Shown here one piece after another: positions 1-64,000 of a stretch of 64,000 bases of DNA. The stretch comes from Asterias rubens (lineage: Eukaryota). Numbering within the stretch: the stretch's first letter is position 1; each line of letters opens with the position of its first letter. The stretch is taken from assembly GCF_902459465.1 (NCBI RefSeq), contig NC_047063.1, positions 16,988,001 to 17,052,000 of the forward strand, in the 5' to 3' direction. The notes below the pieces were generated by a model that did no database searches, was not told the DNA's origin, and saw nothing but the letters and a program-made list of their open reading frames with translations. A program made the translations under genes and the position numbers.

Positions 1-934
1 AAACGGTCACTTGCCCTCTCGAGGTGATGTCATGCACCTTGGGCAAGCCCCAAGTGACCCGTTCCACAAGCAGGGCACTGGGGGCTGACCTGGGTGAGCC
101 CCTGGAATGACGACAAAGCTATTCGAACATACTGGGGGCAGACCGTCGACCCGGGGAAGCTAATCCAACGCACCCCATATTGTACCCATTTTTTGAATTA
201 AAGATATGACACGATGAGAACGGAGTGTTAGTTGAAAGAGGAATTTATTATGATACAACTACAGAAATCATGGCACATGCCTTGGCCGTGCAACCGAGCT
301 GGCATGTAAAAATGCATGACAATAAAGATTCTACACTATCCCTTGTTCAACTAATTTTGAATGAAAATAAGAGAAAAAAAAGAGGGTATTAATGCCCTGC
401 TGGTTTAGTGTGGTCCAGCATCCCTCTCCACAGGGTTAGGGGTGGTGTAGCAGCAACAGTGACCCCCCCCCCCCCTATACCTCGCTCCCCAACCCCTGTT
501 TTGATAGACGAACCCTGACAGGAGGTGTACGGTGTTTTGTAATGACCAGTTGTGATGAAAGGTGATATGACTTGGGGGTTTTTCACTGACAAGAACAACA
601 TCAAAATAAATGTTGGGTATGGTTGTATTAATTATCTCCACTTAAAATAATAATGTAATGGGAGACTTTTGGACAGTCTTTTTTCTTAGTTCTCACCAGT
701 ACTGCGCGTGCTTAGAGCTACGCGTGCAGCATGCAATATTGAGCATGTGTGCGCAAGCTAAGAGCCGCAAAAAAAAAAAACGTTTTGTCTGCTGCTGCCA
801 GGGTCTCAAACGTCTCATTGAAAATAATCTGTACATGTCTTACCACCATCATTAAATAAATATTTATTGAATTGAATCAAAAATTTCAATACCGAAACTA
901 CAGTAACAATCTTCGAATTTTGTCTTTAATAAAG

Positions 935-3900
935 TAAAAACAACTCCCAGATTGTGTGCCATAGTGCAAATTCGACAGTGGGCAGAAGTGGTTTGATCTC
1001 TGTGACATTTGACGGAGCGGAGAGGAACTCGCAGGAGAGCTTCACCTATCAACCTAATCCAACGGTTTCTGCCATACAGCCTCAAAAAAGTGTTGAATCG
1101 TAAGTTTCTCATACAGTGTAATACTGTAATTTAATAAGACGTTTATTCCGTACTCTTGTTGGAAAATCATGAGAATTGATCAGTATACATATAGAAAGGC
1201 AACCAAATTAGAAGCGATAGAAAGGCAACCAAATTAGAAGCGATAGAAAGGCAACCAAATTAGAAGCGCAATATAAGTACAAATGATAAATAAATGACTA
1301 GTAAATAACTATTTACAAGAGCTTCATGCTTCTCCTCAATGAACCCAAGTCTCAACACTTCTGGTGTGACAGGTCTTTTTCTTCGGCTGCGCCACGCATC
1401 TAGAACTCTCTACCACTTAATTTTAGATCTTGTCTTTGTACTACAAAATCCAAATCTCTCTTGTTAGGGTTTATTTTGCCTCCACCAAGAATTGCGACAT
1501 TTGACAATAAGGCATTCAAAATGCTGTCTCTTCTTTTTTATCTCTGCCAGAGGTGGACGTTTAGTGAATGTGACAGGTGTGCATTTCGAGCAGATTCAGT
1601 CGCCAATGATCGTAATGAGTGCAGATGGTGAAACTTTCAAAGAAGTACGTTGGTAATTGAGGCTCAGACGTGGTATTCTTCCCACTTTAAGGCCTGGGGT
1701 CGACTTCACAAAGAGTTAGGACTAGTCCTAACTTGGGACTAGTTCTAAGAGATATCAAAAACGTACAGCTATAGTCTTAAGTTAAAGTCGACTAGTCTGA
1801 ACACTTTGTGAATTCCACCCATTGTCAAAGACCAGTTTTTATTTTATTTTATGCAAACCGCACGACACACAAGGCCTGAAGGCCACTTCAAGGTGTGGGA
1901 TACAAATAAAATTTCCAGGGGCACAGTGCCACCTACTCCTAGGGCTGAAACAGGGTGTCCCCCCCTTTACAGTACACATGAAAATAGTACTCTCAATTTG
2001 GTATCCCAACATATGCATAAAATAACAACGTGGACTAAATTGATCATCAAAGTTGCAAGAAAATAATCATTAATAAAAGAAAAAACACAATTTTTGCACA
2101 AATTTGAATACTTTCAGATGCTAATAAAAGGCTTCAGGCCTAAAATCTTTTGAGTATTTGGGTGTAGAAATTACCTCTCTACTATAAGAGATTTTTTGGT
2201 GCAAAGTTTAAAATTTTAGAGCGTTATTTTATGACAAACAACATGCCATGCTCAAAAATCAGAAAGTTTGCACCGACTGTACGCCAAGTGTGACGCAGTG
2301 ACACTCACACTACGCAAAAAGTGCATAATAGAAACTGGGAGTAGGTTTTAGCTTTTTATTCACACTCCGGTTCGAGCATCTGACTGGAGGATTTGCGGTC
2401 ACCGGAAGATAAATATAAATAAATAAAAACCAAAATCTACATTTTTCTCCCACCGATAGGACTGCACTATGGATACAGACACTCTGATGATGTGCAAAAC
2501 CCCCAATGTGATCTCAGCATTTAACGGATCAAGGAGTGCTGCAGACACCGAGAGTCAAGATGCTGGATTCACAGTGGGTTTCATACTGGCCAACTTATTC
2601 ATCGAGCTAGACACGTTTACTTATGTCAAAGACCCAGTATTTTACCGATTTGAAGGAGATGGTAACATCCAGGACTTGGAGGGATCTAAACTACAAATAC
2701 AGGTTAGTTTATTATTCTGTAACATTTATTTCAATTTTGTATACAATATAATAATGCACAAATACAGGTTAGTTTATTAATTCTGTAACATTTATTTCAA
2801 TTTTGTATACAATATAATAATGCACAAATACAGGTTAGTTTATTAATTCTGTAACATTTATTTCAATTTTGTATACAATATAATAATGCACAAATACAGG
2901 TTAGTTTATTATTCTGTAACATTTATTTCAATTTTGTATACAATATAATAATGCACAAATACAGGTTAGTTTATTATTCTGTAACATTTATTTCAATTTT
3001 GTATACAATATAATAATGCACAAATACAGGTTAGTTTATTATTCTGTAACATTTATTTCAATTTTGTATACAATATAATAATGCACAAATACAGGTTAGT
3101 TTATTATTCTGTAACATTTATTTCAATTTTGTATACAATATAATAATGCACAAATACAGGTTAGTTTATTATTCTGTAACATTTATTTCAATTTTGTATA
3201 CAATATAATAATGCACAAATACAGGTTAGTTTATTATTCTGTAACATTTATTTCAATTTTGTATACAATATAATAATGCACAAATACAGGTTAGTTTATT
3301 ATTCTGTAACATTTATTTCAATTTTGTATACAATATAATAATGCACAAATACAGGTTAGTTTATTATTCTGTAACATTTATTTCAATTTTGTATACAATA
3401 TAATAATGCACAAATACAGGTTAGTTTATTATTCTGTAACATTTATTTCAATTTTGTATACAATATAATAATGCACAAATACAGGTTAGTTTATTATTCT
3501 GTAACATTTATTTCAATTTTGTATACAATATAATAATGCACAAATACAGGTTAGTTTATTATTCTGTAACATTTATTTCAATTTTGTATACAATATAATA
3601 ATGCACAAATACAGGTTAGTTTATTATTCTGTAACATTTATTTCAATTTTGTATACAATATAATAATGCACAAATACAGGTTAGTTTATTATTCTGTAAC
3701 ATTTATTTCAATTTTGTATACAATATAATAATGCACAAATACAGGTTAGTTTATTATTCTGTAACATTTATTTCAATTTTGTATACAATATAATAATGCA
3801 CAAATACAGGTTAGTTTATTATTCTGTAACATTTATTTCAATTTTGTATACAATATAATAATGCACATTTTTGTAGGAATTGCAAAAGCAGTAATGGTTT

Positions 3901-5195
3901 TGGTTTAACACTCAAATCGATGTGTGTTAGCACTGTATCATTTTTACTTTCCTGAGTTCTTCTGTGAATAAAAATCGCAGGCAAATAACTTGGTTGAGGT
4001 TCGAACCCACAACATTTGCAATTCTAGAGCAGTGTCTTCTGTGAACAAAAATTGCAGGCTAATTACTCGGTTGGGGTCAGTCTACCCGCAACCCATGCGT
4101 TTTAATGAGCTTTTGCCCGATTTTATCTGCAGTGCTTGGTGTGTTTTTTCATGTGTGACCTCGGTTCGAATACTAATTAGTGCAATGTAGCAGTACATTG
4201 AAGTAAAGAGCATATCTGTCGATTTGTATGAAACAAATCGGTGCAACTCAAATTTTAAAAAGAGAAATTTGTATTAAAAAAATGGCTTTAAAAAGAAAGA
4301 AAACAAGTCACAAAAACACGACAAATTGTCCTGGTTTGAATGTCAGCAACAGTCCCAAAAAAAAAATACAAGGATAGATTATTTAATATTCTTCCTTGAA
4401 ATGTTAAAAGCGAAACCGGATTGTACCTAGTCCAGTCAGGATACAGCGATTTCCACCAGTAGTCCAAAGCCACGTTACGAAAAAATCAACCATTAAACAG
4501 CATGGTTTTCCTGCACGGTGGTTGGCCGAGGATGGCACCATCCATAGCAGCTTGCTGTTTTTCTTGGGTTTGGTTCCCCCGACCGCCAGGCTAACGTTAG
4601 TCAATAACAAAAGTGCCTGGCTACTATGAGCTACTATATACATTTTGTAGTTCTTTCTGTATTTTCTGTATTTTCTGTATTCAATATTGCTGGTTACACT
4701 TGTTCACTTGAGACTTAATTGTTATTTTGCGCTATNNNNNNNNNNNNNNNNNNNNNNNNNNNNNNNNNNNNNNNNNNNNNNNNNNNNNNNNNNNNNNNNN
4801 NNNNNNNNNNNNNNNNNNNNNNNNNNNNNNNNNNNNNNNNNNNNNNNNNNNNNNNNNNNNNNNNNNNNNNNNNNNNNNNNNNNNNNNNNNNNNNNNNNNN
4901 NNNNNNNNNNNNNNNNNNNNNNNNNNNNNNNNNNNNNNNNNNNNNNNNNNNNNNNNNNNNNNNNNNNNNNNNNNNNNNNNNNNNNNNNNNNNNNNNNNNN
5001 NNNNNNNNGGTGTAGGGGGAGAGACTGGATGATGCACTGACTGAATCCGAAGTGAAGGTGTTTGTTGGTAGTGAGAAGTGTACAGTAGATGTCTTGGCAA
5101 ACTCCATCTTAACATGTACACCACCCAAGAATCAACCTCGACCCATAGACTTTAGAAGTAAAACAGAGACCAGTAACTTACTACCAACTGTATAT
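935..5195 (+). CDS. Plexin ectodomain IPT/TIG exons (4 exons)
   Basis: IVCHSANST...FTYQPNPTVSAIQPQKSVES|GGRLVNVTGVHF...|DCTMDTDTLMMCKTP...FTYVKDPVF...|GERLDDALTESEVKVFVGSEKCTV...LTCTPP are typical plexin IPT repeats. Confidence 0.9.
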
Positions 5196-8100
5196 GTGAG
5201 TCTTCTTTCCATTTTTCATTTTTATTTTGTGTTTTTTATTCCTTTTAGCCATTTTAAATCTCTTCTCAAAATTGATCTGATGTCACAGGTTTTCAAGGAC
5301 TCATTTTGTGGTGTCTGTTTTCTTTGGTTTTGTTTTGGGTTTTACTGCGCATTACAAGCCTTTGTTAGTATTTTTATTATTTACTGCTTGGGATTTGTGT
5401 AGGAACAAAACTTTTACTGATGGGGAAATGGAAGTTTAATATTAATGTTTAAAGCCATTATACACTTTCGGTACAGAAACAAAAAAAAGTTCACAGGTTT
5501 ACAAATAATTTACAGGGTTTACAGAAGGTAATGGTGAAAGACTTCTCTTGAAATATTGTTCCATGAAATGCTTTACTTTTTGAGAAAACATTAAAACAAT
5601 ATCAATTCTCGATAGCGAGAATTACGGATTTTTTTTAAACACATGTCATGACACGGCGAAACGCGAGGAAACAATTATGGGTTTTCCCGTTATTTTTTCC
5701 CGACTCCGATGAACGATTGAGCCTAAATTTTCACAGGTTTGTTGTTTTGTACATAAGTTGTGATACACGAAGTGTGGGACTTGGACAATACTGTTTACCG
5801 AAAGTGTATAAGGGCTTTAAAAGAGCCGTCTTGCCAACAGCGGGTTTGTAAACACAACTAGAAAGTTTGTTTTACATACAATTAGTGGTTTATATCTATG
5901 TTTAATTGATCAACCAGGATTTTGAAGTGCATTTAAAACTTGTCAGCAGTTGTCGTTATAGTTGATCTATAAGACTTTAAAAGTAGCGAAGGACCAATAC
6001 GATCAGAGAGAACACTCATTATTTGGCATAAATAAATAGTGCCAATCTTCTTTAATCGGACTTACAAGGAGTTGCAGAAGACCTATCTGAAGGCACCTTC
6101 AGGTATTTGTAATTGTAGTTTTTATAAGATTTGTAAATAGATTGAGACAAATTAAGAACTCACTCCGCGGTAGTGAAGTTAATAAGGATCCACTAAAAGC
6201 TAAAGTAGTAGTCCCGGAGATGTTTTACCTTCCGCCCAGGTAGTAGTTAAAAAGTAGGACAGTCCTTTTCAGAACTGAGAAGTCTCCTGAATTTTGAAAA
6301 TCTACGCCGCAGTAGAATATGAGGCAAGACAGTTCTCTACAAAACAAATGTACCTGGCAAGTAGATACACACATGGTATTAAACTAATTCACCTGATTTC
6401 ATCATCAGAATAATCTTGGATGCCATTTTGGTGGTCAATGTCACTGTGCGTTATTCAGTGAAGTGCGCATTTTAGTCAACGCGCGTTTACTTGTAAACCT
6501 ATTGACCACCAAATTGGTAAGCGTGGCACAGTCGCTGCGTGTGACATTCGTGGAAAGAGTCAATAACCAAATGTATAATGAACCTGAATTATCCCCAGGT
6601 CCTATATGGTGAGGAACAAGTCTTGATTGGCTATGTGAGATATAATACAGAACTTAACCTGGGTCTGTTTATTGGCATTGCTGCTGCAGTGCTACTCCTA
6701 CCAATCGTTGCGGTTGCAATATTCCTGTGGCGCAAACTACGAGGTTCTCGGAAGGAGATTGGGGAGATTCTGCTCCAGATGGATGATCTAGAGAAAGGAA
6801 TGGCTGAGGATCTTAGAATAGGTCAGTTTGTGCTGCTGGAGTAGTAAAAAGTGTTTCTTGAACTCTTATTTGTATTATTTCATCTTGGAAGTTAAGTAAG
6901 AAGAACCAAGAAAGTGGGGAGTCCTCTTTTTTCTAGTTTATCTGTTGATAGTATAAAACATTGTGAGAAATGGCTACCTTTGAAGTAATGTAGTTTTTGA
7001 GAAAGAAGTAATTTTCCACGACTTTGATTTTGAGACCTCAGAATTAGATTTTGAGGTCTTGAAATAAAGCATCGATCTGAAAGCACACAATTTTGTGTGA
7101 CAGGTTTTTTTTTTTTTTATCATTATCTCCCAACTTCAACTACCAATTGAGCTCAAAATTTCAGGCTTGTTATTTTATGCAGAAGATAAACCAAGTGAGA
7201 AGACTGGTCTTTGACAATTACCAATAGTGCCCAGTGTCTTTAAGCATTTTGTGGTACATCATTTTTCAACGAAAAATGTTGTTGTCACAATGAGACCCTG
7301 TCTTGATAAGCGGGTTATGTATAGTGTAAACTATTAAATCGATCTAATAAATGAAATAGTTATCTCCAGATATTTTATGAGTACAAACCTGCAAAATGTG
7401 GAGGACATTATTCAAAATATCTTTTGCTTAAAACAGGAATGAATAATCGATTGTTTTATTATTACAATATTTATGTTTTTTCCCCCACAGCCTTTGCTGA
7501 GCTACAAACCAATGTAACGGATTTAACCCATGATCTAGCTGGTACTGGTATGCCATTTGTCAGCCACCGACAGTACGCTACCAACATGTTATTCACTGGT
7601 CTTGACATCCAACCTACGACCTCTGACCCAGAGGTGAGTAAAAAATAAACTAATTTCTAGTCATTTCTTTATAAATATTTTGTGTTCAAGTTTGGGTAGA
7701 AAAAATGTGCATAGTAGAAATGAGCATGTTGTGACTGCTTGTGGAATGCAATGTTTCTGATGTCACTCTTTCTGATGTACTTTTATTTGTGTTTAGAATC
7801 CTGAAGAGAGGACGGAGAGGGCCATGGTACAGTTCAATAAACTACTTGTCAACAAAACCTTCTTGCTAGCCTTCATTCAAGCCTTGGATGATGATAAAAA
7901 GATCACTGTAAAAGACAAGTAAGTCTCTATTGATCTCTTGCACAAATGTCACACACAGCTTAAAGGATTTGGGTACTTTTTGTAACACAAAACACAATGT
8001 CTACTGATTTACATTAAACTTACATTGCTTGAAGATAATGATAGTAGAAAGCGTACCTTAAAATATTAGTTGCTGAGGTGCTGTAGTTTTTGAGAAATGA

Positions 8101-11100
8101 GTAAAACAATGTCATGAAAATACGCTTTTACATGCTAAAATAATTTTCGTCTCATGATCACTGAGACGAAAATTATTTTCATGACATTGTTTTACTCATA
8201 TCTCAAAAACTACAGCACCTCAGCAAGTCATACTTTTACTGCTTTCTACTATCATTATCTTCAACCTGTGTAAGTTTAGTGGACATCTGTGGACATTGTG
8301 TTTTTTTTTTTGTCCTACAAAAAGTACATAGACCCTTTAAAGGGTTGGGGTATCTACAAACAAACAATGTCCTCAGATTTACATCAAACTTACATGGTTT
8401 GAAGATAATGGTGGTAGAAAGCTTCCCTTCAAATATAATTTGCTGGGTTGCTATTTTTTTTTTTAAATGAGTAAAGCAATGTCACAAAAATGTACAATGT
8501 ATTGACGCGACTCTCCTGAAAACATTGGTCTGTGATTTTCACTTTTTAAACTTGACAACTATCGGTATTAAAGCTGAAAACTTCACATCTTCATTCACAG
8601 TGAGTAGGGATTCATGTGGTGGCCAAAATTTTAAAGATGTTCCACAAAAGGTATCAAAACCCTTGGACTGATGTCTGACATGCTGGTTATTTTGGAGTAC
8701 GATGGCAAGCATGTTGTCCTTCCACTAAAATGCATACTTTAGTGTGTGCCTCGCACACACATTAAACTGGCGCAACTCAGATTATTGGGGTTAAACAAAG
8801 ACAATTTGACTAGATCAAAACTTGAATCTGGCACCTACATACTAATGTGCCGGTGCTCTGCCAACTGAGCTATCTACTAATCCTTATGCTATTACCAACA
8901 GACTCAAAGCACCGTGCTTGCAAACATTGGATCTATTACAAATCTGTATAATATTCTTCATCCCCAATGCAAATTTAAAGCCATTGGACCCTTTCGGTAC
9001 AGAAGAAAAGAAAAAAAAAAAGTTCACAGATTTACAAATAATTTACAGGGTTTACAGAAGGTAATGGTGAAAGACTTCTCTTGTAATACTAGTCCACGAA
9101 ATGCTTTAATTTTTGAGAATTATGAGAATTACGGATTTGTTATAAACACATGTCATGACACGGCGAAACGCGCGAAAACAGGAGTGGGTTTTCCCGTTAT
9201 TTACTCCCGACTCCGATGTCCGATTGACCCTAAATTTCCACAGGATTGTTATTTTATATATAAGTTGTGATACACGGAGTGTGGGACGTGGACAATACTG
9301 TTTACCGAAAGTGTATAATGGCTTTAATATGTGTTAGATCATTTGCGTACATGATTCTAAAACATAGGATTCAAACTGCTTCTAGCTACCTGGCAATTTT
9401 GGTGGTCTAGTTGGTAAGACACTGCTCGAGAATTGCAAAGGTTGTTGGTTCTAATCCTACCGTAGTATTTTGGCTGATTTTTTTCACAGAACTCGGGAAA
9501 GTACTGAGTATACAGTGCTATTTATCGGTGTAAGGATAACACCAAACATAATTTACTTATCTCATTATTTAATTAACTTTGTATGTGTATAACTTCAGGT
9601 CAACTATAGCATCCCTTCTGACGGTTATTATGATGCTGGAGAACAAATTGGGATATCTAACTGAGTAAGTAATTTTTGTTTTATTTTTTATATTAGCCCA
9701 ACTGGAGGTTTAAAAAAATGTTTTACTTTTGTTGGGACGAGCTTGGCGCAAATTTTTGTGTTTACAGGGAATAAACTTTTCAATTCACAGGGGCTTTTTG
9801 GCAAAAACTTTGATAAATGTAGATAACTCCCAAACCGAAAGCGTCAGCAAACTAACATTTTGGATTTATTCGTTTGGTATGATAATGTAGCACTCTAATT
9901 TTTTAGAAGAAGATCTGAGAACCCATGAATCACCACTTGGTACACTCTTACAGGCAGAGACTCTTGGACATTATATAATTATAGGCTGCAAAAAATAGTT
10001 TGGGCCTGACGTTTCGACCCTATCTGCTGGATCGAATCGTCAGACCATAAACTATTTTTTCCATTTATAGCATTGGTCCTTTTGGTTGGTAAGCAGTTTG
10101 CAACAGATTATTTATTTTCTCATATATAACGGCTGTCACTTGTAGGATCAGGTGTGTGGTTTTTTTTTTCAAGATTTAACCTGATTTTGAGGTTTTTGCA
10201 CTGATCTCCCTGCACAATCAGAGTTTTTTTTAAAGAGACTAAAAGTGTGCCATCACAGAGTTAAAAAAACTTGGCCCTTTTGACCAAACCAGATATCTAT
10301 TTAACATGATGTAGGGAATCTGTAAACCACTTCAATTATTTATTGGTTGTTCTATCGGCTTTATAACTTCACACAAACAGACAATTTTCAAGTTGTTAAG
10401 ACTTTTCGTGTTCGTACAATCTTGGCCAGGTCTTTGTTTTGTGTTTTCATTTAGTTTTCATAGTGGTTTTCTATTGTAGTTTTTTTAACTATTGTAATGT
10501 TTTTAGGAAATTGAGTTTTTTTGTAATTCACCAGTATGTTGCGATTTTTTAAATAAATAAACCATAAAACATTGTGTGTTTTTTTTAACAACAAAGAATC
10601 AAAAGATACAGGAAATCCTGAATTGGCAATCGATACTGTAAAAATTAAGATTTTTTTACTTTCAATTTCATTTTTTTGAAAAATTCAAACAAGCTTCTAG
10701 GGTTTTTCTTCTAAAGAAGACAGGAAATATACAGTTCAATTTGATGTACTTATTTTCTTGTTATATTTTCACCACCCACATGAGGTATATCACAAAATTT
10801 AGTTTGACATTTCCCTTGCTCTTTAAGTGGTTTATGGCGCAGCACTAGTACAAATCTAGGGTATATTCCTATACAGTACAGACTTACATAAGGGAAATAA
10901 ACCAATGGACTGTGTGTGCCTTATCTTCAATTATAACACCCCTTGCAAGTATTCTGCCTGCTCATTGGTTTAGAGCGCGTCACATGACATGTCTTAATTT
11001 TGCTAGACGACGGCCGTGTGATAGTGCGCCGTGTGCTAGTCCGAAGACTAGCACACGCCGTGCAGTACCCAGAGGTCCGTTGCGTGTACGAGGATGATAA

Positions 11101-14100
11101 ATTAATAGTCTGTAACCATTTCGGATTGCACGACACTACATGCAGCACAGTAAAAGTGTTTGCAATCTGTATTCGCATCGTCCGTGGATTGTAGCATTCA
11201 GGTCTGTAACTTAATAATAATAGTACAGTATTTAGAAATGTTTGGGGTGTTATAAAACAAATATTGACTGCTTTTACTCATGCAAAGGTTAAAAACTATG
11301 ACTCCCTCGGTGATCCCACGTAGCGGGAAAATAGAACGCTCCGGGATCACCTCGGGAGTCATAGTTTTAATCATAGCACTCGAAGCAGTCAATATTTGTA
11401 TACTATCTTCCTTGCATCTAAATATTAGTTGTAGCTTATATTGACTGCTCTTTTGTATCAGGAGCCAAATAAAAAAGATTATCAATTGCACAATGTAAAT
11501 TAAGTTCACAAATGCCCCTATTGGGAATTACAGGGTTTGTGTGGTTGTGATGGCCCTGTCTGTCTATCAGGGATGAGATTTGTCAGTCTTTTATCTGAAT
11601 TCAGACTTTTGATGTCGGCTTTGTGAATAAAATCACGCGAAATGTTTTCCACATATATAAAGAATTCCTGCTGTTTGATCTACTTCTCTAAAAGCTCCTC
11701 TGAATCTAGAACTCCTTAGTTCTTTTTTTTTTCATTCATAATCGGTTTATTATTTTAAAAACAAATTCCCATGGCGACCGGAGGTCGAATTACAGGAAAA
11801 TATACAGAGATTAAAAAATCTGAAAAAATCACACTATTTCACATTATATTAAGAAATAATTGATTAAGGAGAGACAAATATTTGCAATGTATAAAATAAA
11901 TTGTTCTGAAAGTTGCGGGAAAAAAAAAAAACCTGGATAAAAAAAATTGCTGGCACAGGTAGACAAAGGGCGCATAAAAAGCTGCATTCTATTGCAATTC
12001 AGTTATTAAAAAGGCGTGTGAGGTGAGGGAGAGGGCTCTATCTATAGCGCTCTGTTCGGCATTTCTGGTGTAGTCACCGGAGTGTGGGTTCGAATCCCGG
12101 TCGTGACACTTGTGTCCTTGAGCAAGATACTTTACTAGAATTGCTTCTCTTCACCCAGGGGTATAAATGGGTACCTGCGAGGGTAGAGGTTGATATTGTG
12201 AATGACAAAGCCTTTGGAGCGATATCAACTGTTGCCCAGGTTGTATACTCCCAAGGGAGCTGAGAAACATTAAAAAAGGGATGTTATTGGCCCTATGACC
12301 AGGGCACTAATGTAAAGCGCATTGATGCGCTGTATAAGAATTGGTTATTATTATTTATTATTTACCAAAAGGTGGAAATGGCATCATTTCAAACAAACCT
12401 TAGAATTTGTATCCCTGTTTCAGAGTTGTTTGTTATAACAATGACTCTCAGCCCCTGGTCTATTCAAGTGCTCCATCCAATGTATTGTGATTTATGTGAT
12501 TTTTAAATTTCAGCATCATGATAACGCTGATGTCAAATCAAGTAGGGGAGGCTGTAGATAATAACAGACCAAAGCAGCTGTTCAGAAGGTATGTAATATC
12601 AAGAACTTGGGAATTAAATAACTCTAATACACCAATCCATTAGGCTCCACCCTTGGCGCACGCTTCATTGAGAAAGATATTTTCATCTTAAACATTGTTC
12701 TTCTTGTAGCCCCTTACCATGAGCGGCTATTAGCCATGTTTGGAGCAAACTGGCATGACAACAAAATAAAAAGAATTAAAGGGTGGCTGCAGTAGTTTTT
12801 TTATTTTATTTAAACGATTAAACATGACTTTTTAAACCTGAAATATTTTTTTATATTTTTTTTATTGGTTTTCAAGAGATTAGGGGAACCCATCCCGCCC
12901 CTAAAAGGGAGCCTTCTTGTGACGTCATGTCGGGAACCCGAGCCGTCGGGTCCCCTGGCTGTGTGCATATAGAGACGTGTGCACTGTGTGGCCTGGTACC
13001 TAGGCGCGTGTAGTTAGGAACCAGACTCTTTTTGCCAATATGTTTGAATTCCCGACGTGACGTCGATAGGGGGGCGGCAACAATCCACAAAAGGGGGGGG
13101 GGCATGACTTATTCGCTAATTACGCAAGTGAGATATGTCGAGGAAAAAACAAAACACATTTTATTAATGTTCAATACATATATCAGAAATAAATGACAGC
13201 AAAATTAACTGTTTTATTTTAATTCACTGCAGCATCCCTTTAAAAAAATCGCAACTGCCATTCCCACTTTTTTAGGAGTCAATGATTTTCTGAACTTAGG
13301 TTTCATATTTGTTAAGTTATTTGTGATCATTTTTAGCTTGAATGTGTCACTACTAATTATTATTAATTGGAGTTAGTTGTGTGGGAATTTGTTTTTCTTC
13401 TCCAATTTGCTTTGGGCAAATGTGTTTTATTGTCTGTGTGGTGTTTATATTTTTCTACATTACAGAGTTTCCCTCATAGTTTTGTTCGGGGGGGGGGGCA
13501 GGGGTGAAGGGATCATTTCTTTTTAGATTTAGATTGATTTGTAAATGTTTACTCTTTTCTGTTTCCAATTAGAACGGAGAGTATTGTTGAGAAGCTTCTG
13601 TCCAATTGGATCGCACTGTGTCTTTATGATCAACTTCAGGTAAAAACTTAAAGCCCTGTCGCATAAAAATGCTCTATACTATTGAAAGCTGTCGTAGGCT
13701 TCTCTTACCAATAGTTTGTATTGCCATTCATTTTACCAAAAGTATTCCCTGCCCTTTAATTCATGGCCTGCGAGAGCACATTTTTTCCAAAGGGTCCTGG
13801 ATTTTCCAGAGAATCGGCGAGCGCGGAGTGACCATCATTTTAACTTTCTAACTATTTTGGCCATAGAGTTATTTATAAGACCTAGATGGCACTCTGGTGA
13901 TGCTGCATGCACAAATGCGGTGGGAACTCAAGGAGACAAGTGCGCCATTTTGTAAGATGGACATCTTACAAAATTCTTATAAGTAACTCTATGATTTAGG
14001 CCTACTCTTTCTCTAATGTACGCCTCATTTTTAACATATAAACATATTTTATATTGAATTGCCTATGCAGGGACAATAAAGTTTTATCATTGTATTGTAT

Positions 14101-17100
14101 TACCACATCACTTGTACTAATTTTTTTTTTTAAATGATCTCGACAGGACCGCACAGCGTTCCCCCTCTTCCTTCTCTACAGTGGAATAAAGGTCCAGACA
14201 GAGAAAGGGCCAGTCGATGCTGTTACTCGGCAAGCTCATTTCTCACTCAGTGAGGAACGTCTTCTGAGAGGAAGTGTTGACTTCAAGGAGATGGTAAGTA
14301 GGTCAATCCATCAATATTGTTTGTGTGTTAAACTTTGGCTGGTGTTTTATTTATCGCCTCATTTGCCAGGATACCTACTAATTAGTTCTCTTAACAATAA
14401 TAAAAGTCACTAGTAAGGTTAAAAGTTTATTGTTTCCACGGTAACGTTGTAAAACAGGCAATAATATATACATGTTCCAAATAATACAGTTTAGCGAAGA
14501 GGAAAAAATACACTTTTATGATACTGCAGGGGGGCTCACTAAGAAAAAAAACTTATAAGCGTGAGTCCCAGACAGATACATCCCTTGAGCCCGAACCAAA
14601 TACCCATGTAAGGTATTACAGGGCTCGTCTTTAACACTACCTTCCCCTTACGGCGTACATTGTCTAGTAAAAACTGCTACCACTTCTCAACTTGCCCTAC
14701 TAAAACAGTTCAACCTACTTGTTTGAAATGCTCATATTTCTTCCATTCAGATAAGAGTAACACAATTTTTTTTATTTATTTTCGAGAGTTTGAGTATAAC
14801 TTTACTTGCCTATTATACTGGTTGTGGTTGCTACTATTAATGCACCAGCAAAATGCAGTTGTGACCATACGTATTTTAAAATCAGGGCAAGTAAAACTCC
14901 TTGGGCGCAAGTGATTTTATAAACCCGGTGCCTACTTAACAAAAAGCTTAAAGACACTGGACACTGTTGGTAATTGTCAAAGACCAATCTTCTCACTTGG
15001 TTTATCTCAACATATGCACTAAATAACAAACCTGTGGAAATTTGTGCTTGATCGGTCGGCGAAGTTGCGAGATAACTATGAAAGAAAAACACCCTTGTCA
15101 CACGAAGTTGTGTGCTGTCAGATGCTTGATCTTGAGACCTCAAGTTCTAAACTTGAGGTCTCGAAATCAAATTCGTATAAAATTACTTCTTTCTCGAAAA
15201 CTATGTCACTTCAGAGGAAGCCGTTTCTCACAATATTTTATATTATCAACCTCTCCCCATTACTCACTTCCAAGTGAGGTTTTATGCTGATAATTATTTT
15301 GAGTAATTACCAATAGTGTCAACTGCCTTTACAAGAGCAAGGCCTGCAATTATTTCTTATAAGTAAGTCATGATGTCATAAAGATCACAGCGCTCAGGCA
15401 AACATAAAACCTCAAGGCTCCAAAGGTTTACCCAATCCCGTGAAGTTGGGTAAACGTTTGAAGCCAACTTTGTTTGTGTTTTTGCCATTTTCTGTTTTGT
15501 TTTTTAATATTGTTCTAAAAGTAATTAGTTACTGTTTTTAAAGAATTTAATGAAGATTGAATAAAATTCCTCCTTCTGGGGAAATAAATAATGAAATTTT
15601 GAAGCCTCAAGGAGTCAACTGTCTCCCCAAAATCTGTTCACACCTCAGTGAATGAAGCACCACCATGAATCCCTTTTAACTCCATTCTTATCTATATATT
15701 TTTCAGACATTGAAAGTTGTAGTGGACAGTGAAGATGGAGAGAAGAAGGAGGTACGAGTGATGGATGTAGACGCAATCCCACAGGTCAAAGAGAAGATTC
15801 TAGACTCAATGTATCGCAACAAACCTTACTCTAATCGACAGAGAGCATCTACAGTCAACCTTGGTAAGTCAAATGCTAGATAACAAAGTAAAGATTTTGA
15901 CAGAGGTATTCTCCTGACAATTATGACTAGAGCAAGCTGAGACCAATATTTTAATAGTGGAGCTCAGCTGAGTAAGTCCCAACAGATTTTCTACCTTTTG
16001 CCCAGGTAGTAGTAAAAAAGCAGGACCGTTCCTTTTAGAGTCTCCTGAGTTCCGGAAATTTGCTCGGCGGTAGTAGAATATAAAGCAAGACAGTTCTCTA
16101 CAGAACAAAATCTATAAAGGGCAGGCATTTCTGTCACTCGGGGCAACTTTTACAGGCAATTATGTGTAGCCTTCACCTTGAAGTTGCTGCCTGGTCCTGT
16201 GATGTTTTTTTGTTTTTTGTAAGTGTTTGTCTTTTCTCTGCTCATTAGTTTTAACCTAGGAGTTTTACAAAGGCACTGTACACTATTGGTAAACTACTCA
16301 AGTTAATTGCAAGCATAAAAACTTAATTTGTAATGAGCAATGAAGAGCTAAACAAATATTGACTGCTTAGACACCCTCGCATGCACACAACAACCACAGT
16401 TTGTAATACACCAGATGGTGGACTGTACTTTTACGGAAGAAGAAGAAGAAGAAGAAGAAGAAGAAGAAGAAGAGTGGCGTAGTAAAACAAGTCACGCGAG
16501 GTGATCCCCGGAGCAGCCGTTCTTCCCGGGGCTTTGCCTCAGGAAGATAGGCTGCTCTGCTGTGGGGATCACCAAGATCTTAAAATAATAAAAGACTTCA
16601 GACCTGAAGCCTTTTATGGGCATCTGAAAGCACACAAATTTGTTCAACAAGGGTGTTTTTTCTTTACTTTATTCTCTTGCAACTTTATTCTCTTGGTGTT
16701 TTATGCATATGTTGGGATACACCAAGTGAAAATATTGGTCTTTGACAATTGCAAAGGTATTCAGTGCCTTAAAGCTGATACATGAATTAACCCTTTCATC
16801 CGGGTTCTTAAAATAATTCCCTTTCAATCTGAACAGAATGGCGGCAGGGCAGATCTGGTCGTCTGGTCTTGCAAGATGCAGCCCTTCCTCAAATGGCACT
16901 CGGAGATGACAAGCAGACTGAGAACTTGCAGAAACTCAACACACTCAAAGAACTTGGGGTGAGTAGTCACAGTTATTGTACAAATATAATAGAGGTTGGT
17001 ACCTTTTGTAGAGCCCCAACTCACTGTCAATTAACATGTTTGTAATGCAATATATCTGTAGAATGTTCAGCTTCGTAAGTCGTCAAGTTTTGTGGAAAGA

Positions 17101-20100
17101 AAACAAAAATTATTAAAATCATTCAGAAGAACATTAGTTTGGTGACATGGTTTTACTTTCTTAAAAACTGCAGCACCTCAGCAGGTAATATTTTATGCTG
17201 ACTACTATCTTTAAAACGTGTAAGTGAGAGTAGTTGGGATTCATGTCAGGTTCAAACACTTGATCTACAAAAGGTATCAAAAAAATCGGAGCACACTGAT
17301 CGAAACATTGAATTTTTTGTGGCTATAGTTCTTTCCACAGCTCTAAAAATTATTACATGTTGTTTCCGTCGTGCAAGGTTTCAAAATCTTACTTTGTGTA
17401 TTGTTCTCTTTCAGATTCCAGATAACTCACTCATGGCGCTTGTCCCCAAAGAGACGCTCCATACCTCCATCAATGAAGCTACCTCAGGTAATTCAACAAA
17501 ATGTCAACCAAGAGCCTTTTATTTAATTTTTTGTTTTCCCACAGTTTTTATTACGCGTTTTTATTACTCATTGATATGTTTACAGTTATTTACATTTATT
17601 TACTTCTTTTTTTATCTTCATGCACTTTTTTCTTTGCAATATTTGTATGGTTTTTCAAGGCCAAATAAATAAAAATTATAATAGAAGTAATTATAAAAAG
17701 TGTTAAAATTCAGAGTTTGAAAACATCAGGAATATCAAATGTGAGGCTGACTGTTGGTGTTCAGGCTGGTTCCAATTTCATAATTTTCCTGATTTTGTTT
17801 AATTAATGTGTGCTTAGTTTCTTGTCATTTACAGTAGTATTCTAATGTATTTATTTTTTTATAAAACATTGATTTTCAATATTTGATTTTTGTTGTTGTT
17901 ATGTATTTGTTTTAGGACTCAATTCCCTTTGTGATCAGTTGTCTTTTGAAACACCGGGGTTAGGTTCACTTGGTCAGATTTCACCAAGAGCTGAAATTGC
18001 TCCAATACTTATTTTACCAATTAATTTTTTTCCATTCTACATAAGGTTATGGACCAAATGACGCAAACGTGTTTCCTCGAGATACTGAACAGGAAAATGG
18101 TACAGTCCTCTGGCATTTGGTAAGCACCTTGCTTTGAGGGACGCCCGTTAGTAATACTACAATAAGTAGTTTTTATACAGCGCTTTATCTATGGTGTCTC
18201 AACACACTTATAATGTATCAACATGATATTTCTAAAGAGGTTTTTGAAGTTTTTGAACGTTGAGACCCATTTGTATCACTTTAAAAGGGTTTACAAGGTG
18301 CTGCGAGGCATTCAGAATCCATTGCCAGAAACTAAGGTGCAAAACCCTGATACAATTTGAATAATTGAATCATAAATCATAAAACATTACACAAAATAAA
18401 GTAAACAACTATGTTTTGAAAATGTATTTGGGATTTTTTCTTGAAAGTTGGAAGAATGGTATGCATGTACCTTTCCACAAACCAGTGGCGTACCACAGAA
18501 AGAAGTGTACATAACGATTTTTAAAAATAGCTGTTTGGAATCAAATCAAAACCAAACGTTGTTGGGTATTTCGGTTGGCTCAGTGGTTTCTGTCCCTGGC
18601 TTTCACCTCTGTGAACCCTGGTTCGATACCATCCCTGAAGCCTTGCATGGTCTGGGTTTTAGTCCCTGGGTTTTCCCTTTAAACAAAAACATGTTCATGT
18701 ACATCAAAGGTACACAAATTAAATATAACATAACAAAGCCTGGAGTTAGACCAGTTTTTAAGAAGGTAAAACGGAGAAAGATGCAAAAGAAAACTGAAGA
18801 ACATCGTAAAGTGACATTCATAAATACCCCAGGCAGTTCTTAATCGCTTTTCCTATTGGTGGAGAGCATGTCACTTGGGGGTGTTTAAACGGTTGATAAT
18901 GACACAGCTGAAGCTGTTTAAGACCGGCTGGCTTTATCGCACGACCACGACCCTGCCGGTTTTAAATGGCCGTTTTAAGAACACGTCGCCTACTCTTTTA
19001 TTGCATTATTAAAATGCAAAGTTTTGATTTGACTGTTGCAGGAAAAACCTCAAGATGATGTTGAGGAGTCTGAGAAGCAGAAGAAGAAACGGCAGAAGGA
19101 ACTAGCTCTGACTGGAAACAAGAAGAGCAGAGATATTACGTTCCCTCGTCTGCTCACCATGAAGGTATGTGTGTGGGAGTGGATGAGGTTGGTAATAAGG
19201 TAACCTTGTTCTCAGAGCTATATGGTCAATTTAAAGCAACGTCATGTGCGTAATGATCAAAAGATCATCTGAAACATGGGGATACATTTCAAAAACTAAA
19301 CCAAAATCAACAAATTAATGTTTCCCCTTTCACTTTTGGTGTCAAAAACATCGTTCAAATTCCTATGATAATTTATTTCACTTTTGACCTTTACAGGGTA
19401 TAAATCATCCAGGATTATGTAGATAACATGTTCCAGGCTATCCAGACGGTAGAGAGCACCCCGCTGGCCATCAAGTATCTCTTTGATAATGTATTTGACC
19501 TTTGACCTTTGACCTTTCCAGGGTATCATCCAGGACTATGTAGATAACATGTTCCAGGCTATTCTGACTGTAGAGAGCACCCCGATGGCCATCAAGTATC
19601 TCTTTGATTTCTTTGATAGTCAAGCGAGTCGTCATGATATGGAAGACCCAGATATTGTACATATCTGGAAGAGTAACACGTATGTATTTAAAGAATTAAA
19701 AAATGTCAATCAAAAATGTTAACGGCTTTCAGCCAGTTTAGATATTAAATAATAATACAAAATAACCTGTATTCATTTGGTGCCAAAATCCGCCTTAAAA
19801 GATGTAAAACAAAAAGACAATAAACATTGCGATAAATATAAAACTTGAACTGTAAACTGAAACAGGAAGTTCATGAACCCCTCAAAAACATGGAACTATT
19901 AAAAATGGAGTCCTAAGAAGGAGTGGAAGGAGAACAGTAATACACCTCATGGATTCAGACAATGCAAATTAGTAAAAGAACTCATTAAATAAAGGAGTAA
20001 TTAATTAAATAAAAGGACATAAAAGTTAAACACACTAAGGACCTGGCTGTTCCAAACTACTGTAGCAAAAACAATAAACAGAAAAACAATGACTGAAATT

Positions 20101-23100
20101 TTTAATAAAAGGAGTAACAATGAAAGGTATTTCAAAGTGAATGATTAAGAAAGTTTTTATCATAAGTAAAGCATTATAGAAAGTTTGGCTGGGAAATATG
20201 CTTTTCTGATACAGGCAGTGGACACTATTGGTAATTACGCAAAGTAATTATTAGCATAAAACCTTACTTGGTAACGAGTAATGGGGAGAGGTTGATAGTA
20301 ACATTGTGAGAACAACTCCCTCTGAAGTGACACAGTTTTCGAGAAAGAAGTCATTTTCCATGAATTTGATTTCGAGACCTCAGATTTAGAATTTGAGGTC
20401 TCAAAATCAAGCACCTGAAAGCACACAACTTCATGTGACAAGGGTGTTTTTTCTTTCATTCTGATCTCGCAACTTCGACGACCAATTGAGCTCAAATTTT
20501 CACAGGTTTGTGTTTTTATGCATATGTTGAGATACACACCAAATGAGAAGACTGTCTTTTTCATTTACTATTAGTGTCCTCTGTCTTTAAAGCTCAATAT
20601 CAAATATTAAAATGTCCACAGATTTACACATGACTTACATTGTAAAAAGATTTAAAACCTCTTTTAACATATTTTTGCCCGACATGCTATATACTTTTGA
20701 TGCTTCTTGTTGCTCTCTTTTGTTCAGGTTTCTTGATGCTTCTTGTTGCTCTCTTTTGTTCAGGTTTCTTGATGCTGCTTGTTGCTCTCTTTTGTTCAGG
20801 TTTCTTGATGCTTCTTTTTGCTCTCTTTTGTTCAGGTTTCTTGATGCTTCTTGTTGCTCTCTTTGGTTCAGGTTTCTTGATGCTTCTTGTTCCTCTCTTT
20901 TGTTCAGGTTTCCGTTGCGTTTTTGGGTAAGCAGTATCACCCATCCAAACTACATCTTTGACATCCGACCTACACCATCTGTTGAGTCAAGCCTAGGGGT
21001 CGTAGGTCAAGCCTTCTATGATGCATGTAACAAATCTGACCATCAGCTTGGATGGGTAAGTAACTTTGTAAGATAAACATTTGTTTTAAATGAAAGCCCA
21101 TTTTGAAGTTTACAGTGAGAAGTACACTGATTTCATGATTTCAACATAATTTCAGGAGCTATAAAAAATAACAGTTTTGTGGTTCGCCCACTTTCTTCAT
21201 AACAAAAGTTGATAAAAAACAGACTGCAATCTCCATCAAATTTAAGATTTAATGACGTCTTCCATTGAGCTGTGTGCTAAAATCGTGCCTGCAGGCTGTA
21301 AAACCTGGCTCTGTGTCACTGCATGGAGGTAGATGGTCTCTGTAACTCTTTGTGCTCATTGCACGGGATATGCTTCAGGATATGAGATGACATTGGTAGG
21401 GATTTATTATAATAACAATATTAAAGTCTTATATAGCGCACGTAGCTACCAAACAAGGCTTAAGGCACTAAGTATATACAAACTTCCAGAAAGATAGGTT
21501 ACTACAGTGATGAATTCTGAGACCCAATTATTTAGCACCTTTAAAGGTTTTACAAGGTGCTACAACGCATTAAGCAGCCACAACGAGAAAAACCGGGGCG
21601 AACCCCTTCTCTTTCGATAAGTGCACTGGGTTCTGTTACATGCGTTACACAACACATTGGACCAACGGCTTTACGTCCCATCTGAAGGACGCAGCAATGT
21701 TTAAGTGTCTTGCTTTAGTACGCAAGTGTCACGGCTGGGGATTTGGGAGGGTATTCTTGGGTCAAGTGTCCTAACAATTTTGGCCCGGATTGTAAGTCTT
21801 TTTATGGTTTTAGTGGTTTACTGCTTGCTTGTTTATTTGTTTTATTATTATTATTATTTATTTATTTTTATTTTTTTCCCCCAGGAATCCTCAGTCAATA
21901 AGCTTTTGTATAACCGTGAAGTAACTAGATACCGTGGTCAGGTTGAGTCCTACTACCAAGGCATTGCAGACATGGAGAGGATTGAGACCAGCGACCTGCA
22001 GAGGGAGTTTGATAAGACGTGTCAGGTTAGTTCACAAAGAAATTTTGTTCCAAAATGAGATAATTTCATTTCAGGGACCTGTCTTATCCCTAGGGCCCAT
22101 TTCCATACTGCTTAATAGTGTTCTGCTTAGCAGAAATTAACTTGATACCAGTCACACATTTTACATATTGCATTTTGGTGGGTAATCCTTTTTTAAAGCT
22201 CCTTTTGTGCTTAAGCAGCTCTATAAAATTGGGCCCAGTTCTTTACGTTACCAGTTTAGAACCATTGTTTAGCTTGTTATGTTTGGTGTTTGTTTGGTTG
22301 TTTTATTTCCATTCATACTTTCATACATACAGATAAAAAATAACATATGAGCAATACAAAATGTATCATAAATTGTAGAACAATACAATACAGTATGAAT
22401 GGGGCTGACATACAGAGATGTACCATCTGCACCTGGCATCCTGCTCATTTGTTTTACTTTGCCGAGAATTGTTACGAAATATTCTGCCTGGTTTATTTGA
22501 TGAGATAAGTTGGTGTGATTAATTAGAGCAAACAAAACAAAAACACTTACTCATACACACTCATCAAGGCTTCGTTTTTAAGCAGCTGACTTTTAGTCTG
22601 TGATTTCCTTGTATTTAATCCACAGAACTTTACAGGTTTGTTCAGCAAACTCAGTACCTTGCTGCAGCTTTACGAGTTCACCAATCGCAACAAAGATTTG
22701 GTAAGTTCATCCTTCATTCTCCTTTCCCTTTGTTACTTTGCATTATTGGCTTATATTTATAGTCTTGGCATTTGGGTCTGAGGCAAGTTAGGCTTGAAGT
22801 CCAACAAAGTGATCATGAAAAGTAGAGCTTTAGATTGTTAAGTCCTCCAAAAATCAATGACCAATACAAACTTCTTGGTTGAGAAGCACTTCAACTGTTG
22901 ATAGTATAAACTATTTTGAGAAAGGATTCCCCTTCATGAAGTAATTAATATAAACACCAAAACTTATGAATCTGAGAAATTATTCATGCATGAATCATTT
23001 CTCAAATCTATCTTAAGATCTTAAATAAAAGGCACTTTGTATAATTAAAAAATAATAAATGCATCAGTGGTAAAGAATTATAATTTTGTTTATCCCTTAC

Positions 23101-23374
23101 CCTGCTGTGTGATTGTTATTTTTTTAACTGAATTTAGTGTTGAGTTATCTCCTTCGCAATATTGCTACTTTTTAATGGAAGAGAAAAGAAAAGGATCACT
23201 TAAAATCAACAAAAATGTAAATTTAAAAAAACTGCTTGATTAGATTCAAACAATGACTCAAATATTTGCCTCCTTTTTTAGCTTCTCAGGGCCATGGAAG
23301 AGGATGACATCTGTGAGCAAGAGAATCTTTCCTACGAGCTTGAACAAGTGGACACTATCCTACAAGATGAGTAA
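935..23374 (+). CDS. PLXN: Plexin-family receptor, 3' part (IPT domains, TM, GAP, RBD); 5' end outside the window; subfamily not assigned
   Basis: Hand-assembled GT-AG exons with matching phases: 935(or 951)-1099, 1551-1644, 2460-2702, 5016-5195, 6599-6821, 7491-7633, 7797-7918, 9599-9664, 12514-12588, 13573-13639, 14147-14293, 15707-15863, 16837-16958, 17415-17487, 18046-18119, 19042-19164, 19522-19679, 20908-21055, 21885-22025, 22626-22700, 23282-23374 (TAA). The translation contains plexin hallmarks FTYQPNPTV..I.P, LFRRTESIVEKLLSNW, EKGPVDAVT, QVKEKILD, WHL, FPRLLTMKG, HIWKSNTFPLRFW, SSVNKLLY. Confidence 0.95.
1191..1268. repeat. 26-bp tandem repeat x3 (intronic)
   Basis: ATAGAAAGGCAACCAAATTAGAAGCG three times. 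Confidence 0.9.
2693..3866 (+). repeat. 65-bp minisatellite (~18 copies) spanning the plexin exon 2460-2702 donor
   Basis: Unit ACAAATACAG|GTTAGTTTATTATTCTGTAACATTTATTTCAATTTTGTATACAATATAATAATGC; donor GT at 2703, 2768, 2834, 2900, then every 65 nt to 3810. Confidence 0.97.
4736..5008. other. Assembly gap (273 N)
   Basis: Run of N ending 7 nt upstream of the plexin exon at 5016. Confidence 0.99.
5449..5820. mobile_element. TTAA-flanked MITE family B (TIR TTAAAGCCATTATACACTTTCGGTA)
   Basis: Inverted termini; second copy at 8975-9327 and a partial reverse copy at ~62220-62424. Confidence 0.85.
6599..6821 (+). CDS. Plexin transmembrane exon
   Basis: IGYVRY followed by hydrophobic LGLFIGIAAAVLLLPIVAVAIFLW, basic RKLR stop-transfer and coiled juxtamembrane LLQMDDLE; flanked by ccccag and gtcagt. 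Confidence 0.92.
7960..8340. mobile_element. TTAA-flanked MITE family D
   Basis: ttaaaggatttgggtactttttgta ... tacaaaaagtacatagaccctttaa, with an internal palindrome around 8145-8170. Confidence 0.8.
12060..12362 (+). mobile_element. tRNA-derived SINE
   Basis: B-box GGTTCGAATCC, body CTTCACCCAGGGGTATAAATGGGTACC, 3' (TTA)n tail. Confidence 0.8.
12514..13639 (+). CDS. Plexin GAP segment 1 with the double-Arg motif (LFRR|TESIVEK)
   Basis: Exons 12514-12588 and 13573-13639 join to give PKQLFRRTESIVEKLLSNWIALCLY, the conserved plexin GAP arginine pair. Confidence 0.93.
12776..13243. mobile_element. TTAA-flanked MITE family E
   Basis: ttaaagggtggctgcagt ... actgcagcatccctttaa termini. Confidence 0.75.
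14948..15331. mobile_element. TTAA-flanked MITE family A (TIR TTAAAGRCASTGGACACTATTGGTAATT), Kolobok-like
   Basis: Terminal inverted repeats and a shared ~380-bp body with copies at ~20211-20590, 26388-26773, 35720-36077, 16268-16772 (interrupted), 31833-31925 (internally deleted) and partials at ~6935-7242, 40960-41245, 52737-52930. TTAA plus an AG terminus fits Kolobok rather than piggyBac (CC); the classification is inference. Confidence 0.85.
15707..17487 (+). CDS. Plexin Rho-GTPase binding domain (RBD) exons
   Basis: VRVMDVDAIPQVKEKILDSMYRNKPYS...LEWRQGRSGRLVLQD...LNTLKELGIPDNSLMALVP matches the plexin RBD pattern. Confidence 0.9.
16437..16473. repeat. (GAA)n microsatellite
   Basis: About 12 GAA units inside the insertion that interrupts the MITE at 16268-16772. 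Confidence 0.9.
19381..19490 (+). pseudogene. Degenerate partial duplicate of plexin exon 19522-19679 with its acceptor
   Basis: gacctttacag|GGTATAAATCATCCAGGATTATGTAGATAAC...CTCTTTGAT versus the true gacctttccag|GGTATCATCCAGGACTATGTAGATAAC...; 4-nt insertion and 5 substitutions. Confidence 0.9.
20696..20912 (+). repeat. 36-bp tandem repeat (6 copies) spanning the plexin exon 20908 acceptor
   Basis: Unit TGATGCTTCTTGTTGCTCTCTTTTGTTCAG|GTTTCT; CAG ends at 20727, 20763, 20799, 20835, 20871, 20907. Confidence 0.97.
20908..21055 (+). CDS. Plexin GAP segment 2 exon (FPLRFW catalytic Arg)
   Basis: FPLRFWVSSITHPNYIFDIRPTPSVESSLGVVGQAFYDAC corresponds to the plexin LPLRFW...FDI...LSVVAQTFMDSC motif; donor gtaagt at 21056. 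Confidence 0.93.
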
Positions 23375-25081
23375 GAGGACAATTCCCACTAGCCACTGGC
23401 TGTGTAGGTTTTCCTACGACATCATCATCACCTCATGCACGTTTGTTCGTCACATTTTTAGCACTATGACATTTTCAGTACTTTGTAAGCTATCTGTTAT
23501 TACTTACATTTGGTGCACAGATATCGAGTGAATATACCTTTATCACGGTGTGGTCATCTTGATTTTACTCCATTCCAACTCATTGTAACCAAATTGAGGC
23601 TGGACGAAATAATAGTCTGGTGTCAGCATGCGCGATGAATGTTAGCATTAATTACTGCTATTGGAAACAGGGAACATGACCAAGATGGTGACAGCATGAT
23701 AAATGTCTATACACCTTGTACATGTATATGTATGTATTTTCTAAAAGAAATTATTGTATTTGTACTTGACACTTTATAAAGCACCTGTGACCTTTTTAAC
23801 AAAAGTATTTTATGCAATGTAAAGTTTATTATTACTAATATTATTTTATTACATTTTATTACTACTGTAATTGTTGTTGTTATTATGCATCTATAATATA
23901 TATTGACCAAGAGAATCTTGTCTTTGACAAATGATAACCAATAATGACCAACTGGTGTGAAGCTTGTCAGCTCATTGCCTTCAACTCAGTTCAAGTTACC
24001 TCACCGAATGTTTGACTGCCATAAATTGCCGTTTACTTATTATTGTGGAGCGGTCTGATAGTCTAATGCACTGCAATCCAGTCTGGGTATCATCCTTTTC
24101 ATGTCGCATTGTGCTGTTGTCTTTGGATGTGAAAATCACTCACTATGTGCTCCACTTTCTAGAAAGTTCTAGAACTTATTATAGTTCAAGTTATAATGAA
24201 TTAGAATAACAGTAGAACTTATTGTTCTAGTTATAATGAATTAGAATGAAAGTTAGCTTGATGTACTGTATAAATATTTACTACTTTTATTTTTAGTGTA
24301 CGATATGTCACAAGAATGTTTACTTAAAGTTGTTATTAATCTGTGTTTTACTTACAAATCCGCAAGGAACTCGAGTTTGAAATTAAGTGGTTTGTGGATT
24401 GCAGGGTATAAAGTATTGACCATCAGCCAAAACAAATGGTTTTCTTGATTACATGACTTCATAAATTAATTAATTATTTCATTTATGAGGCATCCTTGGC
24501 TGATAAATTCTGAAAAAAATTATGACTTTGAAGTTTCGTTAACTTTAAACCAGAAGCTGTTTTTCTCTTGCCAATATAACACCAAATCTGAAAACTTTAT
24601 AAGTGTTTAATTCTAACATTATTGCAGTTATTACAACCTTGCCAACTTCTTGATTGCTTCGGTCATCTGTAGGAGAATTATGAAATGGAGAGTGACAACT
24701 TATTTTGAAGAAAGAAATTCTTCCAAAGTATCTAGCGCTCTTACCACACTGAATTTGGAGGAATTGAATTGTTGTTGACTGCAAACGAAAATAGTGGAGC
24801 AGTCCAACATGGATTTAAGATTAAGATAGACAGGATAGAACATTTGGGGTTTGAAGTGGATTTATATGTAACTGCACTGGTCAACCTCTAGGGATCAGTC
24901 TAAACAGGAGTGTGGGGTTGAATTTGAGGATCTTAGGATTTCCAGTGTTAGTTACGGTGTATCTGTATTGGGCAGGCGTGTCGCAAAAGGCAGCTGGCCA
25001 TGTCCACCTTACAATTTTGCATAACACGATACATGCGATGACTATATGGTAGAGTATTAATTTTGGTTTCACCCACATAGT

Positions 25082-25082
<1 letters not shown>

Positions 25083-25115
<33 letters not shown>

Positions 25116-25600
25116 TTGAAGTCCTATATAGCGCACGTATCTACCAAACAAGGTACTCAAGGCGCTGAGTGTATTTAAACTTTCAGAAAGATAAAATTAT
25201 GTTATTGCAGGGATGAATTCTGAGACCCAATTATTTAGCACCTTCTAAGGGTTTACAAGGCTACAGCGCATACAGCAGCCACAGCCAGGAACACCGGGGC
25301 AAACCCCTTCTCTTTTCGATAAGTGCACTGAGTTCTTTTACATGCGTTACACAACACATGGGACCAACGGCTTTACGTCCTATCCGAAGGGTGAAGCAAT
25401 GGATGTGTATTGGCACATTTTCTCAGTACTTTCCCGGGTTTTGTGAAGGAAATCACAGGCATCTCGGGTGAAGCAATGGATGTGTATTGGCACATTTTCT
25501 CAGTACTTTCCCGGGTTTTGTGAAGGAAATCACAGGCATCTCGGGTGGGATTTGAACCCACAATATTTGTAATTTTAGAGCAGTGTCATACCAACTGGAC
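25083..25600 (-). mobile_element. tRNA-derived SINE, second family, with an internal 77-bp duplication
   Basis: (TAA)n tail at the left end, reverse B-box gggatttgaaccc at ~25547, shared body with ~21407-21745, 18150-18340 and 40381-40592; 77-nt unit starts at 25390 and 25467. Confidence 0.75.
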
Positions 25601-26387
25601 AATATGGTACTTTTATACAAATATATACAACTCGTGACTGCCACCCCACCCCCCCCCCACCCTTTAACTGAATGATTAACTTTCTTCTTATGATTTGATA
25701 GAATCAAGAGCCACCGAACTTTCCAAACATAGGTGCAGTACTTTATAAAGTAATTAGAATGACATAACTGTTATGTAAAGATATTTAATATAAAGTATAA
25801 TTGAAATAGTAGAAGTTATGAAGTATTTGTATTTGATTAGCTAGCCACTAACATTTGAGTATTTTTGGAGCTGTATGACAGGGTCTGTTTGTTTATATGC
25901 ATGCCAACGTTTGTTTAAAATTTCAAAGATATGTTGTTGTTGTTTTTGTTTTTTTTCTTGTCTTTTTTCATGAATTGGATGAAGTGTTTTATAGTACTTA
26001 TATGTGTAGTTGATGGAGACGATAATGATTTGGATTCTTAATAGTGAGATTAATGTTGTTGGTGCATTTGAATAGTTTGTGTGGCAGTCGTGTTTTTAGG
26101 CAGAGTATTTGTTTTATGCAGTTTTTACAAGGGTGAATCAAAGCATTGGCCCCTTGCGTCTGTACCTAGGAGTGCGTGTTCGCGGTCAGAACCAATAACT
26201 GTCACGGTGAAATCGGCCATAGGTTTAACACTGGCCAATGACCGAAACACGTACTGGTGACAGCTTCTAACATTTAGACATGTAGAAGAATTATGTCTTT
26301 TAAATATAACAATCTGAATTTGTTCTAAAGTTACTGATCTTGCCTTTGATTAAGAAAATGCAAATGACAATTTTCAAATTGACAATA

Positions 26388-26773
26388 TTAAAGACAGTGG
26401 ACACTATTGGTAATTGTCAAAGACCAGTCTTCTCACTTGCTGTATCTAAACATATGCATGAAATAACAAACCTGTGAACATTTGAGCTCAATCAGTCATC
26501 GAAGTTGCAAGATAATAATGAAAGAAAAAACACCCTTGTCGTACGAAGTTGTGTGCTTTCTGATGCTTGATTTCGAGACCTCAAATTCTAAATCTGAGGT
26601 CTTGAAATCAAATTCGTGGAAAATTACTTCTGTCTCGCAAACTACGATACTTCAGAGGAAGCCGTTTCTCACAATGTTTTATACTATCAACCTCTACCCA
26701 TTGCTTGTAACCAAGTAAGGTTTTATGCTAATAATTATTTTGAGTATTTACCAATAGTGTCCACTGCCCTTAA
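26388..26773. mobile_element. MITE family A, full-length copy
   Basis: ttaaagacagtggacactattggtaatt ... taattaccaatagtgtccactgcccttaa-type termini. Confidence 0.85.
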
Positions 26774-28654
26774 ATTTATTTTAATGAGGACGAAATTTTA
26801 TTAAAACCCATACGGACTGAAAATTGAAAATATATTGTAACATCAACGCACACCACCGATCTTGGTTCTGATAAACTGTTTAGCGCATGTTCTTAACATT
26901 GACTGATCTTGCCTGTAATTGTTAAGAAGTTGCAAATTACATTTGTAAAACTATTGTTTTAATTCTTTTATCAGAAAGAAAATTTTATTTAAACCAGTCT
27001 AACTGAAATTGCAAATAAATCATGCAGTTTCATCAATGCATACCACCGATATAACGGTTCACATGGACTTTGAGGTAATCTTGAAAAACATTGACTGATC
27101 TTGCCTGTAATTGTTTAGAAATTGCAAATGAAAATTTTCACATGACAGTATTAATGTTAATAAAAAGGACATTTTAATAGAAGCTGGTTGAGCTAAATAT
27201 GCAAATGTATTATCTGCATACAATCCATACCACTGATTTAATCCACACAAGCTTAAAGTTAAAACTGTTAATAAATAATTGTTAAGTGTTCTAATCGCAA
27301 AATCAGGCAGAACCATGGACAGTTGGTCAAACATAGAATTTGTAGTAGATCCACAAAGAAATGTAAAATATGTTTGCAGTGTTGTTTGTTTTATTGTAAT
27401 TGCACATTCCATTGTTTAGTTTTTACAATTTTACGATCAAAAAATGTATTTGGTTAAATTTTCTATTAATATAAAGAAAAACAATTTAAGTAATTTCTAG
27501 CTTGTTCAGCTTGTTAAACTCGGTGCTTTCCTGCGGGAAGTCCGGGCGAATCCCAGGTTTCTCAGGTGAGATTCGAACCCACGATTCTAGAAAGAAATGG
27601 TCTACGTTGCTTTTGTTGTTTGTTCATCATGTGTCTTTAAAACAATTGTGTACCTTGGGTCTGTGGTAGGTGTATCGTGTGCTAGAGTATAGTGTTGCAG
27701 GTTATGTGTTATACTTGTAATAACCAGAAACAAAGCTAGGTTTATATAACGAATATTTATTACACAGATATTTTGATGACCTAAATTTAAATGATTACAA
27801 CTTTCCATTAACTTGTAAAGAAAATGATGACAATCAACCTATTTTTGTGTTTTTTAATGCAAAATCAATGTTTGATTGCATAAGGATTCTTACGAGAAAC
27901 ACTACACCAGGCAATTTTGTCTCTAAAAACGTTTACGATGCGGTTACACGTAATGATAATCTCTTAACGAGTTGGGGTGGTGCTGAAAAGAACCGTTGGT
28001 TTCAACTCGACGTTTCGATCAGGATGCTCTGATCGTCTTCTGGAGAAAGCATTGCACACCTTATATGTCCATCATGCAATGTTTCAAATCTTACAGACTA
28101 TAGTCTTAGAATGACAACACATTTCTGATCCTAAATCCGAATGGATTCTTGCCATCAGATACATTATGGAGTGTTCATGTCGATCTTGTAAGAAAACAAT
28201 TTTGTTTTGAATACTCTTTTCAAAAAACAATGATTCAAACTAAAAGATTTCAAATTATTTATCTCAGTTTTCCTTTTTGCCCCGTAAGTCTGTTTTTATT
28301 TGCACAGACACAAGTTTTTGATCACTATACTTATAGCTTTATGCAATAACTGTACTATTTAGTGTACTAATATATAAAATCTAACTGTCTTAAATTGTAT
28401 ATAAATTGACACCTGGTGCCATTTTCAATACTCTTTTGTACTGAATTTGAACAAGCATACTCTTTAATAGTGACTTTAATAGTGTTTGCTATTTTTTCAC
28501 AATCTTTTTATGTCAAAAAAATAAACCTGTCTGCTTCTACAACAGAACTACCTGGAAGTGTCCTTTTGTCTCGATTTGTATTTTTGTGTGTGAAGTTCAG
28601 GTCAAATGTAATCGTCTTGCTTATGACCCCCCCCCCCCCTTTAGTTTTTAATAA

Positions 28655-29230
28655 GGGAATCAATGTGTTGTGAAGAGGTCTCAACTAGTGGTTTAAACCC
28701 AAGGACGCCTGGTTCTTGATAATTTTACCGAGACGAAGTCGAGGTAATTTATCAAGAACCAGGCCTCGGCGGCGGGTTTAAACCACTAGTTGAAAACCGA
28801 TTCAACACACTTTGATTCCCATTCATAAATACCTTTTCGGTCAAAAACATCATAACTTTTGGGTCAAAAAGTAAAATAAATGCAAACATTTTGATTGTTC
28901 AATGTTTTCTTTCAACACAACACCACTCCAGCTATGAAATAGTAAGGCCCTCGGCCTGATCGGGTAAACAACTCCTTAAAAGGGAATGCTGTGCGCGTCG
29001 CGCGTATCGCGTGATGTGGCACAACTGTCCTGACCGTTGCTCTCGACCAATAGGAAAGAAGAAACTGTCTTATAAGCACAGGTGCAACCTCGCGTGTCAC
29101 GCCCATGTTTCAACACTTTTTACTGGTCATAAACAAAGGTTTATACACACCCACGTGACGCGCACTCCACCAATAGGAATGGCGAAAACTGAGGTATTTA
29201 TGAATTTATTTTATACTTTTTGTTTTGCCC
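28655..29230. mobile_element. Non-autonomous hairpin element related in layout to 60340-60810
   Basis: Palindrome tcaactagtggtttaaacc...ggtttaaaccactagttga (~28680-28793) centred on CCGAGACGAAGTCGAGG; CACGTGACGCGCACTCCACCAATAG motif near the other end. Confidence 0.55.
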
Positions 29231-32200
29231 CTCCACAAGAAAAAAACATAATAAATCAAAAGTAAAGGTTTTTTTTGCCATTGTGTATTTCCCCGCTTGC
29301 CCCCAGGCGAAAATGTTTGGGTAGACAACAGCCCTAATTAAACAACAACAATTCAAAATCCATCCTGTTATTATATGTTTTACCTCTGACTTTACCTACC
29401 CCTCCTGATTGTTTGGTACGGTCCGCCCCTCGCATCCTCAACACCCCCTGGCAGGGCGTGCATCAGTCCATCTCTTCTTAACCGCACACCCAGGCCATGT
29501 GAGCCAAATTCAAATGAACATGTGCACACAGTCTGCTGGTGCTCCGTATAAAGTAATGGAGCAATAGTGATGTATTGCTAGTATTTTGGTGAAGGGCTCT
29601 ATGTGCTGGTGTATTTTGACCTGGGTGTGACCATGGAGGTAGACAGAAGAAAACCTTGCTGCTGTAACCAAAAGCATGGGTAAGTTGCAGATCATAAACA
29701 TAATACTTAAGATGTAGGGTCATACTTTGCTAATGTCCACGAAATTGTGTAATGTCTATCCGAAAGCTAACTTGAAATGATACGGTAATGAAGGGTCCAA
29801 GCCCATGCTCGACTCCTCCGTTGCATCATGGAGGTAGAAATAATATATCTATTTCTACCTCCATGGTTGCATTACCCTACTGAGCATCCCATAAAGTTAT
29901 AAAAAATATTTGAATCTGGAACAAAATATTATTAATGCAAGATCGTTTCGCAGCTTTCTGAGGGTCCATTCGCTAATGCTGCGGCCACGTATGCGGTTGA
30001 TACGGGATTCGACGTTCGTGTGAAAATACTTTGGACATTTTGTTGCAGATTTCACAAAGTAGACACTGTCATTGTACTCGGCTGAAATTTTCACAGTGAA
30101 AAAAATCATCGGCATCGTTCACATTAAACGATCTCAATGACCCTGGAAATATGGCAGTTCATAAATTGTGTTCATCAAGTCATACAAACAGTTTATTTTT
30201 AGCATTTACAATTTAAAAATATTGCATTTCTTGAAAACTCCAGGATCACTGAATGAATGCTAAGCGTACTGATTTTTTATTGAAGAGGTTTAGTTGTCAA
30301 ACTTCAACTGTCCGTATGCGATTTGTCGGGATTTTGTTTGCATGTCTTCTTTCTTCTTCAAACTTTCTTCAAACTACATAGGGCATATTGTGACACGAAA
30401 ATACCATACCCGACAAAACTTTCATAGGATTTGTTGAAATATATTTTCTTAGAAAGATTACCCAACTATATCCACAGATGACCAGCTACTTTGAAATAAT
30501 ACAAAGTATTTTTGTACGGTGGTCTGGACAGTGCTACACGTTGAACGCCATTATAGTTGCTTGTGTTCCGTTCGCGTGATGGTCACGTCCCTCTCCAATG
30601 TGAATAGTCAAACATTTTGCATAAATTCCACATCCGACCCGCCCCTTCTCAGCAGAGTAAATGCAGTCTTTGCAAAGGAATTTGGAGATTAACCTATTTC
30701 TAAACGGGTAAATTTCTCCCTGTTCAATCACTGGTCAGTTAGCAGCTGTATGGCTTGTGACTGCCCCCACCCCCCCCCCCCCCCCCCCCCCCCCGCACAA
30801 AGCAAAGATATTCTGTCACACAACAGGTAGACTGCCAACATTATGGCTGCATGTTTTCAGCTGTTTATTAATCTGTAAGTCGCAGGTTCCAGTCCTGCTG
30901 CAGCCAATTTTTTTGTTAAACCCCAAATTGTTTAAAATGTACCAAGTCAGTTCCCCTTGTACTTGAGATTACGATTAGCCTCAAACTTTGGAGTTTCATT
31001 ACTAAATGTACACCCGAAAAACACACACGCAACATGTTTTTTCTTGCATTTCTGGTTGTTTTACAACCATAATTGCAAGGAACAATTTTACAAGAAAAAA
31101 ACAACAAACAAAACATATTATGATTCTTCATAATCAGTTGTTTTATTATCATTTAGGCTATGATGACAACCATTTCGGTTATCAGCAAATCTTGCTGAAA
31201 CAAAAACTTGCACACAACATAGACCTATATAAAAAGCCATGTTTTAAACAGTATGCTTACAATTATACGCGTTCTCGTGTACATCTGTACATAGCAATTA
31301 GAAGAATCTTGTACAAACGATTTCATCATTATGTTTACGCCAGTTCAGTCTAGCGCCCTCTTGAGGTCGCTCTTGGTTCACTTCATGTTATGACATCTCT
31401 GTATTAGTCACCGATTATTCCTGACCGGTTGGCAGTATTAAAAGCCGTAGTTTCTCATGAAAACGAGTTCTATTTTGATCGTGTATGTTTAGACATCCAA
31501 CTACTACTCCTTTAGTGGCGTGGTGGCAGCGGTGGTATACGAACCCACGCCATCTATATTGAATTTAATCCAGGGTATTTTATTATTAGCAGCCAAGTGT
31601 CAATCAACAAGCTCCACATGAATTGCTTATCACACACCGAGTCAGGCATGAATTTTGACTCCCCCTATTTTTGTTACTGTTAAAAAAAGATCCTGCAATT
31701 CTTTGTCATTTTACCCCTTACCCACCCAACTTTGCTAAACCACTATCCTCAGAATTTTTCATAATATTTGTTATACTTAAAATTTAATATAAACTTCTAC
31801 AATTTGTTATTTTCATACACATTTCGTCACATTAAAGGCAGTGGACACTATTGGTCATTACTCAAAATAATTATTATCATAAAACTTATCTTTCACAATT
31901 ACCAATAATGTCCAGTGTCTTTAACTTAATAAAAATAACCTGCTGTTAAACAAACATTCCACCACTTACCGTTTGTCCAAGCTACAGGTTCTTGTTGTAG
32001 CTTCTACTAATTCCTGCTTTTGAAGATATGTTTGTCAACATAAAGCTATTTCACTTGCTGATCAACATAACAGCACACGTTTTACAAAAAAAGGCATTAC
32101 TCATAATTATATCAGGAAATATAGCAGCATATTTTAAAAAACAAATTAACACTCTACAAATTAATTCTACCTTGATTGGATGTCACCGTTTACAAGAAAA

Positions 32201-32309
32201 ATAATTTTATATTGTTGAGAGATTTAATTATGTTATAAGAATAGTTGAACATTCAAGCTTTAACACCTGCAGTTGTTTAACAAGTGCTGTCCCAATGGGG
32301 TGTTTGTTA

Positions 32310-32539
32310 CTACTGTCTGTGCCTAAGGCAACTTTCACAAATACAGATATCATGGACCTCAATAGACTTGATCTTTTGTACCATGCCGTCCAAAGGCTCG
32401 ACACAGCTGAAGGAATGATCTTCCATATGAGACGCTTCTACATCGCAGCCTGGAGGACAACGCATAACAGGGTTATCCAATGCACAGCCTGGCACGTGGG
32501 CAACGGGGTAAGGGATGACTGTTTCAATAGGGTTGCATC
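32310..32539 (-). CDS. C-terminal cystine-knot-like terminal exon
   Basis: GCNP...GCAL...CPPGC...SCV...IEVHDICICESC*: a C-x3-C and C-x-C ring plus terminal C..C, as in CTCK domains. Confidence 0.7.
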
Positions 32540-35500
32540 CTATGTCACACACACACACAAAAAGTGGAGGGAAATCATTATAACCAGGCATGATATTTTA
32601 CATTGAAAAGATTCAACGAATACAAAAAATCAGAACATATTAAAGTTGCGGGTTCAAACCAGCAGTTGAAATGAAAAACTTAAAAAGAAAACACATAGGC
32701 TAGGCCTTATAAATTCAGATTGAAATGTAAAATTTGATGACATCATTCACTCACATTTTGTTTTTGTAACGTGACAATACTGAATTTCTAGTTACATTCT
32801 GTAGTAATTACTATTCTGTAGTACTCACCACAGACCAAACATGGCCTCGATTGCGTCAGAGTTTGTAATCCACACCGCCTCCTTCTAATCTGAGAGCCAC
32901 GCCCGCACATTCTTTCCCCTTCAAGCTCACAGTCCAACCAGTCACCCCATTCCTCGGTGCATTCTTCTGAACTCTCATCTGCTGAAAGATGTGGTATATT
33001 TTTGATAACCGTCTCTCCAAACAAATATATTGACAAAATAGAGAGACCGCCCATAGTAGGGCTAGATTTGATAGCTAAGTTGGCAGAGCGCTGGCACATT
33101 AATAAAGAGTTCGCAGGTTCTAGTCCCACTCTAGTAAATTTGTCTTTGTTCAACCAAAGATTATGTTATAAGTGAGTAAAACTCTCCTACATTTTCAAGC
33201 AAGTTGACCATTTGAAACCATTCATTCAACTGCATCGGATGCGTACGGTGGAACACTGCTTTGGACCAACGTTGCACTCTTATCTGTGTCTGTGTGCACA
33301 GAGGCATTGCATGATGGTATGGTGCAGGGGATATTGGATTTCAGACAATGAGAAGTTTTGTTTTTTACACGAATATAATTTTAAAGCTTACTTTCTGTCT
33401 GACAGTCATTTTTGGTTGACTTTTTTTTTTAATCTTGCCTTGGTTCAGATCTACATAAAATAGGGTGGAAGTTGTCTCAGTATACTGCTCCTTTGTGGTA
33501 TATAATGCTTACTGTATTTGAATCAATAAAATCATTTCAGTATATCATTTAAAAATTTATCATCTGAAAAATTACATAAAATTGTTACTTATGCCTTACT
33601 CTCTTTTAATCAATGTAATGTAAAGCATTAATCAAGTGCCATTTTGGGCTCAATTTTAAAGAGCTACTTTAGCCGAATATTTAGCACAACAAAATTATGC
33701 TTTACCAAAATAAGGATTACCAATAAAATGTGACGTGTACAATCCGTGTCTGGTACCTTGCTTATTTTTGCTTAGCAAAATAAATTTAAGCACTCTAATT
33801 TTCTGCTTAAGCAGCTCTATGCAACGGAATCATGATGCTAATCTAACCACTACATACCTCTTGTGAATGCTTTCTCAATATGTGCTTTGCAGACGATATC
33901 CACAGATAAATCTTGCAGAAGTGAATTCCCCTCTGGGTTACGTGAAGATATAATCTACAAATAACAATAACAACTTCACAAAATAATTTAACTTCCAAGA
34001 AGTTTTTGGACAATTGAAAGCATTTTGCACAAATAATAGGTAGCCTAAAGGTCTGACGTCACACTTTCAAGGTGTGTGAATAATGCCAGATACCGGTTTA
34101 TAGAGCCTACTGGTGGCATGAACAGACGATTCATGTACATTTGACTCACTTAATTGTTCATGCATTTATGCTGTAGGCCCTAATGCTTGTATACTGTATT
34201 GGTCTTAGCACTATATAAATCCAGTTATGAGTATTATTATTGCATGTATAAGTCACTCTAATTAAACCATCTTTGGGTTTTCCTATGCTATAACACACCT
34301 AAAATGAACCTCCTTATGTCTTCTTTTCATGGGGTTCTTGGTTAGTATGGAGATTAAGTTCGCTTTCTTATCATTGCCTTCACAACCAGTAGAAATAAAT
34401 CAGCAAATAAACACTGCACTTGAAATTGTGTGCCGTGCTCAGAGAACAAAGAGAAAAACTAGCGGGTATGTTAGTGCTGCCAAATAGTGCCAGAAAGTCT
34501 CCATTAATGTGAACCGATTCTCACCTCAATTCTGACGGTATCATGCTCTGTCATTATCGGCCCAGTGTCATGAGTCTGGCATGGCTTAGGTAAGTAAAAC
34601 AAATTCTCCGCCTCCAGTACTCTGTTTAATGTGCTGATCTTCCCATGCATGAATACATTGGTAGAGTTCGGTAACGCATTGACTGTAGCCACTGAAGAAA
34701 CGTAAAAATAAAAAAAAAAGTCAAAAGGAAAATCAAATGTGCATGGCCGACTTAAGAGCACCGAACAACGAGCACCCTTATTCTAACTATGTGAGCGATA
34801 ATAACTGGTCATACAGTAGGAGGGTTGACTGTGTACTATGCATAATATGCATTCACCACCTGATATCATACAGGCTGAAAATAGTTTATTTAGCATTCGA
34901 AAACCACAGTGTGTGATATAAATGGTAACAAAGTAGAAGAGTCGACTGTACTATACTGTGTAGATGCACTCAACAATAATAATATCACACTGCAGACTGG
35001 CACAGTTGATCTATCAATTGCATATTTGCATAAGGCACAAAACCATCATCCAATTACTTGAACAGTAAAGCAATAGATACGATCTCTTGTTCATTTCTTG
35101 TAACTATAAACATTTTCTAGTGTCCATTGTACCCTAAATTGTTTTGTTTTTTATTTCTTGGCAATACTGACCCATTTGAGGTTCCATACAGACCCTACTA
35201 CATCCTTGGTAACAGCACATCTTAGTTCCAGGGCAAGCTGTATGGTAACTACACTCCTCAGTACACAGTGAATCCTCATCGTCAAGGTGGGGGCTTTTAG
35301 CTGGACATTCATCTATGAGTAAAATAAGCTCAATTAATGTCTACTACAGGGCCACAAGGTCACAAAGTAAGCAGCAAGGCCACAAAAGTGACAAGGGCGA
35401 ATTTCAGGGCAGCATAGATTCAAAACAGTCAACATTTTATGAAGACAAATCATTGCTACAAAATATTTGGAACTGTTGATATCATATTAGGTATTCTAGT

Positions 35501-38500
35501 TTAGACACAGTCCTACTTTAGATCGTATGTATTCTCGTTTAAATATTAAGCTGTAAACCACAAGGGAAACTGACTGAGTAAATAGACACAATACTTCTAT
35601 AGATCTCAGTCATTTAAGTTAACACAGTCGTACCTACATATCTCAGGTATTCTACTTTGGACACGGTCCTATTAACATATCCCAGGTGTTCTAGTTTATA
35701 CACAGACAGAAGCAACCACTTAGGGCATTGAACACTATGGTAATTACTCAAAATAATTGTTAGCTTAAGCACGTACTTGGTGAAGAGCAATCAAGAGCCG
35801 TTGACAGTATAAAACATTGTGAGAAACTGCTCCCTCTAAAAGTAACTTTTTTTGGAGAATTATTAAAGATTTCAGCTTAAGTATTTTATACTAATTTATG
35901 CATCTGAAAGCACACAAATTTGCGCAACAACGGTGTTTTTCTTTCATTATATTCATGCAACTTCGATGACCAAATTGAGTCCAATATTTAAGGGATTTGT
36001 TATTTTAGGCAAGTTGGCCACACCAAGTGAGAATACTGGTCTTTGACAATAATACCAAAGGTGTCCACTGTCTTTAAAGATCTCAAGTATTCTTTATAGT
36101 TATATAGACAAAAGTCGTGCTTACATATCTCGGGTATTCTCTGCTCTTCTAACAGCAGTTGTCCTTTGGATGCCACCAGTGACATTGTGACAAACTCATC
36201 CTCTCTGTATCTTCCCTCAATTCTCATCATATCCAGAGGAAGAAGTTGCATCTCAGAGATGCACACCTTGGTTGGCATCAGGAGAAGCGGCAACAGAGGG
36301 CGCTCACCGTTCACTACTTGAACATCCACTGTCAACCGCTTCATTGGGGGTGGTACGTCTTGGTACGAAAAAGAAAATTCAGGTAAAGCTTGAAAACCAA
36401 ATCGCAAAATTACAGAAAAAATGTTCTGCTCTCTGTTAAAGGAACACGTTGCCTTGGATCGGACGAGTTGGTCTATGAAAAGCGTTTGAAACAGTTTGTT
36501 ATGAAATGCATATGGTTAGAAAGATGTTTTAAAAGTAGAATATAATGATCCACACAAGTATCACTCAAAATTGCTCGGTTTTCCTTTTACGTCGCGAACT
36601 AACACGGTCGGCCATTTATGGGAGTCAAAGTTTTGACTCCCATAAATGGCCGACCGTGTTTGTCGACGAGGTAATACGAAAACCACGCAATTTCGAGGCA
36701 TATTTGTGTAGATCATTTTATTCTACTTTTACAACATCTTTCTAACCATATCAATTTTATAACAAACGGTTATAGGACGCTTTCAAAGACCAACTCGACC
36801 GATCCAAGGCAACGTGTTCCTTTAAGTTGGGGTGTCTTTTGTGCACTGATTACTATTTTATGGGTCTGGTCATTTTTTTTTTTAAAGAAGAAAACAAACT
36901 CGTAAACATCATTGAATTAATCTCCAGAACTATGAGATGAGAACCAAGGGGTGTATTTAGAAAGTGGTCCCCCCGTTTTCATTAAGACTTTATTGAAAAT
37001 GAGTGGATCACAAAATTGCAAATTACCTGGAAGCCCCCTCTTTAAAGTACATGTAAAGCATTTGTACCCCCGTTAAATGTTATAATGTTTTCAAACATCA
37101 CTTTAGCTGGACGCGCGCGATTAGCAACAATTGTTTTACTCCTTTCCTGATTTCCTAAAAGCATTTTAAAGAAAAAAATTCAAGCCAATTTCCCACCATG
37201 ACAATCTCAACAAAGTCATGTCGGAATATTATGTGAATTTTTTTTTGTGCAACCTTACCAAAGAAGAACACTAACCCAATCTAAATGTTTCTCTCATAGC
37301 CGTCGATGGTATCCTGTAGTCTACCTTCACCGAAGTCCGTCCTTTGAAATTCTTAAACGGAGTGAATGTAGCACTGAGCAGCGCCGCAATCACCATGTCA
37401 GCCGGACCAGCAATGCATAAATAGGTTGGTATCCTCTCATGTTGTCCAATGTGATCCATGTAGACACGTAGGCCGTCCTGGGTTGTGACGCTTACCAGAC
37501 CATGCTCGGCATAGATTTTGGCGTGAAGAATACCTAAACAGGAAATGTGCATGATTTTGTCTTCATGTAATTCCATGGGTAATTACTATATTAAAATGTA
37601 GTACACTTTAGTTCACGTGAAAGGAATCATTTTTAGAACTGCAAATTCCCAGGAAGACATTCCCAGTGAAAAAAAGTCAATGGGATTATATGGGATCCCA
37701 TTGAAAATTTGAATGGGATTAATGGGAATTCAATCGGATTGGTGTGGAAGTTCGATTGTCAGTTATTTTACTTTGACCTTAAAACACACATAATTATTTT
37801 CTGTTTGTGTATAAATTGTCTAATTTAAACTACAACGAGACGGGCACCAGACATTGCAGTCTCATTCTTACCAGATGGTGTCATACGTAACGATGAATAC
37901 GTTATACCCAGCGGAATGTTTGCTTCCCCCTGCCTGGCAATAACTGGTAGCTCAGGCGCTGCGATACTCATAGCCTGATCATGATGCATGTAGTTAATAC
38001 ACTCCGACACTGACTTATAACCCCACAGCATCATATAATCAGATAGTCTCTCCGAGTTGTCTTTATACATGCGGATCTGCCACAAAGTTCAAAACAAGTT
38101 GTGGGTTATAGTCAGGTAATTACAGAAAGGAAAATAAATGACAGCACTTTAATTATGGAATATTAGTAACAATATCTGCATAAAGTTTTGTAGCAACGAC
38201 AACTTCATCAGATTCAAGAAAAACAGCTTCCAATCTACCAAGGTTTATCAGTCCAGGGCAGTCGTAACAAAGGGTGGAAACAATGAAGTAGACATAATGT
38301 CAATCTTAGCATTACATCGTTCTTAGATAGTAGGCCTATCACAAAGTTTTACATAAACTTAACAATATTTTGCTAGAGTAGTTAGTGTTTAGTAATTGCC
38401 TTTTCTGTGCGCCTTAGACGTCTCTTGCATAGTTAAGGAGTTTTATAACTAATTTAATTTAAATGGTTTGACTAAAAACACTACCAAAAACACCTCCGAT

Positions 38501-41500
38501 CTTACCTCTATAGTTATCTTACAGACGTCTTGTACACTTACACCATCGCGCAGTGTGACTTCAATCTTCTGCAGTTTCTCTGTACATTCTGCGACGTTAC
38601 TGCACGAGAACGATGGCCTGTTCGTGCCTGTATTCCTTATAGTTGCAAGCTGGGGGAGAGAGAAATTCAATCGTCAAAATTCCTGACGTAACTTCGTAGT
38701 TCCAAATTGTGCAACTCAAGAAGTAAAATTGTCTCACCTCTTTCTCCACCACCTCAAGATCTATTCTGAGTTGGAAGAATTCTTCCTTGGATCGGATGTA
38801 GAGGTTTTTGACGAGGAAGGAGCGAGCATTGTCAGGGAAGTAGGTGAACAAGTTACTGCAAAGAAACAACACAAACCGCGGAATGTTAGGGAAAATGGGT
38901 AAGTAAAGAACATTTGTTTGTCCACGTGCCAATAAGGCTCATCAGGCACAGACCAGATATCCGATTTCCCTGGCATTAAACAACTAAGAATATTTCTATT
39001 CCGTGGCCTAGATAGGATGCCAGTCTATCGTAGGTTACTGTCCCAGCTCTCACTGGTACCCATTTGTACAACTGGGTGAAGAGAAGCAATTGTGATAAAG
39101 AGCATTGCTTATACAAGTGATACGACTCACCAGGTCAGGACCTAAACCCAAATTCTGTAAATTACAGATTTAAAGTCCATCGCCAAGACCGCTCAGCCAC
39201 GAAAAATAGGAAGCTGTCTGAAAATTAATCCCTTTTTTACATTGCAAAGAATTTGGAGATTTTGCCTATCACCAACAAGACCACTCTAACATGTTTAGCC
39301 GCTGTCAACATTGATATGCCTGGCCTGGTGTAAAAAGCAATTGGTTTATATCTGCAATGTCAAACCAGGTTTAATAATAATTAGTTCTCCCTAAAACATA
39401 CTTATTTTCGTTGTTTTTCTTCAATTTTTAAACTCCGGTTGTAAAGCCAATTGGATTCTTAAATAGTCGAACTCAATCTATATACTTTCTTAGAACCCCA
39501 TAAGAAGGAAAATTTCAGTTTGGGATGTAAGAGGAAAACCCCATAGAGTTTTTCTTTGAGAAAATCAACGAAATTAGGTAGGGACTAAAACAAACAATCC
39601 ACATAGTGCCCCAGCTGGATCTAGAGGTTGAGGGCGAGGGTATAGAGACCTACGCCAACCCGACCGTCTAGACAGCCAAGGAAAACTTCCTTACTCTGTG
39701 ATCAGACTCTTGGGCTCCGAGTGGCGCGTATTGACACGAACATCAGCAAACCAATGAGAGACGTCCGGTTGATCATCCTCGTTCTCTGCATCACATGTCT
39801 CTGGTGTTATTTCTTGGGTCTCAACGTGAATACGGCTCGTCCAATCAGAGCAGCTCTGATTCATCCACCATGGAGGCATGACTCGAGGCCACCAGGTCCA
39901 AGTCTTTCGCGGGAATGGATACCAGAAGCGAGGATACCTGGATTTGAAAAACATTTTAAAAAGTTAGTTCTGTGGGTATGAGGCTTTGCATGGTGGAGAT
40001 AAACACGAAGTCTTACATTTTTCGATGTAGGCCTGTCAAGCACACTGGACTCTATAGCTCTGGTGGCAGTGTCAGGTAGTTGCACATGAATTGCCAACCA
40101 TGCCAGAAACTACCAGAAACACCAGGGCCCAACTTCATAGTGCTGCTAAGCACAACAATTTGCTTAGCATGAATTTTCTTCTTTGATAAAAAAAAGGATA
40201 CCAGCCAAATTTTCACGTGATTTTGAGGATTTATAAGCAAACAACAGTTGAAAGTTGAATACCAGTAACATCAATATGCAACAAATGGAAATTTGGTTGG
40301 TAATGCTGTTTTTATTAAGGAAGAAATTTCATGCTAAGCAATTTTTTTTGTGCCGAGCAGCTCTATGATATTGGGCCCAGGGTAAACCCCGTCTCTTTAC
40401 GAAGAGTGCACTGGGTTCTTTTACATGAATAACACAACATAATAGGGGCTTTGCGTCCCATCTGAGGGATGAAGCAATAAAACTGTAAAGCGTCCTTGCC
40501 TAACAACACAAGTGTCAAGACCGGGACTCGAACCATACTCTGCTGATCAGAAACACCAGAGTTTGAGTCCGGTGCACTTGATGGCTCAGCGATGACGCAA
40601 ATAGCTTGACAGATGAATAATACATTTCTTAAGAAGATAAGCATAAAGTTGTGTAACTAACCATTGAGGCCAGATGGCAGGTTTCAACGGCTCATCACTC
40701 AACATTTGATCCAGGCTTGACGGGTCCATCCAAGATGATTCTGGTATGTTCCAGTTTGGAGGGGTCGGCCATTGTGGACACCAAGGCACAAACACCATAC
40801 TGGATAGGACTCGGTTAATACCATCCAGTGATCCTATAACAAAATCAAACAGTGATAAATCTTAAAAGTGTATTTCGGTTTGATGTTAAACCATGTCATC
40901 GACTTTCCTGTGTAGATTCGATCCTTAAGAATTTGTTTTTTATTATAATGTCGTCAAAATCGGGAGAGTACTTAATCAAAATAATGTTTAGCATAAAACG
41001 TACTTGAATGGTAACGAGCAATGGAGAGCTATTGATATTATATTAAAAAAAATGTGAGAAACAACTCCCTCTGAAGTAACGTAGAGTTAATTTCTCACTC
41101 AAATAATAAAATACTTCTGGCCTGAAGCTTTTCATTACTCTCGAGTCAAAATGTTCACAGATTTGTTATTTTATGCATATGTTGGGATACATCAAGTGAG
41201 AATAATGGTGTTTAACCATTACCAGAGGTGTCTTGTGCCTGTAACTACTATCTGTGATGGGGGGGGGGGGGGTTAGGAAATCGGCGAGGTTAATCAGATG
41301 ATCTAGAATCAAGAGGGAAAACTCACCAACAAACATCAGGTTTTTCTTCCCGTTGTTTCTTGACTGCTCGTCATCAGGAGCTTCATAGTGTTCATAGAAG
41401 TTTTCAAAGCGATCCAGCTGTTCATATTCTCTCAGATTATCTATAGGTTCCCACTCCGGACTACCGGATTCCTATCAAGAAAAATTACAATTCTCGCCAA

Positions 41501-44500
41501 CTTGATCAAAATGCTGTAATGTTTCTCATCTGTACACGTCAGAGATTCCGACATTTGCATCTTATACAATCAGGGATATTTTACAACATTAGGGGAAATA
41601 TGTAGATTTACATTCTACATTTTCATAATCCATGAGATTTTAAAATCTGTTCATCAGAACATAATATAAAAAGGTTGCCTTAATTTGTTTAGGGAACTTT
41701 CTGCAGAACCAGTGCGAGTTGGCAGCTTTGGTGTTCATGTGTATTCCAATGTTTTTTTTCTCCCCACTCGAGTAAGTTTTTCAAGAAGATGCTATAGTTT
41801 GAAAATCTTAACCATAAACATCTTCTAAGAGAGGAAATAAATTCGTTTAGTGTTGGCCTATAGTGACCCATATCCTTGAGACATTATGTCTTTGCTTAAC
41901 AAAGACTAGCAACGTGGCCTTCATCATAATGCATTTCCAAGCTTTTGTAAAAGTCTTGGATGTGATATGCGTTGAACAAATAGAAATGAACTGTGGAGCA
42001 CAAAGCGCGAAAGCTTGCGTTTAAAAAGTCCTCATCTGCAAACATGCGGTGGGCGTTCTATAATGGTTCTATCTTCATATTTCATCAATTTGATTTAAAA
42101 TAATAAAAAAATTATATTTATATTAAAAAGAAAAATGGCGGGGGTTCGAACAAAACGGATTCCTAGAAAACAAAGAGATACCGCAAAAAAGAGAATATCA
42201 CAACACTAAACAGCCTTCTTAAAAAAAATTGTTTTTGACACCTTTGGATAGAAAATGACGTTTGAATTCTCATCTTGTTTTACACTCAGCATGCCTCCAT
42301 GGTCCACTGAAACCTTAACACGGTACATTCCTTCGGTGGAGTCACTATCCCGTATCCGCAAACCGCCGAACTGAATGACCTGTCCCTCACTGGTCTCCAA
42401 CTGCAGCTGCGGTTCATGGGCCTCTCGACCCGGCACGGTGGTTTGGGAGGACGTAGCGGTGATGTTGATGCGGAGTCTACGCTGGACGTACGAGACGGGC
42501 TGAGGTTGCAGGTGGAGGTTCCAGTGGACAGCGTGTACATCAAGACAAAGCAATCCATGACTGTGCATTTGGGTTCTGCAAAAACACATCGATGTATACA
42601 ACTTCATTCTCAAACATTCATGGACACTACTAGTGGTTATGAAAGTGGTAAGTGGCATACTAGAAAACTACCGTTCATCACACATGATGCATGTGTTGGT
42701 TAATTTTTATTTTTTTTAAATTGGGGGAAACAAAATGTGTAAATGTCTTTGTTCAACCATTACTTGATGGTTGTTTCACAAACTTGGGTGTGAGAGTGGC
42801 AGTCAGAGAATGAATTCTGACTGGCACCCCTAAAAAGGATATGGAAAAAATAGAGGGAGACTACCACAAACATAGGGCTAGATAGAGCGCCCTGCCTGGT
42901 TACAGGTTCAAATCCCGCTCTATCCAATTTGTCTTAGTTTAACTGAAACATAAGTTTAAACAAAATGAGATGACATTCGGCACCTACTTCAAGGTGAGGT
43001 TGAGATGAGAGGCGTCCAAGTCGTTCAGCTCATCGTTTTCATACCGTCGCTGTATTCCATCGGCTAGTACCCATCCAGTCGGCAGGGTCAATAGGCACGC
43101 GCATCTTGCTAGACATACATGATAATGATATTATTTAGTGAAGCATTATATGGTGCCAAACGAAGATAAATGAGAGTGCATCCTAGCTATGAGTCTAAAA
43201 TGGTGGTTAGGATGGAAGTGAGGATTAGGAAATTTCAAATACTACTGGCAAGAAAGTTTTGATTTGTAGTTTTTTTATTTCCAAATATCACAATAAATAA
43301 TCATAAAACATACAAGACAAAGAACAAAGGGTGATAAGAGGAGGGCACCAGGAAAAAGCCTAGGCTTGTACAGAGCCTGGACCCTTTATAATATAAATTA
43401 ATTGGTTTTAGTTTATAACAATAACAATGTTGATTGATGAAATAAAAGTACAGTGAAAGGTATAATGCATACAGCAACAAATAACACAAAACAATGTTTG
43501 TTTGTAATTAAACTGTTTTACACAATTTGTTTGCTATGCAGCCTTAAATACATATTGAGAGTTGATAACAAAAAGGAAAATTAACAGGAACATAATTACT
43601 TAAAAAATTACAAAACTAGATAAACTGGAATGGATAATCATGGTAAGCGTGTAGTCGTTTTAAACATACTAGTTATAAGTAGGTTTTTCAAGTATTTTTT
43701 GAAGCTGTGCACAGTTCTAAATGAAGGTATTGGGGTGTTCGATGTAGCAGCTTATCATTGTTTCGTTTCGGATATTTCAGTAATATTTGTTGATATGATA
43801 ATAATTGCATCTTACCCGAATCCTCGTTACACTCCAACGCCTGATTGCAGTTGCACAATGAAACCTTCAGACTAGCTCCACCATTGCTGTCTGATGCACC
43901 TAGGGAAGCCTGGACCCCGAGAGGCACGTAGGTACCCTCCACTGAGGTGATATTGCGAACCTCCAACAGCGGAAGGCTGGGGTTACTCCTAATGTTGATG
44001 GTGACCTTGGCTGGAAGGCTAGCCCTTCCTTGGCTATCTGAGACCAGATAGTAGAACGTGGTTATGCCATCAATGTCACCAGCTGGCCTGTAGAAACAAA
44101 ATTAAGCATAATGTTTTATAGGGTCGATAAGATTGTGTCATACACATTGGTTGTTATCACTGATACTGATTTTATAGTTTGTTCTATAGCATTTTAGTGT
44201 TTTTGTCTGCACTGTTTGAATCAAGGCAGTTTTAGTTTTCCCAGTACGGGATATAAAGTTCTTATATTATTTTACAGATCACTTTATCATTAGTCAGATA
44301 CAATGTCATTTGTGAATTTTGTTGCTGATTACAGCGACTATACTTGTGTCTACAAATATATAACTTTTCTTCAAGAACGATGAATGTACAGCCAATTACT
44401 TTCTTGGGGGAAATTAACATTCAAAAGGTTAACCCCTAGATTTATCTTTGGGCAGAATTTTCTGGCAGTTTTCCCTCAAAGCTTTCCTGGAAAGTGTATC

Positions 44501-46886
44501 TTAAAATTGGGCTCATGATGGGCAGACTTACTCGTAGATGAATTCACCGGTACTGGAGTTCAGAAGTCTTACTCCACGTCTCAAATTTTCATTCAGGATC
44601 TCATATTGTAGATTCTCATCAAGTTCGGCACCGACGGGAGGGCAAGCCTTGAGTACACCGTAGAGGGCGTGTTTGGTATCTATCTTGTATGACTGGCTGA
44701 CTGCTTGATATCTATGCACATCAGCTGAGGTAAAGACAACAAACATGGCCGACGGGAGATAAAATACAAAAAAAGTACCTTAGGATTTTTGAACAGTTCG
44801 AATGTTTTAATGCTATATAAATGTAGATGTACACTAAAACTACCCTGTGAACATTTCATTTTCATCTGTAGTGGCTATGTTTGTCCACACTGGACGAATA
44901 ATCCGTAAATGAAATACACACACTGAGAAATATTTCATGCATAAAACTGTTCTCAGATTGATTTATTTAAAAAATTCCTTTCTCTAAAACCACATTCCTT
45001 AGGCCTATATAGAGGAAGATAATTTCTCAAAATGTTAAACATTGTCCACAGCCTTCTTACTTACTAAGTAAATTGTTATAGTCATCATTAAAAATTAAAG
45101 TAATTTCGATCACTTGTCAGACCCTCTAACGAGAGGTCCTCCTTTGCCTCATTAGCCATGATCATGCAATTATTGTTGCTAATTTTTGAATCTCTTCTTT
45201 TTTCTTTATTTTTCTTTCTTCAATCACTCGTGGCACAGCTGCTGCAAAACTTAAGATGTTGTCTTCTTTATAGTTTTTGTTTTTGATTTTGTAAGCTAAT
45301 TCATGTGATATTTTATGCTTGTTGATGTTCTGGTTGTCATTGTTATTTAAATCCATTTTCTTTTCAGATAAATCTAAACCTCTGCAATACTCTGTTAAAT
45401 ATATTTGTTACTAAGTGACTTATAAGTTGACATAAATCTGATCTCTCGCCTCCTTGGGCAAAAGTCCAGCAATTGTCTAAGGTATCTTATCATGATATCA
45501 TGAAAGATATGATTTGTAAAGTGAACATTTTAACAACCACTTATTTGGTAAATTTAAAGGTAGGCCTATTATACAGAATTGGGATACAAAAATGATTATT
45601 TAGGTCTAGTTTGAAAGCTTATTATGTGATTATAAAGTTTGTGCTAAAAACCCTTTTTTCTGTGAAATGATTTTCTCTATGAAATAAAATCTTATCGAGA
45701 AAACTATCTGAAAACCTATTAAACAAAAACCTCAATAGCTAAAAAATAAATTTATGTTGATACATAACAACATGAAAAGCACTTGACCTTATTTGTTACC
45801 TTCATGAAAAAAAGAACAAATGTACCTTGTGCTTCTGCTTTCCTAATAATAATGCGTTTAATCTTTCCAGATTCAACAACAGTGAGTATCATTGACAGCA
45901 GTTGGCAACATTTCAAAAACTTAAACAAGTGAATTGTTTCGAGTGACAAGAAGGAAAAACATTATAAGAAGGAAACACGTTAATAGCAGAAGGAACAAAC
46001 ATTTGGCAGAAGGACGTAATATCTGGTAGGGTAGCCTGCTGTAAAATGTTACATTGAATTGGCAACGTTCCCAAAACTAAAGGCTCACTTGGGGAGAGCT
46101 TCTGCCTGTTGTCAAGAAGAAATTCAAGCTTTTAATAAATATCCCGGGGCTACTTTTGAAAACCCCTCCTCAACACTCGTATCTATATTTACATTATTTG
46201 CTGAAGTTGAATTTGAATGGTTCTAATAGTATCCGCCTGCACAGTACTTAAGCAGCATGCAGCATCATAGTCCAGCTTTATCCAGAAGACGATTACAGTA
46301 TACTGTGATCGAAACGTCGAGTTGAAACCAACGGTTCTTTTCAGAACCACCCCAACTCATTAGAGATAGTCATTACATGGTGTTACCGCAAACCTTTCTA
46401 TATAGTATTAGAGAGGCACCCACACCCAGGCACCCACAAGAAATAATTGGGTTAAAATTGCCATCGGGGATAATGAATACTATTTGGTTTTGCCCAAAAT
46501 ACGATGTGTGTAAATCACTTAATAGACCTACTCAGTAGGCCTACTTTCCCCCTGTGATTTTAGTTTTTTAAATCCACGGCATATTACTCGAGTGGGATTC
46601 GAACCCGCGATTTCTGCCATTCTACAGCAGATGCCAGTTCGAATTCTTGCGGCAAAGTAAGATTATTTCGCAAGATTTCAGAGAATGATGCCAAATTATT
46701 AGTTAGAGGCCATCATTTGCAACAGTCAATATACATAATTGCAGCATTCAATTCAAAACCAGTAAAAACAAGAAACCACTTTCTCTTTCAAACCAAAAAC
46801 AAGTTTATCAACTCACATTTGCAAACAGTAGCAGACGAAAAAGCTGCCCAGCTCAAAATCAGAGCGAAGTATCCAAGTGACTTCAT
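32310..46886 (-). CDS. Secreted multidomain protein, ~1096 aa: signal peptide, cadherin-like/Big_9-like repeats, WAP, TSP1, C-terminal cystine knot
   Basis: 18 GT-AG exons, all phase-compatible with no internal stop (3291 nt): 46886-46817, 44724-44532, 44087-43816, 43108-42988, 42575-42242, 41471-41327, 40833-40662, 39937-39695, 38855-38738, 38649-38542, 38076-37872, 37533-37276, 36388-36125, 35312-35172, 34691-34525, 33954-33858, 32981-32829, 32539-32310 (TAG). Domain names come from motif recognition, not an HMM search. Confidence 0.88.
32829..32981 (-). CDS. Thrombospondin type-1 repeat exon (phase 1-1)
   Basis: EEWGDWLDCE...CGRGSQIRRRRC...QSRPC shows the W..W..C, CG.G.Q.R.R.C TSP1 signature. 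Confidence 0.88.
35172..35312 (-). CDS. WAP four-disulfide-core exon (phase 1-1)
   Basis: ECPAK...CTEECSYHTACPGTKMCCYQGCSRVCMEP has 8 Cys in canonical WAP spacing (CP...C...C.....C.....CC...C...C). Confidence 0.9.
36436..36825. mobile_element. TTAA-flanked MITE family C (TIR TTAAAGGAACACGTTGCCTTGGATCGG) with central palindrome
   Basis: Long TIRs; second copy at 56619-56969 and a left-end fragment at ~54197-54300. Confidence 0.88.
40124..40380. mobile_element. GGGCCC-terminal MITE family
   Basis: agggcccaacttcatagtgctgct ... gcagctctatgatattgggccc; related copies at ~53465-53712, 53878-54126, 22090-22237. Confidence 0.8.
43816..44724 (-). CDS. Big_9/cadherin-like Ig repeat 1 and start of repeat 2
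   Basis: LQYEILNENLRRGVRLLNSSTGEFIYEPAGDIDGITTFYYLVSDSQGRASLPAKVTINI follows the pattern (L.Y.I....G.FTYTP..G..SFTY.VSD....ATVTI.V) of bacterial tandem Ig-like repeats. Confidence 0.7.
46281..46321 (+). ncRNA. Minimal hammerhead-ribozyme-like motif in a Penelope-type repeat fragment
   Basis: TC-CAGAAGA-C-GATTACAG(TATA)CTGTGATC-GAAAC-GTC-GA: core, stem II, GAAA and GUC cleavage triplet, but CAGA instead of CUGA. Homologous copy at 28006-28045 (-). Confidence 0.5.
46817..46886 (-). CDS. Signal-peptide exon MKSLGYFALILSWAAFSSATVCK
   Basis: ATG at 46886, basic N-terminus, hydrophobic core, small-residue cleavage region (SSA-T); phase-1 gtgagt donor matches the phase-1 acceptor at 44724. Confidence 0.85.
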
Positions 46887-49800
46887 CTTTGCAGAAGAGA
46901 GTCAACAACCATACACACAAACAAGCCCAGAAAACATTTAATAATGTTACGCAGACAAAGCTTGCACTGTTTATATCCATGGTTTACTAGTTTTGGTCAA
47001 AGTTCAAAGTGCTCAGCAGAAAATAAATAAACCAATACAGGAGTAAATGCTCAGAAACTTGAAAGATAAGTCATCAGGGTTCATAGTTATGAATGCTGAA
47101 AAGTGTTTACTTCGGCTTAGTCCATTCCCTTTTTTTGTGTGTGTCATTCTGCTAAGCACAAAGCACACAACACCAAATGGTACACTTTACACAATATTGC
47201 AAATAATAAATCATTTGAATACAATGGGAGTCTGTAGAGTCAAGTTGATGATTGGGTACAAGGGTTTACGTCTCTGTCAGAGTATGGAATCTGTGGCAGG
47301 GTCATGGCTACATATCTGGCTGTCTAATGATGATCTACCCAGTCGAGGGAACTTGTCACACTCCCACAAGGGGTATAAACACCAAACTGTTGGCAACAGC
47401 CAACCTCGCTCAAACATTGGTTCAACATTTTAGGCTATGGTTATGAGTTGCAAAAATCAAGCAATTGTGATTCGGTAACAATACTCATTTCAGTCATTGC
47501 GAAATCAGCAGTTATCTTGGTGGGATTCGAACCTACAAGTTACAACCTTGTGATTACAAGTTCTGAAGTCTGACCACGGGACCACTTCTGGTGTGGATTC
47601 CCTTGATTTTCAATCAGATTGTTTTCCTGGAATAACGCCATATTTTGAATTTTAATCAATATGTCCCAAAGCTCTGACAAATTTGGACCACTCACCTTCC
47701 CCAAAATAATTATCTTTAAGTTGTTTTATTTATTCCTTTGGATTTATATTACATGTTTCTAGAGGTTAATGGCACTTCTTAAGAATGCATAAGTCTGCAC
47801 TTACAGTCCATAGTCATACATTACATCTGGTGCCGTAAGAGGGTAACTTTAAAAAGGAACTGTGGTACACAAAGCCATGAAATTGGGCCCTCCAGCTTAT
47901 TCACTTGTTCTTGCTCTTTCGTTTAAAAACAACATTTGTTTAGAAAATTTACAACAGTTTCCTCAAACCGCTTCATTTTAATTCATTGGAACTAATGCAC
48001 ATTATTTTTTGGAAAGAAAGGTACATTTCTTGTACATTGGAATTGTTTACTTCCAAATAAATTATTGAAACATTATATTTTTGTATTTTTTTTTAAAGAC
48101 TTTTGTAATGACCTGGACGTGTCTATGCCTAAAAATTTATTTAACAACTTATCGTGATCTTACTTTAATATAGATTTATCGTTTTTCTTGAAGGCAACTG
48201 GATATAATTGGTTCAAATTCAATGAGCTAAAACTTTTTTTTAATAGAAACTTTTTTTCTTTTTTTTTGCAATGATATTCTGACTAGAAACTATTTTAAAT
48301 ACATTTTTAAAGGCAAAACTTCGCTCCCTGGATGTTAAAGATCAAATCTCAATCCGCAGTATTTTATCACCAACTCTTTTGAACAGACTTGCAGAGATTG
48401 TAAATTAAGAGTGACACTCGTGTGTGTATAATGTAATCAGTGGTTGTACTTGAACTAGCTAAAACAATGGCAACCTCAAAAAGACATTTCTCGTTTATTC
48501 ATTGAGGTGCTGAGTTGAAACCTCTTTGCTCCAATTCCGGAAAGAAAAATCATTTAGACCCATGCACTTTTGTTACTTAAATTTTTTACTGGATTTTAAT
48601 TTTATTTAACGGGACCAAAACTGAAAAGAGAGAGAAAAAAATACCTACACGTTTGAAATGTTTTACTTGTAAAAATACCTTTCTTTTTTTTTTTTTGCTG
48701 GCTGGTTTGAGTTACTGTTTGCTTGTTTCATTATTTTGTTTGCAGTGTATACAAACCCCTTATTACATTTAAATTTGAGTAGACCTGTTTCTTGACATGG
48801 GGATGGATATTAGACATGAACTTTTTTTTATATTACCATGTCTCGGAGGTTAGTATATTATTTATGTACTAACCTCCGAGACCTGTTTACTGACATGGGG
48901 ATGGATCATGGAGGTAGTGGAGGTAGTCTACCTCCATGGATGGATATAGGAATTTCAAACAGAACTTGTTTCAGGCATGAAATGTTTCTGTGTGCTTGTT
49001 TCATTATTTTGTTTTCAGTGTATAGAAACACCTCATTACATTTAAATTTGAGTAGCTGTTATCATCTATATATTTTGTTATTGTAAAAAAAAAGATATAT
49101 ATATATATAGGGCCTTTAGTGATGGAATGTGATACTAAAATAAAATTCTCCCAAATTTTTACTTAACGGGGTATTTTGGAACGACACAAACCTCAAGAAA
49201 AATTTTGTTTGTGGCGTAAACTTTTGACACTAAACATGGAGGACATGTTTTGCAAGGACACAAGCAAAATAATAGTAGATACAAATCAGAGATATGACTT
49301 TGGGGGTAATTTCGGGGTAAGCCATTTTTTATATTATTATTCCTACTAGTAATTTTTTTTTTTTCATTGTATACAAAATTCTTTAATTTTGCTTCGTATA
49401 ATTATTTGCTTTTTATTGCTTTTTCTGCAAAAATAGTTATCTATATTATTTGTATTTCTTTGTATATTGTGTGCGGCTACGGATCATGGTATTGTTAACT
49501 ATGTTGTTCCTCGCTCATCTTTGAGTATCATTATCTAGTGTTTTGTTTTGTGTTGTTATGGCAAATAAAATAACAATAATACTTATAATAGTGACTTTAT
49601 TCTCATTCTTATTTTAACACTTGAGTTTCCACTATATTTTACGGGGAAAAAAAACCAAAACCTAAGTTGATAATTATACCAACTTTGGCTTCTGGTACCT
49701 AGTTCGATTCCCGTATGGGTTTTCCATTTTGTTCTGATAGTGCATGCAGTATTGGTGAGGATGAGACTGACTTTAGGTGTCGTGTGTCCCCGGTTCGATT

Positions 49801-52022
49801 CCTGGGTGAGTTTGTCATGTTTGTTTTAATAAATAAATAATACAAACAAACAAAATCATAGGTAAGAATTTTTGCTTTTTAAAATAACGGATTAAGGCCC
49901 TACCGACAGAAATGAGCCATTATTGTTCATCTCTCGTACTGCATGGTTCAGTTCGGTCACATGAGGGCGCTACACACACTTGCCAAAACAATTTCCTGTC
50001 AGAGAGATCACATAGACGACTAGACTAGAGCCAACTCGTCTCGACGATTCTTCAGCACTAAAAGACATGTAAGAAGGTGTGTGTCTCCCACCCAAAAGCT
50101 TGATCGTCCATCGATGAATAATTCTCACGCTTGATTTACCGAATTTTGACGGTACTGATGGCCCCATAATGAAAGTCACATAATATACAAGTTGACGGTG
50201 AGTACATACATGTTAAAATTTGATTATTTCAGGTTTTTACTTGTAACTTGGGTTTAATTTTTATTTGAATGTAAACAAATAATGGAGAAACAAATTTCAG
50301 TGACACTGCTTTCCACAATCAGCTGCAATGGAAGCGCAGTGCTACTGCAATGCTTAACATGAGCTTGGCATTGATCGAGAGGGTGGTCAATTAAGATGGA
50401 TTTGGCTTAAATATATCTTGTCCAAATTAATGTTATATTATTACAGAGTGTGGGTCGGGTACATCACAGATTTTATCTTGTGTAAATGAATACATTCAAT
50501 TCAACAACATTTATTTCCATTCCACAAAATATGTGTGCAAAAGTATCATACAAAATTATGATTTACATTAAAACAGAATAGACTAATGACACTAAATAAT
50601 AGTAGGGAAAGGGCAGAGTAGGTGAAATGTTGGCAATCCCCGGTAAGCGTTTGCTTGATTTGGGAATGCCATACAAATACAGAACAAGACAGAAAACGGA
50701 CACAAAAGACAAAAACACACAGACATACATGATGTAGGGACAGACAGACAACAAGTGAAAGCATCAATAAATAGTAAACTTGCGGTGTGTACAACCAACC
50801 ACTTGGAGGAAGAGTACAACCATCTTTTGAGTGATCTGAAAAGAGCCATGTGTTCTCGACGATTTGTACAGTATACTCAGGAGCTGCTTGTCTTCAAAGA
50901 TGAGTATACTGTACGAAACATTGACACCACGCCGGCACTTTACAGAGCCAACACTTCCACAAAAGAGAGTTACATTGTTATTCCCGCATATTTACCATTT
51001 ATTTATAGTTTCTTCCTATTTATACACACCATGCAAAGCTTTAAACAAAACTAACTGAAAAAATCATTGATAAAATATTTTGAATAAAAACTGACAAAAA
51101 ATAACCAGTAGACTGTCAATACATTGGAAACATAATGCACATCTAGCAACATCTCGCCCAATCATCATGAACCCAAATGCTTGTTTTAGACAACATGTTC
51201 GGCGCATTTCATTGATTTGCACAATCACAGGTTAGTAAATGATGAACATTTTACAGATTGAGCGCGCATTCCAGAATGCCAATTTCACAAACAAGTGGCG
51301 CAACCTGCAGATTGTGCAAAAATACATTACCTGTCCACCACATAAAGACAGCACTGCACTTAGTACACGGCTGTTTGGTTTACACTGATTGGTCGAGATT
51401 ATGCTTGGTAACGTAAGTGCCAGGCTCATAACATCAACCGGACGTGGGCATTACAGTAAATCTCTGTAAGTTTTTCTTTCCAAATATTTTTTTGATGACG
51501 GTCTAAATGAGTGTTCTGCCTACACTGCCTACACCACGATTTCTAAAAACTGTTGGGGCATTCTCATTTTTTCTGGATCAATAATTTTTGGAAGCTAAGC
51601 ACGCAGAATTGAAACAAGGTCATCTGAATGTATTTTACTTGGTGTATATTTGTTGGTTTGAAATTCCCTTCTGTTCAATCTGGAGCAGTCTAATTTGCTT
51701 TGAGGTTTATTGTGCATTTGATCTGAAGTAACAAAAAATAAAACAAACTTCGTTATTTAATTTTTTGTTCCCGTATTGGCTGTAATTTATTGTGCAGTAC
51801 TGTGGGGAGTACCCTGCCAAGTGCCTCTGAAACATGATGAAATAACATAGGGATGTAGCAATGTCTATTTTTTGCTTTGCGAAATCTCAGTGTAATGAAC
51901 GAACCCTCTTTCCTTCCTGAACTCTTTCCGTTTATCGTCATACTGCAGGCATGTGATGAGTCCAACCCAGAAGTAGAACAGTTTATCAGTGAGACATCAA
52001 ACAAGCCAAAGGAATCACTTAC

Positions 52023-52210
52023 AACGTAGAGTTTTACAACAAAGTGGATCGAGGACTGAAATCCACCGCGTTTTTATTACTTCCTCTTCAGCTGTGGATT
52101 TTTACTCGAAGGTTGAGTTTAACAGATGCTCAATTCTTCCTTCACTGAAGCGATTGACGTTTTTCTGTTCTTCGGAAACCTTTAGTAGTCATAGTGAGAA
52201 CTTAAAGTTT
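52023..52210 (-). other. Probable non-coding first exon on - strand (candidate 5' UTR exon of the secreted-protein gene)
   Basis: Minus-strand donor TT|gtaagt at 52022, head-to-head with the + exon; contains only a short uORF. The 5' boundary is approximate and the link to ATG 46886 is inferred. Confidence 0.35.
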
Positions 52211-52286
52211 TTGAGTGAGTGACGAGGGGTGAATCGGAGTGAATTCTTTTATGTGGAACTACTCAACGAGCGATTGATGAACCTGC

Positions 52287-52350
52287 ATGATGGCAAAGAC
52301 TGCTGGGATATTACATCAGAGATTTGTCCTCGGATTTGGATTTTGGCTCG
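52287..52350 (+). CDS. Probable first coding exon of a third gene (signal-peptide-like MMAKTAGILHQRFVLGFGFWL); downstream exons not found in the window
   Basis: ATGATG at 52287, 21 codons + 1 nt, strong phase-1 donor G|gtaagt at 52351. No convincing + strand continuation up to 64000. Confidence 0.45.
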
Positions 52351-55075
52351 GTAAGTTCAATTTTACTTTTTGTTTTTAAGATGAGACAATAGAATAAGCC
52401 GTTTGTGGTGTTTAAATTAAATGCAAAAAGAGTTTATAATGGCCTGACATTTCGACCCCAGTCAAGTTTTTCTCTATGGCTAAATGACAACAGAACACAT
52501 GACACATTTACACAGGTTAAGGTCAAACTTGTGATTCAAGGGAATACATTGTAGTGAACATATTTTGTTTTCTACATGAAGGCCCCTGTTCAAACCTTGT
52601 CAAGTTTTGTCTCGCTTGAACGACCGCCATTTTACAAGCATCTCTGATTAAGAGGTACAATGCCAGGCCTTGCTCTTAAAAGCAAACTGGGCTTACATGT
52701 AACTTGCCCCTAAGAAGTTTTAGTAGCCCTGATTTTAAAGGGAAGGTACATGTTTGGTAATTACTCAAATAATTAATATAACAAATATTAACTTAAAAAC
52801 TGACTTGGTTACGAGCATTGGAGAGCTGAGTGTTGATAGTATAAAACATTGTGGGAAACGACTCCCTCTGAAGTAATGTAGTTTTTGAGAAAGAGGTAAT
52901 TTCTCAATAAAATAATAAAAGACTTCTAGTAGCTGAATGTAGAAGTCTTTTATTCAACTCCCACAAGGGATTAAACACCAAGCTGGCAACAGCCAATCTC
53001 TCTCTCATACAAACATTGGTTTAAAGTCTATGACTATGAATTACACAAATCAAGAAATTGTAATTCAGTAACTAGACGACAATATTTATTCTAGTCATTG
53101 TGAAATCAGCGGTTAGCTGGGGGATTCAAACCCACAACCTTGTGATTGCAGGTCCTGCGTTCTAACCATTTGACCACGGTGACAGTTGTCACCGGTTGGC
53201 AATATTGAAAACTGAATGTAGAGGATTGGAATGAAATGTGACCTTTTTTAACAGAGCCTTGATCTAGATGGAGGTTACTGTGTATGAAGGCCAGCTCCTG
53301 ACTCTGGTATTTACTCATTTCTAAAGCATAGTGACCATGACACGCTTTAAAAGTGCAACCTTTTTTTATCTTGTTGTGAGGTTATAAAGTATGACCACAG
53401 TGTTTACCATCATACCCTACAATATTCATTTAGTTGTTAGGCATGGCAGTCTGTTTGACACAATCTGGGCCCAGTTTCATTTGAAAGCTTGTAGGCACAA
53501 AAATTTGCTTAGCATGAAATTTCTTCCTTGATAAAAACAGGCTTCCAACCAAATTTCCATTTGATTGCTTGTTACTGTAATACAGCTGTTGTTTGCTTAT
53601 AAATCCTAAAAGTCATAAGGAAATTTGGTTGGTTATCCTGTTTTTTTTTTCAAGGGAGAAATTTCATGCTAAGCAAATTTTCGTGCTTACAGGCTTTATG
53701 AAATTGGGCCCTGCTCTTTATATTCTACAACGTAACTGTGCTACTGTGCATTGTAAGGCTTTGTTCCTTTGGTTTATTTCCATTTGCTCAACTTGAAACA
53801 TACATAAAATAATAACAGTTGGGCCAAAAGGCCTGCTATAGTAAAGACAAATGTTATAAACAAGCTACAAATGGAGACCAGGGCCTAATTTTATAGCGCT
53901 GCTCAGCACAAACAATTTGCTTAGCATGAAATTTCTTCCTTGATGAAAACAGGATTACCAACCGAATTTCCACATGATTTTCAGGATTTAGCAAACAATA
54001 GCTGAATACCAGTAACAAGCAGTACGCAACAAATGGAAATTCGGTTGGTAATCCTGTTTTTATTAGAGAAGAAATTTCATGCTTTAGCAAATTTGTCTGC
54101 TTAGCAGCTGTATGAAATTGGTCCCTGTACATGGAGGTATCTAGAGGAGGTATTATACCTAACTCCCTCCGGTACCTAGACAGCTATTTTGTACATTAAA
54201 GGAACACGTTGCCTTGGATCGGTCGAGTTGGTCTTTGAAAAGCGTTTGTAACCGTTTGTTATAGAATGCTACATTGTAGGATTAGAAAGATATTTTTGAT
54301 AGAAAGATTAGAAAGATAGTCTTTATGTTAGAAGAAGGAACTACGTACATGTAACCAAGCTATGTCCGATGGACACATTGTACTAGTTGGTGTACAACTA
54401 ACTTGTGAAAGCCTGACACACAATGCATTCGTGGATATCTGGGTACTTTATCTTCAAGTACTGATTTTAATACTCAAATTCACACTGACAGGAGAAGTGC
54501 ACAAAATTATTAATGGCCTGATGTTGAAAGGAGAAGTAACTGACACAAATAATAAAACGGACATAAATTAATTAATGAAAACTCAAATTCACTTTCAATA
54601 TTGTAGTCCTAAATCAGTCTAAATGTTCTGATGTTCTGTTGTCCTCAAAAAGGGCAAAGGAAGTCATCTTGGCTGAAGTGCACAAAATTATTAATAGCTT
54701 GAAGTTCAAAGGAAAGTAACTGAATACAAGTAATAAAACTGACATTTTTAAAAATTAATTAATAAAAACTCAAATTCACTTTCAATAGGCTATAAATCAT
54801 AATTCGTTCTCTAAATGTTTGTTCTTTACCCTGAATATGACACTGACTTTCAGTGTGTATGGACCGGTTTGCATTGTGATGTCACATGCTCATCAGTGAC
54901 CTCACAAAGGTCAAAGTGAAGACATCTTGGCTGAGAGGTGTGCAGGGCATGATGACCATACAGGTGCACATTTTCATTGTTCAATGACCATCAATGTCGG
55001 TCTACATGGTCTGCAAGGATTATTTAGAACTTGATACTATAAGACTGCGTCCATCTGAATACTCAATTGCAGATG

Positions 55076-55250
55076 GCTGCAACTGTTGCTAAACCCTGTT
55101 GCCAAGGATGTTGTGATATGATACTTACAGCACAAGACAAAGCTCTGATCTAGCCATAGCCGCTGCAACTGTTACTAAATCCTGTTGCCAAGGATGTTGT
55201 GATATGATACTTACAGCACAAGACAAAGCTCTGATCTAGCCATAGCCGCT
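55076..55250. repeat. 86-bp tandem duplication
   Basis: GCTGCAACTG...CCATAGCCGCT starts at 55076 and again at 55162 with very few differences. Confidence 0.92.
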
Positions 55251-58200
55251 ACGGTTGCCCGCAACCTTATCCGCCAATTCAGACTTGGTGTTACTTTCAT
55301 TCTTTGGCAATTCAGTCAGGAAACATAATGTTTGTATTGTCAATAATGAAAGGAAAACCTGCTACGGGGGTACGTAAATAAATTCTTAGCTGTTGTTTTT
55401 GCTCTGTCTGAAACAAGCCTGGAACTGTGCAGTATACTATCGGCCCTTAACAATGTTATTTCTCCAATTGCCACAATAAATCTTGGTTGCGTCATTTAGG
55501 GAGTCGGTGTTACTGTGACAAATATGTTAAGCGACACTCTCACCATGGCCCCATTTCATTGAGCTGCTTTTAATGTTGTAAATATTGCTTTTTAAAAACA
55601 ATTTTCTGCTTTAAGCGAAAAGGACCAGGGTAGGCTACCAGTTACAAATTGAATATGTTATATTTTCGCTGGTAACGTTATCAATCAAATGATTTTGTGC
55701 GGAGCTGCTAGTGCTTCAAAAGCAAAGATGCAGTCTTTAGTGTGCCATTACACTCTCAAAATGGCGTTGGGCAGACATGTAGACCGTAGCTGCTGCACAG
55801 GAGACGTGCAAGGGGTTTATGTCTTCCCACATGATGTAGGCCTACTTACTAAATGTATGATACCCTTTTTCAAGGATGATCCACCAGCCTATGAGTCACT
55901 ATTAAACTACATGTAGTTTTAGTTCCCTCAGGGTTTCTCTCTAGTTTACTTTTGTTTCAACTTTCTGAAACTCAGTCCCGATTCTGATTAGATTTTAGTT
56001 ATTGACAAAAACAAAATTACGTAGGGGTTTCTGTATGTAGGCCCTTGAAGGAAGGCTTCAGTGATTTTTCAATTCTCAATTTGTAAGTGAAATGTTACCT
56101 GATATACACAGCGGTTCTAACCACTGTGTTCATGAGCTAATTATGAAAATATCCAAGTCTTAAGGTTCAGTGCTCAAAGCAGGCTCACTGCTCACTGAAA
56201 AGAAAATGCCTGGACGGCGCAATCGGCATAAAAAGGAGTAATTTACCAGAGACATCGCTAATGCTCAGTACATCATAGTTTGAAACCCCTACCATGTATT
56301 GTGTAAATGTTTGCCATGGCAACCTGTTAAATTTGATATTGAATGTCGAGATGAGCACTCATCAATCATTAAAATACAAGAAACGCATTTATAAGTATGA
56401 TGTGCATTACACCTACTTAAAATATTTGTCTGTGCTCGCACACTCTTCGTAATGCCTGCGAATTGTAATTGAGGCCTATAGTAATAATAGTGAGTGTGTT
56501 GGCCCTATATTTTGTTGATTGGATGTTTCATAATGCAATACTGTAAATTCTACATTTTGTTGGCCTGGGAAAGCCCCATGGTGCAATTTCACTCCTCACA
56601 CCTACTCACAACATACTTTTAAAGGAACACGTTGCCTTGGGCCGGCCGAGTTGGTCTTTTAAAAGCGTTTGTAACCGCTTGTTATAAAATGAATATGGTT
56701 GGAAAGATGTTTAAAAAGTAGAATACAATGATCCACACAAACATGCACAGTTTTCCTCTTACCTCATCGACTAGCACGGTCGGCCATTAATGGCCGACTG
56801 TGTTAGTTCGCAAAGCAAAAGGAAAACCACGCAATTTTGAGGCAAATTTGTGTGGATCATTGTATTCTACTTTTAAAACATCTTTCCAACCATATGCATT
56901 TTATAACAAACGGTTTCAAACGCTTTTGTTAGACCAACTCGTCCGATCCAAGGCAACGTGTTCCTTTAAATCTGGTCAACCCTTTTGATAAACTATGGCA
57001 TGCTGGGAATGGGGCATTGAGATGGAATACACCCAAGGGACTGATGGTGACAACATTCTCTGAGATTTTCTTATTATGGGCTGGCAAGACTGATATTACA
57101 TCAATGTTAAATGCTCACAATGTTAACATGTAGTGCCCATATCTGCATAAAAAATAGAATGCAAAAAAATAGTTAATGGGTCTGACGTTTCGAAGGCTAA
57201 ATGACTACACAACAATAGAATGCACGAAACGTAATGAACTGTGAAGTTTGACACTTTATAAATTAATTATTTACAAAACATGACTGCATATATTGGTAAA
57301 GGCAGTGCAAAGCGCCTTAATAAAATTTGGAGCATCGCAGCAGTGTACCATGTGGATGATTGCATGAAGACACCAACCTTGTCAACCATGACACAACATT
57401 GCCTCCTTTCTTCTGAATGAACAAACAGGATTTATTGTTTGTGAAATACGCTGAGAATTAAACGTCGAAAATCAACCCGTCCTATATTTATTTCCATACT
57501 GTACCGCGGTTGTGGGCAGTCCAATGTCGCAGCAATACCGTAAACAGGATGGCAAAAGTAAAGGACAAGCCTTTTTCACAAATGAAATTACAACTTACAA
57601 ATGTGTGAAAAATATTTTGTACATGTATTGTACAATACAGTGAACACTTTCCCTAGTACATTGTACATGAACCGGTATATAGTAAAATGCTGCACAAAAT
57701 GTATCAACTGCCAACTCAAAAATCCTCGTTTTGATCCACATTATCAGCATTCAGTAGGCACAAAGCATGTTCACTCTCCACTAGATATTTTGCTGTGAAA
57801 AAATTACTCAACAAAATCATTCCCCGTAAAAGCACCTTGAGTTTGTTTTATTTATTACACGGCAGTAAATGTTGGGCACCTAACTAATACGAGTGATGCA
57901 CTAAGGGGAATATGTAATATTGAGTGTTTCTAAATCGGTAAATCCCAACCACATAGGAAGGAAGTTTGAAAAGTAAATATGCATGAGGGGGCTCTGAAGG
58001 GACTTTACTGAATCCTATTTGAAGCTTACTGAGAGTTGTCAACATCCTGGATAGTGTTTCATTGCTGCTGTTGGAACTCGACAACCACAAATTGGCAATG
58101 GCGCTTACATTACTTTCCTCAGCATGCGGTGCCAGTGCAAGGCAATTATTCCTTGGTAAATTAAGGATACCTCTTCATGTGTTATTTGGGGAATACATAA

Positions 58201-60339
58201 TATGTAGATTATGTAGCACCTGACATCACATGTGTACAAAAAGAGCAACAGAACCTGGAATTCAGCAAAATGGAAGAAATCTTATATTGCACATCAGACT
58301 TTTGTTCTTGTTCTTCATATATGAAGAAGAATCGTAATGGCAACCACACCTGAGTATACTTACTCCAGATACTTAAAAAAAGATCCATCCCTTCAGATCA
58401 TTTCAGTGTTATGATACGGATGTGCACATGATCGGACGTGGACGGCCAGTGCCAGACATACATTACATCATTCTTTTCAGTTTTCCTTCCTGCTGCTTTT
58501 TTAGGATTTTGCAATTACTTCTATTAATGTATCATGTACCACCTCGATTAATGGAAGGCTACAGTACACCATAGAGAACTCTACTACGTAGAATTTAAAA
58601 CTTCCTCCTAAAAACATATAATTTGTTGTAATTCCGACCTAAGATGTTTATGTGCCCGGCCTGATAATACTTCACAGAGGCAATTGCCTCTGTTGCCCTT
58701 GTATTGGTCTTGGTACCTCTCTAGAATTTTCCCATTGACCGAAATGCACTTTTGCAAAATAAAAGCGACCATGCCCTCTCAAAGATAAAAACAATTCCAG
58801 GCTTGATCAGGGTTTGTTTTCAATGTTTTCAGTGAGTAGCAGGAGGACTTTGTAGTTAGCTTTGTAATGGGCCATATTTTTGACCGGGTGAGGGTGCTCT
58901 CAGTCATTTCCGGGGGTATATTCATTCATACCTAAAACAGTTATTAAATACTGGAACACATTACCACCCCAGATGTCTAATACGTCACGGACAATAACAC
59001 TTTTAAAGAAGCCGTTTTAATCCACCTCTAATGCAACTTTAAACTACAGTGCAACAAATGTGACAGAACGCCTATTAAAACTGTGCAGGACAGGACTAAT
59101 CACAACTATTGAGAGCTCACGCGGTCAAAAATTTGGCGCATTGCTGTTGTTCCACCACTACTCAGAGGCCTTTAGATGCTTTTCAACACTATTTGGTGAA
59201 ATGTCTTTGGTCCTCAGGTGTTTTAACAAGCATTTTGTCCAGCGGACCCCAGGAGAACACTGTGTCATTATCTTGTAACTAAATATTAAAACCGGAAACA
59301 AATCTTTGAACCATCTTCAAGCGCGCATTATCAGACATCTTCATTTTGTAACCTAAGATCAATCTTCAAGCAAGACGGCATTCTTGGTATTTGACTAACA
59401 GAAGGATATCAGTTTAATGCTCTTCAGTCACCTAACAGTGTGTGAACACCAGGGGCTGGATATTTGAATGAGCAATTACTTTTAGCGCTGTAACGTTACC
59501 TGGCAGAGGAATGTTGACTTTAGGTTGTTACTTACATCAAACTTGACATTGTACTTGTTTAGTAGTCCCATGAGCAACCCAGTACAAACCTGTCTGCCCC
59601 CCCCCCCAACCCCCTGCTCCTGGCATCAATTTAGAACTGTAACCAAAGCCTGCGAAGGAATGTTAAGTTGGAACGTAAAAGGCCTATCCAATGAATAAAT
59701 ATCAAGGTGTCTCAATGACATTATCTACGGTGGCCCAAATTTCACTCATTCCTAGAGAACTAACGCTGTCATTTGCGTTATTATCGCATATATTGCATTT
59801 AATGCCGTAGTATTGACTTCCACTGGATTTTATAGCATTTAGGCCTATATTGGCATACGTTGTGATATTTGCCAATTTGCATTCTGTTGCTATGCTAAAC
59901 CATTTCGTCAAAATAGCTTTACTTTGCATTATACATCGCTTTACTGTTGTAGTATTATCACATGATATTGCCTTCTTAAATAATGCCTTACAATATCGAT
60001 ATATTTCATAGCGTTATATTGCCGTATGGTATTACGTAATATCGCTGTATTTTTTTAACGTTAAATTGTCACACTATGAAACTCAATGCAACAGTAAGTA
60101 TATTGCAATAAATAGCAATTGTTCGCTGTAAAACAAAATACTAGGTTTTAACAAATATACCATTATTGTATCTGAGTGCTAGACCTTGAATGATTAGGCT
60201 CATTGCCACAACCCCCCCCCCCACAACACTCTTGTCCATCTTTTAAAATTAGATATAAAAGATGAAGTCCTAGTGCTACAACTCAACTGCTTCAATCATG
60301 CATCATTACATGTAATTTGTACTTCCCATGCACTACAAC

Positions 60340-60810
60340 ATTAACAAGTATAATTGTTATACCTCTGTGCAAATTGTGAAGTTTGATTGGTCGAGAACCA
60401 ATCATGTGACGCGCAACAAAAACGCATGTTACACGGCTCGCGACGCGCCGGGTAACATGAAAAATGATGTACACCAGGTGTACATCACCTTGATCGTTCC
60501 CAGCGTTGGTCGATTTCGCGCTGTGTACGAAACAACCGCGGGTTCGAGGAAGTTGTTTCTTGTTCGTCTGCTTATTAAACAATGAATAGTCCGCCGTAAT
60601 AATGTTTGAAGATGACAACAGAACTTCGAGAAGAGGAATAACAATTAAACAAAGGTATAACAAAACAATTGTTGCACGTTGTGACTGGGGTCCATGGGTT
60701 TTGTACACCCTCGAGGGAAAATGGCACCCTCGGCTTCGCCTCGGGTTCCATTTTCCCCCTCGGGTGTACAAAACGCCATGGACCCTGTCACAGCGTGCAA
60801 CAATTGTATA
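60340..60810. mobile_element. Non-autonomous hairpin element (Crypton-like, tentative)
   Basis: GATTGGTCGAG...CACGTG-like motif near one end and a ~140-bp imperfect palindrome at 60665-60807 centred on CTCGGCTTCGCCTCGG. Confidence 0.55.
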
Positions 60811-60875
60811 ATGTACACATATTGTGGTCATGTACCCCTTGAAAACCAAGACTATCAACAAAAGGGATCCAGGTG

Positions 60876-63568
60876 TTAGTTGACAGAGTGGAGATGTCTT
60901 TCCCTTTGCTCAGTAGCATCCTTCCCTTTGCTTTCTTGTACAAAACTATTGGAGAAATTGTTTTAAAAAGTCCAATCAATGGGAGAAACAAAAAATGCCC
61001 TTGATTGACCAGGTCAACAAACAGTGTTTTAAAATAAAGTACAGAGTCAAGTACAGTTATAAACACAGGGCTTGAATTTGGGGGGGGGGAAACAAGACTT
61101 CAGGGCTTGTTGTAGCATTACACTTTTACTTGACCCAAGCATTTGTTTTGCATTGGAATCAAAATAAGATGAACTCCATCTACACAATTTTACATTTGAC
61201 CTTTTTTTTTTATTAAAGCATTTAATTTCATCTTATTTTATTTGCCATCAAACATGAACAATCACATTAAAAAATTGCAAATCAAAAGATCTACAAGAAC
61301 ATGCAATACAATAATTTAGAAGAATGAAGAGGCTGACAACTATCTCATTTTTATTATACTCTATGGAATTGACTGATTTTTGTTTTTATCAGTTTAAATT
61401 AAAAATGCAGTGAGTAAGATGTTATTATTTAAAAACACAAGACCGCTGGACTTGTACACGGTCATTTATAAGCTTACTGACCAGATGCTAAAATATAATC
61501 TCTGTAATGGTACTTTTGCAATATTGGGTACATTACTTAAATGTTTATAAATTTATTTACATATTTTGTACATTGTAAATATTGGAGAGTATAGAATATG
61601 AAACGTGAGCATAAAATTGTTTTTTTTTTTTTTCTGTGTGCCAACTCATCTCGTAACATTTCCAACCCAACACAGAGTCCGCACACATAAATATGCACAG
61701 GCTCTGGGAAGGTACGAACTGTAGAATTGTGTAATTGAGTTCCCAGTGATTAATGATAACATTTTGCCTGGGTGTCTAGCAAAGAACCTCCTGGGATTTT
61801 TGCCTCTCGTGCTTCACCGGATGGGCTGCCCAGAATTCGCTACCAAATACTCCCCAGTTGCTCTTTTTGGCCTAGAGGCAATTTGTACGATCAAATTCAC
61901 TGCGGGCATTTCAGTAAATTAAAACCCTAGAATCTTTAACAACTGTATTCAAAGACATTTTGGACCATCTGAATAAATTTGATCAAGCTTGTCGCTTTCT
62001 TTAATTTTTGTCACTGGGGTCTGTGTACAAATAATTTAGCTGTAATTTAAGTCGACGATTAAGATACGTACACTGTCTAATGCAATTGATCAATTTCGAC
62101 ATGTTCAAGATTTGTTATTATGCTGATTACTGTATGTAGTCATACCATACTCTGTGATGACAGCGATGGGCCATAAAGCAATCGCACAATAATATTGTCC
62201 AAAGGCCCACACTTCGTGTATCACAACTTATATAAAATAACAAACCTGTGAAAATTTAGGCTTAATCAGAAAATAACGAGAAAACCCACCCTTCTTTCTG
62301 CACATTTCATGGAATAATATTTCAAGGGAAGTCTTTCACCATTACCTTCTATAAACCCTGTAAGTTATTTGTAAATCTGTGAACTTTTAATTATTGCTCT
62401 GTTCAGAAAGTGTCCAATGGCTTTAAGGAAATCATGGCTTCAGCTTGGGCCCAAGCTCTTAATCTGGAGGTTGTTGGTTCAAATCATGTTCTAGTCAATT
62501 TTGCTTTGTTCAACCCTGAATCATGTAAAAAATGTAACTATTATGTTTTCCTTGTGGGTCGTTTTTTGGTCAGTAAAAGCTCATCGTTCTCAAATTTATA
62601 AAAAATATTTGCTATGTACAGTGTATTTACTTTCAAGTCAAATCGACCAAAAGGTAAACCCGGCATCTTTAATTCATGTTCTTGTATGCAGACTCACATA
62701 TGCCACCAACAGCAACACAGAAAACACGCAAACACACTTGAATAGAAAATTAGTAGAATTTGTTTTCTTCCTTTTCTTAATTCTCTGATCAGCTGCTCTG
62801 TTATGAGAATATTCTTACAAACAAACATGCACAAAGCTCCTAGAGAGCTCTTCGTACATGGACTTTGCTGTCATTGAATGAACTGTGCAGGTCTTGTGCA
62901 TATCAAATGAAGAGGATATTGGTTTTCTGTGAACAGAAACCAAATCTGCATTTTAAATTATATTTAAAATGCAACATTCTTGAAAACTACCAATAGCAAT
63001 TTGTTATGAAATGAATTGTTTACATAATACAAATAATTTGTGGGAATTAACATTGAAATAAAATTACAATGTAAAGCTTGGGATAAGGATGTGTGTTTCT
63101 TAGAAACCCTATTTGACAATCACGCATGAAGTTGTATTTAACCATTCCAGGGCCATTTCCTTTACCTCGGCTAGGGCTCTGGCTTACGTCATCAATCTAA
63201 GACCAGTGTGCATTTTGTGTGGTGTTTCCAACGTCAAATGAAGCCTGGAAGTGTAGCCTAAGCCAAGGTTTGGTAAAAGCCCTTGGTTTGATGACATCAA
63301 GAACATCAGTTGAGCAGAATTCTAAATTGTTTTGCATGTCGTGAACCGGAATTGAGGTCAAGTCTTTTTTACAGTTTTCTTTCTTTTTTTTACTTTCACA
63401 TACTTTAGGTAAAAACTTCTACTTTTCCAACAATGTAATATAATTCGTCTATAGATATTTAAGCCTTTTAACAATGAGTATGTAACTAAAGTGTTTGAAA
63501 GAAACGGCAGACATGTTAAACTTACTCATCTTGGTTCGGGACCAACTTGGTCCTGGACCAACTCTGTC
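60876..63568 (-). CDS. Tentative small 4-exon gene (~79 aa)
   Basis: Candidate exons 63568-63526 (gtaagt), 62945-62819 (gtaaga), 62736-62698 (gtgagt) and 60945-60876 (TAA) are phase-compatible. No recognisable family, and the splice sites were chosen post hoc. Confidence 0.3.
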
Positions 63569-64000
63569 CTGGAGATAACACGTCTGCCGTCGATTTCACA
63601 AAGAGTTAGGACTCGTCATATCTCGAATTAGGACGAGTAACTCGTCCTAACTTAGGATTAATCTTAATGCCTGCATGCTACAGTGCAGGGTTGAGACTCG
63701 TCCTAAGTCCTAAGATTAGTCTTAAGTTAGGAAGAGTTTTGTGATATCGACGGCAGTTTGTAGATGTGGTAAAGGTCCTATAAAGTATATTCATCTATGA
63801 AACAATGAACCATAAAAACATCATATGTAGTAAGGAATGTAATCAATTATGGAATGTTTAGAATTCAGGCATACTAATATATTATTCTTCCTTTAATTTT
63901 AAGTCTGTCAGCTCTTTTACTTTTAAACTAAAGGTTTGGAAGGCCGAACAAACTTCCTGATTATTAACCATGAGGATACAAGATAATTGATTTTCAATCC

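What the first reader, a model, noticed from the sequence alone, without database searches (positions are those of the whole stretch)
32310..46886. Intron-rich secreted protein built on bacterial-adhesin-like repeats, decorated with animal modules
Seen: 18 phase-consistent exons give one ~1096-aa ORF with a signal peptide and no TM. It has a Big_9-like repeat (GEFIYEP...FYYLVSDSQG...AKVTINI) and at least three repeats with the motif [V/L]xV.HG.L.V...[LMV]..G...IN..L...F.P (FVGSLDGINRVLSSMVFVP; IAGPADMVIAALLSATFTP; MHGKISTLNRVLEAENLFYLP). Known: this resembles the LTLTGTLADINAAL..LTYTP repeat of large bacterial surface adhesins, while WAP, TSP1 and CTCK are animal exon-shuffled modules. Inference: a possibly lineage-specific extracellular scaffold (adhesive, mucus or antimicrobial), perhaps from an old, since intronised, bacterial acquisition. 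I do not recognise this architecture from any named family.
Basis: partly seen in the sequence, partly recalled or inferred. Interest (0 to 1): 0.85.

Follow-up and report, generated by a model that had tools for sequence, protein, structure and literature searches.

The report
Uncharacterised starfish secreted protein, microbe-like repeats
This is a real 18-exon starfish gene for a secreted protein that echinoderms, acorn worms and amphioxus share but nobody has studied; its core domains most resemble surface-adhesin repeats of bacteria and marine protists, and ordinary animal modules were added later.

Summary
**Observation: confirmed.** On the minus strand, 18 GT-AG exons (46886 to 32310) give one 1097-aa ORF with an N-terminal signal-like segment and no membrane span. 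The window is Asterias rubens LOC117302698. The RefSeq model there lacks exons 1-4.

**Orthologues.** They exist in four starfish, two sea urchins, a brittle star (a 156-aa fragment), Saccoglossus and Branchiostoma. All are "uncharacterized". All 17 introns keep position and phase in the sea urchin. Most boundaries coincide in Saccoglossus.

**Domains.**
- Domain 1 is a Big_9/tandem-95 domain.
- Domains 3 and 5 match a profile of bacterial adhesin repeats (hhalign E about 1e-6). Domain 6 matches only weakly.
- The confident domain-5 model matches bacterial Cadherin_4/Big_9 folds at TM 0.73.
- No Pfam match to classical cadherin or CSPG repeats was found.
- WAP is a phase 1-1 exon placed in echinoderms where Saccoglossus has a single phase-1 intron.
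- TSP1 is recognisable but below the Pfam threshold.
- The CTCK label is not confirmed by any profile.
- The best-conserved part is a Trp/Pro-rich loop, 74% identical between starfish and amphioxus.

**Origin.** Bacterial acquisition is possible but not shown, because protists carry related domains.

**Gaps.** RNA splice junctions could not be checked. The scan's only other notes on this gene are on this same window.

The parts
46817..46886 (-). Exon 1: start codon and signal-peptide-like N-terminus (aa 1-24); ends in phase 1
   Evidence: Donor AAT|GTGAGT. Model assembled. Conserved as a signal-like N-terminus in all full-length orthologues.
44532..44724 (-). Exon 2: first half of domain 1 (Big_9/tandem-95 beta-sandwich)
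   Evidence: tblastn to P0001 is 52% identical. Pfam Big_9 scores 30.9 bits in P0001 at residues 63-115.
43816..44087 (-). Exon 3: end of domain 1 (FYYLVSDSQG...AKVTINI) and start of domain 2
   Evidence: Pfam Big_9 E 0.018 and Cadherin_5 E 0.097 on this piece. NCBIfam tandem-95 E 2e-7 on P0025 residues 62-124.
42988..43108 (-). Exon 4: Cys-containing middle of domain 2
   Evidence: Conserved Cys pattern in the alignment.
42242..42575 (-). Exon 5: end of domain 2 and first strands of domain 3 (LRIRDSDS...VKVSVDHGGMLSV)
   Evidence: RNA-type runs hold 0.24-0.36 of its 31-mers. hhalign of D3 against the bacterial repeat profile gives E 4.6e-7. The RefSeq A. rubens model starts at an ATG I place at about 42607 in intron 4, just upstream.
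41327..41471 (-). Exon 6: acidic, poorly conserved loop inside domain 3
   Evidence: pLDDT below 50 for residues 328-371. Identity to other phyla is 26-28%.
40662..40833 (-). Exon 7: domain-3 strand-helix-strand motif (FVGSLDGINRVLSSMVFVP) and first half of the Trp/Pro-rich insert
   Evidence: 75% identical to Acanthaster. Helix 380-388 in the model. Aligned to the bacterial G..IN.AL.GL.FTP motif.
39695..39937 (-). Exon 8: core of the Trp/Pro-rich insert (YPRFWYPFP..WTWWPRV.PPWW) and last strands of domain 3
   Evidence: The core (residues 432-470) is 74% identical to both sea urchin and amphioxus, against 14-46% for the folded domains. It holds 13 Trp and 15 Pro in 80 residues and two WxxW motifs. 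pLDDT is below 50.
38738..38855 (-). Exon 9: domain 4, first part
   Evidence: Model pLDDT 70-89 over residues 510-640.
38506..38649 (-). Exon 10: domain 4, helix-bearing part (AECTEKLQKIEV)
   Evidence: No sequence match to the bacterial profile.
37872..38076 (-). Exon 11: end of domain 4 and start of domain 5
37276..37533 (-). Exon 12: core of domain 5 (HGLVSV...IAGPADMVIAALLSATFTPFKNFKG)
   Evidence: phmmer query. hhalign against the bacterial repeat profile gives probability 89%, E 2.3e-6, 75 columns. AF2 model of D5: pLDDT 86.8, pTM 0.82.
36125..36358 (-). Exon 13: end of domain 5 and first strands of domain 6
   Evidence: The acceptor at 36358 agrees with the gap-free match to RefSeq P0022.
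35172..35312 (-). Exon 14: WAP four-disulfide-core module, a symmetric phase 1-1 exon of 141 nt inserted in a loop of domain 6
   Evidence: Pfam WAP 32 bits against a 20.8 cut-off. Eight Cys at 839-878. The module is absent from Saccoglossus and Branchiostoma. Saccoglossus has one phase-1 intron at this place.
34525..34691 (-). Exon 15: domain 6 strand-helix-strand motif (MHGKISTLNRVLEAENLFYLP)
   Evidence: Helix 901-909. hhalign of D6 without WAP against the bacterial profile gives E 0.0076 over 93 collinear columns.
33858..33954 (-). Exon 16: last strands of domain 6
32829..32978 (-). Exon 17: TSP1-like module, a symmetric phase 1-1 exon of 150 nt, with a NAGNAG alternative acceptor at 32981
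   Evidence: Pfam TSP_1 15.2 bits against a 21.6 cut-off, and 21.1 bits in Saccoglossus. WGDWLDC and CGRGSQIRRRRC motifs. The X1/X2 isoforms differ by one residue here.
32310..32539 (-). Exon 18: Cys-rich C-terminal module (cystine-knot-like, unconfirmed) and stop codon
   Evidence: Ten invariant Cys in alignment A5, the first belonging to TSP1, which leaves nine in this module. They include C-x3-C and C-x-C-x2-C. No Pfam or PDB sequence match.

Best explanation
This is the complete Asterias rubens copy of an undescribed, conserved gene for a secreted extracellular protein. The gene is found in invertebrate deuterostomes.

Shown. A signal-like N-terminus is followed by about six beta-sandwich domains. 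Domain 1 is a Big_9/tandem-95 domain. Domains 3, 5 and, weakly, 6 belong to a helix-bearing variant of the same superfamily. That variant is otherwise seen in giant bacterial adhesins and in protist proteins. The variable loops of these domains carry lineage-specific insertions: an acidic loop, a very strongly conserved Trp/Pro-rich segment in domain 3, and in echinoderms a WAP module in domain 6. The WAP exon lies where Saccoglossus has a single phase-1 intron. The tail is a TSP1-like module followed by a nine-Cys module.

Inferred mechanism. The protein acts as an elongated extracellular matrix or mucus scaffold. The odd-numbered Cys tail would link two chains covalently, as cystine-knot tails do in mucins and von Willebrand factor. 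The sandwich array acts as a spacer and, by analogy with bacterial cadherin-like lectins, may bind glycans or calcium. The Trp/Pro-rich loop is the likely ligand-binding core, because it is the most constrained part. The WAP module adds protease-inhibitor or antimicrobial activity in echinoderms.

The origin of the core repeats, whether by transfer from a marine microbe or by old eukaryotic inheritance with losses, is left open.
For: Gene model and identity.

Orthologues in three deuterostome phyla, all unnamed.

Intron conservation: all 17 introns have the same phase and the same or near-same alignment column in S. purpuratus (16 within two columns, one six columns away), and most boundaries coincide in Saccoglossus.

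WAP: a 1-1 exon where Saccoglossus has one phase-1 intron, with Pfam WAP at 32 bits.

Homology of the core domains:
- Big_9 above threshold in two orthologues and tandem-95 at E 2e-9.
- phmmer of exon 12 hits bacterial repeat proteins at E 5e-12 to 8e-5 in a 1.84-billion-protein library.
- hhalign of D5 gives E 2.3e-6 and of D3 gives E 4.6e-7 against the bacterial repeat profile A4.
- The D5 model (pLDDT 86.8) matches bacterial Cadherin_4/Big_9 clusters at TM 0.73, rmsd 2.8 Å. It also matches RTX, DUF4347 and outer-membrane-adhesin entries at TM 0.6-0.72.

Secretion: no membrane span, and 41 Cys.

Trp/Pro core: 74% identical between starfish and amphioxus.

Tail: nine conserved Cys belong to the tail module (ten invariant in A5, the first in TSP1), with C-x3-C and C-x-C spacing.

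Expression: RNA-type runs hold 0.24-0.36 of exon-5 words, against 0.14-0.23 for a stretch that is 38% exon.
Against: - No functional or localisation data were found.
Transcript support therefore rests on conservation and on RefSeq models.
- The full-length model is poor (pLDDT 59.6). The Trp/Pro loop and the tail are at low confidence.
- The cystine-knot reading, and so the dimer, has no profile support.
- TSP1 is below the Pfam threshold in this species.
- Calcium-binding motifs of the bacterial repeats (D.D, NDAP) are kept only in part: RDSDS is present in D3 and nothing comparable in D5.
- D4 has no sequence match to anything.
- The D3 match needed removal of two insert regions chosen after seeing the model. 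With the inserts left in, only a 27-column core matches, at E 6.8e-5.
Confidence: 0.6

Rival explanations
1. The core repeat block entered the stem-deuterostome genome by horizontal transfer from a marine bacterium or micro-alga. It then gained introns and animal modules, and was later lost in vertebrates and tunicates.
For: - Outside the orthologues, the only sequence hits in 1.84 billion proteins are microbial Big_9/Cadherin_4/5 repeat proteins.
- No Pfam match to animal cadherin or CSPG repeats.
- Domain-level fold matches are mostly bacterial or protist; the few animal-protein rows are weaker.
- The gene was found only in deuterostomes.
- Simakov et al. 2015 (PMC4729200) describe more than a dozen deuterostome genes with relatives only in marine microbes.
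Against: - Identity to the bacterial repeats is 17-27%, with no close donor.
- Related domains occur in diatoms, oomycetes and euglenozoans, so old eukaryotic ancestry is equally possible.
- The whole-chain fold search also returns CSPG4 and FREM.
- Seventeen introns were already fixed before echinoids and asteroids split, and most before the hemichordate split.
- The searches for other animals were limited: one exon by phmmer, and word-index searches with length limits.
Confidence: 0.25
2. The repeats descend vertically from an ancient eukaryotic or animal cadherin-like domain stock, the same clan as the CSPG/FREM and Big_9 domains. They look bacterial only because Pfam models and databases are dominated by bacterial sequences.
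For: - Whole-protein Foldseek hits include mouse CSPG4 (E 2e-20) and a FRAS1-related protein.
- ESM feature hits include Cadherin_3 clusters at 0.85-0.88 and eukaryotic Cadherin_4/Big_9 clusters at 0.89-0.91.
- The bacterial protein P0010 itself matches Cadherin_3 at E 1e-23, which shows that these families overlap.
Against: - No Cadherin_3 or Cadherin Pfam hit at E up to 0.1 in any orthologue.
- CSPG4 is absent from the 30 listed (best) domain-level D5 matches.
- TM scores of the whole-chain matches are about 0.1.
- No other animal protein was found by phmmer.
Confidence: 0.4
3. The protein is mainly an innate-immune or antimicrobial effector. The Trp/Pro/Arg-rich loop would act like indolicidin or tritrpticin peptides after release, and the WAP module would act as an antimicrobial or antiprotease unit.
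For: - The loop is rich in W, P and R (13 W and 15 P in 80 residues).
- The WAP module is confirmed.
- An earlier first-reader note (s1-151170) makes the same comparison.
Against: - The loop is 74% identical from starfish to amphioxus. That points to a structural or binding constraint rather than an arms-race peptide.
- WAP is absent from hemichordate and amphioxus orthologues, so it cannot be the ancestral function.
- No processing sites were examined.
Confidence: 0.12
4. The 18-exon model is an artefact that joins two neighbouring genes: a repeat protein and a small WAP/TSP1/Cys-rich protein.
For: Read-level junction evidence is missing. The RefSeq A. rubens model differs at the 5' end.
Against: - The same collinear architecture is predicted in eight species.
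- Domain 6 continues on both sides of the WAP exon.
- All intron phases fit one frame.
- The gap-free match to RefSeq P0022 spans exons 5-18.
Confidence: 0.03

Closest known systems
Bacterial tandem-95 / Big_9 / Cadherin_4 repeat adhesins (RTX-type, DUF4347-type and outer-membrane adhesin-like giants)
   Same: Domain 1 passes the Big_9 threshold in orthologues. Domains 3 and 5 align to the repeat unit with the I.V.D.D ... G.L.L ... G..IN.AL.GL.FTP..NF.G pattern. The fold agrees at TM 0.7.
   Different: - Only about six very divergent domains, not tens of near-identical tandem copies.
- Large loop insertions.
- Calcium-binding linker motifs mostly lost.
- A spliced animal gene with a signal-peptide-like N-terminus, and WAP, TSP1 and Cys-rich modules.
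- No RTX or type I secretion signal.
CSPG4 (NG2) and FRAS1/FREM matrix proteins (CSPG repeats, Pfam Cadherin_3)
   Same: Secreted or surface animal proteins built of cadherin-like beta-sandwich repeats of the same clan. They appear in the whole-chain fold search.
   Different: - No Cadherin_3 profile hit.
- Absent from the 30 listed (best) D5 domain-level matches.
- No Calx-beta, laminin-G or transmembrane parts.
- A different repeat motif.
C-terminal TSP1 plus cystine-knot tails of CCN proteins, SCO-spondin and gel-forming mucins
   Same: The order is a TSP1-like module followed by a terminal Cys-rich module ending C-x-C-x2-C. The Cys count is odd, which is compatible with covalent dimerisation.
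   Different: - No Pfam Cys_knot hit and no PDB sequence hit.
- No IGFBP, VWC or VWD modules.
- The ring motif reads C-P-x-G-C instead of C-x-G-x-C.
RapA2-type cadherin-like (CHDL) calcium-dependent lectins of Rhizobium
   Same: An entry annotated 'RapA2 cadherin-like domain-containing protein' is rank 4 in the whole-chain AlphaFold DB search. From my own knowledge, RapA2 binds polysaccharide, which suggests glycan binding as a function.
   Different: The TM score is only about 0.12. No binding residues were compared. RapA2 has two domains and no animal modules.
Deuterostome gene novelties with relatives only in marine microbes (Simakov et al. 2015, PMC4729200)
   Same: The same phylogenetic pattern: ambulacrarians plus a chordate, with the nearest outside relatives being microbial.
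   Different: The gene is not named in the main text, and the supplement is not held. On the chordate side only amphioxus was found here. Similarity to microbial sequences is at domain level only.

Membership tests
Big_9 / tandem-95 repeat (Pfam PF17963, NCBIfam NF012211) | Profile match above the curated Pfam domain threshold | tested here: met
   Domain 1 scores 30.9 bits in Acanthaster and 26.1 in Branchiostoma against a 23.6 cut-off. The window's exon-3 piece alone scores 16.4 bits, because the domain is split by an intron. The sea urchin scores 20.2, below the cut-off.
Big_9 / tandem-95 repeat (Pfam PF17963, NCBIfam NF012211) | Array of many tandem ~95-aa repeats (NCBIfam whole-protein cut-off of 90 bits) | tested here: not met
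   Only one stretch matches, at 30.9-37.2 bits. The other domains are found only by profile-profile comparison or by fold.
Big_9 / tandem-95 repeat (Pfam PF17963, NCBIfam NF012211) | Cadherin-like beta-sandwich fold | tested here: met
   The D5 model (pLDDT 86.8) matches bacterial Cadherin_4/Big_9 cluster representatives at TM 0.73, rmsd 2.8 Å, over 125 of 141 residues.
Big_9 / tandem-95 repeat (Pfam PF17963, NCBIfam NF012211) | Acidic calcium-binding motifs (D.D in strand 1, NDAP linker) | tested here: inconclusive
   D36 and D38 are invariant in the bacterial units. D3 keeps RDSDS. D5 and D6 do not, and no NDAP linkers were seen.
WAP four-disulfide core (PF00095) | Profile above threshold and eight Cys in the canonical spacing | tested here: met
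   32 bits against a 20.8 cut-off on exon 14. Cys at 839, 853, 857, 863, 869, 870, 874 and 878.
Thrombospondin type 1 repeat (PF00090) | Profile above threshold | tested here: not met
   15.2 bits against 21.6 in the window, and 21.1 bits in Saccoglossus.
Thrombospondin type 1 repeat (PF00090) | WxxW(xxC) motif, CGxGxxxRxR motif and six Cys | tested here: met
   WGDWLDC and CGRGSQIRRRRC are present. Cys at 978, 988, 996, 1007, 1018 and 1021.
C-terminal cystine knot (CTCK; Pfam Cys_knot PF00007, SMART CT) | Profile match | tested here: not met
   No family at E up to 10 for any of seven orthologue tails. No PDB sequence hit below E 0.4.
C-terminal cystine knot (CTCK; Pfam Cys_knot PF00007, SMART CT) | Eight-membered ring from C-x3-C and C-x-C with a threading disulfide | tested here: inconclusive
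   The spacing fits (C-P-x-G-C and C-x-C-x2-C, all invariant). The tail is at pLDDT 44-60, and no separate model could be made.
CSPG repeat proteins (FRAS1/FREM/CSPG4; Pfam Cadherin_3 PF16184) | Cadherin_3 profile match | tested here: not met
   No hit at E up to 0.1 in P0001, P0017, P0006 or P0005. There is only whole-chain fold resemblance at TM about 0.1.
Classical cadherins (PF00028) | Cadherin profile match and a transmembrane anchor | tested here: not met
   No PF00028 hit. No membrane span.
CCN family | IGFBP and VWC modules before TSP1 and CT | tested here: not met
   No IGFBP or VWC Pfam hits in any orthologue.

The most novel reading that the evidence does not exclude
A stem deuterostome captured a block of tandem-95/Cadherin_4 adhesin repeats from a marine microbe. 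The block became intron-rich before the Ambulacraria split. It gained a unique, near-invariant Trp/Pro-rich binding loop plus TSP1 and cystine-knot modules (and WAP in echinoderms). It was then lost in vertebrates and tunicates. This would be an adhesin-derived matrix protein that helped the mucociliary, filter-feeding life of early deuterostomes.
Probability: 0.2. Interest if true: 0.7.

Novelty: new variant of a known kind. Interest (0 to 1): 0.45.

Why it matters
- It defines an unstudied protein family kept for over half a billion years in echinoderms, hemichordates and amphioxus, and apparently lost in vertebrates.
- Its constituent domain type is otherwise known from microbial surface adhesins.
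- It offers a clean case of module insertion: a phase 1-1 WAP exon sitting where the hemichordate orthologue has a single phase-1 intron, inside a folded domain.
- It presents an extremely conserved Trp/Pro-rich loop of unknown function that can be tested directly.
- It corrects the RefSeq A. rubens model, which lacks the signal peptide and the first four exons.
- If the microbial origin were shown, it would add a structural matrix protein to the published list of deuterostome genes with microbial relatives.

Tried and rejected
- **Pfam on single exon pieces.** Only weak Big_9, WAP and TSP1 hits.
- **ESM atlas on an exon piece with intron flanks.** Noise.
- **Internal repeat detection by hhalign between the six domains.** Not significant apart from short helix-motif matches, and D1-D3 at E 3e-4. 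The repeats are therefore better shown through the bacterial profile.
- **PDB sequence search with D5 and tail profiles.** Nothing.
- **PDB fold searches with D5.** Only generic sandwiches such as cohesins and pilins. The best was a B4GALNT1 domain at Z 10.4.
- **Whole-protein Foldseek.** Generic multi-sandwich chains at TM about 0.1.
- **Word-index protein searches** with the full orthologue, with the alignment and with the Trp/Pro region. Only echinoderm orthologues plus a few bacterial repeat proteins.
- **Literature searches for gene and protein ids.** Zero papers.
- **Supplement of Simakov 2015.** Not held.
- **Branchiostoma locus.** Could not be fetched.
- **My impression that domain 2 is a T1SS-143-type DGSE repeat.** Not supported by NCBIfam or hhalign (E 0.048).
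- **Rejected: a membrane span at residue 711.** It is the strand-helix of folded domain 5.

Full report
**1. What is in the window**

The minus strand between 46886 and 32310 carries stop-free pieces that line up collinearly with a 1093-aa Acanthaster planci protein, P0001. I obtained P0001 by searching the exon-12 piece against 1.84 billion representative proteins.

I refined each junction for GT/AG sites, frame consistency and best alignment to P0001. This gave 18 exons and a single 1097-aa open frame.

- Two junctions were ambiguous on sequence alone. The acceptor of exon 13 is settled by the gap-free match to RefSeq A. rubens XP_033642590.1 (P0022) over 879 residues.
- The acceptor of exon 17 is a NAGNAG pair (32981/32978). 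It corresponds to the one-residue difference between annotated isoforms of A. amurensis.
- The window is therefore Asterias rubens.
- The RefSeq model for this species begins at an ATG inside intron 4, which I place at about 42607 by counting from the frame. It lacks exons 1-4, that is, the signal peptide, domain 1 and half of domain 2.
- The A. amurensis model P0025 (1097 aa, 96.9% identical) has them.

**2. Is the gene real?**

Orthologues with the same collinear architecture are annotated in these species:

| Group | Species |
|---|---|
| Starfish | A. amurensis, Acanthaster planci, Patiria miniata |
| Sea urchins | Strongylocentrotus purpuratus, Diadema antillarum |
| Brittle star | Amphiura filiformis (a 156-aa fragment only) |
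| Hemichordate | Saccoglossus kowalevskii |
| Amphioxus | Branchiostoma lanceolatum, as the two ends of a model fused with transferrin domains |

All are called "uncharacterized". No paper in the held library cites their gene or protein ids.

I fetched the sea urchin and acorn worm loci and mapped their exons.

- All 17 A. rubens introns recur in S. purpuratus with the same phase. Sixteen fall within two alignment columns and one is six columns away. The sea urchin has one extra intron.
- The Saccoglossus exon boundaries fall in the same alignment zones, wherever the assembly has no gap.
- So the intron-rich structure predates the echinoderm classes, and largely predates the echinoderm-hemichordate split.

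Direct read evidence for the junctions could not be obtained. RNA-type runs hold 0.24-0.36 of the 31-mers of exon 5. They hold 0.14-0.23 of a 1.9-kb stretch that is 38% exon. This is compatible with low-level expression but is weak evidence.

**3. Anatomy**

The N-terminus looks like a signal peptide. The only other hydrophobic window lies inside folded domain 5.

The full-length AlphaFold2 model is mediocre (pLDDT 59.6), but it shows a chain of beta-sandwich domains. Domain numbering follows the P0025 sequence.

| Part | Residues | What it is | Evidence |
|---|---|---|---|
| Domain 1 | 25-122 | Big_9/tandem-95 domain | 30.9 and 26.1 bits in two orthologues against a 23.6 cut-off; NCBIfam tandem-95 E 2e-7 to 2e-9 |
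| Domain 2 | 123-268 | Cys-containing sandwich | No profile match |

Domain 5 was modelled alone from ten orthologous sequences and is confident (pLDDT 86.8, pTM 0.82).

Three loops carry insertions.

- An acidic, variable loop in domain 3, encoded by exon 6.
- A Trp/Pro-rich segment in domain 3, encoded by exons 7-8.
- The WAP module in domain 6, encoded by exon 14.

**4. The repeats and bacteria**

The phmmer search of exon 12 found 15 proteins at E up to 0.001.

- Most are this gene's own relatives: six orthologues or orthologue-like fragments by my note at the time, plus the Amphiura fragment P0014 (34.8% identical). P0015 also aligns with the model (50% over 42 residues), but its source is an unnamed metagenome protein.
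- Seven hits (P0007-P0013) are the ones I examined further. The five scanned with Pfam are Big_9/Cadherin_4/Cadherin_5 repeat giants or carry such domains. P0013 matches NCBIfam tandem-95. P0012 shows the same multi-repeat match but was not scanned. P0011 is named as coming from an Azospirillaceae MAG. These hits have up to ten matched stretches each.

One of them, P0013, aligns over about 75 residues with domain 5, including the G..SINQALNGLIFTP.NFNG motif.

I cut eleven repeat units out of two bacterial proteins and aligned them. Profile-profile comparison against this alignment gave the results below.

| Domain | Result against the bacterial repeat profile |
|---|---|
| D5 | Probability 89%, E 2.3e-6, 75 columns |
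| D3, inserts removed | Probability 92.6%, E 4.6e-7, 81 columns |
| D3, inserts kept | E 6.8e-5 for a 27-column core |
| D6, WAP removed | E 0.0076 over 93 collinear columns |
| D1 | E 7e-4 for its C-terminal strands |
| D4 | Nothing |

The D5 model was compared with three structure libraries.

- **ESM Atlas:** the best matches are bacterial Cadherin_4/Big_9 clusters (TM 0.73, rmsd 2.8 Å).
- **AlphaFold DB clusters:** the best matches are entries named RTX toxins, DUF4347, cadherin-like and outer-membrane adhesin-like, plus several protist proteins (TM 0.6-0.72).
- **Solved structures:** only generic sandwich matches. The best is a domain of human B4GALNT1 at Z 10.4.

No orthologue hits Pfam Cadherin (PF00028) or Cadherin_3 (the CSPG repeat) at E up to 0.1. 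The whole-chain fold search does list CSPG4 and a FREM-like protein, but at TM about 0.1.

That test is not met at sequence level. All these families belong to one broad cadherin-like clan, however.

**5. Animal modules**

- **WAP.** It is solid (32 bits, eight Cys). Its exon is a symmetric phase 1-1 exon of 141 nt. The module is missing from Saccoglossus and Branchiostoma. At that exact place Saccoglossus has a single phase-1 intron. This fits insertion of the WAP exon into an existing intron in the echinoderm lineage, in the middle of a folded domain.
- **TSP1.** It also sits on a 1-1 exon and shows the canonical Trp and CGxGxxxRxR motifs. It stays below the Pfam threshold here.
- **C-terminal module.** Alignment A5 has ten invariant Cys. 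The first belongs to TSP1, which leaves nine in this module. The spacing (C-x3-C, C-x-C-x2-C) fits a cystine knot, but no profile or PDB sequence match exists. I treat "CTCK" as unconfirmed.

**6. The Trp/Pro-rich loop**

Residues 397-466 hold 13 Trp and 15 Pro within 80 residues and two WxxW motifs.

Its core is 74% identical between starfish and both sea urchin and amphioxus. The folded domains are 14-46% identical.

The loop is modelled at low confidence. A search for this region in proteins of similar length found only the echinoderm orthologues.

This loop is the most constrained part of the protein, so I take it as the likely functional centre. What it binds is unknown. It does not fit the deep conservation.

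**7. Mechanism**

I infer an elongated secreted matrix or mucus scaffold. It would be tail-linked by the Cys-rich module. The sandwich array would serve as a spacer and possible glycan or calcium binder, and the Trp/Pro loop as the binding core. Echinoderms have an added WAP activity. The architecture, secretion signal and homologies are shown. Dimerisation, ligand and tissue are inferred.

**8. Origin**

The outside relatives are microbial, and the gene was found only in deuterostomes. This matches the class of "deuterostome novelties with relatives in marine microbes" of Simakov et al. 2015 (PMC4729200).

Three points argue for caution.

- Identities are low.
- No donor stands out.
- The language-model feature search places diatom, oomycete and euglenozoan Cadherin_4/Big_9 clusters as near as bacterial ones.

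I put horizontal transfer at about one in four.

**9. Surroundings**

A plexin gene lies on the plus strand upstream. Plexin_cytopl exons are at 20612-21076 and 21705-22058. The two genes are therefore tail to tail. No other Pfam-recognisable ORF was found between 22 and 32 kb or between 47 and 64 kb.

**10. Verdict**

This is an undescribed but annotated, deeply conserved family. Its architecture is a new variant of the modular secreted-protein theme. It is of moderate interest. It would be of higher interest if a microbial origin or a function for the Trp/Pro loop were established.

Noticed in passing
window 42575-42610 (intron 4 / exon 5 boundary): RefSeq A. rubens XP_033642590.1 (889 aa) starts at an ATG inside intron 4, which I place at about 42607. 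It reads through the exon-5 acceptor, so it lacks the signal peptide, domain 1 and half of domain 2. Exons 1-4 are intact in the window and match the A. amurensis 1097-aa model.
   Followed up: yes
window 32978-32983: A tandem NAGNAG acceptor (CAG|CAG) at exon 17 gives 1097- and 1098-aa forms. The same one-residue difference separates isoforms X1 and X2 of A. amurensis. The two Acanthaster isoforms also differ by one residue in length, though I did not locate that difference.
   Followed up: partly
P0006 (Branchiostoma lanceolatum CAH1266116.1, named LTF): The amphioxus model joins this family's N-terminal 230 residues and its remaining 950 residues around four transferrin domains. This is probably a nested transferrin gene or an annotation fusion. 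The locus could not be fetched.
   Followed up: partly
L002 about 7900-12080 (Saccoglossus locus): The locus holds 3152 N letters, and between these two places no exon matches P0023. An assembly gap there would explain why the Saccoglossus protein model lacks the part matching exons 6-7. I did not locate the N letters, and the gap was left unfilled.
   Followed up: no
L001 5145-5669 (S. purpuratus locus): The sea urchin gene has one extra phase-2 intron (after aa 268) that splits the equivalent of A. rubens exon 5.
   Followed up: yes
window 20612-22058, plus strand: Plexin cytoplasmic RasGAP-domain exons (Pfam E 6e-14 and 5e-9). A plexin gene lies tail to tail with the gene studied.
   Followed up: partly
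window 4736-5008: A run of 273 N (assembly gap or masked stretch). Left as it is.
   Followed up: no
window 34704-34739: read laying refuses this stretch (intron 14, just upstream of exon 15) because of a filter. This blocked the only read-laying run.
   Followed up: no
D5 model against PDB 9h6j_A residues 141-257: The best solved-structure match of domain 5 is a beta-sandwich domain of human B4GALNT1 (Z 10.4, rmsd 3.0 Å, 110 residues). Its meaning is unknown.
   Followed up: no
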